Virus record (IMG/VR): IMGVR_UViG_3300035145_000697
Coordinates: 1 to 43,842 of that record
Length of the DNA stretch: 43,842 nt
Source of the DNA: a virus
Taxonomy: Duplodnaviria; Caudoviricetes
Reading direction: 5' to 3' (one strand)
Shown: positions 1 to 43,842 of the stretch, piece by piece
How positions within the stretch are numbered: the first letter of the stretch is position 1
How the letters are laid out: each line of letters begins with the position of its first letter
Translations under genes and position numbers: made by a program
The notes under the pieces: generated by a model
What the model saw: only the letters and a program-made list of their open reading frames with translations
What the model was told of the DNA's origin: nothing
The model's database searches: none

Positions 1-3000
1 CTCAGACATATTGGTTCTGGTGGACTCAAGATATTTGTCGATGGTCGCGCAAGAGTCAATCCTCAGTGGGTTGCAGAGATCCAGATCGAACTCAAGGGTA
101 CTGCACACAGCAGTCTTTCCAAAGTCTTTACTGGAGAAGGAAGAATTCCTTCGTTCGTTGGAAAAGACGAGCGCAGAACATTTGCATACGAAGGCGAAGG
201 TCAACTATTTGGTCTTGGCGGTCTTGTCGAAAGCGTCAGCTTCAATCCAGACGAGAAGCAGATGCTCTTCTCCTTCTTTGGAGACGCAGGCGAATCGTTC
301 GTACCAAACTGGAATGGTACTGCTCGTGCAGAAATCTTTGGTACTGCAGAACCAGTCCTCAGAACATTTGGTTATCAGACAGAAGGAAGTCTGTTTGCAG
401 TCAGTGGCAGCGCAGAAAGAAGAACCTATCATTACAACGATTCTTCTATCAACTTCTATCAGAAGAGAGACTATCAAGGTCTTCCTGCTTCTGGTCAGAT
501 TACCAACATCGCAACCAGTCAAGTTCTTACTGGAACTGCTCCAACTTCAATCATTCAGATTGGATCTCCTGGAGCAGGTGTTGTTGCAACAGTTCAAAAT
601 ACATTCTCCATCAATCCTACTATTGGTTCTGTTGTTACAAGCAGTGTCGATTGTGGATTTATCACAAGCGAGAACAACGAAAGAACTGTCAGAGAAGACT
701 ACGGATTTACTTCCTACCCTGCTTCTCTACTCAGCAAAGTATCCGAATATCCATTCGGAAAAATCTCCAATCTTACCAGCGACTTCAGACAAGTCAAGAC
801 AAACTTCAGTCTGCTGCACATTGGTTCTGGATCTCTATTCACTCTTGTATCTACTACCAGCAGACTTGCACCAGTATACATTGGTTCTGGAAGACTGTTT
901 GGATTTGGTGGAGCAGTCGAGTCTGTTGGAGCAGTACCACCAGCAGAGACATTTACTTACAAGTTTGCTGGCACAGCAGACGAGGCATTTGCTCTCGGAT
1001 ACACTGGTCATGTCGATCTCAGAATCTCTGGTACAGCAGACGAGAGAGCAGCAACCGACACCCTCAGACAAGTCGATGTCGAAATCAGAGGTGGAGCGAA
1101 ATACAGATATGCACCAAACTGGAATGGTTCTGGTGTACTATTCTCTATCGGAGCAAGTTCCGAAGCGATTACAATCGACATTCCAGCGTTCCAGGCAGAT
1201 CTGGTATTCAAGGGAACCGCTGGAATCAGATCCACTATCGTCGAGTCCTTTACTGTACATACCAAACTATCTGGTATTGCAGTCGAGAGACAGACAGACA
1301 ACTATGTCGGTCAAGCAGATCTTCGTGTATTCAACGAGTCTGTTGTACCAATTATTACTCTGTCTCACTTTGGCGAAGGTCGCATCTTCGCACTCAGTGG
1401 AGCAGCAGAATCCTTTACTGCAAATCCAGAAGAGAAGACTGCACTATTCTCTCCAGTTGGTACAGCAGATGTACGAGTTGCTCGTGCAGAATCCTTCACT
1501 GCAAACATCAAACTATCTGGAACAACTGCACCAGAAATCCTTACATTTGCAGAGCAACCATTTGGTACAGTATCTGTATTTGGAGCAGCATCTTACAGAA
1601 TCGTCGATGTTCACCTTGGCGAAGGTACTCTATTCAGTATCGGTCAAAGTGCAGAAGCAATTACGATCAAAATCCCTGCATTCCAGGCAGATCTGGAACT
1701 CAAGGGTGCTGTTGCTCAGAGACGCACATTTGGTGGCAATATTGGATTCGGAAATCTATTTGTTTCTGGAACAACCGCACCAGAACTACTTACATTTGCA
1801 GAGCAACCAGAAGTACAAGTCGAAGTATTTGGAGTTGCAGAAACTCCAAGAGCTCGTGCTTACTCTGTCGAAGGTTCTATCTTCACAGTTGGATTCACCA
1901 ACGAAGCAATCACCAGAAAACTACCTGCATTCCAGGTAGACATTGCATTCCGTCCAGACAAAGCAGGTCTTCGTGCTGGTTACAGAGAAGTCAGTCAGGG
2001 TGGAACCATCCTGTTCTCTGGAGAAGTATCAGAACCAATCCTCACATTTGCAGAGCAACCAACAGTATTCGTCGATATCACAGGTGTTGGCGGAACAACC
2101 AGAGCTCGTGCATACGAAGCTGATGTCTTTATTGGTCACTTTGGTGGTGCTGCTGAGAGTATTACTCTCAAACTACCAGAGTTCCAGTCAGATATTGTAT
2201 TCCGTCCAGAAGCAGCTGGAATCAAGGCATCCGTTACAGAGGTTGGATTCACAACTTCTATTGTACGCGGCGAAGCAAGCGTCAAGTACATTCCAAACTG
2301 GATTGGTTCTGGTACTGTCGATCTATTTGTTTCTACAGAAACAAGTCTTACCAAGATCTACATTGGTACTGGTTCACTCAAGAAATTCTCTGGTGCGGCA
2401 GAGTCTGTCACCTTCAATCCAGAAGAAAGACAACTATTGTTCTCCTTCTCTGGTCAGAGAATTGCAGAAAAAGTTACTTTCAACCCACCAGAAGAAGGAG
2501 CACTTCTCGATTTCACTGGAGATGTATTCGAGAGATTCACACCAAACAATATTGGTACTGGTACAGTATTCACATCTGGTGTATCTACAAATTCTCTCAC
2601 CAAGATTTATATTGGCGATGGTCAACTGTTTGGTCTTGGTGGCGCAGCAGAATCTGTCACATTCAACCCAGACGAGAAAGAAGCACTCTTCGACTTTACT
2701 GGTGTTGGATTTATCAGATCTACAAGATCTTACATTGGCGATGGTTCTCTATTCGCAGTCAACGGTGCTGCAGAATCTACTGTTGTCGTACCACCAGCAG
2801 AAGGACTATTCAAATTCAGCGGTCTTGCTACAGAAAGAACATCCGCAGTCGAGACGGGCGGTGGTATTCTATTCAACTTCGTTACCAGCATCGAGCGTCG
2901 TACATTTGCACACAGCACAACAGGCGCACTTGATATTTCTGGTATCGCTGACATTGCAAGAGCAATTGATTACACTGGATTTGGTAATCTGTTTGCAGTT

Positions 3001-3615
3001 AATGGTGCTGCCGAATCTACAACAAATAGAATCACTGTTGAAGGTGACATTGCATTCAGTGGCGATGCTAAGGTTGTCTCTACCAGAAGATTTATTGGAT
3101 CTGGAACACTATTCGGATTCGACAGTGCAACTGAGTCTAGAACAATCGCTGTTTCTGCGAGAGCAATCTACGACTTTGTTGGTGCTGCTCGTCAGAGATT
3201 CACAAGAACTGTTACATCTGATATCAATCTTGAGATCTCTGGTTCCGCAGTTGAAAGATTCAGCAGAGGTGCGTGGATCACTACTGGTCAGGCTACAGTT
3301 CTTGGAGATACTCAGCACAGCTTTACTCGCACCGTATCTACATTCGGAACTGCAAGGGTACTCAACAAAGATGTTGTTCCTGTACTCACTAGAAATTACT
3401 TCACTACTGATGGGAACATCGATGTTAATGTTCTCACAACATATAAGAGAATTATCAAATACTTCGGTCATACAAACATCGAAGTTGATATTTCTACTAA
3501 GTATGTTGCTCCATTCCAGTTCTACACAGGTAGCACCGACGCAATTGTATTTGGTGAATCGAGAATCAAGTTTGTCCAGGTAACACCTCCAAGATCTTAT
3601 GGATGGATTATCTAA
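1..3615 (+). CDS. Very large repetitive virion structural / fibre-like protein, C-terminal part (5'-truncated by the window)
   Basis: Frame 1 is open from nt 1 (LRHIGSGGLKIF...) through the tracked ORF 262..3615, so ATG 262 is internal. Recurrent motifs: (Y/H)IGxGxLFxxxGAAES, PNWNG, LTFAEQP, IPAFQAD, FNPxE. Lies upstream of tail-fibre-type genes. Confidence 0.75.
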   Translation, partial: LRHIGSGGLKIFVDGRARVNPQWVAEIQIELKGTAHSSLSKVFTGEGRIPSFVGKDERRTFAYEGEGQLFGLGGLVESVSFNPDEKQMLFSFFGDAGESFVPNWNGTARAEIFGTAEPVLRTFGYQTEGSLFAVSGSAERRTYHYNDSSINFYQKRDYQGLPASGQITNIATSQVLTGTAPTSIIQIGSPGAGVVATVQNTFSINPTIGSVVTSSVDCGFITSENNERTVREDYGFTSYPASLLSKVSEYPFGKISNLTSDFRQVKTNFSLLHIGSGSLFTLVSTTSRLAPVYIGSGRLFGFGGAVESVGAVPPAETFTYKFAGTADEAFALGYTGHVDLRISGTADERAATDTLRQVDVEIRGGAKYRYAPNWNGSGVLFSIGASSEAITIDIPAFQADLVFKGTAGIRSTIVESFTVHTKLSGIAVERQTDNYVGQADLRVFNESVVPIITLSHFGEGRIFALSGAAESFTANPEEKTALFSPVGTADVRVARAESFTANIKLSGTTAPEILTFAEQPFGTVSVFGAASYRIVDVHLGEGTLFSIGQSAEAITIKIPAFQADLELKGAVAQRRTFGGNIGFGNLFVSGTTAPELLTFAEQPEVQVEVFGVAETPRARAYSVEGSIFTVGFTNEAITRKLPAFQVDIAFRPDKAGLRAGYREVSQGGTILFSGEVSEPILTFAEQPTVFVDITGVGGTTRARAYEADVFIGHFGGAAESITLKLPEFQSDIVFRPEAAGIKASVTEVGFTTSIVRGEASVKYIPNWIGSGTVDLFVSTETSLTKIYIGTGSLKKFSGAAESVTFNPEERQLLFSFSGQRIAEKVTFNPPEEGALLDFTGDVFERFTPNNIGTGTVFTSGVSTNSLTKIYIGDGQLFGLGGAAESVTFNPDEKEALFDFTGVGFIRSTRSYIGDGSLFAVNGAAESTVVVPPAEGLFKFSGLATERTSAVETGGGILFNFVTSIERRTFAHSTTGALDISGIADIARAIDYTGFGNLFAVNGAAESTTNRITVEGDIAFSGDAKVVSTRRFIGSGTLFGFDSATESRTIAVSARAIYDFVGAARQRFTRTVTSDINLEISGSAVERFSRGAWITTGQATVLGDTQHSFTRTVSTFGTARVLNKDVVPVLTRNYFTTDGNIDVNVLTTYKRIIKYFGHTNIEVDISTKYVAPFQFYTGSTDAIVFGESRIKFVQVTPPRSYGWII
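1186..2062 (+). repeat. Internal nucleotide-level repeats of the giant gene
   Basis: acatttgcagagcaacca occurs near 1543, 1792 and 2044; ttccaggcagatctgg near 1189 and 1681. These encode the TFAEQP and FQADL repeats. Confidence 0.8.
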
Positions 3616-3618
3616 TCC

Positions 3619-3626
3619 TATAAATA
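3619..3626 (+). promoter_or_regulatory. T4-type late promoter TATAAATA
   Basis: Exact gp55 consensus in the intergenic gap, 23 nt before ATG 3650. Confidence 0.85.
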
Positions 3627-3649
3627 CAAATGATATCTAAAAAACACTG

Positions 3650-4111
3650 ATGACAACTCAGGTTCAATTTAGAAGGGGTACTACAGCCGAACACGCACTG
3701 TTTACTGGTGCTGAAGGTGAGCTTACAATTGATACCGATAAGAATATGGCCGTCATTCATGACGGTAGTACGACTGGCGGTTTTGATGTTTTTAGAGCTA
3801 GATGGGAACTAATTAATTCTAGTCAAGTTCTTGGAACCTCACTCAGATATCTTGTAGACTCCTCAAGCGGTCCCCTAACACTTACGCTCCCTCTCTATAA
3901 TAATCAACTTGTTCCAAAAGCAGGTGATGTTATAGAGTTTATCGACGTAAAGTTCACATGGGATATAAATAATATTACTATTGTGGACCCTATCGGCAGA
4001 CAGTTTCAAAATACTTTTGGAGTAGTTGATTCTCCTCTAGTTTTTGATCTGAAAGGCGCAAGTGTTCAGTTAATATGGGAAGGCAGTTACTGGAGGGTAA
4101 TCGTATCATGA
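3650..4111 (+). CDS. Tail-fibre-associated protein (Mtd/hyaluronidase-type N-terminal motif plus a DSSSGPLTLTLP domain)
   Basis: N-terminal QFRRGTTAEH...GELTIDTD...HDG motif typical of phage fibre N-termini. C-terminal half resembles ORF 8731..9054. Confidence 0.65.
   Translation: MTTQVQFRRGTTAEHALFTGAEGELTIDTDKNMAVIHDGSTTGGFDVFRARWELINSSQVLGTSLRYLVDSSSGPLTLTLPLYNNQLVPKAGDVIEFIDVKFTWDINNITIVDPIGRQFQNTFGVVDSPLVFDLKGASVQLIWEGSYWRVIVS
3964..3971 (+). promoter_or_regulatory. Intragenic late promoter TATAAATA
   Basis: Exact consensus about 140 nt upstream of the next gene (4108). Confidence 0.5.
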
Positions 4112-4518
4112 CGATGTACATCAGCGATAGTTACAGAACTTCTGGCGGCGGCGGTGGCGGCACTGGCGGCGGTGGAGGTTTCTCTGGTAATAGCTATGAT
4201 TTGGGTAATGACTTTACTATTCACGCTCTTCGCAGAGATGAAGATGGTATGCTTCGCTACACCAAAATCAGAAGTATTGATGATGAGGTTATTGATTTCC
4301 ACAGACTTGATGGAACTCCTTACCTAGATATTGCGACTGGATTGTATGATTACGTAGAAGAAACTACGGAAGACAAATCATATGTCAATGATCCACAGGA
4401 TAAATATCAACAGTATAGATTTGATAGTAGGAAAATTACCTACTTCATCGATGATGATGGATATTTTGTTATCCGCTTTAACGAAGCATACGATTATACC
4501 ACCGAAGGACCTAAGTAA
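4108..4518 (+). CDS. Hypothetical (probably virion) protein with an N-terminal poly-Gly tract
   Basis: ATG 4108 overlaps the upstream TGA (ATGA coupling), so it is preferred over 4075. SGGGGGGTGGGGG linker followed by an acidic domain. Confidence 0.7.
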   Translation: MTMYISDSYRTSGGGGGGTGGGGGFSGNSYDLGNDFTIHALRRDEDGMLRYTKIRSIDDEVIDFHRLDGTPYLDIATGLYDYVEETTEDKSYVNDPQDKYQQYRFDSRKITYFIDDDGYFVIRFNEAYDYTTEGPK

Positions 4519-4530
4519 AGGAAAACACAA

Positions 4531-7500
4531 ATGGCAGATTTTAGACTTGGAAGACTAAAATTTAACTGGCGCGGTGATTGGGCGGCTGATACTGCCTATG
4601 TCATCGACGACATTGTTAAATTTGGTGCTAACACTTATGTCGCGACCGCGAACCATACTTCGGTCTCCACGGCGGCACAATGGTACTCCACTGATGTAAG
4701 CAACTGGTCGTTGCACACAGAGGGTATCTACAATACTGGTGACTGGGCGACAGCCACTTTCTATAGATTGAACGATATTGCCAAGTATGGTAATGTTCTC
4801 TATAGATGTACTGTTCCTCACACCGCTGGAGCTAACTTTGATCCTGCAAAGTTTGCTGATTATCTTGATGGTCTAAAGTTTGAAGATACTTGGGACGCAA
4901 GCACTGAATATCAAAAAGGTGATATTGTAACTTACGGTGGTTACTCTTACATCTGCTTATCGACAGTAACTGGTATTCAACCCAATAATGGTCTTGGCAC
5001 CACTTGGGAAATCCTAACAACTGGTTTCAAGGTTGTTGGTAACTGGGATGCAACTACAACATACAAGCCTGGTGATGTTGTCCTTCTAGGTGGTAACTCG
5101 TATGTTGCAAAAACTACTAATGTAAACTCTTCTCCTGCTGCTTCTGGTCAGACTGATTGGGACTTCATTGTTGGTGGTTTCACATGGAGAGGAACTTGGG
5201 ATGCAAGCACAGTTTACTTCCCAGGTGACGCAGTTTCTAGAAACAGCAACTCCTATATTTGTATTGCTCAATCTCAAGGTAATACACCAGAAACTGACAC
5301 CATTGGTCAATATTGGAACTCTCTAGCACAAGGTGCTCAGGCGAATGTTCTAACCACTGCTGGTGATATTCTTTATCAATCTGGATCTGGTCCTGCAAGA
5401 CTGCCTATTGGTAATGACGGTACAGTCTTAACAGTTGACTCTGATACTGGATATCCTACTTGGAAAAAGAATCAGGTAACTCAAAAAGTTTATTATGTTA
5501 CCCAAGAGGGTAGCGACAGCAACACTGGTGAGAACATCACAGAAGCATTCGCAACTCTTCGTCACGCTGTTGACAGCGTAAGTGGTCCTGCAACAATCTA
5601 TGTTAAGGCAGGTACTTACAATGAGATCCTTCCAATGCGTGTTCCTGAGGAAGTATCCATTGTTGGTGATAACCTAAGAACCACTCGTATCACACCTAGA
5701 GACGGTGAACCTTCTACAACGATTGAACTCGATCTTGCACAGGTTCCTGATAATCAGTATAAAGTTCTTGGTTCTACCGTAAACTCTGGTGACGGTTCAA
5801 AAACTGGTGAAGTTATTGATGTTAAGGATGGTGGTTCTACTATCGTTCTTAAGATTCAAGGATTCGCTGGTCATAGAAACGGTGATGCATACAACCTACT
5901 CAAAGCAAATACATCTTTCCTTGTAAAGGAAACACTTGCTAAGGCATCTGCTGGTGGTATTACTCTTTCATATCCACCTGGATCTGATCAAACTCAGTTT
6001 GAAAATGACCTAACTCTAATAGTTCAGGACATTTACACTAATGTTGGTTATGGTGGTAACGATCTAATTTATGACAGAATTGATACTCAACTAACTGGCA
6101 ACTACTGGAATGGTGGTGAAGCTGAAGTTGTTTCGATTCTTGGTTACATGAACCAGATCGCATATGACATCATCAACAATGTTCCTGTCACTGTAACTGG
6201 ATCTCATGGTATTACACAGGTAATTGATAACACAATTACTAACGATCCTAGTGGTTGTGCTGCAATCGAAGCAGCAATCGCTGCATTGATCCAAGTAGTT
6301 ACCGATGGTCTTACTGCTGGTAACCTCAGTGGCGTAACTAGAACTGCTAACAGCAGTCTCTGGACAACTTCTGACACCTATGAAGCTGGTGCAACTGACA
6401 TTGCTATCAATGGTGTTAACATTGTTAATAACGAGCACGCAACAATGTTCTTGCTCGGTAACAAGACAATGTTGAAGGATCTTGTTATGGATGGAATGAG
6501 CGGTTTCGTTCCTTCCACTAGTGATCCTAAGGACATGAACACCGCAACTGTTAAGGGTGTTTATGTAAGACTTGATCCTAATTCACCAATTACCAAGTCT
6601 CCTTATGTTTCTCAGTGTTCCTCCTTCGGTGGTACTGCAACTGGTGCAATTATCGATGGTGATGTTCACTCTAAGTGGGACGGTACTGCAACTCCTTCTA
6701 ACAAGTCAATCGTGTTTGACTCATGGACTCAAATCTATGAGGAAGGTGGTGTCGGTTTCTGGGTAACAAATAACGGTGCATCTGAAATCGTTTCTTGCTT
6801 CACCTACTACGCACACATCTCTTACACTGCTACTAGAGGCGGTAGAATTAGATCTCTCGCAGGTAACTCTTCCTGGGGTACATACGCTATCGTTTCTTCT
6901 GGTTTCAACCAGAACGAAGCAACACTTCAAGGAGAAATTGATGGTCTCCAATTACAGTATGATGTGGCAACTCTTGTCAACGGTCCTGGTGGAGACACCA
7001 TCTGGTCTAATGATGAGAGAATCATCGGTCTAACATCTGGAGCAATTGGTGAGATTGTTTCTGTTCAGGCAGGTGTTTATAAAATCCTTTACAGACCACT
7101 TAAAGGAACTTTCGTACAAGGTGAAGTTATCAGTGGTCAAACAACTAATGTTTCAGCAAACCTAGAAAATAACACAGATGCAGTTGGTGGACAAAACGGA
7201 TTCGTTCTTGTTCTAACTGGTTTATCTGCAGCACCTAAGCCTGGTGGTTCGATTGAATTCATCACTGGTCCTGGTGGACTTGGTGAAGAACCATTCACCT
7301 TTGTTGTTTCTAACTCCTCTTACACCGCACCTGTAGGTTATGGTACTCTGACAGTTGCTAGAGGACTACTTGGTTCTGCAGCTGCAACTCATGATGGTTT
7401 GGAAAATATCACCAGATATCAGTATGGTGATCCAACCACATTGAGTGCTGCAATTAACAATGCTACTGAAACTACAATCTTTGTTTCTTCTATTAGTGGA

Positions 7501-8310
7501 TTCTCCATCGGTGCATTCTGCGTTGTAGAAGATGAGATGATGAGCATCACCTCCTTCCCAACTGCAACTTCTATGGAAGTTGTTCGTGGAGTTGAAGGAA
7601 CAAATGCTGCTCCTCACAACTCTGGTTTAACAGTTCGTTCCATCGAAATCAAAGTCGTTGATCAGACAGATACTCGTAGAGATCTTGATGCTTCTCAGCA
7701 AGACATCAGAGTTACTGATGCTTCTGGTTTCAACATCAGTGACTTTATCAAGATTGATAACGAATTCATGCAGGTCAGTAACGCTCAGACAGATACCACT
7801 GGTACTGTTCTGGTTGTTCTTGCTGCTGAAAAACCAACCAGAACATATGATGGTCAGGGATATAAGATTAGATATTCCTACTCTCAGGTGCGTCTAACTG
7901 GTCATGACTTCCTGAACATCGGTAGTGGAACTAAGACACAAGTTAACTGGCCAGGTGAACCACTCGTACCACCTGCTCCAGGTAACGAAGTTACTGAAGA
8001 CTTCCCAGGTCGCGTATTCTTTGTTTCTACTGACCAAGACGGCAACTTCACTGTTGGTCGTTACTTCAGAGTTAACCAGGCAACTGGTAGCACAACCCTG
8101 AACGCTTCTTCCTTCGACCTATCTGGTCTATCGTCCTTGAGACTGGGTTCCATTGGTGCTCAACTTGGTGAAAGTATCACAGAATTCTCTTCTGATGTTA
8201 CTCTCTCCGCTAACAGCAACCAAAAGGTCCCAACTCAGCGTGCTGTTAAGACATATGTTGATAGCACTAGAACGACCAAGGGATATGTGTTCTGGGCAGG
8301 ATCGATTTGA
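4531..8310 (+). CDS. Large virion structural / tail-fibre protein with N-terminal CBM5/12-like repeats and a pectin-lyase-like region
   Basis: About five repeats W-x5-Y-xx-(G/D/N)D-x-V-x-(Y/F)G-x-xY in the first ~260 aa. YYVTQEGSDSNTG...AFATLRHA...IYVKAGTYNE motif typical of beta-helix N-caps. C-terminal SANSNQKVPTQRAVKTYVD. AAGGA RBS. Confidence 0.75.
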   Translation: MADFRLGRLKFNWRGDWAADTAYVIDDIVKFGANTYVATANHTSVSTAAQWYSTDVSNWSLHTEGIYNTGDWATATFYRLNDIAKYGNVLYRCTVPHTAGANFDPAKFADYLDGLKFEDTWDASTEYQKGDIVTYGGYSYICLSTVTGIQPNNGLGTTWEILTTGFKVVGNWDATTTYKPGDVVLLGGNSYVAKTTNVNSSPAASGQTDWDFIVGGFTWRGTWDASTVYFPGDAVSRNSNSYICIAQSQGNTPETDTIGQYWNSLAQGAQANVLTTAGDILYQSGSGPARLPIGNDGTVLTVDSDTGYPTWKKNQVTQKVYYVTQEGSDSNTGENITEAFATLRHAVDSVSGPATIYVKAGTYNEILPMRVPEEVSIVGDNLRTTRITPRDGEPSTTIELDLAQVPDNQYKVLGSTVNSGDGSKTGEVIDVKDGGSTIVLKIQGFAGHRNGDAYNLLKANTSFLVKETLAKASAGGITLSYPPGSDQTQFENDLTLIVQDIYTNVGYGGNDLIYDRIDTQLTGNYWNGGEAEVVSILGYMNQIAYDIINNVPVTVTGSHGITQVIDNTITNDPSGCAAIEAAIAALIQVVTDGLTAGNLSGVTRTANSSLWTTSDTYEAGATDIAINGVNIVNNEHATMFLLGNKTMLKDLVMDGMSGFVPSTSDPKDMNTATVKGVYVRLDPNSPITKSPYVSQCSSFGGTATGAIIDGDVHSKWDGTATPSNKSIVFDSWTQIYEEGGVGFWVTNNGASEIVSCFTYYAHISYTATRGGRIRSLAGNSSWGTYAIVSSGFNQNEATLQGEIDGLQLQYDVATLVNGPGGDTIWSNDERIIGLTSGAIGEIVSVQAGVYKILYRPLKGTFVQGEVISGQTTNVSANLENNTDAVGGQNGFVLVLTGLSAAPKPGGSIEFITGPGGLGEEPFTFVVSNSSYTAPVGYGTLTVARGLLGSAAATHDGLENITRYQYGDPTTLSAAINNATETTIFVSSISGFSIGAFCVVEDEMMSITSFPTATSMEVVRGVEGTNAAPHNSGLTVRSIEIKVVDQTDTRRDLDASQQDIRVTDASGFNISDFIKIDNEFMQVSNAQTDTTGTVLVVLAAEKPTRTYDGQGYKIRYSYSQVRLTGHDFLNIGSGTKTQVNWPGEPLVPPAPGNEVTEDFPGRVFFVSTDQDGNFTVGRYFRVNQATGSTTLNASSFDLSGLSSLRLGSIGAQLGESITEFSSDVTLSANSNQKVPTQRAVKTYVDSTRTTKGYVFWAGSI

Positions 8311-8319
8311 TCCCCATTT

Positions 8320-8327
8320 TATAAATA
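8320..8327 (+). promoter_or_regulatory. Late promoter TATAAATA
   Basis: Exact consensus, intergenic before 8372. Confidence 0.85.
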
Positions 8328-8371
8328 TTATCGAACTTACTTTCTTTTAGACACACCACAAGGAGAAAACA

Positions 8372-8692
8372 ATGGCTTCTGGAATTCTGGGGACTCAATC
8401 TTCCCTAGCTGCGGCAACCTTAACAACTGTATATACCGTTCCTGGTTCTACAGTTTCGTACCTCAACCTTAATATGGTCAACACAAATGCTACACCTGTT
8501 AGCGTTCGTGTTGCTCTAGCTGCAACCGACACACCTACACCTGGCGAGTACATTGAGTACAATGCTGAGATTGGTGGTTACGGCGTTTTGGAGAGAACTG
8601 GTGTTGCACTCGATGCAACCAAAAAAGTTGTAGCATTCGCTGATACAACTGGCGTCAGTATCTCCGTTTACGGTGTTGAAGAAACCGCTTAA
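8372..8692 (+). CDS. Small virion structural protein (beta-rich, TTVYTVP family)
   Basis: AAGGAG RBS and late promoter. Same domain appears twice in 21727..22860 (TVLYTVP, VRVRVGV/FRIAI, Y(I/L)xY(D/N), GxSxSxYG-like end). Confidence 0.7.
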   Translation: MASGILGTQSSLAAATLTTVYTVPGSTVSYLNLNMVNTNATPVSVRVALAATDTPTPGEYIEYNAEIGGYGVLERTGVALDATKKVVAFADTTGVSISVYGVEETA

Positions 8693-8699
8693 TTTTTTC

Positions 8700-8707
8700 A
8701 ATAAATA
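8700..8707 (+). promoter_or_regulatory. Late promoter AATAAATA
   Basis: NATAAATA, intergenic before 8731. Confidence 0.75.
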
Positions 8708-8730
8708 AACACATAGGAGTATAAAGACCC

Positions 8731-9054
8731 ATGGGACGAGTATTATCAACACCATCAGATACTAGAGAGACTCTCGCAGTAACCTCTAATCATAATGTCC
8801 TAGCAGGACAGATCCTGCTACTCGACACAACCGCAGCAGTTTTTGATTTGACTTTGCCAGCTAACCCAAGAGTAGGTGACAGAATCAATCTAATTGACGC
8901 TGCTGGAAACTGCGGCAATAACAAAGTAAATGTCTTACGCAACGGTCATAAGATCGCTAACTTGGCGGAAGATCTTGACTTTGATATCAAGAATGCATCT
9001 CTGGAGCTAATCTACACAGGTTCTGCTTTTGGATGGTCGATTCTATCTAACTGA
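8731..9054 (+). CDS. Small tail/baseplate-fibre domain protein
   Basis: DTTAAVFDLTLPANPRVGDRINLIDAAG...V.RNG.KI motif common in T4-like fibre proteins. AGGAG RBS. Confidence 0.7.
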   Translation: MGRVLSTPSDTRETLAVTSNHNVLAGQILLLDTTAAVFDLTLPANPRVGDRINLIDAAGNCGNNKVNVLRNGHKIANLAEDLDFDIKNASLELIYTGSAFGWSILSN

Positions 9055-9078
9055 TAAACTAACAGAGGGAACACTAGA

Positions 9079-10005
9079 ATGTCAAGTTTAAGAGATCTTC
9101 TAGATGTGCCATCACTGGATAACTTACCCGTCCAGACGTATTTGGGTCCAGGAGCACATCAGTATCTATTCAGAGGAAACCACTGTTGGGAGTATGGTTC
9201 GAGTCATAACTATGACTGGAACAGATACAGATGGTGTGTTCCTAATGAATGTATTTGTCGCATCAAATGGGAAATTTGGGGCGGCGGTGGCGGCGGTTCA
9301 GGTACATGCTGCTGCTCTATTGCATGGTCTGGACACTCGGGACAGTATATGTCTTGCACACTATGTGCTGCAGACATGGGTGTCTCTCAATTGGATGGTT
9401 GCTGCTACGATATTTGTGTAGCATCTGGCACCTGTCGTCACCCATCTAGAGGTGGTTTTGACGGATGTAAGTCGTATATCAGTGGTCCTGGTCTAAGTGA
9501 CTTCTGTGCTTGTGGTGGATGTCACGGATTCAACTGCTGTCACTGGGTTGATTCTTACTTCTCTTGTAGAACAAGAAAGAATGAAATCGGTCCTGCATGT
9601 AACAGATGGCAGACTGAACACTATCCTGCTAATGATGGTGAAGCCTATAGAGGGTGTGAACAAAAAGGTAAGTTCTTCTGGGGTAACCTAGATTCCTATA
9701 TTCACTATGACTGCAACCCAGGTTGTGGTAACTGGTGTCATAAGAAAGACTATCACCCAGTTGCTCCTATGTTCGGTGCTAGATATGGTATTCACCATGT
9801 TCTGCGTCGTCCAGAGATGCACTCCTGTGGTAGAAGAGCTACATTGTGGTTGACTGGTAATAACGGTGGTTACTCCAGTTCCTGCCATAGAAACGGTCCT
9901 CCTGGTTCTGGTGGTGTTTCTGCTCAGGTATATGGTGGCGGTTGCTGCTGTTCTTCTGAGGGTGCTCACGGACTCGTTAGAGTCACACTTTTCTGCAAAT
10001 CTTAA
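9079..10005 (+). CDS. Gly/Cys-rich putative fibre-tip/adhesin protein, paralog 1
   Basis: EIWGGGGGGSGTCCCS core, about 31 Cys in 308 aa, C-terminal G-x-VRVT strand typical of glycine-rich fibre domains. Confidence 0.65.
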   Translation: MSSLRDLLDVPSLDNLPVQTYLGPGAHQYLFRGNHCWEYGSSHNYDWNRYRWCVPNECICRIKWEIWGGGGGGSGTCCCSIAWSGHSGQYMSCTLCAADMGVSQLDGCCYDICVASGTCRHPSRGGFDGCKSYISGPGLSDFCACGGCHGFNCCHWVDSYFSCRTRKNEIGPACNRWQTEHYPANDGEAYRGCEQKGKFFWGNLDSYIHYDCNPGCGNWCHKKDYHPVAPMFGARYGIHHVLRRPEMHSCGRRATLWLTGNNGGYSSSCHRNGPPGSGGVSAQVYGGGCCCSSEGAHGLVRVTLFCKS

Positions 10006-10017
10006 TCACGGGGAGTA

Positions 10018-10971
10018 ATGGCAAATCTTAGAAGTTTAATTGGTCGAGAGTACGCAAGCACACTGGATAACACCATTGGTGAAGTCGGTGCTCTCGACAT
10101 GAATAACGAAGGAAGAGTGTTCCTCTTCCGTGGTTATTGTGGTGACGGTAACTGCAATAGCAACTACTGGGAGTATTGTTTGCAGCACTGGTGCGTTCCT
10201 TGTGGTACTACTCAAGTAACTTTCGAGTTATGGGGTGGTGGCGGATCTGGTGGTGGCGGTTGCTGCTGTCAGCAAGGTTTCCCTGGTGGTGCTGGATCTT
10301 ATGTAAGAAAGACTCTGCAATATCCACTAGTACAAGGTGGTTGGTGCTACTCACTTTGCACAGCGCCTCCTACATGCTGCTCACGCTGCTGTTGTGGTAT
10401 TCAGGGTTGTAAGACCTGGGTCCAAGGTTGTAACCTAAGCAACCTTTGTGCAGACGGTGGTCTTCCTGGTAAGACTTGCTGTTATGCATTCTGGAGCAAT
10501 GAGTTTAGATGTAAGGACAAAGTTTCCTTTGATGGTTGTGGTGGATGGAGTCTACATAACTGCTGTGCTTGTGCATACGGTGGAGACTTTATGGCGGGTG
10601 GTAAACCTAGCTGGTTTAGAACTTCCAACTCTTCCAGTAACTGTTGGGCAAAAGCAGGATTCGCAATTCCTTACGGTCTAGTTGCTAACGGTCCAACTTA
10701 TCAGACTGTTAACTATTCTGGTGATGCATGTCACCATGAATACATGATGTGTCGTGGTACTACACCATACGCATTCAATGTTCATTGTGGTGGTAGATCT
10801 GGTATCCCTGGTAAGGGTGGTCCTTCTGCAACTTCTTGTGGTGGCGGTTGCTGCTACGGTAGAGGTGGTGCATCTGGAATGATCAAAATCACATATTGCT
10901 CTTGCTGGATTCACGGTTCTGACCGTAGATCTGATGGCAACCAAGCATGTTCCTGTTTCTTCTACAACTGA
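10018..10971 (+). CDS. Gly/Cys-rich putative fibre-tip/adhesin protein, paralog 2
   Basis: ELWGGGGSGGGGCCCQ, CADGG and GMIKITY motifs; about 36 Cys in 317 aa. Confidence 0.65.
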   Translation: MANLRSLIGREYASTLDNTIGEVGALDMNNEGRVFLFRGYCGDGNCNSNYWEYCLQHWCVPCGTTQVTFELWGGGGSGGGGCCCQQGFPGGAGSYVRKTLQYPLVQGGWCYSLCTAPPTCCSRCCCGIQGCKTWVQGCNLSNLCADGGLPGKTCCYAFWSNEFRCKDKVSFDGCGGWSLHNCCACAYGGDFMAGGKPSWFRTSNSSSNCWAKAGFAIPYGLVANGPTYQTVNYSGDACHHEYMMCRGTTPYAFNVHCGGRSGIPGKGGPSATSCGGGCCYGRGGASGMIKITYCSCWIHGSDRRSDGNQACSCFFYN

Positions 10972-10977
10972 TAAATA
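10970..10977 (+). promoter_or_regulatory. Late promoter GATAAATA
   Basis: NATAAATA followed by a GGAGG RBS before ATG 10998. Confidence 0.65.
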
Positions 10978-10997
10978 CTGGAGGATAATAAAGTACA

Positions 10998-11888
10998 ATG
11001 TCAAACCTTAGAGACCTACTCGGTATTGTATCAGAAGACACCCTAAAGGCAGGGGCGGCACCTGATGATGTAACAAAGATCGCAAGACTTCCATCCGAAG
11101 GATATTGTGTGCAATACATCACTGCATATTGTGGTGCTACATGTCAAGAGTATAATACAAATTACTACTACATGCAGTACCCCAACTGGTGTGCTCCTGA
11201 TGGTGTCTGTGACATCATCTTTGAGATCTGGGGCGGCGGTGGCGGCGGCGGTTCTTCCTGCTGCTGTTCACGAGGCGTTCCCGCTGGATCTGGTGCATAC
11301 GCATACAAGCGTCTAGTCGGTAGTCAATATGCTGGTTGCGCTTATCAGATTGAGGTTGGAGAACCTGGATGTGGTAGAATGGGATGGCAGTGTGGAGATC
11401 CTGGAAACTATACATCGATTACTGGTCCTGGTTTGACTAACTTCTGTGCAGACGGTGGTCCTGCAGGATGCTCTTGCTGCTTCCTCTGCTGCTGTACTGC
11501 TCACTACATCAGTCTATCTAACTGTCCTTATGGTTGCTGTGCTTGCTACTACGGTGCAGACGGCGGTTCTAGAGGAGTCCCTGGATACACATACATGTGG
11601 TGTTATAACAATCACTGCTGGAACAAGCAGATGATTGCTTACCCAGGCGGTCTAGTCAACGGTAAAGGCGGTTGGTTGCCTGGTAACCAATGCGAAGATA
11701 GTGGATGTGGTTATTGCCTAATGCATTGGGCAGTAGACCAGCTACACTGGGGCGGTGGACATAGTGAAACTAACTATGTACCTGGCGTCGGTGGTGCTTC
11801 TGGTTGGACTTGTGGTGGTTGCTGCCATGGTCAGAACGGTAATCCAGGTATGGTTCGCATTAGTTACAAGTACGACGAGAACTTGTAA
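10998..11888 (+). CDS. Gly/Cys-rich putative fibre-tip/adhesin protein, paralog 3
   Basis: EIWGGGGGGGSSCCCS, CADGG and GMVRISY motifs; about 30 Cys in 296 aa. Confidence 0.65.
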   Translation: MSNLRDLLGIVSEDTLKAGAAPDDVTKIARLPSEGYCVQYITAYCGATCQEYNTNYYYMQYPNWCAPDGVCDIIFEIWGGGGGGGSSCCCSRGVPAGSGAYAYKRLVGSQYAGCAYQIEVGEPGCGRMGWQCGDPGNYTSITGPGLTNFCADGGPAGCSCCFLCCCTAHYISLSNCPYGCCACYYGADGGSRGVPGYTYMWCYNNHCWNKQMIAYPGGLVNGKGGWLPGNQCEDSGCGYCLMHWAVDQLHWGGGHSETNYVPGVGGASGWTCGGCCHGQNGNPGMVRISYKYDENL

Positions 11889-11891
11889 TCA

Positions 11892-11899
11892 TATAAATA
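11892..11899 (+). promoter_or_regulatory. Late promoter TATAAATA
   Basis: Exact consensus, intergenic before 11937. Confidence 0.85.
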
Positions 11900-11936
11900 C
11901 ATTCAGCATAGGTCAAAGTCACTTTCCTTATTAGAT

Positions 11937-12749
11937 ATGGCATTCACAAAGACATTTACATACAAACTCCCAGATGACTATCTGGCGCAGACTGATAATC
12001 TCGGGTTGACAGCGGATTGGACCTACGAAGGTCCTAGATTCCTCTTTGTTTTTGTTAGCCGCGAGACTAACAGATGGAACCCATCTCAGTCATGCATTCC
12101 TTTCACTCGCACACCAACTGCGGATGAAACCGAGCAGGCACACGTTCGTGCTGGTAGAGATCAGAGAGCGGTTCTGATTGACATGCAAACTGCTGACGAA
12201 GCAGAAGCAGTAATCGGATCAATTCTGTTTGGTAAGGACACTGGAAAAGCAGGTGGTTATCCTCAGAAAGAGTACAAACTCGATGGAGATGACACTGTAT
12301 ACTACGAGCGTCCTAATCCAACCTCTCCTGATCACACCTATGCCGCTGATGAGATCGAGTACGACGCAGCAACTGAAAAGTTTGTTACTCCACTTCCATG
12401 GTTCAAGCCTTGGATCACTATGGAGCAGCACAAAGCAGCGCGTGACGGTCTTCTTGCAGATGCTCAAGGAAATCTTGATGCAGAAGCAACTGAAAACGGT
12501 GGCAATGGAAACTTGACCGACGAGATGAGAGCAAAACTTCAAGCATTCATCACTGAACTTGAAGGTCTATACACCAAGTTCTCTCCAGAAGACGGTTGGG
12601 GTCCTCACATGATTCCATTCCCAGATGATCCTAGAACTGACTGGATTGATGGTTATGACTATCGTGTTACCGACTATGATGAACTAGTCGCTGCTTCTAC
12701 AGGTCTTCCTAAGGCATCGGTTAAAAAGGCAGAATCTACCGAAGAATGA
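11937..12749 (+). CDS. Putative tail-fibre assembly chaperone
   Basis: Acidic protein. C-terminal AARDGLL...KLQAFITELEGL...IPFPDDP resembles the R..R..LL...Y...LRDl...wP..P pattern of phage tail assembly chaperones. Directly follows the fibre-like genes. Confidence 0.5.
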   Translation: MAFTKTFTYKLPDDYLAQTDNLGLTADWTYEGPRFLFVFVSRETNRWNPSQSCIPFTRTPTADETEQAHVRAGRDQRAVLIDMQTADEAEAVIGSILFGKDTGKAGGYPQKEYKLDGDDTVYYERPNPTSPDHTYAADEIEYDAATEKFVTPLPWFKPWITMEQHKAARDGLLADAQGNLDAEATENGGNGNLTDEMRAKLQAFITELEGLYTKFSPEDGWGPHMIPFPDDPRTDWIDGYDYRVTDYDELVAASTGLPKASVKKAESTEE

Positions 12750-12780
12750 GTTGATAGATAAACAATAATGTGTTAATATG

Positions 12781-12805
12781 AGGGGCGGGAAACCGCCTCT
12801 TTTTT
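12781..12805 (+). terminator. Rho-independent terminator
   Basis: AGGGGCGG-GAAA-CCGCCTCT stem-loop (GNRA loop, one G-U pair) followed by a T-run. Confidence 0.85.
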
Positions 12806-12809
12806 ATTG

Positions 12810-12817
12810 CCTAAATA
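12810..12817 (+). promoter_or_regulatory. Late promoter variant CCTAAATA
   Basis: CTAAATA variant just after the terminator and before the enzyme cluster. The same variant precedes gp17 and gp20. Confidence 0.55.
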
Positions 12818-12866
12818 CTTACGAATTCAAAGAATTCTATATTATTCTGTTTGAAACGACACTATT

Positions 12867-14027
12867 ATGAGACCCAAATCATTTTTCATTAATGGTGGAG
12901 CAGGACGTGTAATTTGCTCCATCCCTGCACTTGAAAAATACCAAGAAGAACACCCAGACGAAGATTTTGTTATTGTCTGTGAAGGTGGAACGGATTTTTT
13001 CAAAGGTCACCCTACACTTTACGATAAAGTGTTTGACCATTGGCACAAAGGATTGTTCCAAGACAAAATTAAACACACAGACATTCAGACTCCCGAACCA
13101 TATAGAGTTTGGGAATACTATAACCAGAAATGCAACCTGTCTCAAGCATTTGACATTTGCATCAATGGAAAAGGAATTAGAGAACTACAGCGTCCTAAGA
13201 TCAAACTCTCTCGTGAAGAAGAGATTGCTGGACTGTTTATTGTAGAAGAAGTTCGTCAACGCACTAATAAAAAGAAGACTGTTGTCTTCCAACCGTTCGG
13301 TCGTGGTGTAACTACTGCTGGTAATATTATCGCTGATAATTCTGGTAGGAGTTTTGAGTACAGTAACACTATCAACATCATCAAAAAACTTCAGAAAAAG
13401 TATTCTGTTGTTTTGATCTCTGAGATTGAGATTGATTTTGAGAAGGAAGGTTTTACTGAAACTGTCTCGCATCCTAAGCAGATGCCTCTGAGAAATCTTG
13501 CTGGTGCTATCAAAGCAGCAGACTTGTTCCTCGGATGTGATAGTGTCGGACAACACATTGCATATGCATTCGACACACCTTCTATCGTCGTTGTCGGATC
13601 CACCTTTGGTGAGAACATTAGTTATCCTGACTATGAGAAATTCTCTGTCATGGATATGGGTGGTGATCTCCGTGTTTATGATCCGATTCGTATTTCTATT
13701 GATGAGTATACGAGTCGCAACAATGATCGTATCATGGCGATGAATGACAAAGTTGAGAATGCTATTCTCAAAGAGGTTGATGTATACATGAATAAGTATT
13801 ACAAGAAACCTACCTTTGAGGTAAAACTACCACAGGAAATGATGCAACCTCTTGGACCATCTCCAGAACAAATGGAAGAGATGAAAAAGAGTATGCCTAC
13901 TCCATCCTTTAGTGGTAACGGAAAGAAATCCAACAACCCAAACCTAATTCCTGCACTGATGAGTGAGGCAGGAGTTACACCAGATCCACTGAAGAGTGTT
14001 ACTGGTTTTAAATCATCTAAGAAGTGA
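12867..14027 (+). CDS. GT9-like glycosyltransferase (heptosyltransferase-like, GT-B fold)
   Basis: N-terminal GGAGRVICSIPAL (cf. GxGD...P.l) and C-terminal IKAADLFLGCDSVGQHIAYAFDTPSIVVVGST (GT9 DSG..H.A.A...P motif). Confidence 0.75.
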   Translation: MRPKSFFINGGAGRVICSIPALEKYQEEHPDEDFVIVCEGGTDFFKGHPTLYDKVFDHWHKGLFQDKIKHTDIQTPEPYRVWEYYNQKCNLSQAFDICINGKGIRELQRPKIKLSREEEIAGLFIVEEVRQRTNKKKTVVFQPFGRGVTTAGNIIADNSGRSFEYSNTINIIKKLQKKYSVVLISEIEIDFEKEGFTETVSHPKQMPLRNLAGAIKAADLFLGCDSVGQHIAYAFDTPSIVVVGSTFGENISYPDYEKFSVMDMGGDLRVYDPIRISIDEYTSRNNDRIMAMNDKVENAILKEVDVYMNKYYKKPTFEVKLPQEMMQPLGPSPEQMEEMKKSMPTPSFSGNGKKSNNPNLIPALMSEAGVTPDPLKSVTGFKSSKK

Positions 14028-14038
14028 GGTATTAAAAA

Positions 14039-15733
14039 ATGATTATTCTTGCAGTTGCTCGTGGTCATAATGGCAGCACGACACTCATGGTTGATGGTGA
14101 GATTGTTTTTTACTTAGAAGAAGAACGCCTATCTCGCTTCAAATATGATGGTGCCCCTTTGATGGGTATGCTCAAAGCATTTGAGTATGTTGACCATATT
14201 GATCACCTAGTTGTATGTCACACCCACCGTGACGGTCCTCAGCTTGATTGGACAGGTGAGGACATGTATGAGGGTCTAATTCGTAAGATCGCTCGTAAGC
14301 GTTTTGAATTTAAGACGCATTTCATCGATACTACACACCACGAAATGCACGCTGCATGTGGTTTCTATAACTCTGGTTTTGAAACTGCTGCATGTGTCAT
14401 TGCTGATGGTGCTGGTAGTTTCCTCAGGATGGAAGCAGTTCCTGATACTCTGTATGAGTTTGAGACTATTTTCCAAGCATCATATCCTGATGACTTTGAT
14501 ACAGTCTGGAAGCACATCGGAACCAAAGCTGCTATTGGATTCCATGAACCAGAACCTAATCACTATGTGACTGAGTATCCTGGTCATACTAAGATGTATG
14601 AAGCAGTAACTCAATACTGTGGGTTCCCTGCTATTGAAGCAGGTAAACTTATGGGTCTTGCTCCATACGGTAAACCAAATGACGAACTGCCTTCCTTCTT
14701 TAAGGATGGTTGGGGTAACCGTGACTTGATTGTTCCTACATATCCAAATGCTGCAGCAATCAATGTTGAGCGTTTCCCTATCCTCAAGCAAGATTCCCGT
14801 GAGCATATTCGTGGAGAAGCAATCCCACAATATACTGACATTCAGAAAGACATCGCATATAAGATTCAGGAAGAAACTTCCGATCGTATGTGTGACTTGA
14901 TCGAGAAAGCAGTTGAAATCACTGGTGAGAAAAACATTGTTGTGTGTGGTGGATATGGTCTGAACTGTGTTGCCAACTACAAGTATTGGCAGCGTTTCCC
15001 TGACCTGAATATCTATTGCGAACCTATCTCTCATGATGGTGGTACATCTATTGGTGGCGCAAAGTATATCTACCATCAGGTAACTGAGAACGAGAAACCA
15101 GAACCACAAGCATCTGTTTACTATGGTCCTCAGTATGATGTTGATACATACGAATCTGATCTAGCAGGTCTTGATGTTACTGATGCATCCTATGAGTCTG
15201 TAGCACAATTGATTCGTGATGGTAATATCGTCACCATTTATCAAGGTCGCTCTGAGGGTGGTCCTCGTGCTCTTGGTAACCGTTCTATCTTGTTTGATCC
15301 TACGATTCAAGATGGCAAAGATCATGTCAATGCAGTCAAGCGTCGTGAATGGTTCCGTCCTTTCGCTTGCTCTATCAAGAAAGACAAAGTACATGATTGG
15401 TTTGATCTAGCAGGTCGCGAAGAGACACCTCATATGATGTATGCAGTCAAGTGTCATGATGGTGTGGAAGAGAAGATTCCTTCTGTCATCCATGTTGACA
15501 ACACTTGTAGAATCCAGACCGTTACACCAGAGCAGAATGAACACTACTACAATCTCATTGATGCATTCGATAAGATTGCGGATGTCCCTATTTTGTTTAA
15601 CACTTCTTTTAATTTGGGTGGAGACCCGCTGGTCGAGACAATCTCAGATGCAATCGACACTCTGAGTCGTAGTCAGATCGAGTATATGTATCTTCCTGAA
15701 ATTCAGAAGTTGGTGAAAGTTCCTAATGAGTGA
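14039..15733 (+). CDS. Carbamoyltransferase, NodU/CmcH family (copy 1)
   Basis: EEERLSRFK, HHEMHAACGFY, DGAG, GKLMGLAPYG, GGYGLNCVAN, EGGPRALGNRSIL, KRREWFRPFA, HVDNTCRIQT, NTSFNLGGDP motifs. Confidence 0.93.
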   Translation: MIILAVARGHNGSTTLMVDGEIVFYLEEERLSRFKYDGAPLMGMLKAFEYVDHIDHLVVCHTHRDGPQLDWTGEDMYEGLIRKIARKRFEFKTHFIDTTHHEMHAACGFYNSGFETAACVIADGAGSFLRMEAVPDTLYEFETIFQASYPDDFDTVWKHIGTKAAIGFHEPEPNHYVTEYPGHTKMYEAVTQYCGFPAIEAGKLMGLAPYGKPNDELPSFFKDGWGNRDLIVPTYPNAAAINVERFPILKQDSREHIRGEAIPQYTDIQKDIAYKIQEETSDRMCDLIEKAVEITGEKNIVVCGGYGLNCVANYKYWQRFPDLNIYCEPISHDGGTSIGGAKYIYHQVTENEKPEPQASVYYGPQYDVDTYESDLAGLDVTDASYESVAQLIRDGNIVTIYQGRSEGGPRALGNRSILFDPTIQDGKDHVNAVKRREWFRPFACSIKKDKVHDWFDLAGREETPHMMYAVKCHDGVEEKIPSVIHVDNTCRIQTVTPEQNEHYYNLIDAFDKIADVPILFNTSFNLGGDPLVETISDAIDTLSRSQIEYMYLPEIQKLVKVPNE

Positions 15734-16367
15734 TCACTTTGAAGATATCGTGGAGATTGATAATTTTATCTCTCCACGGTATGCCGAGCACTTAAAACAA
15801 ACGGTGATGGATGCAAAATTTCCTTGGTATTTTAACCGAGACATCACATCACCACTGTGGTTCTGGCAACAGAATCATTTGAACGACTCCACCCTTGAGG
15901 TGGAGGAGTCTTCCTTCACTGGGTTCATGCACATCCTTTGGGGTAGAGAGGGAAAAGAATCGGATTTTTATGATATCTTCGTTCCCCTTCTATATTCAAT
16001 GGAAGAAAAAATCAATATGACCATCGCGGAACTTGTTCAATTAAGATTGGGTCTCTTTACATTGAACACGAACCGTCAACCATATCATGTTCCACATGTG
16101 GATTATCAAGATGATGGGTTGAAATACACGGCAATCTATTATCTAAATGATAGTGATGGTGATACTTATTTCTTTAATGAATTTCTAGATCCAAATATCA
16201 AGAGATTTATTAATGGGTATGATCCCAGTCTCTTTACTGTTGCAAAATCAGTCAAACCTAAACAGGGGAAACTGGTATTGTTTGATGGTAGAAGATATCA
16301 TGCAAGCTCTTATCCAGAGAGCACTCCCGAACGAATGGTTTTGAATATTAATTTTGCTCCTGTATAA
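15726..16367 (+). CDS. 2OG-Fe(II) oxygenase superfamily protein
   Basis: PHVD...AIYYLNDSDGDT...PKQGKLVLFDG..YH...R motif set (HxD...H triad). Confidence 0.85.
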   Translation: MSDHFEDIVEIDNFISPRYAEHLKQTVMDAKFPWYFNRDITSPLWFWQQNHLNDSTLEVEESSFTGFMHILWGREGKESDFYDIFVPLLYSMEEKINMTIAELVQLRLGLFTLNTNRQPYHVPHVDYQDDGLKYTAIYYLNDSDGDTYFFNEFLDPNIKRFINGYDPSLFTVAKSVKPKQGKLVLFDGRRYHASSYPESTPERMVLNINFAPV

Positions 16368-16369
16368 TT

Positions 16370-18025
16370 ATGGCGTGGATACTTGGTGTAAATCGATCTC
16401 ATGATGGTGGTATTACTTTATTGAAAGACAATAAAGTTGTTCTTTCAATCCAAGAGGAGAGACTTACTCATATCAAATATGATAATGAGTGTTTCTATTC
16501 TTTGGATAAAGTTGCAGAGTACACAAAAGTAATCGATGTCTGTGTGTATACACATCTGTATAATCGCAGAAATGATTTTGGACCATATTTTAAATATATC
16601 AAACGCAAACTTGGACTGCATGTCAAGAATTATCTTGAAGCGAAGGACTACCATCACTCCCTCCATGCAGCATGTGCATACTTTCATTCTCCTTTTGAAG
16701 ATGCAACTGTTCTAGTAATCGATGGAGCAGGTGCTGACCATGAATATGGTAAGGAGAATGAGAGTATCATTCATATTCCTGGTAGCGCAGCAAACGCAGA
16801 GTGTTTATATCAGAGTGTTGTTGGATATGTTGGTTCTAAGTTAAAGGCGGATGCACCATCATATGTTGATCCAGAACCTCGCATTGGTGCGGGATATGTT
16901 TACTCAGGTATTACAAAGTATCTTGGATGGGATGGTCTTGAGTGTGGTAAAACCATGGGACTTTCTTCATATGGAAAACCAAATCCAAAGATTAAATCTA
17001 TCCTAGATGAAGGTGGTGGCAGATACCAAGAGTTTGGACTGGCAGATTTTAACAATCACAAAGAAGTGATGGTGGTAGTCCGTCCATATGAATACATTTG
17101 TTCTGCTAGAGATGAGAAAGAAAAGTTTCAAAGAGATGCTGATCTAGCATATAAACTTCAGTCTGAGTTTGAAGATTATGTCTACATGAGAATTATGCAG
17201 GCATATCAATTATCGAATTGTCCTAATATTATTTTCACTGGTGGTTGTGCATTAAACTGTGTTGCCAATTATAGAATTAAGAAACGATTGCCACCAGAAA
17301 TTAATCTATATGTTGAACCAATTTCCAGTGATTCTGGTATTTCTCTTGGTGCTGCATATATTGGTTACAATAAAGAGATGCCAATGCGTTTTGCTAAGAA
17401 ACCATTGATGCCTATTGATAATATTTACTTTGGTCAACAACTTAAATACGAAGAAAAGTATGAGAATGAGAGACCAGCAACTCCATCTGATGTTGCAAAG
17501 TTAATTGCTGATGGAAACATTGTCGCTATGGCACAAGGTAGATCTGAAAATGGTCCCCGTGCTCTAGGAAATCGTTCCATTCTTTATGATCCTCGTGATC
17601 CTAATGGTAAAGATAAAGTAAACACTGTCAAGAAACGAGAAAATTGGAGACCATTTGCTGGCACGGTCATGCTAGAATATGCACATGAGTGGTTTGATAT
17701 GGCTGGTTTGCCAGAGTCTCCATACATGATGTATGCTATGGAAGTTCTCAGACCAGATGAAATTCCATGTATTACTCATGTAGATAATACCTGTAGGATT
17801 CAGACTCTTACAGAAAAGCAGAATCCAAACTACTATAAATTAATCAGTGAGTTTAATAATCTCACTGGGGTTCCTATTTTATTCAACACATCTTTCAATC
17901 TTGCTGGTGATACTATTGTAGAAACTATGGAAGATGCTTTCAATACTATGAATGAAAGTTTGATTGAATATCTATATCTACCTGAAGAAAACAAATTATT
18001 ATATTTCCCCAATGAAACTAACTGA
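16370..18025 (+). CDS. Carbamoyltransferase, NodU/CmcH family (copy 2)
   Basis: HDGG, QEERL, HHSLHAACA, DGAG, GKTMGLSSYG, GGCALNCVAN, ENGPRALGNRSIL, RPFA, NTSFNLAG motifs. Confidence 0.93.
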   Translation: MAWILGVNRSHDGGITLLKDNKVVLSIQEERLTHIKYDNECFYSLDKVAEYTKVIDVCVYTHLYNRRNDFGPYFKYIKRKLGLHVKNYLEAKDYHHSLHAACAYFHSPFEDATVLVIDGAGADHEYGKENESIIHIPGSAANAECLYQSVVGYVGSKLKADAPSYVDPEPRIGAGYVYSGITKYLGWDGLECGKTMGLSSYGKPNPKIKSILDEGGGRYQEFGLADFNNHKEVMVVVRPYEYICSARDEKEKFQRDADLAYKLQSEFEDYVYMRIMQAYQLSNCPNIIFTGGCALNCVANYRIKKRLPPEINLYVEPISSDSGISLGAAYIGYNKEMPMRFAKKPLMPIDNIYFGQQLKYEEKYENERPATPSDVAKLIADGNIVAMAQGRSENGPRALGNRSILYDPRDPNGKDKVNTVKKRENWRPFAGTVMLEYAHEWFDMAGLPESPYMMYAMEVLRPDEIPCITHVDNTCRIQTLTEKQNPNYYKLISEFNNLTGVPILFNTSFNLAGDTIVETMEDAFNTMNESLIEYLYLPEENKLLYFPNETN

Positions 18026-18650
18026 TTTAATTCTGGAATTACCAGGATTCCTTCCCGAAGAAGATTGTGAAAATTTTGTAGAAAAGTTTTGGAACAATAC
18101 TAACAAACATCATGATGGTGGAATCGGTGATGGGGATGTTGATTACACCCATAAGAAAGCAACTCAGTGGCATCCACAAGTAGGTAATGATGTATGGTGT
18201 CAACTTTCAGTTGTAGTTAAAGATGCAATTGATGAATACTATAAGAGAAGCAAACTATTGTGGCGTGCCCCTCTTGTTTCTTATGATTATTCTTTGCGTT
18301 GTTATGTAAAGAATGATGGTTGGTTCAATGAACACATTGATGTGTCTCCTATGGATCCTTTGTTGATGTCTAGACTGTATGCAATTATTGTATACCTAGA
18401 TGATGTTGCTGAAGGTGGTGAGACAGAATTTGTTGAATTGGGTTATAAAGTAAAACCAGAAATGGGTAAGTTGCTGATGTTCCCATGTAATCAATTATAT
18501 CCACACAAAGGAAACAAACCAATTAGTAATGGTAAGCATGTTTTCACAGCGTTTGTTTGTATGGATATTGATGCTCCTCATCTAAAAGCAGCACAACATC
18601 CAAACCAAATGCATGGTTGCCCATATCAGAAACACTGGGGAAAGAAGTGA
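18012..18650 (+). CDS. 2OG-Fe(II) oxygenase, prolyl-4-hydroxylase-like
   Basis: EHID...IVYLDDVAEGGETEF...KPEMGKLLMFP...PHKG...K. Start placed at ATG 18012. Confidence 0.87.
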   Translation: MKLTDLILELPGFLPEEDCENFVEKFWNNTNKHHDGGIGDGDVDYTHKKATQWHPQVGNDVWCQLSVVVKDAIDEYYKRSKLLWRAPLVSYDYSLRCYVKNDGWFNEHIDVSPMDPLLMSRLYAIIVYLDDVAEGGETEFVELGYKVKPEMGKLLMFPCNQLYPHKGNKPISNGKHVFTAFVCMDIDAPHLKAAQHPNQMHGCPYQKHWGKK

Positions 18651-19045
18651 AGATTTCTTTTGTTAATGGTTGCTTTGATGTTTTACATCCAGGACACATT
18701 GAACTTTTAAAATTTGCACGGTCTCTTGGAGATTACCTGATTGTTGCTATCGACTCTGATGAGAAGGTAGCACAGATGAAGGGTCCTGAGAGACCTATTT
18801 TTTCGCAGTATGATAGAGCATTGATGCTCAAGTCAATTCGGTATGTGGATGTAGTGCATGTCTTTGACACTAGACAGGAGTTAGAAGAATTGCTCTATTC
18901 CATCTCACCTGATATAATGGTCGTAGGTTCCGACTGGAAAGGAAAAGAAGTAGTAGGTTCACAGTATGCCAAATCAGTTCGGTTTTTCGATAGACTCGGA
19001 GATTATTCCACAACACAAACAATTCAAGGTATTACTTATAGGTGA
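18647..19045 (+). CDS. Heptose-1-phosphate adenylyltransferase-like (RfaE domain II / HldC), cytidylyltransferase family
   Basis: NGCFDVLHPGH (HxGH), LGDYLIVAIDSD, KGPERPI, GSDW, YSTT. GTG 18647 overlaps the upstream TGA. Confidence 0.85.
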   Translation: MKISFVNGCFDVLHPGHIELLKFARSLGDYLIVAIDSDEKVAQMKGPERPIFSQYDRALMLKSIRYVDVVHVFDTRQELEELLYSISPDIMVVGSDWKGKEVVGSQYAKSVRFFDRLGDYSTTQTIQGITYR

Positions 19046-19751
19046 CACCTGTAAGGATGTTTATGTTTATGGTAAGTGCTCTAGGTTGAGTCCTGAGGCA
19101 CCAGTTCCAGTTCTAGTTGAAACACATAAAACATACAGCGAGGGTATGGCGTGGAATGTTAAAAACAATCTACAGTCTTTTGGTGTTGAAGTATACCTGA
19201 TGACTAGCATGGAACAACCAGTTAAAACTAGGTATGTTGATGTTAGATCAAATCAACAGATCATGAGATGTGATCAAAATGATCAGGTATCAGAGTTCAA
19301 GTATGATTTACCAGAAGAAAAATTTGATGCTCTAATAATCTCTGATTACAATAAGGGATTCCTGACAGAAGAGAAGTTGTTTGAGTTGACAGATTGGTTT
19401 GATGGACCTACATTCATAGATAGTAAGAAGACTAATCTACCTAAAAACTGCTACTTAAAACTCAATGAGTTTGAATCTAATAAACTAGATGGTGACTATC
19501 CTAATCTGATTATTACTAGAGGATCTAAGGGAGCAGAATATAAAAGTAGAATGTATCCTGGTGAGCAAGTCAATGTGTTTGATGTTGCTGGTGCTGGAGA
19601 TACTTTCCTGAGTAGTTTGGTTTACTTTTATCTCAGACTCGGAAAGGTGGAGTATGCAATTCCATACGCCAACAAAGCTGCTGCGTTTGCTGTTCAGCAG
19701 AGAGGTACTCATGTTCTTACAGAGGAGGAAGTCCATGAACTATGTGATTGA
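18966..19751 (+). CDS. Heptose-7-phosphate kinase-like (RfaE domain I / HldA), PfkB family
   Basis: IGD...DVYVYG...RLSPEAPVPVL, KTRY, ISDYNKG, DVAGAGDTF motifs. Confidence 0.9.
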   Translation: MPNQFGFSIDSEIIPQHKQFKVLLIGDTCKDVYVYGKCSRLSPEAPVPVLVETHKTYSEGMAWNVKNNLQSFGVEVYLMTSMEQPVKTRYVDVRSNQQIMRCDQNDQVSEFKYDLPEEKFDALIISDYNKGFLTEEKLFELTDWFDGPTFIDSKKTNLPKNCYLKLNEFESNKLDGDYPNLIITRGSKGAEYKSRMYPGEQVNVFDVAGAGDTFLSSLVYFYLRLGKVEYAIPYANKAAAFAVQQRGTHVLTEEEVHELCD

Positions 19752-20061
19752 TATTGATGGGACTATCTGTGAGAAGTTGGATCCTACTGATGAGTACGAG
19801 GATTCGATTCCTATCGTCACTAGAATTCGTCAAATAAATAAATTATATGACCAAGGTCATAAGATTGTTTATCTTACTGCTAGAGGCATGGGTCGTCACA
19901 AGAACGACAGACAGTTAGCAGAAGAAGAATTTTACACAGATACTTGGAACCAGTTAGTATTCTGGGGATGCAAGTTTCATGAACTCCATTTGGGCAAACC
20001 AGCTGGTGATTACTACATTGATGATAAGGGAGTGAATGCAAATGATTTCTTTGATACATGA
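19735..20061 (+). CDS. HAD-superfamily phosphatase (capsule-biosynthesis-type; candidate GmhB role)
   Basis: DIDGT motif I, TARG motif II, GKP...YIDDK motifs III/IV. GAGGAGG RBS before ATG 19735. Confidence 0.8.
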   Translation: MNYVIDIDGTICEKLDPTDEYEDSIPIVTRIRQINKLYDQGHKIVYLTARGMGRHKNDRQLAEEEFYTDTWNQLVFWGCKFHELHLGKPAGDYYIDDKGVNANDFFDT

Positions 20062-20569
20062 AAACGACGCTCTTCTTGATCCGTTTACTATTGATTGGAT
20101 CAACAATAGTCTTTATGAATACCCTGTTGCATACGGGCACCGAGCTTCCGAAGATGGAGATACATTTTTTGGAAGAATATTTTTTTGGGACGGATGGCGC
20201 GAGCAGTTCCATCAGAAGAACATCCCTGCCAGTGTAGATTACCTAACCAATTTTGTAGTCACATGGTTGCCTGCTGTAACTGGTAAAGAGTTTGTAGGAT
20301 TGAGAAGAATTGCACTGAATGCTGCGTGTCCTGGACAGCGTGGTGGTGTGCATTGTGACGATGAGAGTGACACATCACTTTGGACTGTGCTATACTATAT
20401 TACTGACAGTTCGGGTGACACTCTAATATACGATGGAGACAATGTTATTCACTCGTGTAAATACAAGCAAGGGAAGTTCGTTGCTTTTCCTTCTACCTAT
20501 GTACATAATGCGGAGGCACCAGAATCAGGATGGAGAATGAGTTTGGCGTTCGGTATTCAAGTCCAATGA
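20036..20569 (+). CDS. 2OG-Fe(II) oxygenase-like protein
   Basis: VHCD...TVLYY...GDTL...GKFVAFPS..VH....R.SLAF. Confidence 0.78.
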   Translation: MQMISLIHENDALLDPFTIDWINNSLYEYPVAYGHRASEDGDTFFGRIFFWDGWREQFHQKNIPASVDYLTNFVVTWLPAVTGKEFVGLRRIALNAACPGQRGGVHCDDESDTSLWTVLYYITDSSGDTLIYDGDNVIHSCKYKQGKFVAFPSTYVHNAEAPESGWRMSLAFGIQVQ

Positions 20570-20907
20570 AACATGTTTCAAAAGGTTGGGGTTATGAAAA
20601 ATGGATTGTTAACAACGAAAAATACTGCGGTAAGTTGTTGTATTTCAATAAAGGAAAGAAATGTTCATGGCACTACCATCTAAAAAAAGAAGAGACTTTT
20701 TATATTCACTCTGGTAAGTTACATCTCATCTATGGTTTTGAAGATGATATGACTATGGCAGACAGCGTAATATTAAACCCTGGAGATAAATTTGAAATCC
20801 CCAGGGAACTAAGACATCAAATGTATGCTATTGAAGATACTGAGATGTATGAATTTTCAACTACTCACTTTGAATCTGATTCTTTCAGAGTAGTCAAAGG
20901 CGATTGA
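20566..20907 (+). CDS. Cupin sugar isomerase-like protein (mannose-6-phosphate isomerase type II C-terminal / D-lyxose isomerase-like)
   Basis: KGWGYE, CGKLL, CSWHYHLKKEETFY, PGD...IP...RH motifs. ATGA coupling at 20566. Confidence 0.78.
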   Translation: MKHVSKGWGYEKWIVNNEKYCGKLLYFNKGKKCSWHYHLKKEETFYIHSGKLHLIYGFEDDMTMADSVILNPGDKFEIPRELRHQMYAIEDTEMYEFSTTHFESDSFRVVKGD

Positions 20908-21679
20908 TATACTCTTCTACTGTAGTAAACTTATGATCTTTCCAGGATAAGTTAGTTCTGGTGTCATACTGATACTTACCTTCTAGGTGTTTGGGGAAAG
21001 GGATCTCTTCGATCTCTGCCCCATATTTTTTTGCAATGATTTCTGCAATGTCTCTGAATGAATACTGAGTGCCTGATCCAAGATCAAAGATACCAGAACC
21101 TGCTTTGTTGTTGGTGACAATATCAACAACATCATCAACGCAAACAAAATCTCTGAACATCGTTTCAGATCCTTCAAAGATTTTAATTTTTCCTGTAAGT
21201 TTTGCTTGCTCAGTAAACTTGCTTACTGGACTACGCTGATCACCTTTTGATTCCTCACCATCACCATAGACATTAAAGAATCTAAATCCTTGAATCTTAC
21301 TAAACATGTCCATGTGTTGCTGAACCCAGTAGTCTAGTTGAACTTTTGAGATAGCATAAAAGTTCAGTGGGTTGATCGACCCAGAAATACTGTTCCCATA
21401 CACAGATGCCGATGATGCATACTTTACTGGAATGCCTAGTTCAATTGCTTTCTTAAATAGACGAATGGAAAACTCTACATTGTAGATAGTAAGTTTACCA
21501 ATGTCAGTTTCTGTAGTAGATGAGATAGCTCCCATGTGAATGATTTCAGTAATTCTATCCCACACAGGAAGATTATCTAGTAATTGGAAGCAGTTCCAAT
21601 ACTCCATTCCAATATACTTCTCATCTTGTTCGGCAAATTTCTTGCCGATAAATCCATTACAACCAGTGATAATCTTCAT
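20894..21679 (-). CDS. hldD: ADP-L-glycero-D-manno-heptose 6-epimerase-like (extended SDR)
   Basis: ITGCNGFIG, HMGAISSTTE, YASSASVYG, PLNFYAISK (YxxxK), GFRFFNVYG, RDFVCVDDV, IPFP..L.GKYQ, all characteristic of RfaD/HldD. Confidence 0.88.
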   Translation of the reverse strand: MKIITGCNGFIGKKFAEQDEKYIGMEYWNCFQLLDNLPVWDRITEIIHMGAISSTTETDIGKLTIYNVEFSIRLFKKAIELGIPVKYASSASVYGNSISGSINPLNFYAISKVQLDYWVQQHMDMFSKIQGFRFFNVYGDGEESKGDQRSPVSKFTEQAKLTGKIKIFEGSETMFRDFVCVDDVVDIVTNNKAGSGIFDLGSGTQYSFRDIAEIIAKKYGAEIEEIPFPKHLEGKYQYDTRTNLSWKDHKFTTVEEYINRL

Positions 21680-21691
21680 TTCAATCTACTT

Positions 21692-21699
21692 TATAAATA
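21692..21699 (+). promoter_or_regulatory. Late promoter TATAAATA
   Basis: Exact consensus in the divergent intergenic gap before 21727. Confidence 0.85.
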
Positions 21700-21726
21700 A
21701 CTAGAGACAGTATAGACCCTAAACTT

Positions 21727-22860
21727 ATGCCAGCTGCAACCTATGGTTATCTGGCGAGTATCGTGCCTGCGAAAAAGACCAGGACCCTGCTCCATGTAGC
21801 CCCTACCGACAAGTTAGTCGAAGGTAGACTCTCTATCTCACACCAAAATTCGGTTCCCGTTAGAGTTCGTGTTGGTGTATCTAGTGGAGCTCTTACTTCT
21901 TTTGCTCCAAGTAACTACATCCTGTATGATCTAGTGATCGACCAGGGTGAAACCTACGAGACTGATCTTATTTATTTTGCTAACAATCAGTCACTTGTAG
22001 TATATACCGATGCTGAGAATACATCGTTCCTATTACACGGTGAGATTGTTGACAATCCAGTTACATCTGGATTCTTAAATTCAATCAAAGTACAGGACGC
22101 AAGAAAAGATACTGTATTATATACTGTACCAGGAACTGAGGAAGTTGACCTTTCTATCTTTGTTTCTAACCAGGGATCAAGTAGATCTAGATTTAGAATT
22201 GCAATTCAAGAGGTAGGTCAAGCAAAAAATAGTGCAAACTATTTGAATTATAACACAGTATTATACCCAAGGTCATTCTACCAAAGAACAAACATCAAGG
22301 CATCTGGTGGTCAGCAAGTCGTAATTTGGGTCGAAGACGCTAACCAACTAAGTTTTGCTATATACGGTAAGTTCAATTACAATGTCGTCGCGACAGACTT
22401 CTCTGTTAATGGTAACTTTACTGTAGTTGGTGATTCAGATCTACAGTCAAATGTAACCGTTGGTCAAGACTTGTCTGTTGGTGGTACTTCAACACTGACT
22501 GGTGCTGTAACAACTGGATCCAGTCTTCACGCTGGTGGAACATTCAGTGTTGGTGCTGATCCTCTTGCACCTGTAGCAAGTCTCACTGACGCTGGTGTCT
22601 TTACTACAAGTGGAAGTGCTTCCATTGGTGGTGGTGCAGCTATCGGAGGAACCCTATCTTCTGGTGGTGGAAACTTTACTGTAGACTCTGCAGGTAATGC
22701 AACTCTAGCTGGCAACCTTTCTGCTGGTGGCGTATCGTCTGATTTGAATCTTCTAAATAATAGGGTAACAAATATGGGTAGACCGATTGCGCCTACCGAT
22801 GCGGCAACTCGCGGTTTCGTGGACGCACAGATCACCGCATTGTCCATTGCACTTTCATAA
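21727..22860 (+). CDS. Virion structural / fibre protein
   Basis: Two tandem ~100-aa domains like 8372..8692, then G/S/T beta-repeats and PTDAATRGFVD (fibre DAAT.xYVD motif). Confidence 0.7.
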   Translation: MPAATYGYLASIVPAKKTRTLLHVAPTDKLVEGRLSISHQNSVPVRVRVGVSSGALTSFAPSNYILYDLVIDQGETYETDLIYFANNQSLVVYTDAENTSFLLHGEIVDNPVTSGFLNSIKVQDARKDTVLYTVPGTEEVDLSIFVSNQGSSRSRFRIAIQEVGQAKNSANYLNYNTVLYPRSFYQRTNIKASGGQQVVIWVEDANQLSFAIYGKFNYNVVATDFSVNGNFTVVGDSDLQSNVTVGQDLSVGGTSTLTGAVTTGSSLHAGGTFSVGADPLAPVASLTDAGVFTTSGSASIGGGAAIGGTLSSGGGNFTVDSAGNATLAGNLSAGGVSSDLNLLNNRVTNMGRPIAPTDAATRGFVDAQITALSIALS

Positions 22861-22880
22861 GGGATTCGGGGTTTTTTTAA

Positions 22881-25800
22881 ATGGCTAAAAGGCAACTTAG
22901 AGATTATGCTTTCAAACCAGGACTATCTGGTTTAGGCACCTTAAAAGTTCTGGATAAAGTCAACGCTGATCAGATTCTTCTGATTAGTAATGCGACTGCG
23001 AATCAGATTCTTTACAACTTTAGTGATGCAACTAATCAAATTAGTGTAGCATTCCAAGCAACTACGGATGGATCTGACCCAGACTTCCCATTCGCTAACA
23101 CCTTATCGAATGGTGTTACTACGATTACTTTCTTATTCGACACATCTGCTTTCGATCTCAATGATGAGATTCAGATTTTTGTTGAAGATGAAGTTGTAAG
23201 AACTAGACCTTACGACTTTGGTACAGACGCTATTGAGAGACAGCGTGTATCAAATACTCTATCCATGCTTGACGCTGACTTCGAGTATGGTATCCAACCA
23301 ACGAAGTGGCAAACTATTGACCTCATGAGAGGTTACCCTTCTAGCTTTGAATTCCCTGGAGCAGATGTAGAAGTTAGTGCAATTGTTACCGATGCTTCCC
23401 AAGGATCTGGTGGAGTTGGTCCTTCCCTTATTACCATCGACACTCTTCTAGACCATGGATTCGCTGTTGGAGATCCTATTACACTTAAAGGTGTGGATGA
23501 TGGCGTCACTGGTTTTGCTAAGGCAGAAGGATCTTTTATTATCAGTGCTGTCCCACAACCAGATCAATTCCAATTCTACGCAAAGGGTAAAGTAGGAACC
23601 TCTCCTGCAACATCTTTGTTCTCTGGATTCATTCAACTTAGAAAAGCAGGATTCTATACAGGTGCTTCTTTAGGTTCTCCTCAATTGACAGTTGCATCTA
23701 ACGGTGCTTCTGGTCAATTTACTACTAGAGGTATTAACACCACTGGTGTCAATAGAATTGGTATTGCAGTTCCTGGATCTGCACCTCCAGCAGGTGCTCC
23801 TATTTCTGGAACAAACATTGCTGCTGGTACACAGATCACTGGTTATGTTGATACTGATACAACCATTGCGATTACAACTAGTTTCACAGCACCAGCGTCT
23901 CAGATCACATTAAACGAAACGACTGATCTGGAAGTTGGTTCTGCACTAGATGATGGTACTGGTAACGCAATTTTCGTTACCAATATCGAAGAAAATACTA
24001 TTTCTCTATCTTCTCCTTATCAAGCAGATAGAACTGGTAACAGCTTTATCTCATCTGCAACTTCCCCAACACCAGTCAACTTTGGTTTGGGTTCTGGTGC
24101 ATTTATTACTCTCGAAAGAAATGCAGGAGCATATGAGAATGTGGTAATTAACCCAACTACATTCTTCTATGAAGTAGCGGTAAGTAGCTATGCTGGTCTT
24201 GGTACTAATGCAACATTCAATATTGAAAAGAATGCTGCTACTGGACAATATACAAATGTATTTGTATCAAACATTGGTAGTGATTATTCTGCAACAGAAA
24301 CTATTGTCATCTATGGTTCTTTATTAGGTGGTGATGACACCACTCATGATATTAGCATCACAATTAACAGTGTTGATGCAAATGGTGGTATTACTGGTAT
24401 CAGTGCTACTGGTACTGCAAGCAGCAACAACCCTAATGCTGGTGCTCTCTATCAAGTAGGTGAGCGAGTTGTTATCTATGGTAACCAACTTGGTGGTATC
24501 TCTCCAGCAAATGATCTTGAGTTGATTCTTACTGGTGTTACTGCTTCTGGTGGTATTGACACATTCAAGGCTATTGGTCAAGGTATTCCTTCTAACCAAG
24601 ACTATTTGAATGTTACTGGAACCACATCTGGAACTGGTATTAACGCATCCTTCGGTGTACAAAGAACTGGTAGCGGTATCAAGACTGCTCAAGTCGATGA
24701 GATTGAAGTTGGTGGATCTGTTGAGGTCGGTGATGTATTCAATGTTGATATCACAGACACAAATTCTAGTACACTTGAGAACTTCTCTGTTACTGCTGTT
24801 GCAAATGATGGTCTTAATGAGATCAGAAACGGTCTAATTGCTGCTATCAATGATCTATCCACAGGATCTGCATATGTATTTGCTGAGGCAGGTGGTGAGG
24901 GTAAAGTAAGAATTACAGCTATTAGTCCTGGTTCTGCATTCACTGTTGCAGTTTCTACATTTGAGGGTGATGCATCTACAGCAGATTCGCAGACACTCAC
25001 ACATACCAACTTTATTCCAAACGAAAATACAACTACATCACCAACATATTCTGCAACTATTGGAAACCCAGGTTCTGGATATGCTCCTAACGATACTATC
25101 ACACTAAATGGTGGTGATCTTGGTGGTAACAATATTGAGCATGACCTAACAATCACAGTTACATCTGTTGATGCATCTGGATCTATTACTGCTTTCACTC
25201 TTGGTGGTACTGCAGCATCTGGTGATGCAACTTTCGATTCACTAACACCAACCAGCACTGCTTTCAACGCTACATTCTTCCCCAGAATTACTGGTGGTGC
25301 TTACAATCCTGACATTGATAATGCAGGTACTGGTTATCAAATTGGATATCAATTTACAATCGGTGGTGAGCAACTTGGTGGTACTTCTCCTGCCAACGAT
25401 ATGACCATTACAGTCACTGATGTTGACTTTACTAATGGTGCTATCCTTGCTGTTAGCGCAACTGGTACTCCAGTTTCTGGAGACTCTATTGCATTCTATC
25501 CATCTGTTGCTATCTCTGCTCCAACAACTGGCAATATTGCAAACGGAGCAACTATTGTTTACGCAGCAATTGCTAGAATCAGAGCTCAGTTCCCTAATAA
25601 CCACGGACTAGTTCCAGGTAATACAATTCTAACAGCGATCACATCTATTGGTACTGGACATGATCTAGCAGCAGGACCATTCTTTGTCGAAGAAGTTCCT
25701 GCACCAGATGAGTTTATATACACAGTTAGATCTACAGGAACTGTTTCCACATCTCCTACTCTTGCTGGATCCATCTATGCAAGACCAGATTGCTTCTACA

Positions 25801-27917
25801 CTCACAGACCATTTGATGGTGGTGTTCAACTAGGAACGGGTTCACCATCACACAGTGCTCAGGCAATTCGTCAGTCTAAGAAGTACATTAGATACCAGTC
25901 AGGTAAAGGTATCATGTATACCACTGGTGCTCTGTTCGCTCCTTCATATGACCTAAGACAAGTTACCGCTAATGGTATTGCTGTTGGTAGTATCATTACT
26001 GTTACCACAGATGATGTTGACCATGGTCTACAGGTCGGTGCAGAAATTGCACTTGATGGTATCAACACTGTTGGATATAACAACCACTATATTGTTGCAT
26101 CTATTGTTGATGAAATCACCTTCACTGTCCTTGCAGTAGAAACTCTTGGTAGTACAACTCCAACATTTGGTGAACAACCACAGCTTGCTCTTTATCAATG
26201 GAAAGGTGCTACTGTTAGATCTGGTGCTTTTGATGACCAGAACGGAATCTTCTTCCAGTATGACGGAACCAACCTTGCAGTTGGTTTGAGATCTTCTACA
26301 TTCCAGATTGCTGGTACAGTTTCTGCTACTCCTGATAGCAACGCAATTACAGGTGTTAACAGTAAATTTACTGAACAGTTGGTTGTTGGTGACAGAATTG
26401 TCATCAGAGGTATGACCCATGTGGTCACATCAATTCAAACTGACACCTTGATGACAGTCAACCCTGACTTCAGAGGAGTTGTTGCAGTTAACAATACTAA
26501 GTGTGCTCTAACTAAAGACATCATCATTCCACAGACACAGTGGAACATTGACAAGTGTGATGGAACTGGTAAGTCTGGTTACAACATCGAGATCAATAAG
26601 ATGCAGATGATCGGATTCCAGTATTCCTGGTATGGTGCTGGTTTCATTGACTGGATGTTCAGAGGTCCATCTGGTAACTTTGTCTTCTGTCACAGACTTA
26701 AGAACAACAACAGAAACCGTGAAGCATTCATGCGTTCAGGTAACCTACCCGTCCGTTATGAAGTTATCAACGAAGGTCCTAAGTCCTTCCTGACACAACA
26801 AATTGATGATGTATCAGTCGAACATCTAGATGTTGGTGATGTGTCTCTCTTCCCACCAACAGGTGTTGTCTATGTTGGTAACGAGTTGATTAGATATTCT
26901 ACTAAGAATAATACAACAAATAGACTTCTAGGTCTAACTAGAAATGCTAACTTGACCAACTATGTTGCAGGTGCAAACAGAACATACACTGCAGGCGCTC
27001 CAACACAACACTCTAAGAACTCGGGTGTCATTCTACTATCTAATACAGCAACTCCACAGATCAACCACTGGGGTTCTGCATTCCTAACTGATGGTGGATT
27101 TGACTCTGACCGTGGATACTTGTTCAACTATCAGGCGACTGAGGTTGAGATCTCTACGGTTAAAGAAACTCTGTTCCTCATCAGACTATCACCTAGTGTT
27201 TCTAACGCATTGACTGGTGATTTGGGTGAGAGAGAACTGATCAACAGAGCACAGTTGCTACTTAAGAACTGTGAGATCACGACTCAGGGTGGTACAAGTT
27301 CTCAGGGTGTTGTTGTTGAGGGTATTCTCAACCCAATCAACTATCCAACCAACCCAGCAGACATTGAATGGTTTGGTTTGAATACATCTGGATCTGGTGG
27401 ACAACCATCGTTTGCACAGATTGCATCTGGTGCAACAACAAACTGGTCAGGTGGTGGTTCTACCATCTCTGCTACCAACTCACGAACCCAGAACTACTAC
27501 GCTAACTGGGTTATCTTCCAGAGATCTGCTGTCAACGGCGTCGGCGTAGGTATGCAGGTGACTGGACCTAACCTACCTGGAGGAACCACGGTTACTAACA
27601 TTAGATACTACACTAGTTCTGAAGTTAGAATCTACTTCACTCAGCGTACTCGTGCAGGTACAGCTGGAGGTTCTACTTATGTGTTTGAAACTCCACCATA
27701 CGCTCAGCCTGGTGAGAGAGTCTTCTCCTTCGTGGCATCTCCTGGATCCAGAGATACAATTGATCTTTCTGAACTGAAGGAACTTACCAACACTCCAATT
27801 GGTGGTAGAGGTACATTCCCGAATGGTCCCGATGTTCTAGCAATCACTGTATATGCTACATCAGGTAACCCATTCAACGCTACGGTTAACTTGCGTTGGG
27901 CAGAAGCACAGGCATAA
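22881..27917 (+). CDS. Large virion structural protein (collar/fibre-like) immediately upstream of gp13
   Basis: 1678 aa, G/T/S-rich. DADFEYGxQPTKW, repeated HG(F/L)xxG and GxGY..G modules, RQSKKYIRYQSGKG. Occupies the T4 wac position. Confidence 0.7.
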   Translation: MAKRQLRDYAFKPGLSGLGTLKVLDKVNADQILLISNATANQILYNFSDATNQISVAFQATTDGSDPDFPFANTLSNGVTTITFLFDTSAFDLNDEIQIFVEDEVVRTRPYDFGTDAIERQRVSNTLSMLDADFEYGIQPTKWQTIDLMRGYPSSFEFPGADVEVSAIVTDASQGSGGVGPSLITIDTLLDHGFAVGDPITLKGVDDGVTGFAKAEGSFIISAVPQPDQFQFYAKGKVGTSPATSLFSGFIQLRKAGFYTGASLGSPQLTVASNGASGQFTTRGINTTGVNRIGIAVPGSAPPAGAPISGTNIAAGTQITGYVDTDTTIAITTSFTAPASQITLNETTDLEVGSALDDGTGNAIFVTNIEENTISLSSPYQADRTGNSFISSATSPTPVNFGLGSGAFITLERNAGAYENVVINPTTFFYEVAVSSYAGLGTNATFNIEKNAATGQYTNVFVSNIGSDYSATETIVIYGSLLGGDDTTHDISITINSVDANGGITGISATGTASSNNPNAGALYQVGERVVIYGNQLGGISPANDLELILTGVTASGGIDTFKAIGQGIPSNQDYLNVTGTTSGTGINASFGVQRTGSGIKTAQVDEIEVGGSVEVGDVFNVDITDTNSSTLENFSVTAVANDGLNEIRNGLIAAINDLSTGSAYVFAEAGGEGKVRITAISPGSAFTVAVSTFEGDASTADSQTLTHTNFIPNENTTTSPTYSATIGNPGSGYAPNDTITLNGGDLGGNNIEHDLTITVTSVDASGSITAFTLGGTAASGDATFDSLTPTSTAFNATFFPRITGGAYNPDIDNAGTGYQIGYQFTIGGEQLGGTSPANDMTITVTDVDFTNGAILAVSATGTPVSGDSIAFYPSVAISAPTTGNIANGATIVYAAIARIRAQFPNNHGLVPGNTILTAITSIGTGHDLAAGPFFVEEVPAPDEFIYTVRSTGTVSTSPTLAGSIYARPDCFYTHRPFDGGVQLGTGSPSHSAQAIRQSKKYIRYQSGKGIMYTTGALFAPSYDLRQVTANGIAVGSIITVTTDDVDHGLQVGAEIALDGINTVGYNNHYIVASIVDEITFTVLAVETLGSTTPTFGEQPQLALYQWKGATVRSGAFDDQNGIFFQYDGTNLAVGLRSSTFQIAGTVSATPDSNAITGVNSKFTEQLVVGDRIVIRGMTHVVTSIQTDTLMTVNPDFRGVVAVNNTKCALTKDIIIPQTQWNIDKCDGTGKSGYNIEINKMQMIGFQYSWYGAGFIDWMFRGPSGNFVFCHRLKNNNRNREAFMRSGNLPVRYEVINEGPKSFLTQQIDDVSVEHLDVGDVSLFPPTGVVYVGNELIRYSTKNNTTNRLLGLTRNANLTNYVAGANRTYTAGAPTQHSKNSGVILLSNTATPQINHWGSAFLTDGGFDSDRGYLFNYQATEVEISTVKETLFLIRLSPSVSNALTGDLGERELINRAQLLLKNCEITTQGGTSSQGVVVEGILNPINYPTNPADIEWFGLNTSGSGGQPSFAQIASGATTNWSGGGSTISATNSRTQNYYANWVIFQRSAVNGVGVGMQVTGPNLPGGTTVTNIRYYTSSEVRIYFTQRTRAGTAGGSTYVFETPPYAQPGERVFSFVASPGSRDTIDLSELKELTNTPIGGRGTFPNGPDVLAITVYATSGNPFNATVNLRWAEAQA

Positions 27918-27929
27918 TAGGAGGCAGTA

Positions 27930-28736
27930 ATGGCACAACCAGCCAGTCGATCAGAACTCAGGGACTACTGCCTCAGACAACTTGGCGCACCAGTTCTTGA
28001 AATCAATGTAGATGATGACCAGATTGATGACGCTATTGATGACGCTCTCCAATACTATAGAGAGCGTCACTTTGATGGTGTCGAAAGAATGTACTTGAAG
28101 CATCAATTTACTGATGCTGATAAGACAAAGTTTGCAACTCCACAGACTCAGACTGATACTATCAACAGTACAGACTGGGAAAGAACTGATAACTATCTTG
28201 ATATTCCTCCACATGTTGTTGGAATCTCAAAAGTATTTGGTCTGAATAGTAATACTATCCGTAACAATCTATTTGGACTAGAGTATCAAATTTTTCTAAA
28301 CGATCTATATGCGTTTGGATCACTTGATATTCTCAACTATTTTATGATCAAACAATATCTAGAGACCATGGATATGGTTCTCAACAATGGATCTTTCATT
28401 GAGTATAGATTTAATCAGCGTCAAGATAGATTATATCTTGATGTAGATGAATCGATGATCAATCCAGATAACTATTTGATCATTGATTGTTATAGAGCTC
28501 TAGACCCTGACTCGTTTGTTCAGACTTATAACGATCCATTTGTAAAAAAGTACGCTACTTCTCTAATTAAGAAGCAGTGGGGACAAAACTTAATCAAGTT
28601 TAATGGAGTAACTCTTCCTGGTGGAGTATCCTTAAACGGTAGAGAGTTGTATCAAGATGCAATCACAGAGATAGCAGAAATGATGGCAGCATCTGCTAGC
28701 ACATACGAACTGCCCCCACTAGATATGATCGGATGA
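27930..28736 (+). CDS. gp13: Neck protein gp13
   Basis: YCLRQLGAPVLEINVDDDQIDD, KQWGQNLIKF.GV.LPGGV.LNG motifs; AGGAGG RBS; synteny. Confidence 0.93.
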   Translation: MAQPASRSELRDYCLRQLGAPVLEINVDDDQIDDAIDDALQYYRERHFDGVERMYLKHQFTDADKTKFATPQTQTDTINSTDWERTDNYLDIPPHVVGISKVFGLNSNTIRNNLFGLEYQIFLNDLYAFGSLDILNYFMIKQYLETMDMVLNNGSFIEYRFNQRQDRLYLDVDESMINPDNYLIIDCYRALDPDSFVQTYNDPFVKKYATSLIKKQWGQNLIKFNGVTLPGGVSLNGRELYQDAITEIAEMMAASASTYELPPLDMIG

Positions 28737-29614
28737 AAAGTATCTATTTTCCTCAGCATGGTGGTATTGGATCTGAGCAGTCGCTCATCCAAAACCTAGT
28801 AGACGAACAGATAAAACTGTTCGGTACGGATGTGTATTATCTTCCAAGGAAGATGATCATGGACAAAACTCTAGATGACATTTTATATTCTGAGTTCAAG
28901 ACTCAGTATATGATTGAGATGCTTCTAGTAAATGTTGAAGGATTTGGATCTCCATCAGAATTTGTAAGTAAGTTTGGTCTTCGTATCACAGATGAAATCA
29001 CTTTTGTGGTTTCTAAAAATAGATGGAGTCATGTATTCCAAGAGTTTGCTGACATCACTACTGTTGATGGCAGACCTAATGAAGGTGATCTGATCTACTA
29101 TCCACTGACTCAGGACCTGTACGAAATTAAATTTGTAGAAAGAGAAGCACCATTCTATCAACTAGGTCAGACATACATCTATCAGATGACTGCAGAAATC
29201 TACGAGGTTGGTAGTGATACATTTGAAACTGGTATTCCAACCATCGATACAATTGAGGAAGAGCAATCTATCTCGATTGAGTTGCAGATGGATACCGCAG
29301 GAACTGGAGATTACCATCTAAGTGAGACTGTCACTGGTTCTACATCTGGTGTCACTGCAGAGGTTTCCTTCTGGGATCGTGATACTGATGTACTGACCCT
29401 AATAAATAGGACTGGTAACTTTGTTACTGGGGAGACATTAACTGGCGGCGAATCTGGTACTGCTAGAGCAATCACAACTGTCGATAATTTATCGATGGAA
29501 AATGAAGGATATGCACAGAACAGAGAAATCGAAGATGAAGCTGACGATCTAATTGATTGGGGTGAAATCAATCCATTTGGTGAGTTTGGTAATTTTACAA
29601 CAGGTGACTTCTGA
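28733..29614 (+). CDS. gp14: Neck protein gp14
   Basis: EQIKLFGTDVYYLPR, SKFGL, RPNEGDLIYYP, FYQLG, NPFG motifs; synteny. Confidence 0.93.
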   Translation: MKSIYFPQHGGIGSEQSLIQNLVDEQIKLFGTDVYYLPRKMIMDKTLDDILYSEFKTQYMIEMLLVNVEGFGSPSEFVSKFGLRITDEITFVVSKNRWSHVFQEFADITTVDGRPNEGDLIYYPLTQDLYEIKFVEREAPFYQLGQTYIYQMTAEIYEVGSDTFETGIPTIDTIEEEQSISIELQMDTAGTGDYHLSETVTGSTSGVTAEVSFWDRDTDVLTLINRTGNFVTGETLTGGESGTARAITTVDNLSMENEGYAQNREIEDEADDLIDWGEINPFGEFGNFTTGDF

Positions 29615-30420
29615 TGTTGGGACCACATTTTTATAACGAGGCAATTCGTAAGACTGTAATTGCTTTCGGAACACTTTTTAATAACATAGAACTTCGTAAG
29701 AAAAATCCCGAAGACAACACTGTCATTGAGTCTACGAAGGTTCCACTGGCATATGGACCGAAGCAGAAGTTCCTAACCAGACTGGAAGAAAACCCAACCA
29801 CAAGAAAGGTTGCTATTACACTACCAAGACTCTACTTTGAGTTGGTAGATGTATCCTATGATTCAAATAGGAAGACAAGTTCTATACAAAAAACTAGAGC
29901 ATCTAAACCAGCAGAAGATGATGCTAGTGAAATCAGAGTACAATATGTACCAGTACCCTATGATCTAACTTTTGAGTTAGGTATCATTGCAAAGTCTAGT
30001 GATGATGGACTACAAATTTTAGAACAGATTCTTCCATACTTTCAACCAGCATTTAATGTCACGGTTAATTTCATTCCAGATATGGATGAAAAGCGTGACA
30101 TTGCAGTGCAACTCAACAATGTAAACTATGAAGATGACTGGGATGACAGTTTCCTAGACAGAAGAAGTATTGTATGGACACTCAGTTTCACAGTTAAGTC
30201 TTACATCTACGGTCCTTACAGCAAGGCAGAGGTTATTCGTAAGGCGAGAATTATTGAGACTCTTGGTGATAAGAATGTCAGCAAGAGACAAGCAGAACTA
30301 TCTTACTCACCAAAAGCATTGGAGGATAAGAATCAGGATGGTGTCATCGATGCAGCAGATGATGCACTAGTTGTCAGCACAGACGACTTTGGATTCAATG
30401 AAGGGTTTGAGGTATTATGA
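29614..30420 (+). CDS. gp15: Tail sheath stabilizer/terminator gp15
   Basis: FGTLFNNI, VPLAYGPKQKF, LPR, PVPY, QILEQILPYFQP motifs; synteny. Confidence 0.93.
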   Translation: MLGPHFYNEAIRKTVIAFGTLFNNIELRKKNPEDNTVIESTKVPLAYGPKQKFLTRLEENPTTRKVAITLPRLYFELVDVSYDSNRKTSSIQKTRASKPAEDDASEIRVQYVPVPYDLTFELGIIAKSSDDGLQILEQILPYFQPAFNVTVNFIPDMDEKRDIAVQLNNVNYEDDWDDSFLDRRSIVWTLSFTVKSYIYGPYSKAEVIRKARIIETLGDKNVSKRQAELSYSPKALEDKNQDGVIDAADDALVVSTDDFGFNEGFEVL

Positions 30421-30833
30421 GTAGTCTAGAAGAAAATATGGAAGACATTCTCAACATTGATACTGAAGTTGTTGAGGAAAGTAAACCAATCAAACCTGTT
30501 CCTCCCAAAACTGACAAGGATGACAGGACAAAAGATTACGAGTATACTAGGGGTGAACTATACTCACTCATAGATCAGGGTCAGGAGGCGGTCAGAGGTG
30601 CCTTAGAGGTTGCTCAGGAGTCAGGGCACCCAAGAGCGTATGAAGTCGCTGTGGCGGCAATGAAGCATGTCGCTGATATGACAGAGAAGCTTCAGGACCT
30701 ACATAAGAAGATGAAGGATCTTGATGCTGAAGCAAAGAAGGGTCCATCTTCTGTCACTAACAATGCAATGTTTGTCGGTAGCACGACTGAGTTACAAAAA
30801 ATGCTCAAAGAGATGGGAGGCGGCAAGCGATGA
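30417..30833 (+). CDS. gp16: Terminase small subunit gp16
   Basis: DYEYTR..L, HPRAYEV, NNAMFVGSTTELQKML motifs. Confidence 0.93.
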   Translation: MSSLEENMEDILNIDTEVVEESKPIKPVPPKTDKDDRTKDYEYTRGELYSLIDQGQEAVRGALEVAQESGHPRAYEVAVAAMKHVADMTEKLQDLHKKMKDLDAEAKKGPSSVTNNAMFVGSTTELQKMLKEMGGGKR

Positions 30834-31108
30834 AAAATTATAAAGAATTTAAAGAACTTGCGGAAGCAGCATGGACTCGCAAGGAAGGAAAGAATAAATC
30901 AGGTGGTTTGAATGAAAAAGGAAGAAAGTCCTACGAGAAAGAAAATCCAGGAAGCGATCTTAAGAGACCTTCAAAGAAAGTTGGGAACCCTCGTAGAGCG
31001 AGCTTTTGTGCGAGAATGAAAGGCATGAAAAAGAAGTTGACTTCTAAGAAAACTGCTAATGATAAAGACAGCAGAATCAATAAGTCTCTTCGTGCTTGGA
31101 ATTGCTGA
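30830..31108 (+). CDS. Small basic protein, candidate internal head protein
   Basis: Very Lys/Arg-rich (RRASFCARM...SLRAWNC). N-terminus MKNYKEFKELAE resembles T4 capsid-targeting sequences. Confidence 0.65.
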   Translation: MKNYKEFKELAEAAWTRKEGKNKSGGLNEKGRKSYEKENPGSDLKRPSKKVGNPRRASFCARMKGMKKKLTSKKTANDKDSRINKSLRAWNC

Positions 31109-31134
31109 CAAACTTCTTAAAATATTATTAAAAT

Positions 31135-31163
31135 TTGCGAAAACTGTTTGACATACCTATAAT
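31135..31163 (+). promoter_or_regulatory. Host sigma70-like (early) promoter for the AMG island
   Basis: TTGCGA-17 nt-TATAAT in an AT-rich gap. Confidence 0.6.
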
Positions 31164-31186
31164 TAATTATGAGTTTTGAAGTGACG

Positions 31187-31339
31187 ATGCGACTTAACGA
31201 CGCAGACCTTTTCCGCCTTATCGAAGCCTGTAAACTCTACCAAGAGAAGACAGGTTCCGAATACATGTGGGATCAATATGATGATTTAATTAATAAACTC
31301 AGGGTATATCAAGAACAATATTCGGTTGATTACGAATGA
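31187..31339 (+). CDS. Small hypothetical protein (50 aa; not in the ORF track)
   Basis: MRLNDADLFRLIEACKLYQEKTGSEYMWDQYDDLINKLRVYQEQYSVDYE*. Fills the gap after the promoter; its TGA overlaps the petE ATG. Alternative start at 31169. Confidence 0.7.
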   Translation: MRLNDADLFRLIEACKLYQEKTGSEYMWDQYDDLINKLRVYQEQYSVDYE

Positions 31340-31659
31340 AGTTTATTTTCGCATTTTTAGCTACACTATTTCTTGCATCTCCAGCATGGGCTGTAGATGT
31401 AATCATGGGTTCTAACGGGAACCTAGTTTTTGATCCAGCGGAGATTACTATCTCTGCAGGTGATACGGTCCATTTTGAAAACAACATGCTGCCACCACAC
31501 AATATTATTGTGGAGGGTCGCCCTGATCTATCCAGAGAATCATTGATGTTCTCTCCTGGTGAATCCCAGGACATTACATTTACTGATGTTGGCGACTACG
31601 AATACTGGTGTGGTCCTCACAAAGGTGCGGGCATGATCGGCACAGTACATGTAGAATGA
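31336..31659 (+). CDS. petE: Plastocyanin
   Basis: Signal peptide ending AWA; LVFDP, GDTV.F, PPHN and YWCGPHKGAGM type-1 copper ligands. Confidence 0.96.
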   Translation: MKFIFAFLATLFLASPAWAVDVIMGSNGNLVFDPAEITISAGDTVHFENNMLPPHNIIVEGRPDLSRESLMFSPGESQDITFTDVGDYEYWCGPHKGAGMIGTVHVE

Positions 31660-32162
31660 AAAAATTCAACACTGTTGTTTTAAACATCACTGTTGCGATA
31701 CTAGACTTCCTTTATAGAGGGAGGGACTACCAGAGATTCTGGGTGCTTGAGGAAATTGCTCGGGCACCCTACTTTGCGTTTCTAAGTGTCTTACATTTCC
31801 GAGAGAGTATGGGTCTTCGCGGACCCGAACACCTTTATCTAATGAAAGAACACTTCGACCAAAGTATTAATGAAACTGAACATCTGGAATATATGGAAAG
31901 CAGGGGCGGTAATGCTTATTTTATCGATCGCTTTGTTGCCAAACACCTCGTCCTTATCTATTATTGGGTCAATGTGGTTTATTACTGGTTGGCTCCTAAG
32001 TCTGCATACCATCTGTCGTATGAAGTAGAAATTCATGCAGCAGAAACATATGCAAAATACTTAGCACTTAACGGTCCTGATGACAAGATCCTTGAGATCT
32101 TGAATGATGAACTATCACATAGTAATGAATTACTAAAAGCAATGGAGATTATTAATGTCTAA
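31656..32162 (+). CDS. ptoX: Plastoquinol terminal oxidase
   Basis: RFWVLEEIARAPYFAFLSVLH, NETEH, E.HA..TY, DELSH diiron motifs. ATGA-coupled start. Confidence 0.94.
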   Translation: MKKFNTVVLNITVAILDFLYRGRDYQRFWVLEEIARAPYFAFLSVLHFRESMGLRGPEHLYLMKEHFDQSINETEHLEYMESRGGNAYFIDRFVAKHLVLIYYWVNVVYYWLAPKSAYHLSYEVEIHAAETYAKYLALNGPDDKILEILNDELSHSNELLKAMEIINV

Positions 32163-32382
32163 AGAATGGTGGTGGCGCGGTCAGAAGGTTGAACCGCCAC
32201 AACATACAACTAAAGAAGAAGTACAGGAGATGATTGATGATGCAATACGAAAGCATAATCGTAATGCTGGGATTATTTCAATGCTTGTTGGCTGGGTTGT
32301 TCTTGCACTTTTTGCTGAGGGTCTGCTTCGACTTATCGGAGTGATACCACCGCTACTACCATGGCTACAGATTCAGTTATAA
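32155..32382 (+). CDS. Small membrane protein
   Basis: EVQEMIDDAIRKHNRNA followed by a hydrophobic helix; GGAG RBS. Confidence 0.7.
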   Translation: MSKEWWWRGQKVEPPQHTTKEEVQEMIDDAIRKHNRNAGIISMLVGWVVLALFAEGLLRLIGVIPPLLPWLQIQL

Positions 32383-32549
32383 TACTGCAATGGATACTAG
32401 TTGTAGTTGTATTCTTTGTCGGAGTATCTTTATTCTGTCAAGGACATGCAATTATACACGGTAGGTTTGGGTATAGACACTCTGAAAGAGAAAGGAAGAA
32501 ACTCCAAGATACCCGAAAGCAAATTGAAAAATTGCTAAAAGACAAATGA
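32361..32549 (+). CDS. Small membrane protein
   Basis: N-terminal TM helix and basic tail; tiles the operon. Confidence 0.6.
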   Translation: MATDSVIILQWILVVVVFFVGVSLFCQGHAIIHGRFGYRHSERERKKLQDTRKQIEKLLKDK

Positions 32550-32782
32550 AAAAGAAAACCGAGGAAGAGCGGAAGAAAGAAGTAGAACGGATCGCTAAAC
32601 ACATTCATCCACATGATGATGAACCAGATCCTACTGCTCACATGGGAAACTACAACTTTCCCCAGATGCTTTTCGCTTTCTGTCTAGGTTTCTGTACTAT
32701 GTTTGTCTTGGCAGTAGATGAAATAAATGATTTCAAGGGATGTCCACTCCCAGAATATTTCCAAAATGAGGTAAAAGGATGA
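32546..32782 (+). CDS. Small hypothetical membrane protein
   Basis: Charged N-terminus, HIHPHDDEPDP, one TM segment; coupled to gnd. Confidence 0.7.
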   Translation: MKKKTEEERKKEVERIAKHIHPHDDEPDPTAHMGNYNFPQMLFAFCLGFCTMFVLAVDEINDFKGCPLPEYFQNEVKG

Positions 32783-33813
32783 AAGTAGGTATCATTGGTC
32801 TCGGAAGAATGGGCGAGGGCATGTCTCGTCGCATGATGAAGACTGGTATTGAGACAGTAGGTTATCGTAGAAATTATGAAAAAGCAAAGCAGGCAGCAGA
32901 AAGTGGGTATATTACTTCAGCTGCAGATACTTTGGAAAGCCTTGTTCAAGTAGTTAAAACTACAGACTCAGGCAAATATCAACCTGGCATCTTCATGATG
33001 GTGGTGCCAGCAGAAACAGTAGAGGATACAATCAATGAGCTACTATCTTTTTGTAGTGAAGGAGATATTATTATTGATCATGGCAATAGTAATTTTAAGG
33101 ATACCCGCCGCAGGGCACAACGCTTGGAAAAACTGGGCATCCAGTATCTTGACTGCGGCACTAGTGGTGGTGTTTACGGCTTGGACCGTGGATACTGTCT
33201 TATGGTTGGTGGTGCAAATACTGCAGTATCCGTCTGCGCTCCTATCTTTAGGGCACTCGCACCAGGAGTTGCCGCTGCCGAACGTACCGATCCTCTAAGT
33301 CATTTCACATCAGCAGAGCACGGTTGGTTACACTGTGGACCAGCAGGTGCAGGTCACTTTACAAAGATGGTCCATAACGGCATCGAGTATGGTATTATGC
33401 AAGCATATGCCGAAGGATTTAATATTCTACACGAAGGAAATGCGGGTGCGAAATATGTCAAGGAAGGAGATGCTGAGGTTGCTCCAATGGACAACCCAGA
33501 AGATTATTGCTATGACATTGATGTTGCTGAAGTGGCTGAGCTTTGGCGTCGTGGTAGCGTTGTTGGCAGTTGGTTACTTGACCTTACCGCTGATGTACTA
33601 CGCCGCGATAACGAGCTTAGCGGATACGATGGGGGAGTATCAGACAGTGGTGAAGGTCGTTGGACTGTCCACGCTGCTGTGGATCTCGGTGTTCCAGCCC
33701 CTGTTATTTCTTCTGCTCTATACTCCAGATTCGAGTCGCGACGACTCGGACGCTTCGCAAATAAAGTCCTAAATGGTATGAGAGCGATGTTCGGAGGACA
33801 TGATGTTAGGTGA
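32779..33813 (+). CDS. gnd: 6-phosphogluconate dehydrogenase (short form)
   Basis: GIIGLGRMG, DHGNS, DCGTSGG, GAGHFTKMVHNGIEYG, DSGEGRW, MRAMFGGH motifs. Confidence 0.96.
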   Translation: MKVGIIGLGRMGEGMSRRMMKTGIETVGYRRNYEKAKQAAESGYITSAADTLESLVQVVKTTDSGKYQPGIFMMVVPAETVEDTINELLSFCSEGDIIIDHGNSNFKDTRRRAQRLEKLGIQYLDCGTSGGVYGLDRGYCLMVGGANTAVSVCAPIFRALAPGVAAAERTDPLSHFTSAEHGWLHCGPAGAGHFTKMVHNGIEYGIMQAYAEGFNILHEGNAGAKYVKEGDAEVAPMDNPEDYCYDIDVAEVAELWRRGSVVGSWLLDLTADVLRRDNELSGYDGGVSDSGEGRWTVHAAVDLGVPAPVISSALYSRFESRRLGRFANKVLNGMRAMFGGHDVR

Positions 33814-33931
33814 ATTCATTCTATGGCTTGCACCGATCTTTGTATGTTCCACCATCGCATTTGGAAGATATAAAGGCGAAAATAACTATTATGACTCGGA
33901 CGACTACACAGGAAATGGAACCGCTCACTAG
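33803..33931 (+). CDS. ndhP: NDH-1 small subunit NdhP homolog (42 aa; not in the ORF track)
   Basis: MLGEFILWLAPIFVCSTIAFGRYKGENNYYDSDDYTGNGTAH*: one TM helix plus a tail matching the cyanobacterial NdhP C-terminus (recalled as FYDTDQYHGNGSAH). GGAGG RBS at 33793. Confidence 0.82.
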   Translation: MLGEFILWLAPIFVCSTIAFGRYKGENNYYDSDDYTGNGTAH

Positions 33932-35246
33932 GGGCATTGTTATCTTCGGAGCAACGGGAGACCTATGCAAGAAGAAACTAATTCCCGCACTCTACAAACT
34001 CTGGTTGAAAGATCTTCTGCCAGATAATTTTGTTATTACTGGTTGTGCTAGAAGACAACCAACTGCAGCACAATGGAAAGAATCTCTTGGTTATTATCCT
34101 GATGAATTTCTACATCATCTAGATTACATCTCAGCGGACTTGGACAATGTTGATACTCTGCGCCACCTTCCTGATTACCTTCACGATAATACTTACTTCT
34201 TATCTGTTCCTCCCGAAAGGTATGCTAACGCAATTATCAATCTTAAAGAGGCGGGTAAGCTCGATGACCCAAACCACACCAGAGTTGTTATTGAGAAACC
34301 TTTTGGGACCGATTATCAATCTGCTGATAGTCTACAGTCTGTGGTGGAGCGACATCTACGCGAGAAACAAGTATATCGCATTGACCATTATCTTGGCAAA
34401 GATACTGTTAATAACATACTTGCTACTAGGTTTAGTAATATTCTGCTGGAACCACTTTGGAATCGCGAGTACATAGATGAGGTTCAGATCTTTGCATCAG
34501 AGACTATTGGATGTGAAGGTCGCTCTCAATACTATGAGACTGCTGGTGCAGTCCGTGACATGCTACAGAATCATATCTTACAAGTCCTTGCTCTCGTAGC
34601 AATGGAACCACCTAGCAAGATGAATGCTAGGGAAGTAAGACGTGAGAAGACAAAGGTGCTTGCCGCCACTAGACTAGGTACAAATTTAATTCTCGGACAG
34701 TATGATGGCTACCGTAATGAAGAGGGCGTTGATTCTAACAGTCGTACTCCTACCTATTTTGCTGGGTCTCTATTCGTCGATAACTGGCGTTGGCAGGGAG
34801 TTCCTTTTAACGTCATGACTGGTAAGAAATTACCATATCAATGCGTTGAAGTAGTCATCAAACTAAAAGCACCACCACTCAAATTATATGAGGGTGAGAC
34901 TAATGACCGTATTGTCATGCGTCTTCAACCCAACCCCCACCTTGATATCCGTATGGATATTAAGTCTCCTGGTCTGAATGATGATCTGGAGGAAGCAACT
35001 CTAACACACGACTACCCACAAGATAGAGCAATTGATGGTTACGAAAAACTTCTTTACGATGCTATCAATGGAGACCAGTCACATTTTGTCCACGCTGACG
35101 AAGTTATGGAATCCTGGAGAATCGTTGATGACCTTCTCTGTACTGGTGACAGTTGTCCCATTCGTACTGTTCCTTACATCTATATGGGTGGTTGGGGACC
35201 GACACACAAAGTAAACTTTATCACAGATTGGGATTACCCAGCATGA
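33915..35246 (+). CDS. zwf: Glucose-6-phosphate dehydrogenase
   Basis: IFGATGDL, EKPFG, RIDHYLGK, RDMLQNH, NWRWQGVPF motifs. Start placed at ATG 33915 because the longer extension overlaps ndhP. Confidence 0.95.
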   Translation: MEPLTRGIVIFGATGDLCKKKLIPALYKLWLKDLLPDNFVITGCARRQPTAAQWKESLGYYPDEFLHHLDYISADLDNVDTLRHLPDYLHDNTYFLSVPPERYANAIINLKEAGKLDDPNHTRVVIEKPFGTDYQSADSLQSVVERHLREKQVYRIDHYLGKDTVNNILATRFSNILLEPLWNREYIDEVQIFASETIGCEGRSQYYETAGAVRDMLQNHILQVLALVAMEPPSKMNAREVRREKTKVLAATRLGTNLILGQYDGYRNEEGVDSNSRTPTYFAGSLFVDNWRWQGVPFNVMTGKKLPYQCVEVVIKLKAPPLKLYEGETNDRIVMRLQPNPHLDIRMDIKSPGLNDDLEEATLTHDYPQDRAIDGYEKLLYDAINGDQSHFVHADEVMESWRIVDDLLCTGDSCPIRTVPYIYMGGWGPTHKVNFITDWDYPA

Positions 35247-35479
35247 CACATGTTCAACTGTTTGTCAGATCAGTAATGCAGACCCCCTGGTGCCTCGGCG
35301 TCATGGGGTTCTTTCTTGTATTCGTTCCCATCATTGGTATGCACCTTGTCCATAAATATGGTTGGGAACACTGGGAACCTTTTAGTAAACATGAACCTCA
35401 TACTGAGACCCCTGGAGAACACGAACGATCCAGTGTGGAGTGTGATAATATCGATCCTCCTTCTACTGGGGTGCGTTAG
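35243..35479 (+). CDS. Small membrane protein (HKYGWEHWEPF motif)
   Basis: ATGA coupling with the zwf stop; TM helix followed by a Trp/His motif. Confidence 0.65.
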   Translation: MTHVQLFVRSVMQTPWCLGVMGFFLVFVPIIGMHLVHKYGWEHWEPFSKHEPHTETPGEHERSSVECDNIDPPSTGVR

Positions 35480-35537
35480 TTATGTCATCTATATGATACT
35501 CACATATGATGATGAAGACACAATACATAAATCGTAG
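35391..35537 (+). CDS. Small membrane protein
   Basis: MNLILRPLENTNDPVWSVIISILLLL...: one TM segment and an acidic tail. Confidence 0.6.
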   Translation: MNLILRPLENTNDPVWSVIISILLLLGCVSYVIYMILTYDDEDTIHKS

Positions 35538-35598
35538 CTCATTGTTACACAATTTTCAACTACATACTCCTATAATAGATTGTAGCTGAGTAATACAT

Positions 35599-35820
35599 AT
35601 GCTTGGATTGTACCTCGTAACGATCATCATCCTTTGCTTATTTGCATATGGTGGTTACGAAAATACCATGCGACTGTTCGCTTATGCAGATCTACACTTG
35701 CGTTATGGGTGGGTTCGTTTTAGGATGTATCTCATGCGTCGTAAGTTAGAACAACAATTACTTAAAGACCTACCAGAATACAACAAACTCATTAAGGAGC
35801 TCAAGAAAGATGACCGATGA
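35599..35820 (+). CDS. Hypothetical membrane-anchored protein
   Basis: N-terminal TM, basic C-terminus; tiles the operon. Confidence 0.65.
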   Translation: MLGLYLVTIIILCLFAYGGYENTMRLFAYADLHLRYGWVRFRMYLMRRKLEQQLLKDLPEYNKLIKELKKDDR

Positions 35821-36109
35821 CCGACAGCTTTCTGATCTTAAACTGGATCGGAAAGAATGCGAGAAGTGCGGTGCAACCTGGATCAACGGACAGCATGTCT
35901 GGCGTGGCACAGGTAACACAGGAGACTCTAGCGAACTTGACTTAGCAGGACTTGTTTGCAATAAGTTAGGCAACCACCAATGTATCAATCCTATGAAAGG
36001 AAAGCAAGGTGGTCAGACCTGGGAATATCGTGCTGGATACATCGACGGCATGATTAGTGAAAAGAAAAAATCGATGGAAGATTTTAGAGACAAATTTGGT
36101 GACCTCTAA
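35810..36109 (+). CDS. Hypothetical protein with CxxC motif
   Basis: KECEKCGATWINGQHVW...LAGLVCN...CINP (four Cys); AAGGAG upstream. Confidence 0.7.
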   Translation: MTDDRQLSDLKLDRKECEKCGATWINGQHVWRGTGNTGDSSELDLAGLVCNKLGNHQCINPMKGKQGGQTWEYRAGYIDGMISEKKKSMEDFRDKFGDL

Positions 36110-36131
36110 ATACTAGTGTGGAACTAGTATT
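36105..36131 (+). promoter_or_regulatory. Late promoter TCTAAATA overlapped by a 9-bp hairpin before gp17
   Basis: CTAAATA at 36106-36112; inverted repeat AATACTAGT-GTGGA-ACTAGTATT at 36109-36131. Confidence 0.6.
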
Positions 36132-36136
36132 ATATT

Positions 36137-37783
36137 GTGTCTAGTAATGATGTTTACTTGGGGAACCCGAATCTAAAGAAAGCGGGAACCTCAATTAATT
36201 TTACAAAAAAGCAAATTGATGAATGGATCAAATGTAAAAATGATCCAATCTATTTTGCTATGAATTATATTAAGATCATCTCTCTGGATGAAGGTCTTGT
36301 ACCTTTTGACATGTATGATTTCCAGAAAGAGATCCTTCGTGACTTTCATAACAACAGATTTAACATTGCAAAACTTCCTAGACAGACTGGTAAGTCAACC
36401 ACTGTGGTTGCTTACCTGCTTTACTATGCTATCTTTTACGATAGTGTTAACATTGGTATTCTTGCTAACAAGGCTTCTACCGCCAGGGAACTACTGGGTA
36501 GGTTACAGTTAGCATACGAGAACTTGCCCAAGTGGATGCAGCATGGTATCCTTGTATGGAATAAAGGTAATGTCGAACTTGAAAACGGATCAAAAATTCT
36601 GGCTGCTTCTACATCTGCAAGTGCTGTCCGAGGCATGTCGTTCAATATCCTCTTCCTCGATGAATTTGCGTTCGTTCCAAACCATGTTGCAGAGCAATTC
36701 TTTGCCTCTGTTTATCCTACTATTACGTCTGGTAAATCAACGAAAGTCATAATCATCTCCACGCCTAATGGCATGAATCACTTCTACAAAATGTGGGAGG
36801 ATGCTAGAAGAAACAAGAATGATTATATCACAAACGAAGTACACTGGTCGCAGGTCCCTGGAAGGGATGCCAAGTGGAAAGAAGAAACAATTAAAAACAC
36901 ATCACCAAGACAGTTCGCACAGGAATTTGAGTGTGACTTCCTTGGTTCTGCTGACACATTAATCAGTCCATCGAAACTACAGACTATACCGTTCCACGAT
37001 CCAATAGCTAGCAATGCAGGACTTGATATCTACGAAAGAGCACAAGAGGGTAACGAATATATTATTACTGTTGATGTTGCCAGAGGTATCGGTGGTGACT
37101 ACAGTGCTTTCGTCGTGTTTGACATTACCACTGTTCCGTATAAAATCGTTGCGAAGTTCAGAGATAATGAAATCAAACCTGTCATGTTTCCCTCGGTAAT
37201 CTTCAAGGTTGCCAAGCAGTATAACATGCCATACATCCTAGTAGAGGTAAACGACATTGGCGATAGTATTGCTGCTACTCTTAACTACGATTTGGAATAT
37301 CCTAATGTTCTTATGTGCGCTATGCGCGGTAGGGCAGGACAAGTCGTCGGACAAGGATTCTCAGGAAACAAAACACAATTAGGTGTTAAGATGAGTGTGA
37401 CCGTCAAGAAGATTGGTTGTGCTAACTTGAAAGCAATCGTTGAAGAAGACAAGTTACTATTCAATGACTTCCAGATCTTCCAAGAGCTAACTACATTTGT
37501 GCAGAAGAAACAAGCGTGGGAAGCAGACGAAGGATACCATGATGACTTAGTTATGTGCATGGTATTATTTGCATGGTTAGTCATGCAAGAATACTTTAAA
37601 GAGATGACCGACCAGGACATCCGTAGGAGAATTTATGAAGAACAAAGAAATCAAATTGAACAAGATATGGCTCCTTTTGGGTTTGTTGATGACGGCTTGG
37701 GTGACGATACCTTCGTGGATGACGACGGAACTGTGTGGTACGGCACAACTCAGGAAGAAGTATCCTATATGTGGAACTACTGA
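36137..37783 (+). CDS. gp17: Terminase large subunit gp17
   Basis: YLGNPNLK, PRQTGKST (Walker A), LDEFAF (Walker B), STPNG, DVARG.GGDYS, HDDLVM. GTG start. Confidence 0.97.
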   Translation: MSSNDVYLGNPNLKKAGTSINFTKKQIDEWIKCKNDPIYFAMNYIKIISLDEGLVPFDMYDFQKEILRDFHNNRFNIAKLPRQTGKSTTVVAYLLYYAIFYDSVNIGILANKASTARELLGRLQLAYENLPKWMQHGILVWNKGNVELENGSKILAASTSASAVRGMSFNILFLDEFAFVPNHVAEQFFASVYPTITSGKSTKVIIISTPNGMNHFYKMWEDARRNKNDYITNEVHWSQVPGRDAKWKEETIKNTSPRQFAQEFECDFLGSADTLISPSKLQTIPFHDPIASNAGLDIYERAQEGNEYIITVDVARGIGGDYSAFVVFDITTVPYKIVAKFRDNEIKPVMFPSVIFKVAKQYNMPYILVEVNDIGDSIAATLNYDLEYPNVLMCAMRGRAGQVVGQGFSGNKTQLGVKMSVTVKKIGCANLKAIVEEDKLLFNDFQIFQELTTFVQKKQAWEADEGYHDDLVMCMVLFAWLVMQEYFKEMTDQDIRRRIYEEQRNQIEQDMAPFGFVDDGLGDDTFVDDDGTVWYGTTQEEVSYMWNY

Positions 37784-38007
37784 TGGATATTGGGGATCAG
37801 TTCAGTCTGGAACACCTTCTTTTTACAGAGAGAAAATGTAGGACATGTGGGAAAACCAAAGATCTCCTTACAGACTATTATTTGATTCGTAAACATAAAA
37901 AGAATATGCGATCTGCATATTCATATGAATGTAAGGAGTGTACTAAGAAAAGAATTTTAAGTAAGAGAAAGTCTGACACTGCAAAGTGGGAGTATCCTGA
38001 CTGGTAG
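37783..38007 (+). CDS. Small zinc-finger-like protein (two CxxC)
   Basis: CRTC...CKEC, basic; ATG 37783 overlaps the gp17 TGA. Confidence 0.7.
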   Translation: MDIGDQFSLEHLLFTERKCRTCGKTKDLLTDYYLIRKHKKNMRSAYSYECKECTKKRILSKRKSDTAKWEYPDW

Positions 38008-38047
38008 TATGTTCATGCATTGTTTCCCCTCTGAAAATACTCCTATT

Positions 38048-38055
38048 CATAAATA
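38048..38055 (+). promoter_or_regulatory. Late promoter CATAAATA
   Basis: NATAAATA before gp18, followed by an AGGAG RBS. Confidence 0.8.
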
Positions 38056-38092
38056 TTTTTAGATTAATTGGACATTCAATAGGAGTCTAAAC

Positions 38093-40489
38093 ATGGCAAG
38101 TCAAATCTCGCCTGGTGTTGTTCTAAGAGAACGAGACCTGTCGAATGCAGTAATTGTCAATACATCTAGTATTACTGGTGCATTCGCCTCCACATTCCAG
38201 AAAGGACCAATTGGTGAAGTTGTAAACATCGCTTCCCAAAAGGATCTACTCACAGTATTCGGTAAGCCTTCTGATGCTAACGCAGAAGATTGGTTTGTTG
38301 CATCTGAGTTCCTAGGATATGGCGGTCAACTCGCTGTCGTTAGAGCAGAGACAGGTGCTCTAAACGCAACTGATGATGGGGCTGGTGTCCTAGTCAGAAA
38401 CGAGGCAGATTGGGAAGGCGGCACAGGCACATCTAAAAAGTTTGTAGGACGCTCTGCAGGCACATGGGGTTCTGCTCTGAAGGTTGTTGTAGTTGACGCT
38501 GGTGCTGATCAGTATGTCACCTTCGGTGCTGCTCCTGCTGGTATTGCAGTTGATAGTCAACTGACATTCGTTGGTGGTGCAACTGGTAGAGTTCTCAGCT
38601 ATGACGCTGCTACTCTAACCGCTGCAGTTGCTCTCGATGGTACAACTAGACTCACAACCGCTGATCAACTAGACATTCCTGACACTGGTATCGCAGCAAG
38701 CACCACGACTCTAGTCGGTGGTACTGGATACCAAGCAGCATCCGCTGCTGCTACCACTGGTGGTTCTGGATCTGGTCTAACTGTTGATGTTGCAGTTGCA
38801 GTTGGTGTTCCTCAAACAATTACACTAGCATCTGGCGGTGCATCTTATGCAACGGGTGCTAACATCGCTACCACAGGTGGTACTGGTTCTGGTTTGACAG
38901 TTGATGTTGTTGTTACAACTGGTGTTGTCACATCTGTCGTACTCAACTCACCTGGAACTGGATACACAGTCGGAGATACAGTCTCTATTGCTGGTGGTAA
39001 CAGCGGTGCAACATTTACTGTTGACACTGTAGAGGGTGCAGTTACTGGAGTAACAATCGTTGCTGGTGGTACTGGATACCTAGTTGGTGATACTGTAACC
39101 GTTTCTGGTGGCGGTGCTGACGCAACCTTCGATGTTGCTTCTGTTACTGACACTCAGATTGCAATTTCTGCAGTTTCTGACTGGTATACAAACACCGAAA
39201 TTGCTGGTACTGGATTGAAACTATCCGCTATCGGTCCTCGTCCTGGAACATCTGGTTTCGCTGCTGCTAATAACATCAGCAAAGACGAAGTTCATGTGGC
39301 AGTTATCGATATGACTGGCGCTGTTAGCGGTGCTGCTTTCACAGTCGTAGAGCGTCTAACTTATCTTTCTAAGTTGTCTGACGCAAAAACTTCTGAAGGT
39401 GCTAACGCTTACTTCAAGTCTGTTCTAAATGAGCAGTCTGAGTATGTCTTCCATGGTGCAGGACTAACTCCTCTAACTACTGGTGCTGGTTGGTACTCTG
39501 GATCTGATTCTACTAACGGTGCTATGGCACTTGGTGGTGCTTTGGAAACAAGTCTATCTGGTGGTACTGACGACTACGCATACACTGCTGGTGAAATTTC
39601 TGCTGCATACGACGAGTTCGCTGATGTTGAGAATGTCCGTGCTGACTTCATCCTAATGGGTGGATCTGGTGCTGACGAAGATGACACTAAAGTCAAGGCA
39701 CTCAAGGCAATTGCAATTGCTGCAGGTCGCAGAGACTCCATTGCTTTCGTTTCTCCTTTCAGAGGAAACCAAATCGGTAGTGCTGGTGCTCTAAACAAAG
39801 TACAGCAGAAAGAGAAGACTCTAGCATTCTTTGCTGGTATGACTTCTACTTCTTATGCAGTATTTGATAGTGGTTACAAGTACATGTATGACCGCTTCAA
39901 TGACAAGTATCGCTACATTCCTTGCAACGGTGATGTTGCTGGTCTATGCGTATCTACCTCTACTGCCCTAGATGATTGGTTCTCTCCTGCTGGTTTGTCC
40001 AGAGGTGGTATTCGCAACGCTGTGAAGCTTGCTTATTCTCCAACTAAGGCAGACAGAGACGAACTCTATAGTGCAAGAATCAATCCAATTGTTTCTGTTA
40101 GCGGCAGTGGCATCGTTCTTTACGGTGACAAGACTGCACTTGCATCTCCATCCGCATTCGACAGAATCAATGTTCGTCGCCTCTTCCTCAACATTGAGAA
40201 GAGAGTTGAAGGACTTGCTAAGGGAGTTCTATTTGAACTCAATGATGACCTGACTCGTTCCAACTTCTCCTCTGCAGTTAATGCATATCTGAGTGAAGTT
40301 CAGGCAAGACAAGGACTCCAGGATTATCTGGTTGTCTGCGATACTTCCAACAACACTCCTGATGTCATTGATCGCAACGAATTTGTTGCTGAACTATTCT
40401 TGAAACCAACACGCTCTATCAACTATGTTACTGTAACATTTACAGCAACTAGAACTGGCGTTTCCTTCCAAGAAGTAGTCGGACGCTGA
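38093..40489 (+). CDS. gp18: Tail sheath protein gp18
   Basis: SPGV..RE.D, FQKGP, WFSPAG..RG, RDELY..RINPI, GDKT, FDRINVRRLF, KP.RSINY motifs. Confidence 0.96.
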   Translation: MASQISPGVVLRERDLSNAVIVNTSSITGAFASTFQKGPIGEVVNIASQKDLLTVFGKPSDANAEDWFVASEFLGYGGQLAVVRAETGALNATDDGAGVLVRNEADWEGGTGTSKKFVGRSAGTWGSALKVVVVDAGADQYVTFGAAPAGIAVDSQLTFVGGATGRVLSYDAATLTAAVALDGTTRLTTADQLDIPDTGIAASTTTLVGGTGYQAASAAATTGGSGSGLTVDVAVAVGVPQTITLASGGASYATGANIATTGGTGSGLTVDVVVTTGVVTSVVLNSPGTGYTVGDTVSIAGGNSGATFTVDTVEGAVTGVTIVAGGTGYLVGDTVTVSGGGADATFDVASVTDTQIAISAVSDWYTNTEIAGTGLKLSAIGPRPGTSGFAAANNISKDEVHVAVIDMTGAVSGAAFTVVERLTYLSKLSDAKTSEGANAYFKSVLNEQSEYVFHGAGLTPLTTGAGWYSGSDSTNGAMALGGALETSLSGGTDDYAYTAGEISAAYDEFADVENVRADFILMGGSGADEDDTKVKALKAIAIAAGRRDSIAFVSPFRGNQIGSAGALNKVQQKEKTLAFFAGMTSTSYAVFDSGYKYMYDRFNDKYRYIPCNGDVAGLCVSTSTALDDWFSPAGLSRGGIRNAVKLAYSPTKADRDELYSARINPIVSVSGSGIVLYGDKTALASPSAFDRINVRRLFLNIEKRVEGLAKGVLFELNDDLTRSNFSSAVNAYLSEVQARQGLQDYLVVCDTSNNTPDVIDRNEFVAELFLKPTRSINYVTVTFTATRTGVSFQEVVGR

Positions 40490-40504
40490 TTATAACATCG
40501 TTAC

Positions 40505-40512
40505 AATAAATA
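40505..40512 (+). promoter_or_regulatory. Late promoter AATAAATA
   Basis: Intergenic before gp19. Confidence 0.8.
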
Positions 40513-40534
40513 AGCTCTAAGAGGTTAAAAACAA

Positions 40535-41110
40535 ATGGCAATTTCAAGTAACGTCGAAGGTTTCCTACAGAAGGTAGCGTCTGGCGTAAGACCAAATATG
40601 TTCGAGGTGGAGATTAACTTCCCCACCGATGTTGGTGCCGATACTGGTCTGACTAACATTCTATGTAAGTCAGCAGCACTTCCTGCTTCCAGCGTTGGAA
40701 CTATTGAAGTTCCTTTCCGTGGAAGAACAGTTAAGATTGCTGGAGACAGAACATTCGATAACTGGACCGCAACCTTTATCAACGATAAAGACATGAAGGT
40801 TCGTCAATACTTCGAGAAGTGGTTGAACTTAATCAACTCTCACGAAGGTAACACTGCAGAAGCATTTAGTCCTACTGCTACTGGTAAGTACACTGCTCAG
40901 TTGTATGTGTCTCAACTTGCTAAAGATGCATCTGAGAATGGCGATACCCTCAGAAAGTATCAACTCTGGTATGCATTCCCAACTAGTGTTTCTCAAATTG
41001 ATCTTGCTTATGACAGCAATGATCAGATCGAGGAATTCTCAGTTGAATTCCAATACTCCTACTGGACCGTTGAGTCTAGTGGAGCGGAAGGCGGAATCGC
41101 TATTCCTTGA
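40535..41110 (+). CDS. gp19: Tail tube protein gp19
   Basis: RPNMFEV, LPAS, PFRGR.VKIAGDRTF..W, IEEF.V.F.Y.YW motifs. Confidence 0.96.
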   Translation: MAISSNVEGFLQKVASGVRPNMFEVEINFPTDVGADTGLTNILCKSAALPASSVGTIEVPFRGRTVKIAGDRTFDNWTATFINDKDMKVRQYFEKWLNLINSHEGNTAEAFSPTATGKYTAQLYVSQLAKDASENGDTLRKYQLWYAFPTSVSQIDLAYDSNDQIEEFSVEFQYSYWTVESSGAEGGIAIP

Positions 41111-41113
41111 TCG

Positions 41114-41121
41114 ACTAAATA
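41114..41121 (+). promoter_or_regulatory. Late promoter variant ACTAAATA
   Basis: Intergenic before gp20. Confidence 0.65.
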
Positions 41122-41149
41122 GACTTACGAGTCATTTTAGTTTTTAGTA

Positions 41150-42844
41150 ATGAGTCAGTTATTTGGTTTTCAAATTAACAGAAAGGAGGGAAAGAAGGGT
41201 GCGTCCCCTGTCCCTCCTTCTGCTGACGAGCCCGTTGCAGTTGCTGCAGGGGGCTATTTTGGTACTTATGTAGATCTTGATAACAATGGTCGCGATGAGT
41301 TTGAACTCATTCGCCGCTATCGTGACATGGCACTACATCCAGAAGTTGACAGTGCTGTTGATGAAGTAGTAAACGAATTCGTTGTTAACGATAACAACGA
41401 TAGTTGTGTAGATATCAATCTAGAGAATCTAGAACTTGGTGCTGGTGTAAAGAAAAAGATCCGCGAGGAGTTTGGTTACATCAAGCGTCTACTCAACTTT
41501 GATGATCGCGCACATGAGATCATCAGAAATTGGTATGTCGATGGTAGAATTTTCTATCATAAAGTAATTGATCTAGAGGCACCGAAGAAAGGTATCCTTG
41601 AATTAAGATACATCGATCCTCTAAAGATTAAAAAGATTCGCCAGAAAACAAAGCAACAGAAATCCCTAACACCTGCAGAAGCACAGTCTGCAAAAGGCAT
41701 GGACTGGGGTGGTTATATTGATTACTATCTGTACAATCCACGCGGATACATTCGCGGTGGTGCCCTTGGTCCTGTTGGAGATATGTCCAACAATCAAGGA
41801 ATCAAGATGGCAACAGACTCCATCACATTCTGTTCATCTGGTCTCCAAGATTTAAACAAGAGACTTACTCTAAGTTTCTTGCATAAAGCAATCAAGTCTC
41901 TCAATCAACTTAGAATGATTGAAGATGCTTTGGTTATCTATCGTTTGTCTCGCGCACCTGAGCGTAGAATTTTCTACATTGATGTTGGTAATCTACCAAA
42001 GGTAAAAGCGGAACAATACTTGCGTGATGTCATGGCACGCTATCGTAATAAACTAGTGTATGACGCTAGCACTGGTGAGATTCGTGACGACAAAAAGCAT
42101 ATGAGTATGCTTGAGGATTTCTGGTTGCCTCGTAGAGAGGGTGGTCGTGGAACTGAGATTACCACGCTGCCTGGAGGACAGAACCTTGGCGAACTCAAGG
42201 ATGTTGAGTATTTTAAAAAGAAACTTTATAACTCTCTCAACCTTCCTCCTTCTAGACTCACCGACGATAATAAAGGATTCAATCTTGGTAAGACAACTGA
42301 AGTCCTCCGTGACGAACTTAAGTTCACGAAGTTCATCGGTCGTCTCCGTAAGCGATTCAGCGAACTCTTCCACGATATTCTCAAAACTCAGCTCATCCTC
42401 AAGGGAGTAATCTCTCCTGAAGATTGGGATGACATGAAGGATCATATTCAATATGATTACCTCTTCGACAATCATTTCAATGAGCTGAAAGAACTTGAGA
42501 TGACTACTCAGCGTATGAATCTAGTCACTCAAATGGATCCTTTCGTTGGAAAGTATTTCTCTATCGAACATATCCGCAGAGAAATTCTACAGCAGAAGGA
42601 GACTGAGTACAAAGAAATTGATAAGCAGATGAAGGGTGAGATCGATAACGGTCTCGTTATGTCACCTGCTGATATGAATACCTTTGATACGATGGATCGC
42701 CAGAATGCTGCATTTGCTCCAGAGATTCAGCAACAGCAAGCAGATGATGCTGCTGCTCGTGAGCAGGAAAAAGCAGACGACGCACATAAGAAACAGTTGC
42801 AAATGCAGAAGTCCGCGCCTAAACCATCCCCAAATACTAAATAA
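41150..42844 (+). CDS. gp20: Portal vertex protein gp20
   Basis: WYVDGR, YRLSRAPERRIFYIDVGNLPK.KAEQY, EDFWLPRREGGRGTEI.TLPGGQNLG motifs. Confidence 0.97.
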   Translation: MSQLFGFQINRKEGKKGASPVPPSADEPVAVAAGGYFGTYVDLDNNGRDEFELIRRYRDMALHPEVDSAVDEVVNEFVVNDNNDSCVDINLENLELGAGVKKKIREEFGYIKRLLNFDDRAHEIIRNWYVDGRIFYHKVIDLEAPKKGILELRYIDPLKIKKIRQKTKQQKSLTPAEAQSAKGMDWGGYIDYYLYNPRGYIRGGALGPVGDMSNNQGIKMATDSITFCSSGLQDLNKRLTLSFLHKAIKSLNQLRMIEDALVIYRLSRAPERRIFYIDVGNLPKVKAEQYLRDVMARYRNKLVYDASTGEIRDDKKHMSMLEDFWLPRREGGRGTEITTLPGGQNLGELKDVEYFKKKLYNSLNLPPSRLTDDNKGFNLGKTTEVLRDELKFTKFIGRLRKRFSELFHDILKTQLILKGVISPEDWDDMKDHIQYDYLFDNHFNELKELEMTTQRMNLVTQMDPFVGKYFSIEHIRREILQQKETEYKEIDKQMKGEIDNGLVMSPADMNTFDTMDRQNAAFAPEIQQQQADDAAAREQEKADDAHKKQLQMQKSAPKPSPNTK

Positions 42845-42864
42845 ATTTATAGTGTAATCTTAAC

Positions 42865-43077
42865 ATGGCAGACCAATCAAACCCTGAGTCTGAATTTGTG
42901 AACATCGTGAACGCAATTTCAGATAATAAAAGAGCAGAGGCGATCGATGCTATACACGATATGTTGTATGCAAAAGCATCGGACGCTATGACTTCATACA
43001 AAGGAGTTGTGGCAAAGTCTTTCTTTGATGAACCAGTAGGAGATACTCCAAATGAAACTGATAACGGAACAGATTGA
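42865..43077 (+). CDS. Small acidic protein at the gp67/gp68 (prohead core) position
   Basis: Between gp20 and gp21; ACTAAATA at 42836-42843 upstream. Confidence 0.6.
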   Translation: MADQSNPESEFVNIVNAISDNKRAEAIDAIHDMLYAKASDAMTSYKGVVAKSFFDEPVGDTPNETDNGTD

Positions 43078-43696
43078 AGATGTAAAAATTATCACCGAGG
43101 GAACTGGTGATAGTAAGAAGCTTTATATTGAAGGCGTTTTTCTTCAGTCCGAATTGAGAAATCGTAATGGAAGAGTGTATCCATTTGCGGTTCTTGAGAA
43201 AGAAGTCAATCGCTACAACGAAGAGTATGTAAAAACAAATCGTGCTCTTGGTGAACTAGGTCATCCAGACGGTCCATCCGTCAACTTGGATAGAGTGTCT
43301 CATAGAATTACTTCTCTCAAAGCAGAGGGAAATAACTTTATGGGTAAGGCACAAATCCTTGGCACACCTATGGGTAAGATTGCTGAGTCTCTCCTCGGGG
43401 AGGGTGTACAACTCGGCGTATCTTCCAGAGGCATGGGTAGCATCGACAAGCGTGAAGATGCTAACTATGTAATGGATGATTTCATGCTTGCAACTGCAGC
43501 GGACATCGTTGCAGACCCATCCGCACCTGATGCTTTCGTCAATGGAATCATGGAAGGTAAAGAGTGGGTCTGGGATAACGGTATCCTTAAAGAATCTAAA
43601 GTTGCTAAATACCACAGGTACATGAGCGAGTCTACTCGCCAGTCTTTAGAGGAAAGAACGCTTAAAGTGTTCGAGGATTTCCTTGGTAGACTGTAA
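43052..43696 (+). CDS. gp21: Prohead protease gp21
   Basis: MKLITE, NRNGRVYP, GELGHP, GVSSRG.GS, DIVADPSAPDAFV motifs. Confidence 0.96.
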   Translation: MKLITEQIEDVKIITEGTGDSKKLYIEGVFLQSELRNRNGRVYPFAVLEKEVNRYNEEYVKTNRALGELGHPDGPSVNLDRVSHRITSLKAEGNNFMGKAQILGTPMGKIAESLLGEGVQLGVSSRGMGSIDKREDANYVMDDFMLATAADIVADPSAPDAFVNGIMEGKEWVWDNGILKESKVAKYHRYMSESTRQSLEERTLKVFEDFLGRL

Positions 43697-43698
43697 TT

Positions 43699-43706
43699 CA
43701 TAAATA
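43699..43706 (+). promoter_or_regulatory. Late promoter CATAAATA
   Basis: Intergenic after gp21. Confidence 0.8.
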
Positions 43707-43741
43707 AAGATATAATCATAACATTTACGGGAAGACTCAAA

Positions 43742-43842
43742 ATGTCAGATATGTTAAACGAAAAGTTTGAGGAGTTTCTGGGCGAGCAGCAGGTCGTTAT
43801 GGAAGCGGGAGCACAGGATCCCATGCCTAGTGTTACTGCCAC
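43742..43842 (+). CDS. gp22: Prohead core scaffold gp22, N-terminus (3'-truncated)
   Basis: ATG 43742 (MSDMLNEKFEEFLGEQ...) open to the window end; synteny after gp21 and a late promoter. Confidence 0.65.
   Translation, partial: MSDMLNEKFEEFLGEQQVVMEAGAQDPMPSVTA

Follow-up and report, generated by a model that had tools for sequence, protein, structure and literature searches.

Long alternative frames kept free of stop codons by synonymous choice have been described in the ambigrammatic narnaviruses (Retallack 2021, PMC8316113; Dudas 2021, PMC8155312). According to the parts of both reports available to us, the open frame lies on the reverse strand of an RNA virus, is translated and required, and polymorphism argues against a functional protein being made from it. 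Abrahams and Hurst (2018, PMC5909447), in the accessible portion of their article, treat the ambush hypothesis, an excess of out-of-frame stops being typical of AT-rich genomes and slip prevention of GC-rich ones. For the PE_PGRS genes of M. tuberculosis, the available part of one study attributes the depletion of off-frame stops largely to a passive effect of GC (PMC13328622), and in the bypassing of T4 gene 60, as far as the excerpt at hand describes it, ribosomes leave frame 0 (PMC5009743).

Off-frame stops are usually viewed as neutral or protective. The phage gene family described here shows the reverse under ongoing selection. The constraint is real, conserved and currently selected, and it acts at the level of translation; for its mechanism we make a proposal.

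The repeat-protein gene and its surroundings

The window, that is the whole stretch of 43,842 nucleotides analysed, comes from a T4-like marine cyanophage and comprises its structural region, with PHROG matches to tail, neck, terminase, portal and gnd/zwf-type dehydrogenases. It begins at about codon 891 of a repeat-protein gene of PHROG 11522, whose 3' 1,204 codons occupy 1..3615 of the + strand (profile match E 1.7e-199), the 5' end being outside the window. Membership in this PHROG follows from the profile match and from synteny, as the gene lies upstream of phrog_9648 and phrog_9851. Judged from relatives at 97-99% identity, the complete gene has about 2,095 codons, and one full-length ortholog (L004) is 98% identical. 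The preliminary description called it a giant virion gene; it is not the largest of its genome, and a place of the protein in the virion is suggested by genomic location and gene context. In the phage collection, PHROG 11522 has 11 records only, each from S-CAM1 or S-CAM3, and the orthologs in these phages (SXBG_00232 and gp164, respectively) hold the same position, directly upstream of the genes for an Mtd_N-domain tail protein and a tail fibre. In the window, the Mtd_N protein was identified by its domain match at 3650..4111 (+), and the tail fibre gene, which has normal off-frame stop counts, comes next at 4531-8310 (+). Three nt past the stop of the purged gene we found TATAAATA (3619..3626, +), which we take to be a T4-type late promoter consensus, and an ATAAATA core is present 3' of the gene stop in 45 representatives. 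A separate late promoter for the next gene is likely.

Beta-type repeats, about 41 and 83 residues in length, make up the protein, and its N-terminal half also shows super-repeats of about 250 residues. Three TFAEQP repeats are encoded at 1543-1560, 1792-1809 and 2044-2061 (+), all within 1543..2061 and at a spacing of 83-84 codons. The C-terminus, PPRSYGWII (3586..3612, +), agrees with the P...[IV][IV] ending of family members and may serve in docking; the family counts 338 representatives at E<=0.001, the longest of 3,800 aa, the genes of relatives ranging over 1,150-3,800 codons, and among the full-length ones listed most end in P...II. No Pfam family matched the window part of the protein, a PDB sequence search gave no match and hence no solved relative, AlphaFold gave no usable model (pLDDT 28 and 31), and an Atlas search returned only unnamed matches, all below 0.9. 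Over the family's last 800 codons, Tyr, Trp and Cys are depleted 2-5-fold relative to the N-terminal half, a scarcity that could come from structure or from avoidance of near-stop codons. One ortholog (L021:5759-12514) carries a Reelin subrepeat-like insert at residues 180-285, in its N-terminal half (PF21471, above cut-off).

Other genes of the window were also observed. Three tandem phrog_4205 paralogs of about 300 aa each, preceded by two tail-like genes of about 106 aa, lie at 9079-11888, and these paralogs and tail-like genes are possible partners of the repeat protein. Two Nol-like carbamoyltransferase genes (14039-15733 and 16370-18025) stand on either side of a gene matching phrog_274 and 2OG-Fe(II) oxygenase, and two dehydrogenase genes are found at 32779-35246, where S-CAM1 has gnd and zwf.

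Off-frame stops in the window and in the family

Positions 1-1936 of the + strand contain no TAA, TAG or TGA in any frame, a triple-open tract (1..1936) that reaches 2,061 nt in full-length close relatives. Before 2931 only three stop triplets occur: a lone interior +1-frame stop, TAG 1937 (frame 2; 1937..1939, +), at codon -560 from the gene end, and two isolated -1-frame stops, TGA 2121 and TGA 2154 (frame 3; 2121..2156, +), at codons -499 and -488. A second triple-open tract of 774 nt follows (2157..2930, +), and the next frame-2 stop is TAA 3581, the +1 frame being open over 1940..3583 (+) to 32 nt before the gene stop. The 3' part of the gene (2931..3612, +), with 22 -1-frame stops vs 24.9 expected, provides an internal control. 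Every coordinate that the preliminary description stated holds, and its claim of strand specificity also holds: the minus strand of 1-2930, which would be the open one in an ambigrammatic gene, has 149 stop triplets. Neither TGG, TAT and TAC nor the minus strand is depleted, so this is not a shortage of TA or TG, a point the preliminary description had already made.

To build a null, the sequence was shuffled 2000 times with amino acids and the region's own codon usage preserved. Off-frame stops number 0+0 in 1-1935 vs 17.4+46.2 in shuffles (minimum 9+31), and 1+2 in 1-2928 vs 26.5+68.5 (minimum 17+51), that is, 3 vs 95 in total, which excludes an artefact of composition or codon usage. Triple-open stretches of about 2 kb are not routine under shuffling either, the longest run being 354 nt vs 1936 observed. 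The avoidance operates, as proposed, through synonymous choice at codon junctions, since a codon ending in T stands before GA, AA or AG in 2/191 cases and before GG in 77/97. Control genes behave normally against their shuffles (47+148 vs 41+136 for 4531-8307; 52+184 vs 59+171 for 22881-27914). Avoidance of near-stop codons in frame is weak and mixed (TAT 0.60 vs 0.70, TCA lower), and a TTA deficit disappeared in a small stricter gene set; near-stop avoidance is not counted as support.

The purge is shared by orthologs. In 25 hand-picked representatives, counted over fixed windows, +1 stops in the last 800 codons are 46 vs 570 expected, and -1 stops in two windows are 169 vs 635 and 206 vs 626 (ratios 0.27 and 0.33); between these two windows they are 224 vs 282, in the last 70 codons 189 vs 178, and upstream of codon -1,200 the ratios are 0.89 and 0.94. 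Another 78 metagenome loci have the same layout. Queries from remote subfamilies gave 165 loci, 132 of them with a complete 3' end and 60 after dereplication, some of which re-find marine clades; of these 60 genes, 52 have a +1 ratio below 0.5, 25 have such a low ratio in the -1 frame, and 28 contain triple-open runs of at least 600 nt. Locus searches with P0013, P0044 and P0063 found no loci. The purge is small or absent in several AT-rich members and L139, and its near-loss in some lineages (L139, L159) indicates that it is not essential. Its strength follows flanking GC (rho -0.68 and -0.76 over the 60 genes, with kinship ignored), being weaker in AT-rich lineages.

Within genomes the trait is specific. 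In S-CAM1, SXBG_00232, the gene of this family, contains the two longest triple-open runs (1,684 and 1,473 nt), and elsewhere runs do not exceed 223 nt; the 47 other + strand ORFs of at least 333 codons have off-frame ratios of 0.70-1.18, the +1 frame of psbD excepted. This psbD (L060 38257-39312) has 4 +1-frame stops vs 11 expected, which are small numbers. Around the family genes, in 101 neighbour genes of at least 600 aa, ratios do not fall below 0.72 and triple-open runs do not exceed 177 nt. Neither gene length nor a very long mRNA, which had been suggested as a cause, accounts for the purge, given that S-CAM1 genes of 3,693, 3,032 and 2,706 codons have normal off-frame stops.

Selection on the absence of stops is ongoing. 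In the window and seven close relatives, synonymous sites that bear C and would create a -1 stop as T vary in 0/90 cases vs 52/125 for other sites, and the same comparison in the unpurged tail gives 10/21 vs 8/30. For twelve other strain pairs the two values are 0.06-0.10 vs 0.30-0.34 inside the blocks, and 0.31 vs 0.30 over the N-terminal half. Together with the shuffles and the orthologs, these data bear out the earlier proposal that selection acts on lack of termination.

Some features were missed by the preliminary description, namely that the +1 and -1 frames differ, that the blocks are all-or-none and sharply bounded on their 3' side, and that slip sites are avoided, as treated below. 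The +1 frame is open through the last ~800 codons. In the -1 frame, the open blocks are all-or-none, and most of them end in one of two zones. Over 45 genes, -1 gaps of >=150 hold 61% of codons vs 17% under random placement (maximum 21% in 1000), and between blocks the -1 stops are spaced as in the N-terminal half (median 6 codons). The 5' starts of the blocks are variable and their 3' ends clustered: of 113 long -1 blocks, a count that pools two slightly overlapping gene sets, 44 end within 83 codons of the gene end and 49 at -382..-550 (93 together), 14 at -159..-310 and 6 further upstream. For the main clade of 34 genes, the share of -1 stop opportunities taken up is 6/341 at -129..-70, 25/30 at -68 and 26/26 at -66; evidence for positive selection of these last stops is suggestive only, as Ile/Val codons before GA end in T at 62-81% by context. 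Going upstream, stop use climbs steadily from 1/204 to 67/201. The median terminal open run is 416 codons in the +1 frame vs 144 in the -1 frame (92 genes). The position of the putative exit differs by frame, the -1 frame closing from about -70 and the +1 from about -40, and by clade (-229 in the window, -21 in S-CAM1). Lone +1 stops lie at -391 to -560, in the same zone as the interior -1 block ends, and the three interior stops of the window (-560, -499 and -488) fall within this putative interior exit zone; TGA 2121 and 2154 are also present in L063, whose best ortholog match is L004, at 52% identity.

TFAEQP repeats mark block ends in marine clades, and the CAA-CCA codons of the motif are at background usage. 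A role of the motif as a required signal or a Pro-arrest peptide is not supported, since the purge is present in subfamilies that lack it, and triple-open runs of at least 600 nt occur in 13/40 genes without TFAEQP.

Slip sites and the explanations of the purge

The junctions A-AAG, T-TTC, TTT-C and CTT-T are prone to slips in -1 and +1 shifting. Gene-wide in 45 representatives, A-AAG occurs at 0.12 of expected and the same 4-mer read as AAA-G at 1.05; T-TTC is at 0.12, TTT-C at 0.07, and CTT-T at 0.30 vs 1.01 for CTT-C. In neighbour genes the same four avoided motifs are at 0.56, 0.48, 0.27 and 0.84. The avoidance of slippery A-AAG, T-TTY and TTT-Y depends on the reading frame and both +1 and -1 slip sites are purged, which suggests that slips are unwanted; the sole recurrent A-AAR is Arg-Lys AGA-AAR, itself favoured by stop avoidance. 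In the orthologs we found neither a conserved slippery heptamer or slippery site at the 5' edge of an open frame, nor a conserved SD+ATG or internal late promoter, and sparse windows (90 nt every 180 nt, 8 genes) gave no block-specific RNA folding. Frame 0 is continuous and conserved, with no non-coding gap and stop after a take-off codon.

A possible explanation, which we favour tentatively and at a little less than an even chance, is that accidental slips are minimised and that ribosomes which do slip remain mRNA-bound as far as an exit zone, since chains released early would be harmful. Ongoing selection holds the 3' ~800-1,250 codons free of off-frame stops, and the whole gene avoids tRNA slip sites. 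An accidentally slipped ribosome would then stay on the mRNA to the last ~70 codons or to roughly -390 to -560, and a chain released outside these zones would do harm. Off-frame ribosomes would arise from errors; as slip sites are purged and no recoding signal was found, accidental shifting is a simpler source than programmed shifting. An early-released N-terminal fragment, devoid of the C-terminal motif, may still co-assemble and poison the tail structure, and a long scrambled tail may render the chain harmless, either by near-native length (as a ruler or scaffold) or by marking it for proteolysis or exclusion. If the cost of a stop grows in proportion to the length of the open run preceding it, one would expect all-or-none blocks that are sharp at the 3' end and variable at the 5' end, and also the longer purge observed in the stop-poor +1 frame. 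A cost of slips that do not reach an exit would also explain why lone +1 stops fall in the exit zone and why the purge weakens in AT-rich lineages, where the GC dependence would be that of weak selection opposing AT-biased mutation. This model was fitted after the pattern was known, and some facts speak against it: other tail proteins facing the same expected risk show no purge, some block ends lie at -159..-310 or further upstream, and exits vary by frame and clade. Among the four functions suggested earlier, avoiding the release of truncated subunits fits best. Slipping and regaining frame, and programmed multi-frame decoding, are disfavoured because slip sites are purged, no conserved shift signal was found and long compensated frameshift pairs are absent from relatives. 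Reinitiation at an internal Met is also unlikely, since the window block has the strongest purge and 1 ATG in 976 codons.

A sharp conserved edge is also expected from a programmed event, and it is mainly these edges that lend some probability to sliding, multi-step shifting and pausing with queues. Ribosomes could slide or hop over a module of ~250-300 codons, or shift stepwise, in a new type of programmed recoding that yields shorter or mosaic isoforms; they would resume or stop at the 3' edge of a block, and the absence of stops would meanwhile block release factors. The edge at -68/-66 would suit such an event, as would the many -1 runs of 240-310 codons, near the ~250-codon super-repeat, and the one -1 stop kept at -512/-511 in seven S-CAM1-like genes amid ~1,000 purged codons. 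We nevertheless hold it unlikely: slip sites are purged, none of the conserved signals mentioned above was found in the orthologs, nor a distinctive fold in the sparse windows of 8 genes, the TFAEQP codons are at background and motif-less genes have long runs, and the -68/-66 stops are only modestly over their context baselines. Moreover, sliding requires equally open frames, yet in L014 the +1 frame is purged where the -1 frame is dense (1 vs 24 and 27 vs 28 stops, respectively). An undescribed long-range recoding over ~250-300 codons that uses no classical signal and yields length or mosaic isoforms of a tail scaffold, or a ruler for which C-terminal length counts in any frame, is rather unlikely. 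A pause at fixed points, nascent-peptide or assembly-coupled, could instead make ribosomes queue; queued ribosomes being prone to slip, the upstream region would be cleared of slip sites and of stops at which tethered chains would be released. The purge does fade upstream of the sharp edge, and the main-clade edge lies 2 codons past the Pro of TFAEQP, but the edge remains at -68 where QP is lost (L016, L017, L024), the purge is present where the motif is absent, slip-site avoidance is gene-wide, and any advantage of a junk extension over release is left unexplained, which makes a pause improbable.

Translation of the other frames might be the function in itself, extra ribosome cover protecting the RNA or delivering ribosomes. 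Open frames free of protein constraint recall the reverse ORFs of narnaviruses as presented in the available parts of those reports (PMC8155312, PMC8316113), but here the frames share the strand of the translated gene, so the RNA is already covered by in-frame ribosomes; neither frame has a conserved start and a separate late promoter likely serves the next gene, so we judge this quite improbable. That open frames let indel or recombination variants of the gene survive and diversify would agree with its direct repeats, and the accessible part of the PE_PGRS study makes a similar proposal (PMC13328622). Against such tolerance at the DNA level, which seems very improbable, alternative-frame segments gave 0 matches to the main frames of orthologs, no frame-switching between orthologs was found, and between relatives no out-of-phase stretch exceeds 50 nt. 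The run data are contigs only, silent on RNA ends and levels; in the contigs of 4 runs, which drop rare variants, the sole indels, at 3292/3298, form a pair separated by 6 nt that lies outside the blocks. Genuine overlapping proteins in the +1 frame, the -1 frame or both are extremely improbable and largely refuted, although nested ORFs of 686-1,067 codons that start with ATG exist. In 12 pairs, fourfold sites of the last 800 codons are as diverged as those upstream (e.g. 0.263 vs 0.272, 0.285 vs 0.286), so synonymous sites evolve freely; no conserved start with a ribosome-binding site was found in the +1 frame of 45 genes, and no Pfam family above its cut-off in three alternative-frame products.

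A few observations concern individual records. The indel pair at 3292-3298 is a compensated +1/-1 pair in contigs of runs X15 and X16. Contig joints have short sides (20-43 letters among the 15 of 20 listed), consistent with repeats of related phages. Three frameshifted database records (P0031, P0140, L075), in which the protein continues into an alternative frame and P0031 ends in an S-CAM1-type -1-frame peptide, were set aside as probable assembly errors; their frameshifts are probably indels of assembly, and the continuations owe their length to the open frames alone.

Relation to known systems

Our search of the literature on off-frame stops found no description of this trait, and that on S-CAM1/S-CAM3-type phages described neither the trait nor the structure of this protein, most subscription journals and supplements being outside both searches. 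A stop purge with slip-site removal is apparently previously undescribed. The family offers a natural test case of when a truncated frameshift product is worse than a long scrambled one, and, as cultured S-CAM1 and S-CAM3 carry the gene, silent substitutions can separate the variables. Programmed recoding, if true, would constitute a new class of recoding. Nested ORFs of 650-1,070 codons in these genes are not to be annotated as genes.

In programmed frameshifting, of which dnaX and lambda G-GT are cases, an open alternative frame follows the shift. Unlike these cases and T4 gene 60, as far as the source consulted on the latter goes, the phage gene gave neither a shift site nor a take-off stop, no gap in its coding sequence and, in the sparse windows folded, no stimulator; its frame 0 is continuous and the two other frames are open. 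The suppressed synonymous divergence of a same-strand overlapping gene, the conserved slippery site of a frameshift cassette and the non-coding gap of gene 60 bypassing were looked for and not found. Like the PE_PGRS genes, it is a repeat-protein gene poor in out-of-frame stops; unlike them, to judge from the available part of that study, its depletion persists under a codon-usage-preserving null (3 vs 95).

The closest systems in their working, on the available parts of the reports, are the ambigrammatic narnaviruses, as the phage gene is likewise stop-free in the absence of constraint at the protein level. It differs from them in having two open frames on the same strand, as part of one dsDNA gene, with a normal minus strand and slip avoidance. 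The ambush work, in its accessible portion, deals with the same quantity, uses the same synonymous-shuffle null and has frameshift error as the selective force (PMC5909447). Set beside that portion of it, the phage gene represents an ambush of opposite sign, where at 42% GC slips are prevented and stops are removed (PMC5909447).

Follow-up and report, generated by a model that had tools for sequence, protein, structure and literature searches.

The window (43,842 nt, the whole stretch of DNA analysed) began with the 3' part of a giant glycine-rich repeat gene, which at full length encoded about 2,094 aa in near-identical relatives and whose product ended in the family motif PP.[ST]YGWII. The gene matched the profile of PHROG 11522 (E=1.7e-199), its homologues included AOV57854.1 of S-CAM1 and AOV58838.1 of S-CAM3 (both hypothetical proteins), and the genes that followed it (PHROG 9648, 8997 and 9851) had the order of the S-CAM1 tail region. 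The carriers of the gene are T4-like viruses, with marine cyanobacteria as their likely hosts. The sequence downstream of the stop, TATAAATA, fits the T4 late promoter consensus, and a match to [ACT]ATAAATA was present within 40 nt of the repeat-gene stop in 99 of 109 loci. Repeat spacings in the gene were nearly all multiples of 3. Matches to the protein in the Atlas were hypothetical proteins throughout, the search for a solved-structure relative gave none (best E=0.25), two structure predictions were unusable (pLDDT 38 and 27), and nothing on the repeat protein or on truncated fibres was found in a literature search made mainly outside subscription papers. No tRNA or Rfam matches were present within the window. 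Coordinates are collected in Table 1.

Table 1. Features of the repeat gene, its unused sense frames and the adjoining region (positions in the window).
Feature	Position	Strand	Remarks
3' part of giant glycine-rich repeat gene, 1,204 codons	1..3615	+	PHROG 11522, unknown function
Frame 2 (+1) open run	2..1939	+	In full-length relatives, starts about 124 nt before the window edge
Second frame 2 open run	1940..3583	+	Covers the whole “switched-off” stretch
Frame 3 (-1) open run, no in-frame ATG	3..2123	+	Start 513-624 nt upstream of the window edge in relatives
Two frame-3 TGA stops	2121..2156	+	Hole that follows the last TFAEQP repeat
Last frame-3 open run of the lineage, 258 codons	2157..2933	+	
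22 frame-3 stops, neutral density	2931..3557	+	Lineage-specific lapse of the purge
T4 late promoter match, TATAAATA	3619..3626	+	
Downstream tail protein, Mtd_N domain	3650..4111	+	PHROG 9648 (context only)

Frame 3 contained 2 stops in 1-2930 and 22 in 2931-3557 (at 2931, 2949, 2967, 2985, 3000, 3027, 3039, 3045, 3069, and on to 3555). Expressed per risk site (a site where a synonymous T would create a frame-3 stop), the difference was 2/186 before 2929 vs. 22/50 after (Fisher p=3.6e-15); the latter value did not differ from the one obtained for eight further virion genes in the window (582/1069; p=0.16). Frame 2 had stops at 1937 and 3581 only and showed no switch (1/120 risk sites before 2929 vs. 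1/33 after, p=0.39); its last 228 codons remained depleted with respect to the eight virion genes (1/33 vs. 183/735, p=0.0009), and its second run carried no stops in two loci, L003 and L005, where about 6 were expected. Under synonymous shuffling, frames 2 and 3 had 1 and 2 observed stops in 1-2928 vs. 26.5 and 68.5 expected (3 vs. about 95 for both frames together), and 1 and 22 in 2929-3612 vs. 3.9 and 25.0 expected. The stretch nearly free of off-frame stops measured about 3 kb. The first-pass annotation of this DNA had listed the frame-3 stops between 2931 and 3069, their absence from 2157-2930, the opening of frame 2 to 3583, and the contrast between the codon pairs GTC AAC (about 2755) and GTT AAT (about 2998), and all of these were confirmed. 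Its heading, in which off-frame stop avoidance switches off, overstated the case, since this applied to frame 3 and not to frame 2, which was purged to 3583.

Long runs (250-1,080 codons) open in both unused sense frames were found in 95 of 109 distinct homologues; ten loci were without the purge. Among 46 loci from 8 clades, C-to-T minor alleles were present at 6 of 227 risk sites and 80 of 285 non-risk sites in open zones, and at 27 of 96 and 62 of 253, respectively, in closed zones. Stop-making alleles are about tenfold depleted in open zones, selection is ongoing, and it acts against stops and only stops. The two off-frames are constrained separately; in segments open only in the +1 frame, the -1 frame contained 627 TAA, 534 TAG and 1,384 TGA over 24,864 codons. 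Differences at fourfold sites were 11.0% where both frames were open, 9.9% where only +1 was, and 10.2% where neither was (21 pairs), and the alternative-frame peptides are without sequence constraint. No description of such a purge was found in the literature, searched mainly outside subscription papers.

The boundaries of the open runs vary by lineage without a junction, and run edges shifted by 70-90 nt between lineages. Many -1 runs ended just past the last TF[AS]EQP repeat, and stop avoidance restarted immediately past single stops. A -1 stop was located at 2050-2152 in 26 of 38 YGWII-group loci, at several different codons, and further holes recurred in divergent lineages at about 2450-2555 and at 2857-2930. 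At one column, flanked on both sides by purged codons, 13 S-CAM1-like loci kept a single TAG. No leaky-stop bias was seen at run ends. The neighbour-distance table was symmetric, and cannot separate sharp segments from the tail-length model described below.

Outside the window lineage, 31 of 33 collinear orthologues had 0-1 frame-3-type stops in the stretch homologous to 2929-3450; the five members of the lineage had 16-21. In S-CAM1, both off-frames were open to about 60 nt before the gene end. The identity of the gene to two relatives, L109 and L181, was 52-53% before and 55-56% after 2929; the stops of the window were collinear with purged codons there, T being present at 0 of 12 matching risk contexts. 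With 31 of 33 orthologues purged and identity continuous across 2931, without a junction, it can be concluded that the window lineage lost its last open segment. Position 2931 is thus best read from these alignments as the point where a family-wide purge lapsed in a single frame of the window lineage, and the boundary has no functional role of its own. An assembly artefact, or recombination that brought in the 3' end of a lineage without the purge, would be in keeping with a mosaic family in which identity varies along pairs, but is extremely improbable: identity was similar on both sides, the stops lay at codons collinear with purged ones, the edge was present in four other distinct loci, and it was crossed by single contigs from four DNA runs.

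According to the first-pass annotation, off-frame termination would be harmful only far from the natural end of the gene, and 2931-3615 may be a release zone for shifted ribosomes. The sharp edge, the -1 stops in the last 60-240 nt of most loci, and the L006 group (a distant clade, about 24% identical), in which the last -1 run ended 679-682 nt before the stop, agree with this proposal; distances of this type were common to 10 of 109 loci. The proposal is nonetheless very unlikely, and is refuted as a general rule by the 31 of 33 orthologues in which the zone was purged. Frame 2 stayed purged across the zone, the stops after 2931 were neutral in density and as alleles, without enrichment, the 5' half of the gene, most distant from the end, was the least purged, and longer S-CAM1 genes showed no purge at all. 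The boundary was not conserved among orthologues, which counts against the proposal on the annotation's own terms. The claim that the constraint depends on position and not on amino acids was supported, position and synonymous choice being what mattered; a rule of distance from the end was not.

Several other sources of the deficit were considered and rejected. A long-gene effect was discarded on the basis of S-CAM1 genes of 3,701, 3,033 and 2,710 codons, with 4.1-4.4 (+1) and 10.1-11.5 (-1) stops per 100 codons vs. 0.7 and 2.6 in the repeat gene; no stop-free run of 300 nt in all frames was found in 2.79 Mb (redundant) of flanks from 228 loci. Frame-blind motif avoidance (nuclease, UV, mutation bias) was rejected because TGG was not depleted and the same triplets were common in the other frame. 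For frame-switched ancestry or donor cassettes, 57 loci gave 0 matches between alternative and main frames, and no second copy was found within S-CAM1. Splicing, editing and phase-variable indels were rejected, as no frameshifting indel or well-supported joint was present in the contigs of four RNA and four DNA runs; the contig joints listed, with short sides, are likely to come from relatives, and contigs drop rare variants, so that the negative for indels and editing is weak. One locally compensated indel pair was observed at 3292/3298. Avoidance of in-frame starts, as expected from reinitiation, was not confined to the purged stretch. Neither coupling nor polarity has to be invoked, since the next gene has its own late promoter match in 99 of 109 loci.

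The open frames might be translated for their products, for translation itself, or through recoding. True overlapping genes, whose +1 and -1 frames would both encode functional proteins, would be in line with the 250-1,080-codon runs that 95 of 109 loci keep and with open segments having T somewhat less often before GC/GT (where it gives Cys in the -1 frame). The fourfold-site comparison already largely refutes them, synonymous variation not being lowered (11.0% vs. 10.2%, 21 pairs); there was no conservative bias, no Pfam match above cut-off, no Atlas match for the 546-aa +1 frame, run ends differed by lineage, and stop alleles segregated at about one tenth of the neutral rate, all of which makes functional products most improbable. 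Nested open frames might instead have internal starts and be translated because translation itself is useful, for instance in keeping the mRNA covered or unfolded, a proposal made for ambigrammatic narnaviruses. This would leave an open frame without peptide constraint, which is the narnavirus signature in the accessible parts of PMC8155312 and 10.1101/2020.12.18.423567; many ATG, GTG and TTG codons were present in the +1 runs. Main-frame ribosomes already cover the RNA, however, and -1 runs often had no ATG, GTG or TTG (none in frame in 2157-2930), so this possibility is considered unlikely.

Programmed or semi-programmed recoding, in which ribosomes enter the +1 and -1 frames at several defined repeat sites and leave them by defined exits (slipping back, shifting on or terminating), producing isoforms indifferent to the alternative-frame sequence, appears doubtful. 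The loss of the last entry site by the window lineage would then make 2931-3557 neutral. Homologous holes that recur with different codons, -1 runs ending right after the last TF[AS]EQP repeat, and the immediate return of avoidance after single stops speak for recoding, as does the divergence of the window lineage at 3019-3090, a stretch in which SPE and TPR.R motifs are common to relatives. Against it, tandem slippery heptamers amounted to 0.0 per 100 codons in open regions (21 groups), no amino-acid trimer predicted openness, no synonymous-conservation peak lay at run starts, and a scan for conserved hairpins in 72-nt windows of 7 orthologues gave no shared folding dip; the shifts of 70-90 nt in the edges and a toy slip-back model, which was all-or-none, without patches (plausibility only), also argue against it. 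No conserved frameshift signal or start was found, nor any conserved structure at the 72-nt scale. A modest signal, in favour of the slippage explanation given below, came from slip-prone -1 junctions (A_AAR, C_CCN, T_TTY and G_GGN): 15 of 18 sequence groups had fewer of them where they had -1 stops, and within the window these junctions fell from 15/933 to 0/229 codons (zero in 2931-3557). With one locus per group this signal was symmetric and not downstream-biased; only Lys and Phe gave a downstream-only signal, in a set that was pooled and not independent, Gly gave none, and for Lys a second draw weakened it (p=0.21).

Since 2931 marks a lineage lapse and not a built-in release zone, the pattern likely reflects selection on the fate of slipped ribosomes. 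The best explanation, quite possible and tentatively held, is that weak selection keeps slipped ribosomes going, so that truncated chains receive long junk tails and are not released in an assembly-competent form. Ribosomes would enter the off-frames by ordinary dispersed slippage in the C-terminal repeats; the accessible text of PMC10861913 gives 1e-4 to more than 1e-3 per codon for non-programmed -1 slippage in overexpressed E. coli genes. The repeat protein would form a fibre or stalk of the virion, with its conserved C-terminus as the anchor. A stop within a few codons of the slip would release a truncated chain, predicted to disturb particle assembly, whereas a chain with a long junk tail would probably be destroyed or excluded. 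If tail length counts, an isolated stop would be costly and a stop beside another nearly free, and therefore open and stop-rich blocks would part, with sharp edges and without any signal. The +1 frame, with few risk sites, would be open throughout, the -1 frame would flip its state by lineage, and the last 228 codons of the window would be one flipped -1 block.

A toy version of the tail-length model reproduced an open +1 frame, a blocky -1 frame and sharp patches without a signal, as a demonstration of plausibility only. It gave patches only when S was about 0.13-0.22 per codon, and such a narrow band across many lineages would be a fine-tuning problem for the model. The holes recurring at the same places in divergent lineages also appear to count against tail length, as does the tolerance of near-full-length truncations in the last 228 codons of the window, and the TAG persisting in 13 S-CAM1-like loci would fit defined segments better than free drift. 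The opposite direction, selection for cryptic stops and short tails, is reported in the accessible part of 10.1101/2025.10.02.679949. It is possible, and is proposed here with reserve, that ribosomes read the repeat region in each of the three sense frames, with selection on off-frame termination sites and not on products; the synonymous codons would carry an error-management layer of bistable open and closed blocks, and in its last 228 codons the window lineage would have swapped an absence of -1 stops for an absence of slip-prone -1 junctions.

Programmed frameshifts in phage structural genes, such as lambda G/GT and T7 10A/10B, use one slippery site and produce a conserved extension. The repeat gene resembles them in having an alternative frame open in a virion-assembly gene, and differs in its two open frames, in the lack of any conserved site found, and in its unconstrained peptides. 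S-CAM1 and S-CAM3 share PHROG 11522, the neighbourhood and the purge with the window, but their -1 frame is open to about 60 nt before the stop, without a 700-nt zone. The ambigrammatic narnaviruses (10.1101/2020.12.18.423567; PMC8155312), as described in the accessible parts of these sources, also keep a second frame stop-free over kilobases by synonymous choice, with a peptide showing no sign of selection; theirs is a single frame, on the reverse strand, in the genome of an RNA virus, whereas the phage gene has both sense off-frames open, over part of one gene of a dsDNA virus, in patches that differ by lineage, and its minus strand is ordinary, with frequent stops. The ambush or hidden-stop hypothesis (PMC8410138; 10.1101/2025.10.02.679949, accessible parts) likewise involves selection on off-frame stops in response to frameshift errors; the effect in the phage gene is opposite in sign and far larger, with a deficit in 1-2928 and neutrality in 2929-3612.

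Theory and surveys hold off-frame stops to be neutral or favoured, and here they were purged about thirtyfold in one gene family. What this work adds is the reading of the edge as a lineage loss, the finding that the two frames are independent, a test on alleles and the lead provided by the slip-prone junctions. As a natural signal on the fate of frameshifted ribosomes the purge is unusually strong; there is no second protein, and the selection can be seen in present-day alleles. The 2931 boundary is a natural experiment, in which one protein segment exists in purged and unpurged forms in related phages and, with S-CAM1 and S-CAM3 in culture, the cost of off-frame termination is directly measurable.

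The window, a single 43.8-kb contig, carried T4-like phage genes (tail, neck, terminase, sheath, portal and protease) and opened within a giant glycine-rich repeat gene (see table). Matches to this gene were restricted to the Synechococcus phages S-CAM1 and S-CAM3 (11 records; 50,697 phage records searched) and, as these were the only phage-record matches, we infer a marine cyanobacterial host. Near-identical metagenomic copies put the complete protein at about 2,094 residues; relatives reached about 3,700 residues and had a conserved C-terminus in common. Two structure predictions gave no usable model and sequence search found no solved relative; going by gene neighbourhood, our guess would be a fibre or stalk.

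Features of the window and of homologous loci (window positions unless a locus handle is given)
Location	Strand	Feature	Observation
1-3615	+	3' part of giant glycine-rich repeat gene	PHROG 11522, E=1.7e-199
1-3612		Repeat protein	Met and Cys occur once each among 1,204 residues; Met scarcity family-wide
2050-2152 (equivalent L001:21221-21223, S-CAM1)		Recurrent hole (stop interrupting an open run)	-1 stop directly past last TFAEQP repeat
2881-2923		Small hole in the clade of homologous locus L118	1-4 stops, afterwards open until about 3478
4144-4178		Poly-glycine run of GGC/GGT	Start of PHROG 8997 gene; three bases missing in one RNA contig
9079-11888		PHROG 4205 paralogues	Three, in tandem
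14039-18025		Two Nol-like carbamoyltransferases	A 2OG-Fe(II) oxygenase-like gene after each
L001:16362-19480		5' half of S-CAM1 gene	Stretches partly open too, 738-nt period; +1 stops mostly inside DYG modules
L006:10600-10605		Distant clade (with L076, L078, L082, L085)	About 24% identical to window protein; last -1 run end 679-682 nt before stop
L029 and relatives, about 2,760 nt before stop		(P/S)-R-K-P codon string, nearly invariant in FQPP clade	Directly upstream of last DYG module; highest-ranked synonymous-conservation window

The abrupt return of -1 frame (frame 3) stops at 2931 described in the first-pass annotation was borne out: after stops at 2121 and 2154, none lay within 2157-2930 and 22 were found over 2931 to 3555. 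Positions 1-2928 held 1 and 2 stops in the +1 (frame 2) and -1 frames (26.5 and 68.5 expected from synonymous shuffles), and positions 2929-3612 held 1 and 22 (3.9 and 25.0 expected). At risk sites, those that a synonymous T would turn into an off-frame stop, -1 stops occurred in 2 of 186 cases before the edge vs. 22 of 50 after it (p=3.6e-15), the latter no different from other virion genes (582/1069 across eight genes, p=0.16). The +1 frame, with stops at 1937 and 3581 only, showed no change at risk sites (1/120 vs. 1/33) and was still depleted across the last 228 codons (p=0.0009). The last -1 run of the window had no ATG, GTG or TTG in frame. The edge is genuine and confined to the -1 frame, and beyond it stop density is back to neutral.

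Its conservation was assessed on 245 loci plus the window; the gene was present in 228, of which 172 included the 3' end and 3,600 nt or more, and 109 of these were distinct. Of the 109, 95 combined a +1 run of 400 or more codons with a -1 run of 150 or more. In 58 loci the last -1 run ended 121-240 nt before the stop codon, and in 20 within 120 nt of that codon or past it; a further 10 had the end 661-720 nt ahead of the stop (5 of the window lineage and 5 of a distant clade). The 38 loci ending in YGWII could be aligned collinearly with the window. In the part corresponding to 2929-3450, all five members of the window lineage had 16-21 stops at 39-40 risk sites; the other 33 loci had none (29 loci), one (two loci) or seven (two loci). 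At the codons that carry a -1 stop in the window, the homologous loci L109 and L181 had retained the risk context in 12 of 18 cases, with T in 0. Identity to these two loci was continuous through 2931 (52-53% before the edge, 55-56% just past it), so the edge is not a recombination junction, and single contigs spanned the edge in four DNA runs. The edge was therefore not conserved among orthologues, and the earlier reading of 2931-3615 as a release zone was not supported: a lineage-specific lapse in a single frame, at neutral density, was found instead. In the simplest history, loss of the last open segment in the window lineage was followed by drift of its third positions back to neutral.

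The near-absence of off-frame stops (the purge) is limited to the repeat gene: three longer S-CAM1 genes had normal off-frame stops, and the flanks of the 228 loci contained no 300-nt run free of stops in all frames. It also affected the sense strand only, and only stop triplets. The +1 frame was empty of stops even where the -1 frame had normal stops, the same triplets being plentiful in the -1 frame of those segments; the two frames are under separate constraint. Minor C-to-T alleles (46 loci, 8 clades) were few at risk sites in open zones (6/227 vs. 80/285 at non-risk sites) but not in closed zones (27/96 vs. 62/253), so selection against off-frame stops is ongoing. Fourfold-site differences in 21 pairs were alike in both-open (11.0%), +1-only (9.9%) and closed (10.2%) segments, and the alternative-frame peptides are thus free of sequence constraint; they had no match above the Pfam cut-off, in Atlas or among main-frame proteins. 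Synonymous choices other than stops were mostly unaltered (strong difference in 1 of 16 contexts, weak in two more).

Ten family members (L091, L093, L094, L096, L097, L098, L102, L104, L106 and L107) were purged little or not at all; they serve as natural negative controls and were excluded from a signal search on 99 loci in 21 groups. This search yielded no amino-acid motif predictive of openness and no tandem slippery heptamer. There was no common hairpin across seven orthologues and no leaky-stop bias at run ends, and avoidance of in-frame starts was not specific to the purged part. No frameshifting indel or convincing joint appeared in contigs from RNA and DNA runs (four of each), which is weak evidence. 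At 99 of the 109 loci a late-promoter match lay 3' of the stop, so the next gene would not have to rely on off-frame ribosomes. Of the 18 groups that offered enough of each segment type, 15 had fewer codon junctions allowing single-tRNA re-pairing one base back in segments with -1 stops (in the window, 0/229 vs. 15/933 without -1 stops). Controls were largely flat; the effect was about twofold, smaller in a second draw and without clear downstream bias, and is regarded as a lead.

No published description of such a family-wide purge was found in the literature searched. Where phage tail or capsid genes undergo programmed shifts, there is a single site and a conserved extension. The ambush hypothesis (PMC8410138; 10.1101/2025.10.02.679949) predicts the opposite sign. 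Ambigrammatic narnaviruses (10.1101/2020.12.18.423567; PMC8155312) likewise have an open frame without peptide constraint, but their genome is RNA and the frame lies on its reverse strand.

A constraint that is frame-specific and sequence-free suggests that ribosomes probably read both off-frames, and that where they stop matters. In the reading we favour, ribosomes would leave the main frame by dispersed slippage, and short tails on the truncated, putatively harmful chains would be selected against. Non-programmed -1 slippage measured in overexpressed E. coli genes reached 1e-4 to over 1e-3 per codon (PMC10861913). By computation, a slip within codons 1-976 of the window would give a tail averaging about 300 codons, and a -1 slip within the last 228 codons a tail of 10. 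A toy model in which a stop incurs a cost for every codon lying up to a set distance upstream of it returned an open +1 frame, a blocky -1 frame and sharp edges with no signal needed, though its patches were confined to a narrow selection band; a toy slip-back model gave an all-or-none outcome. Such modelling supports plausibility alone. Recurrent holes, above all that at 2050-2152 (26 of 38 loci), speak against the tail model and suggest defined segments, so programmed recoding stays the main rival. L147, a locus with a replaced segment, had a different stop 27 nt upstream, as though a stop at that place were favoured. The family-wide purge of off-frame stops is real and strong, and 2931 is a lapse of one lineage in one frame.
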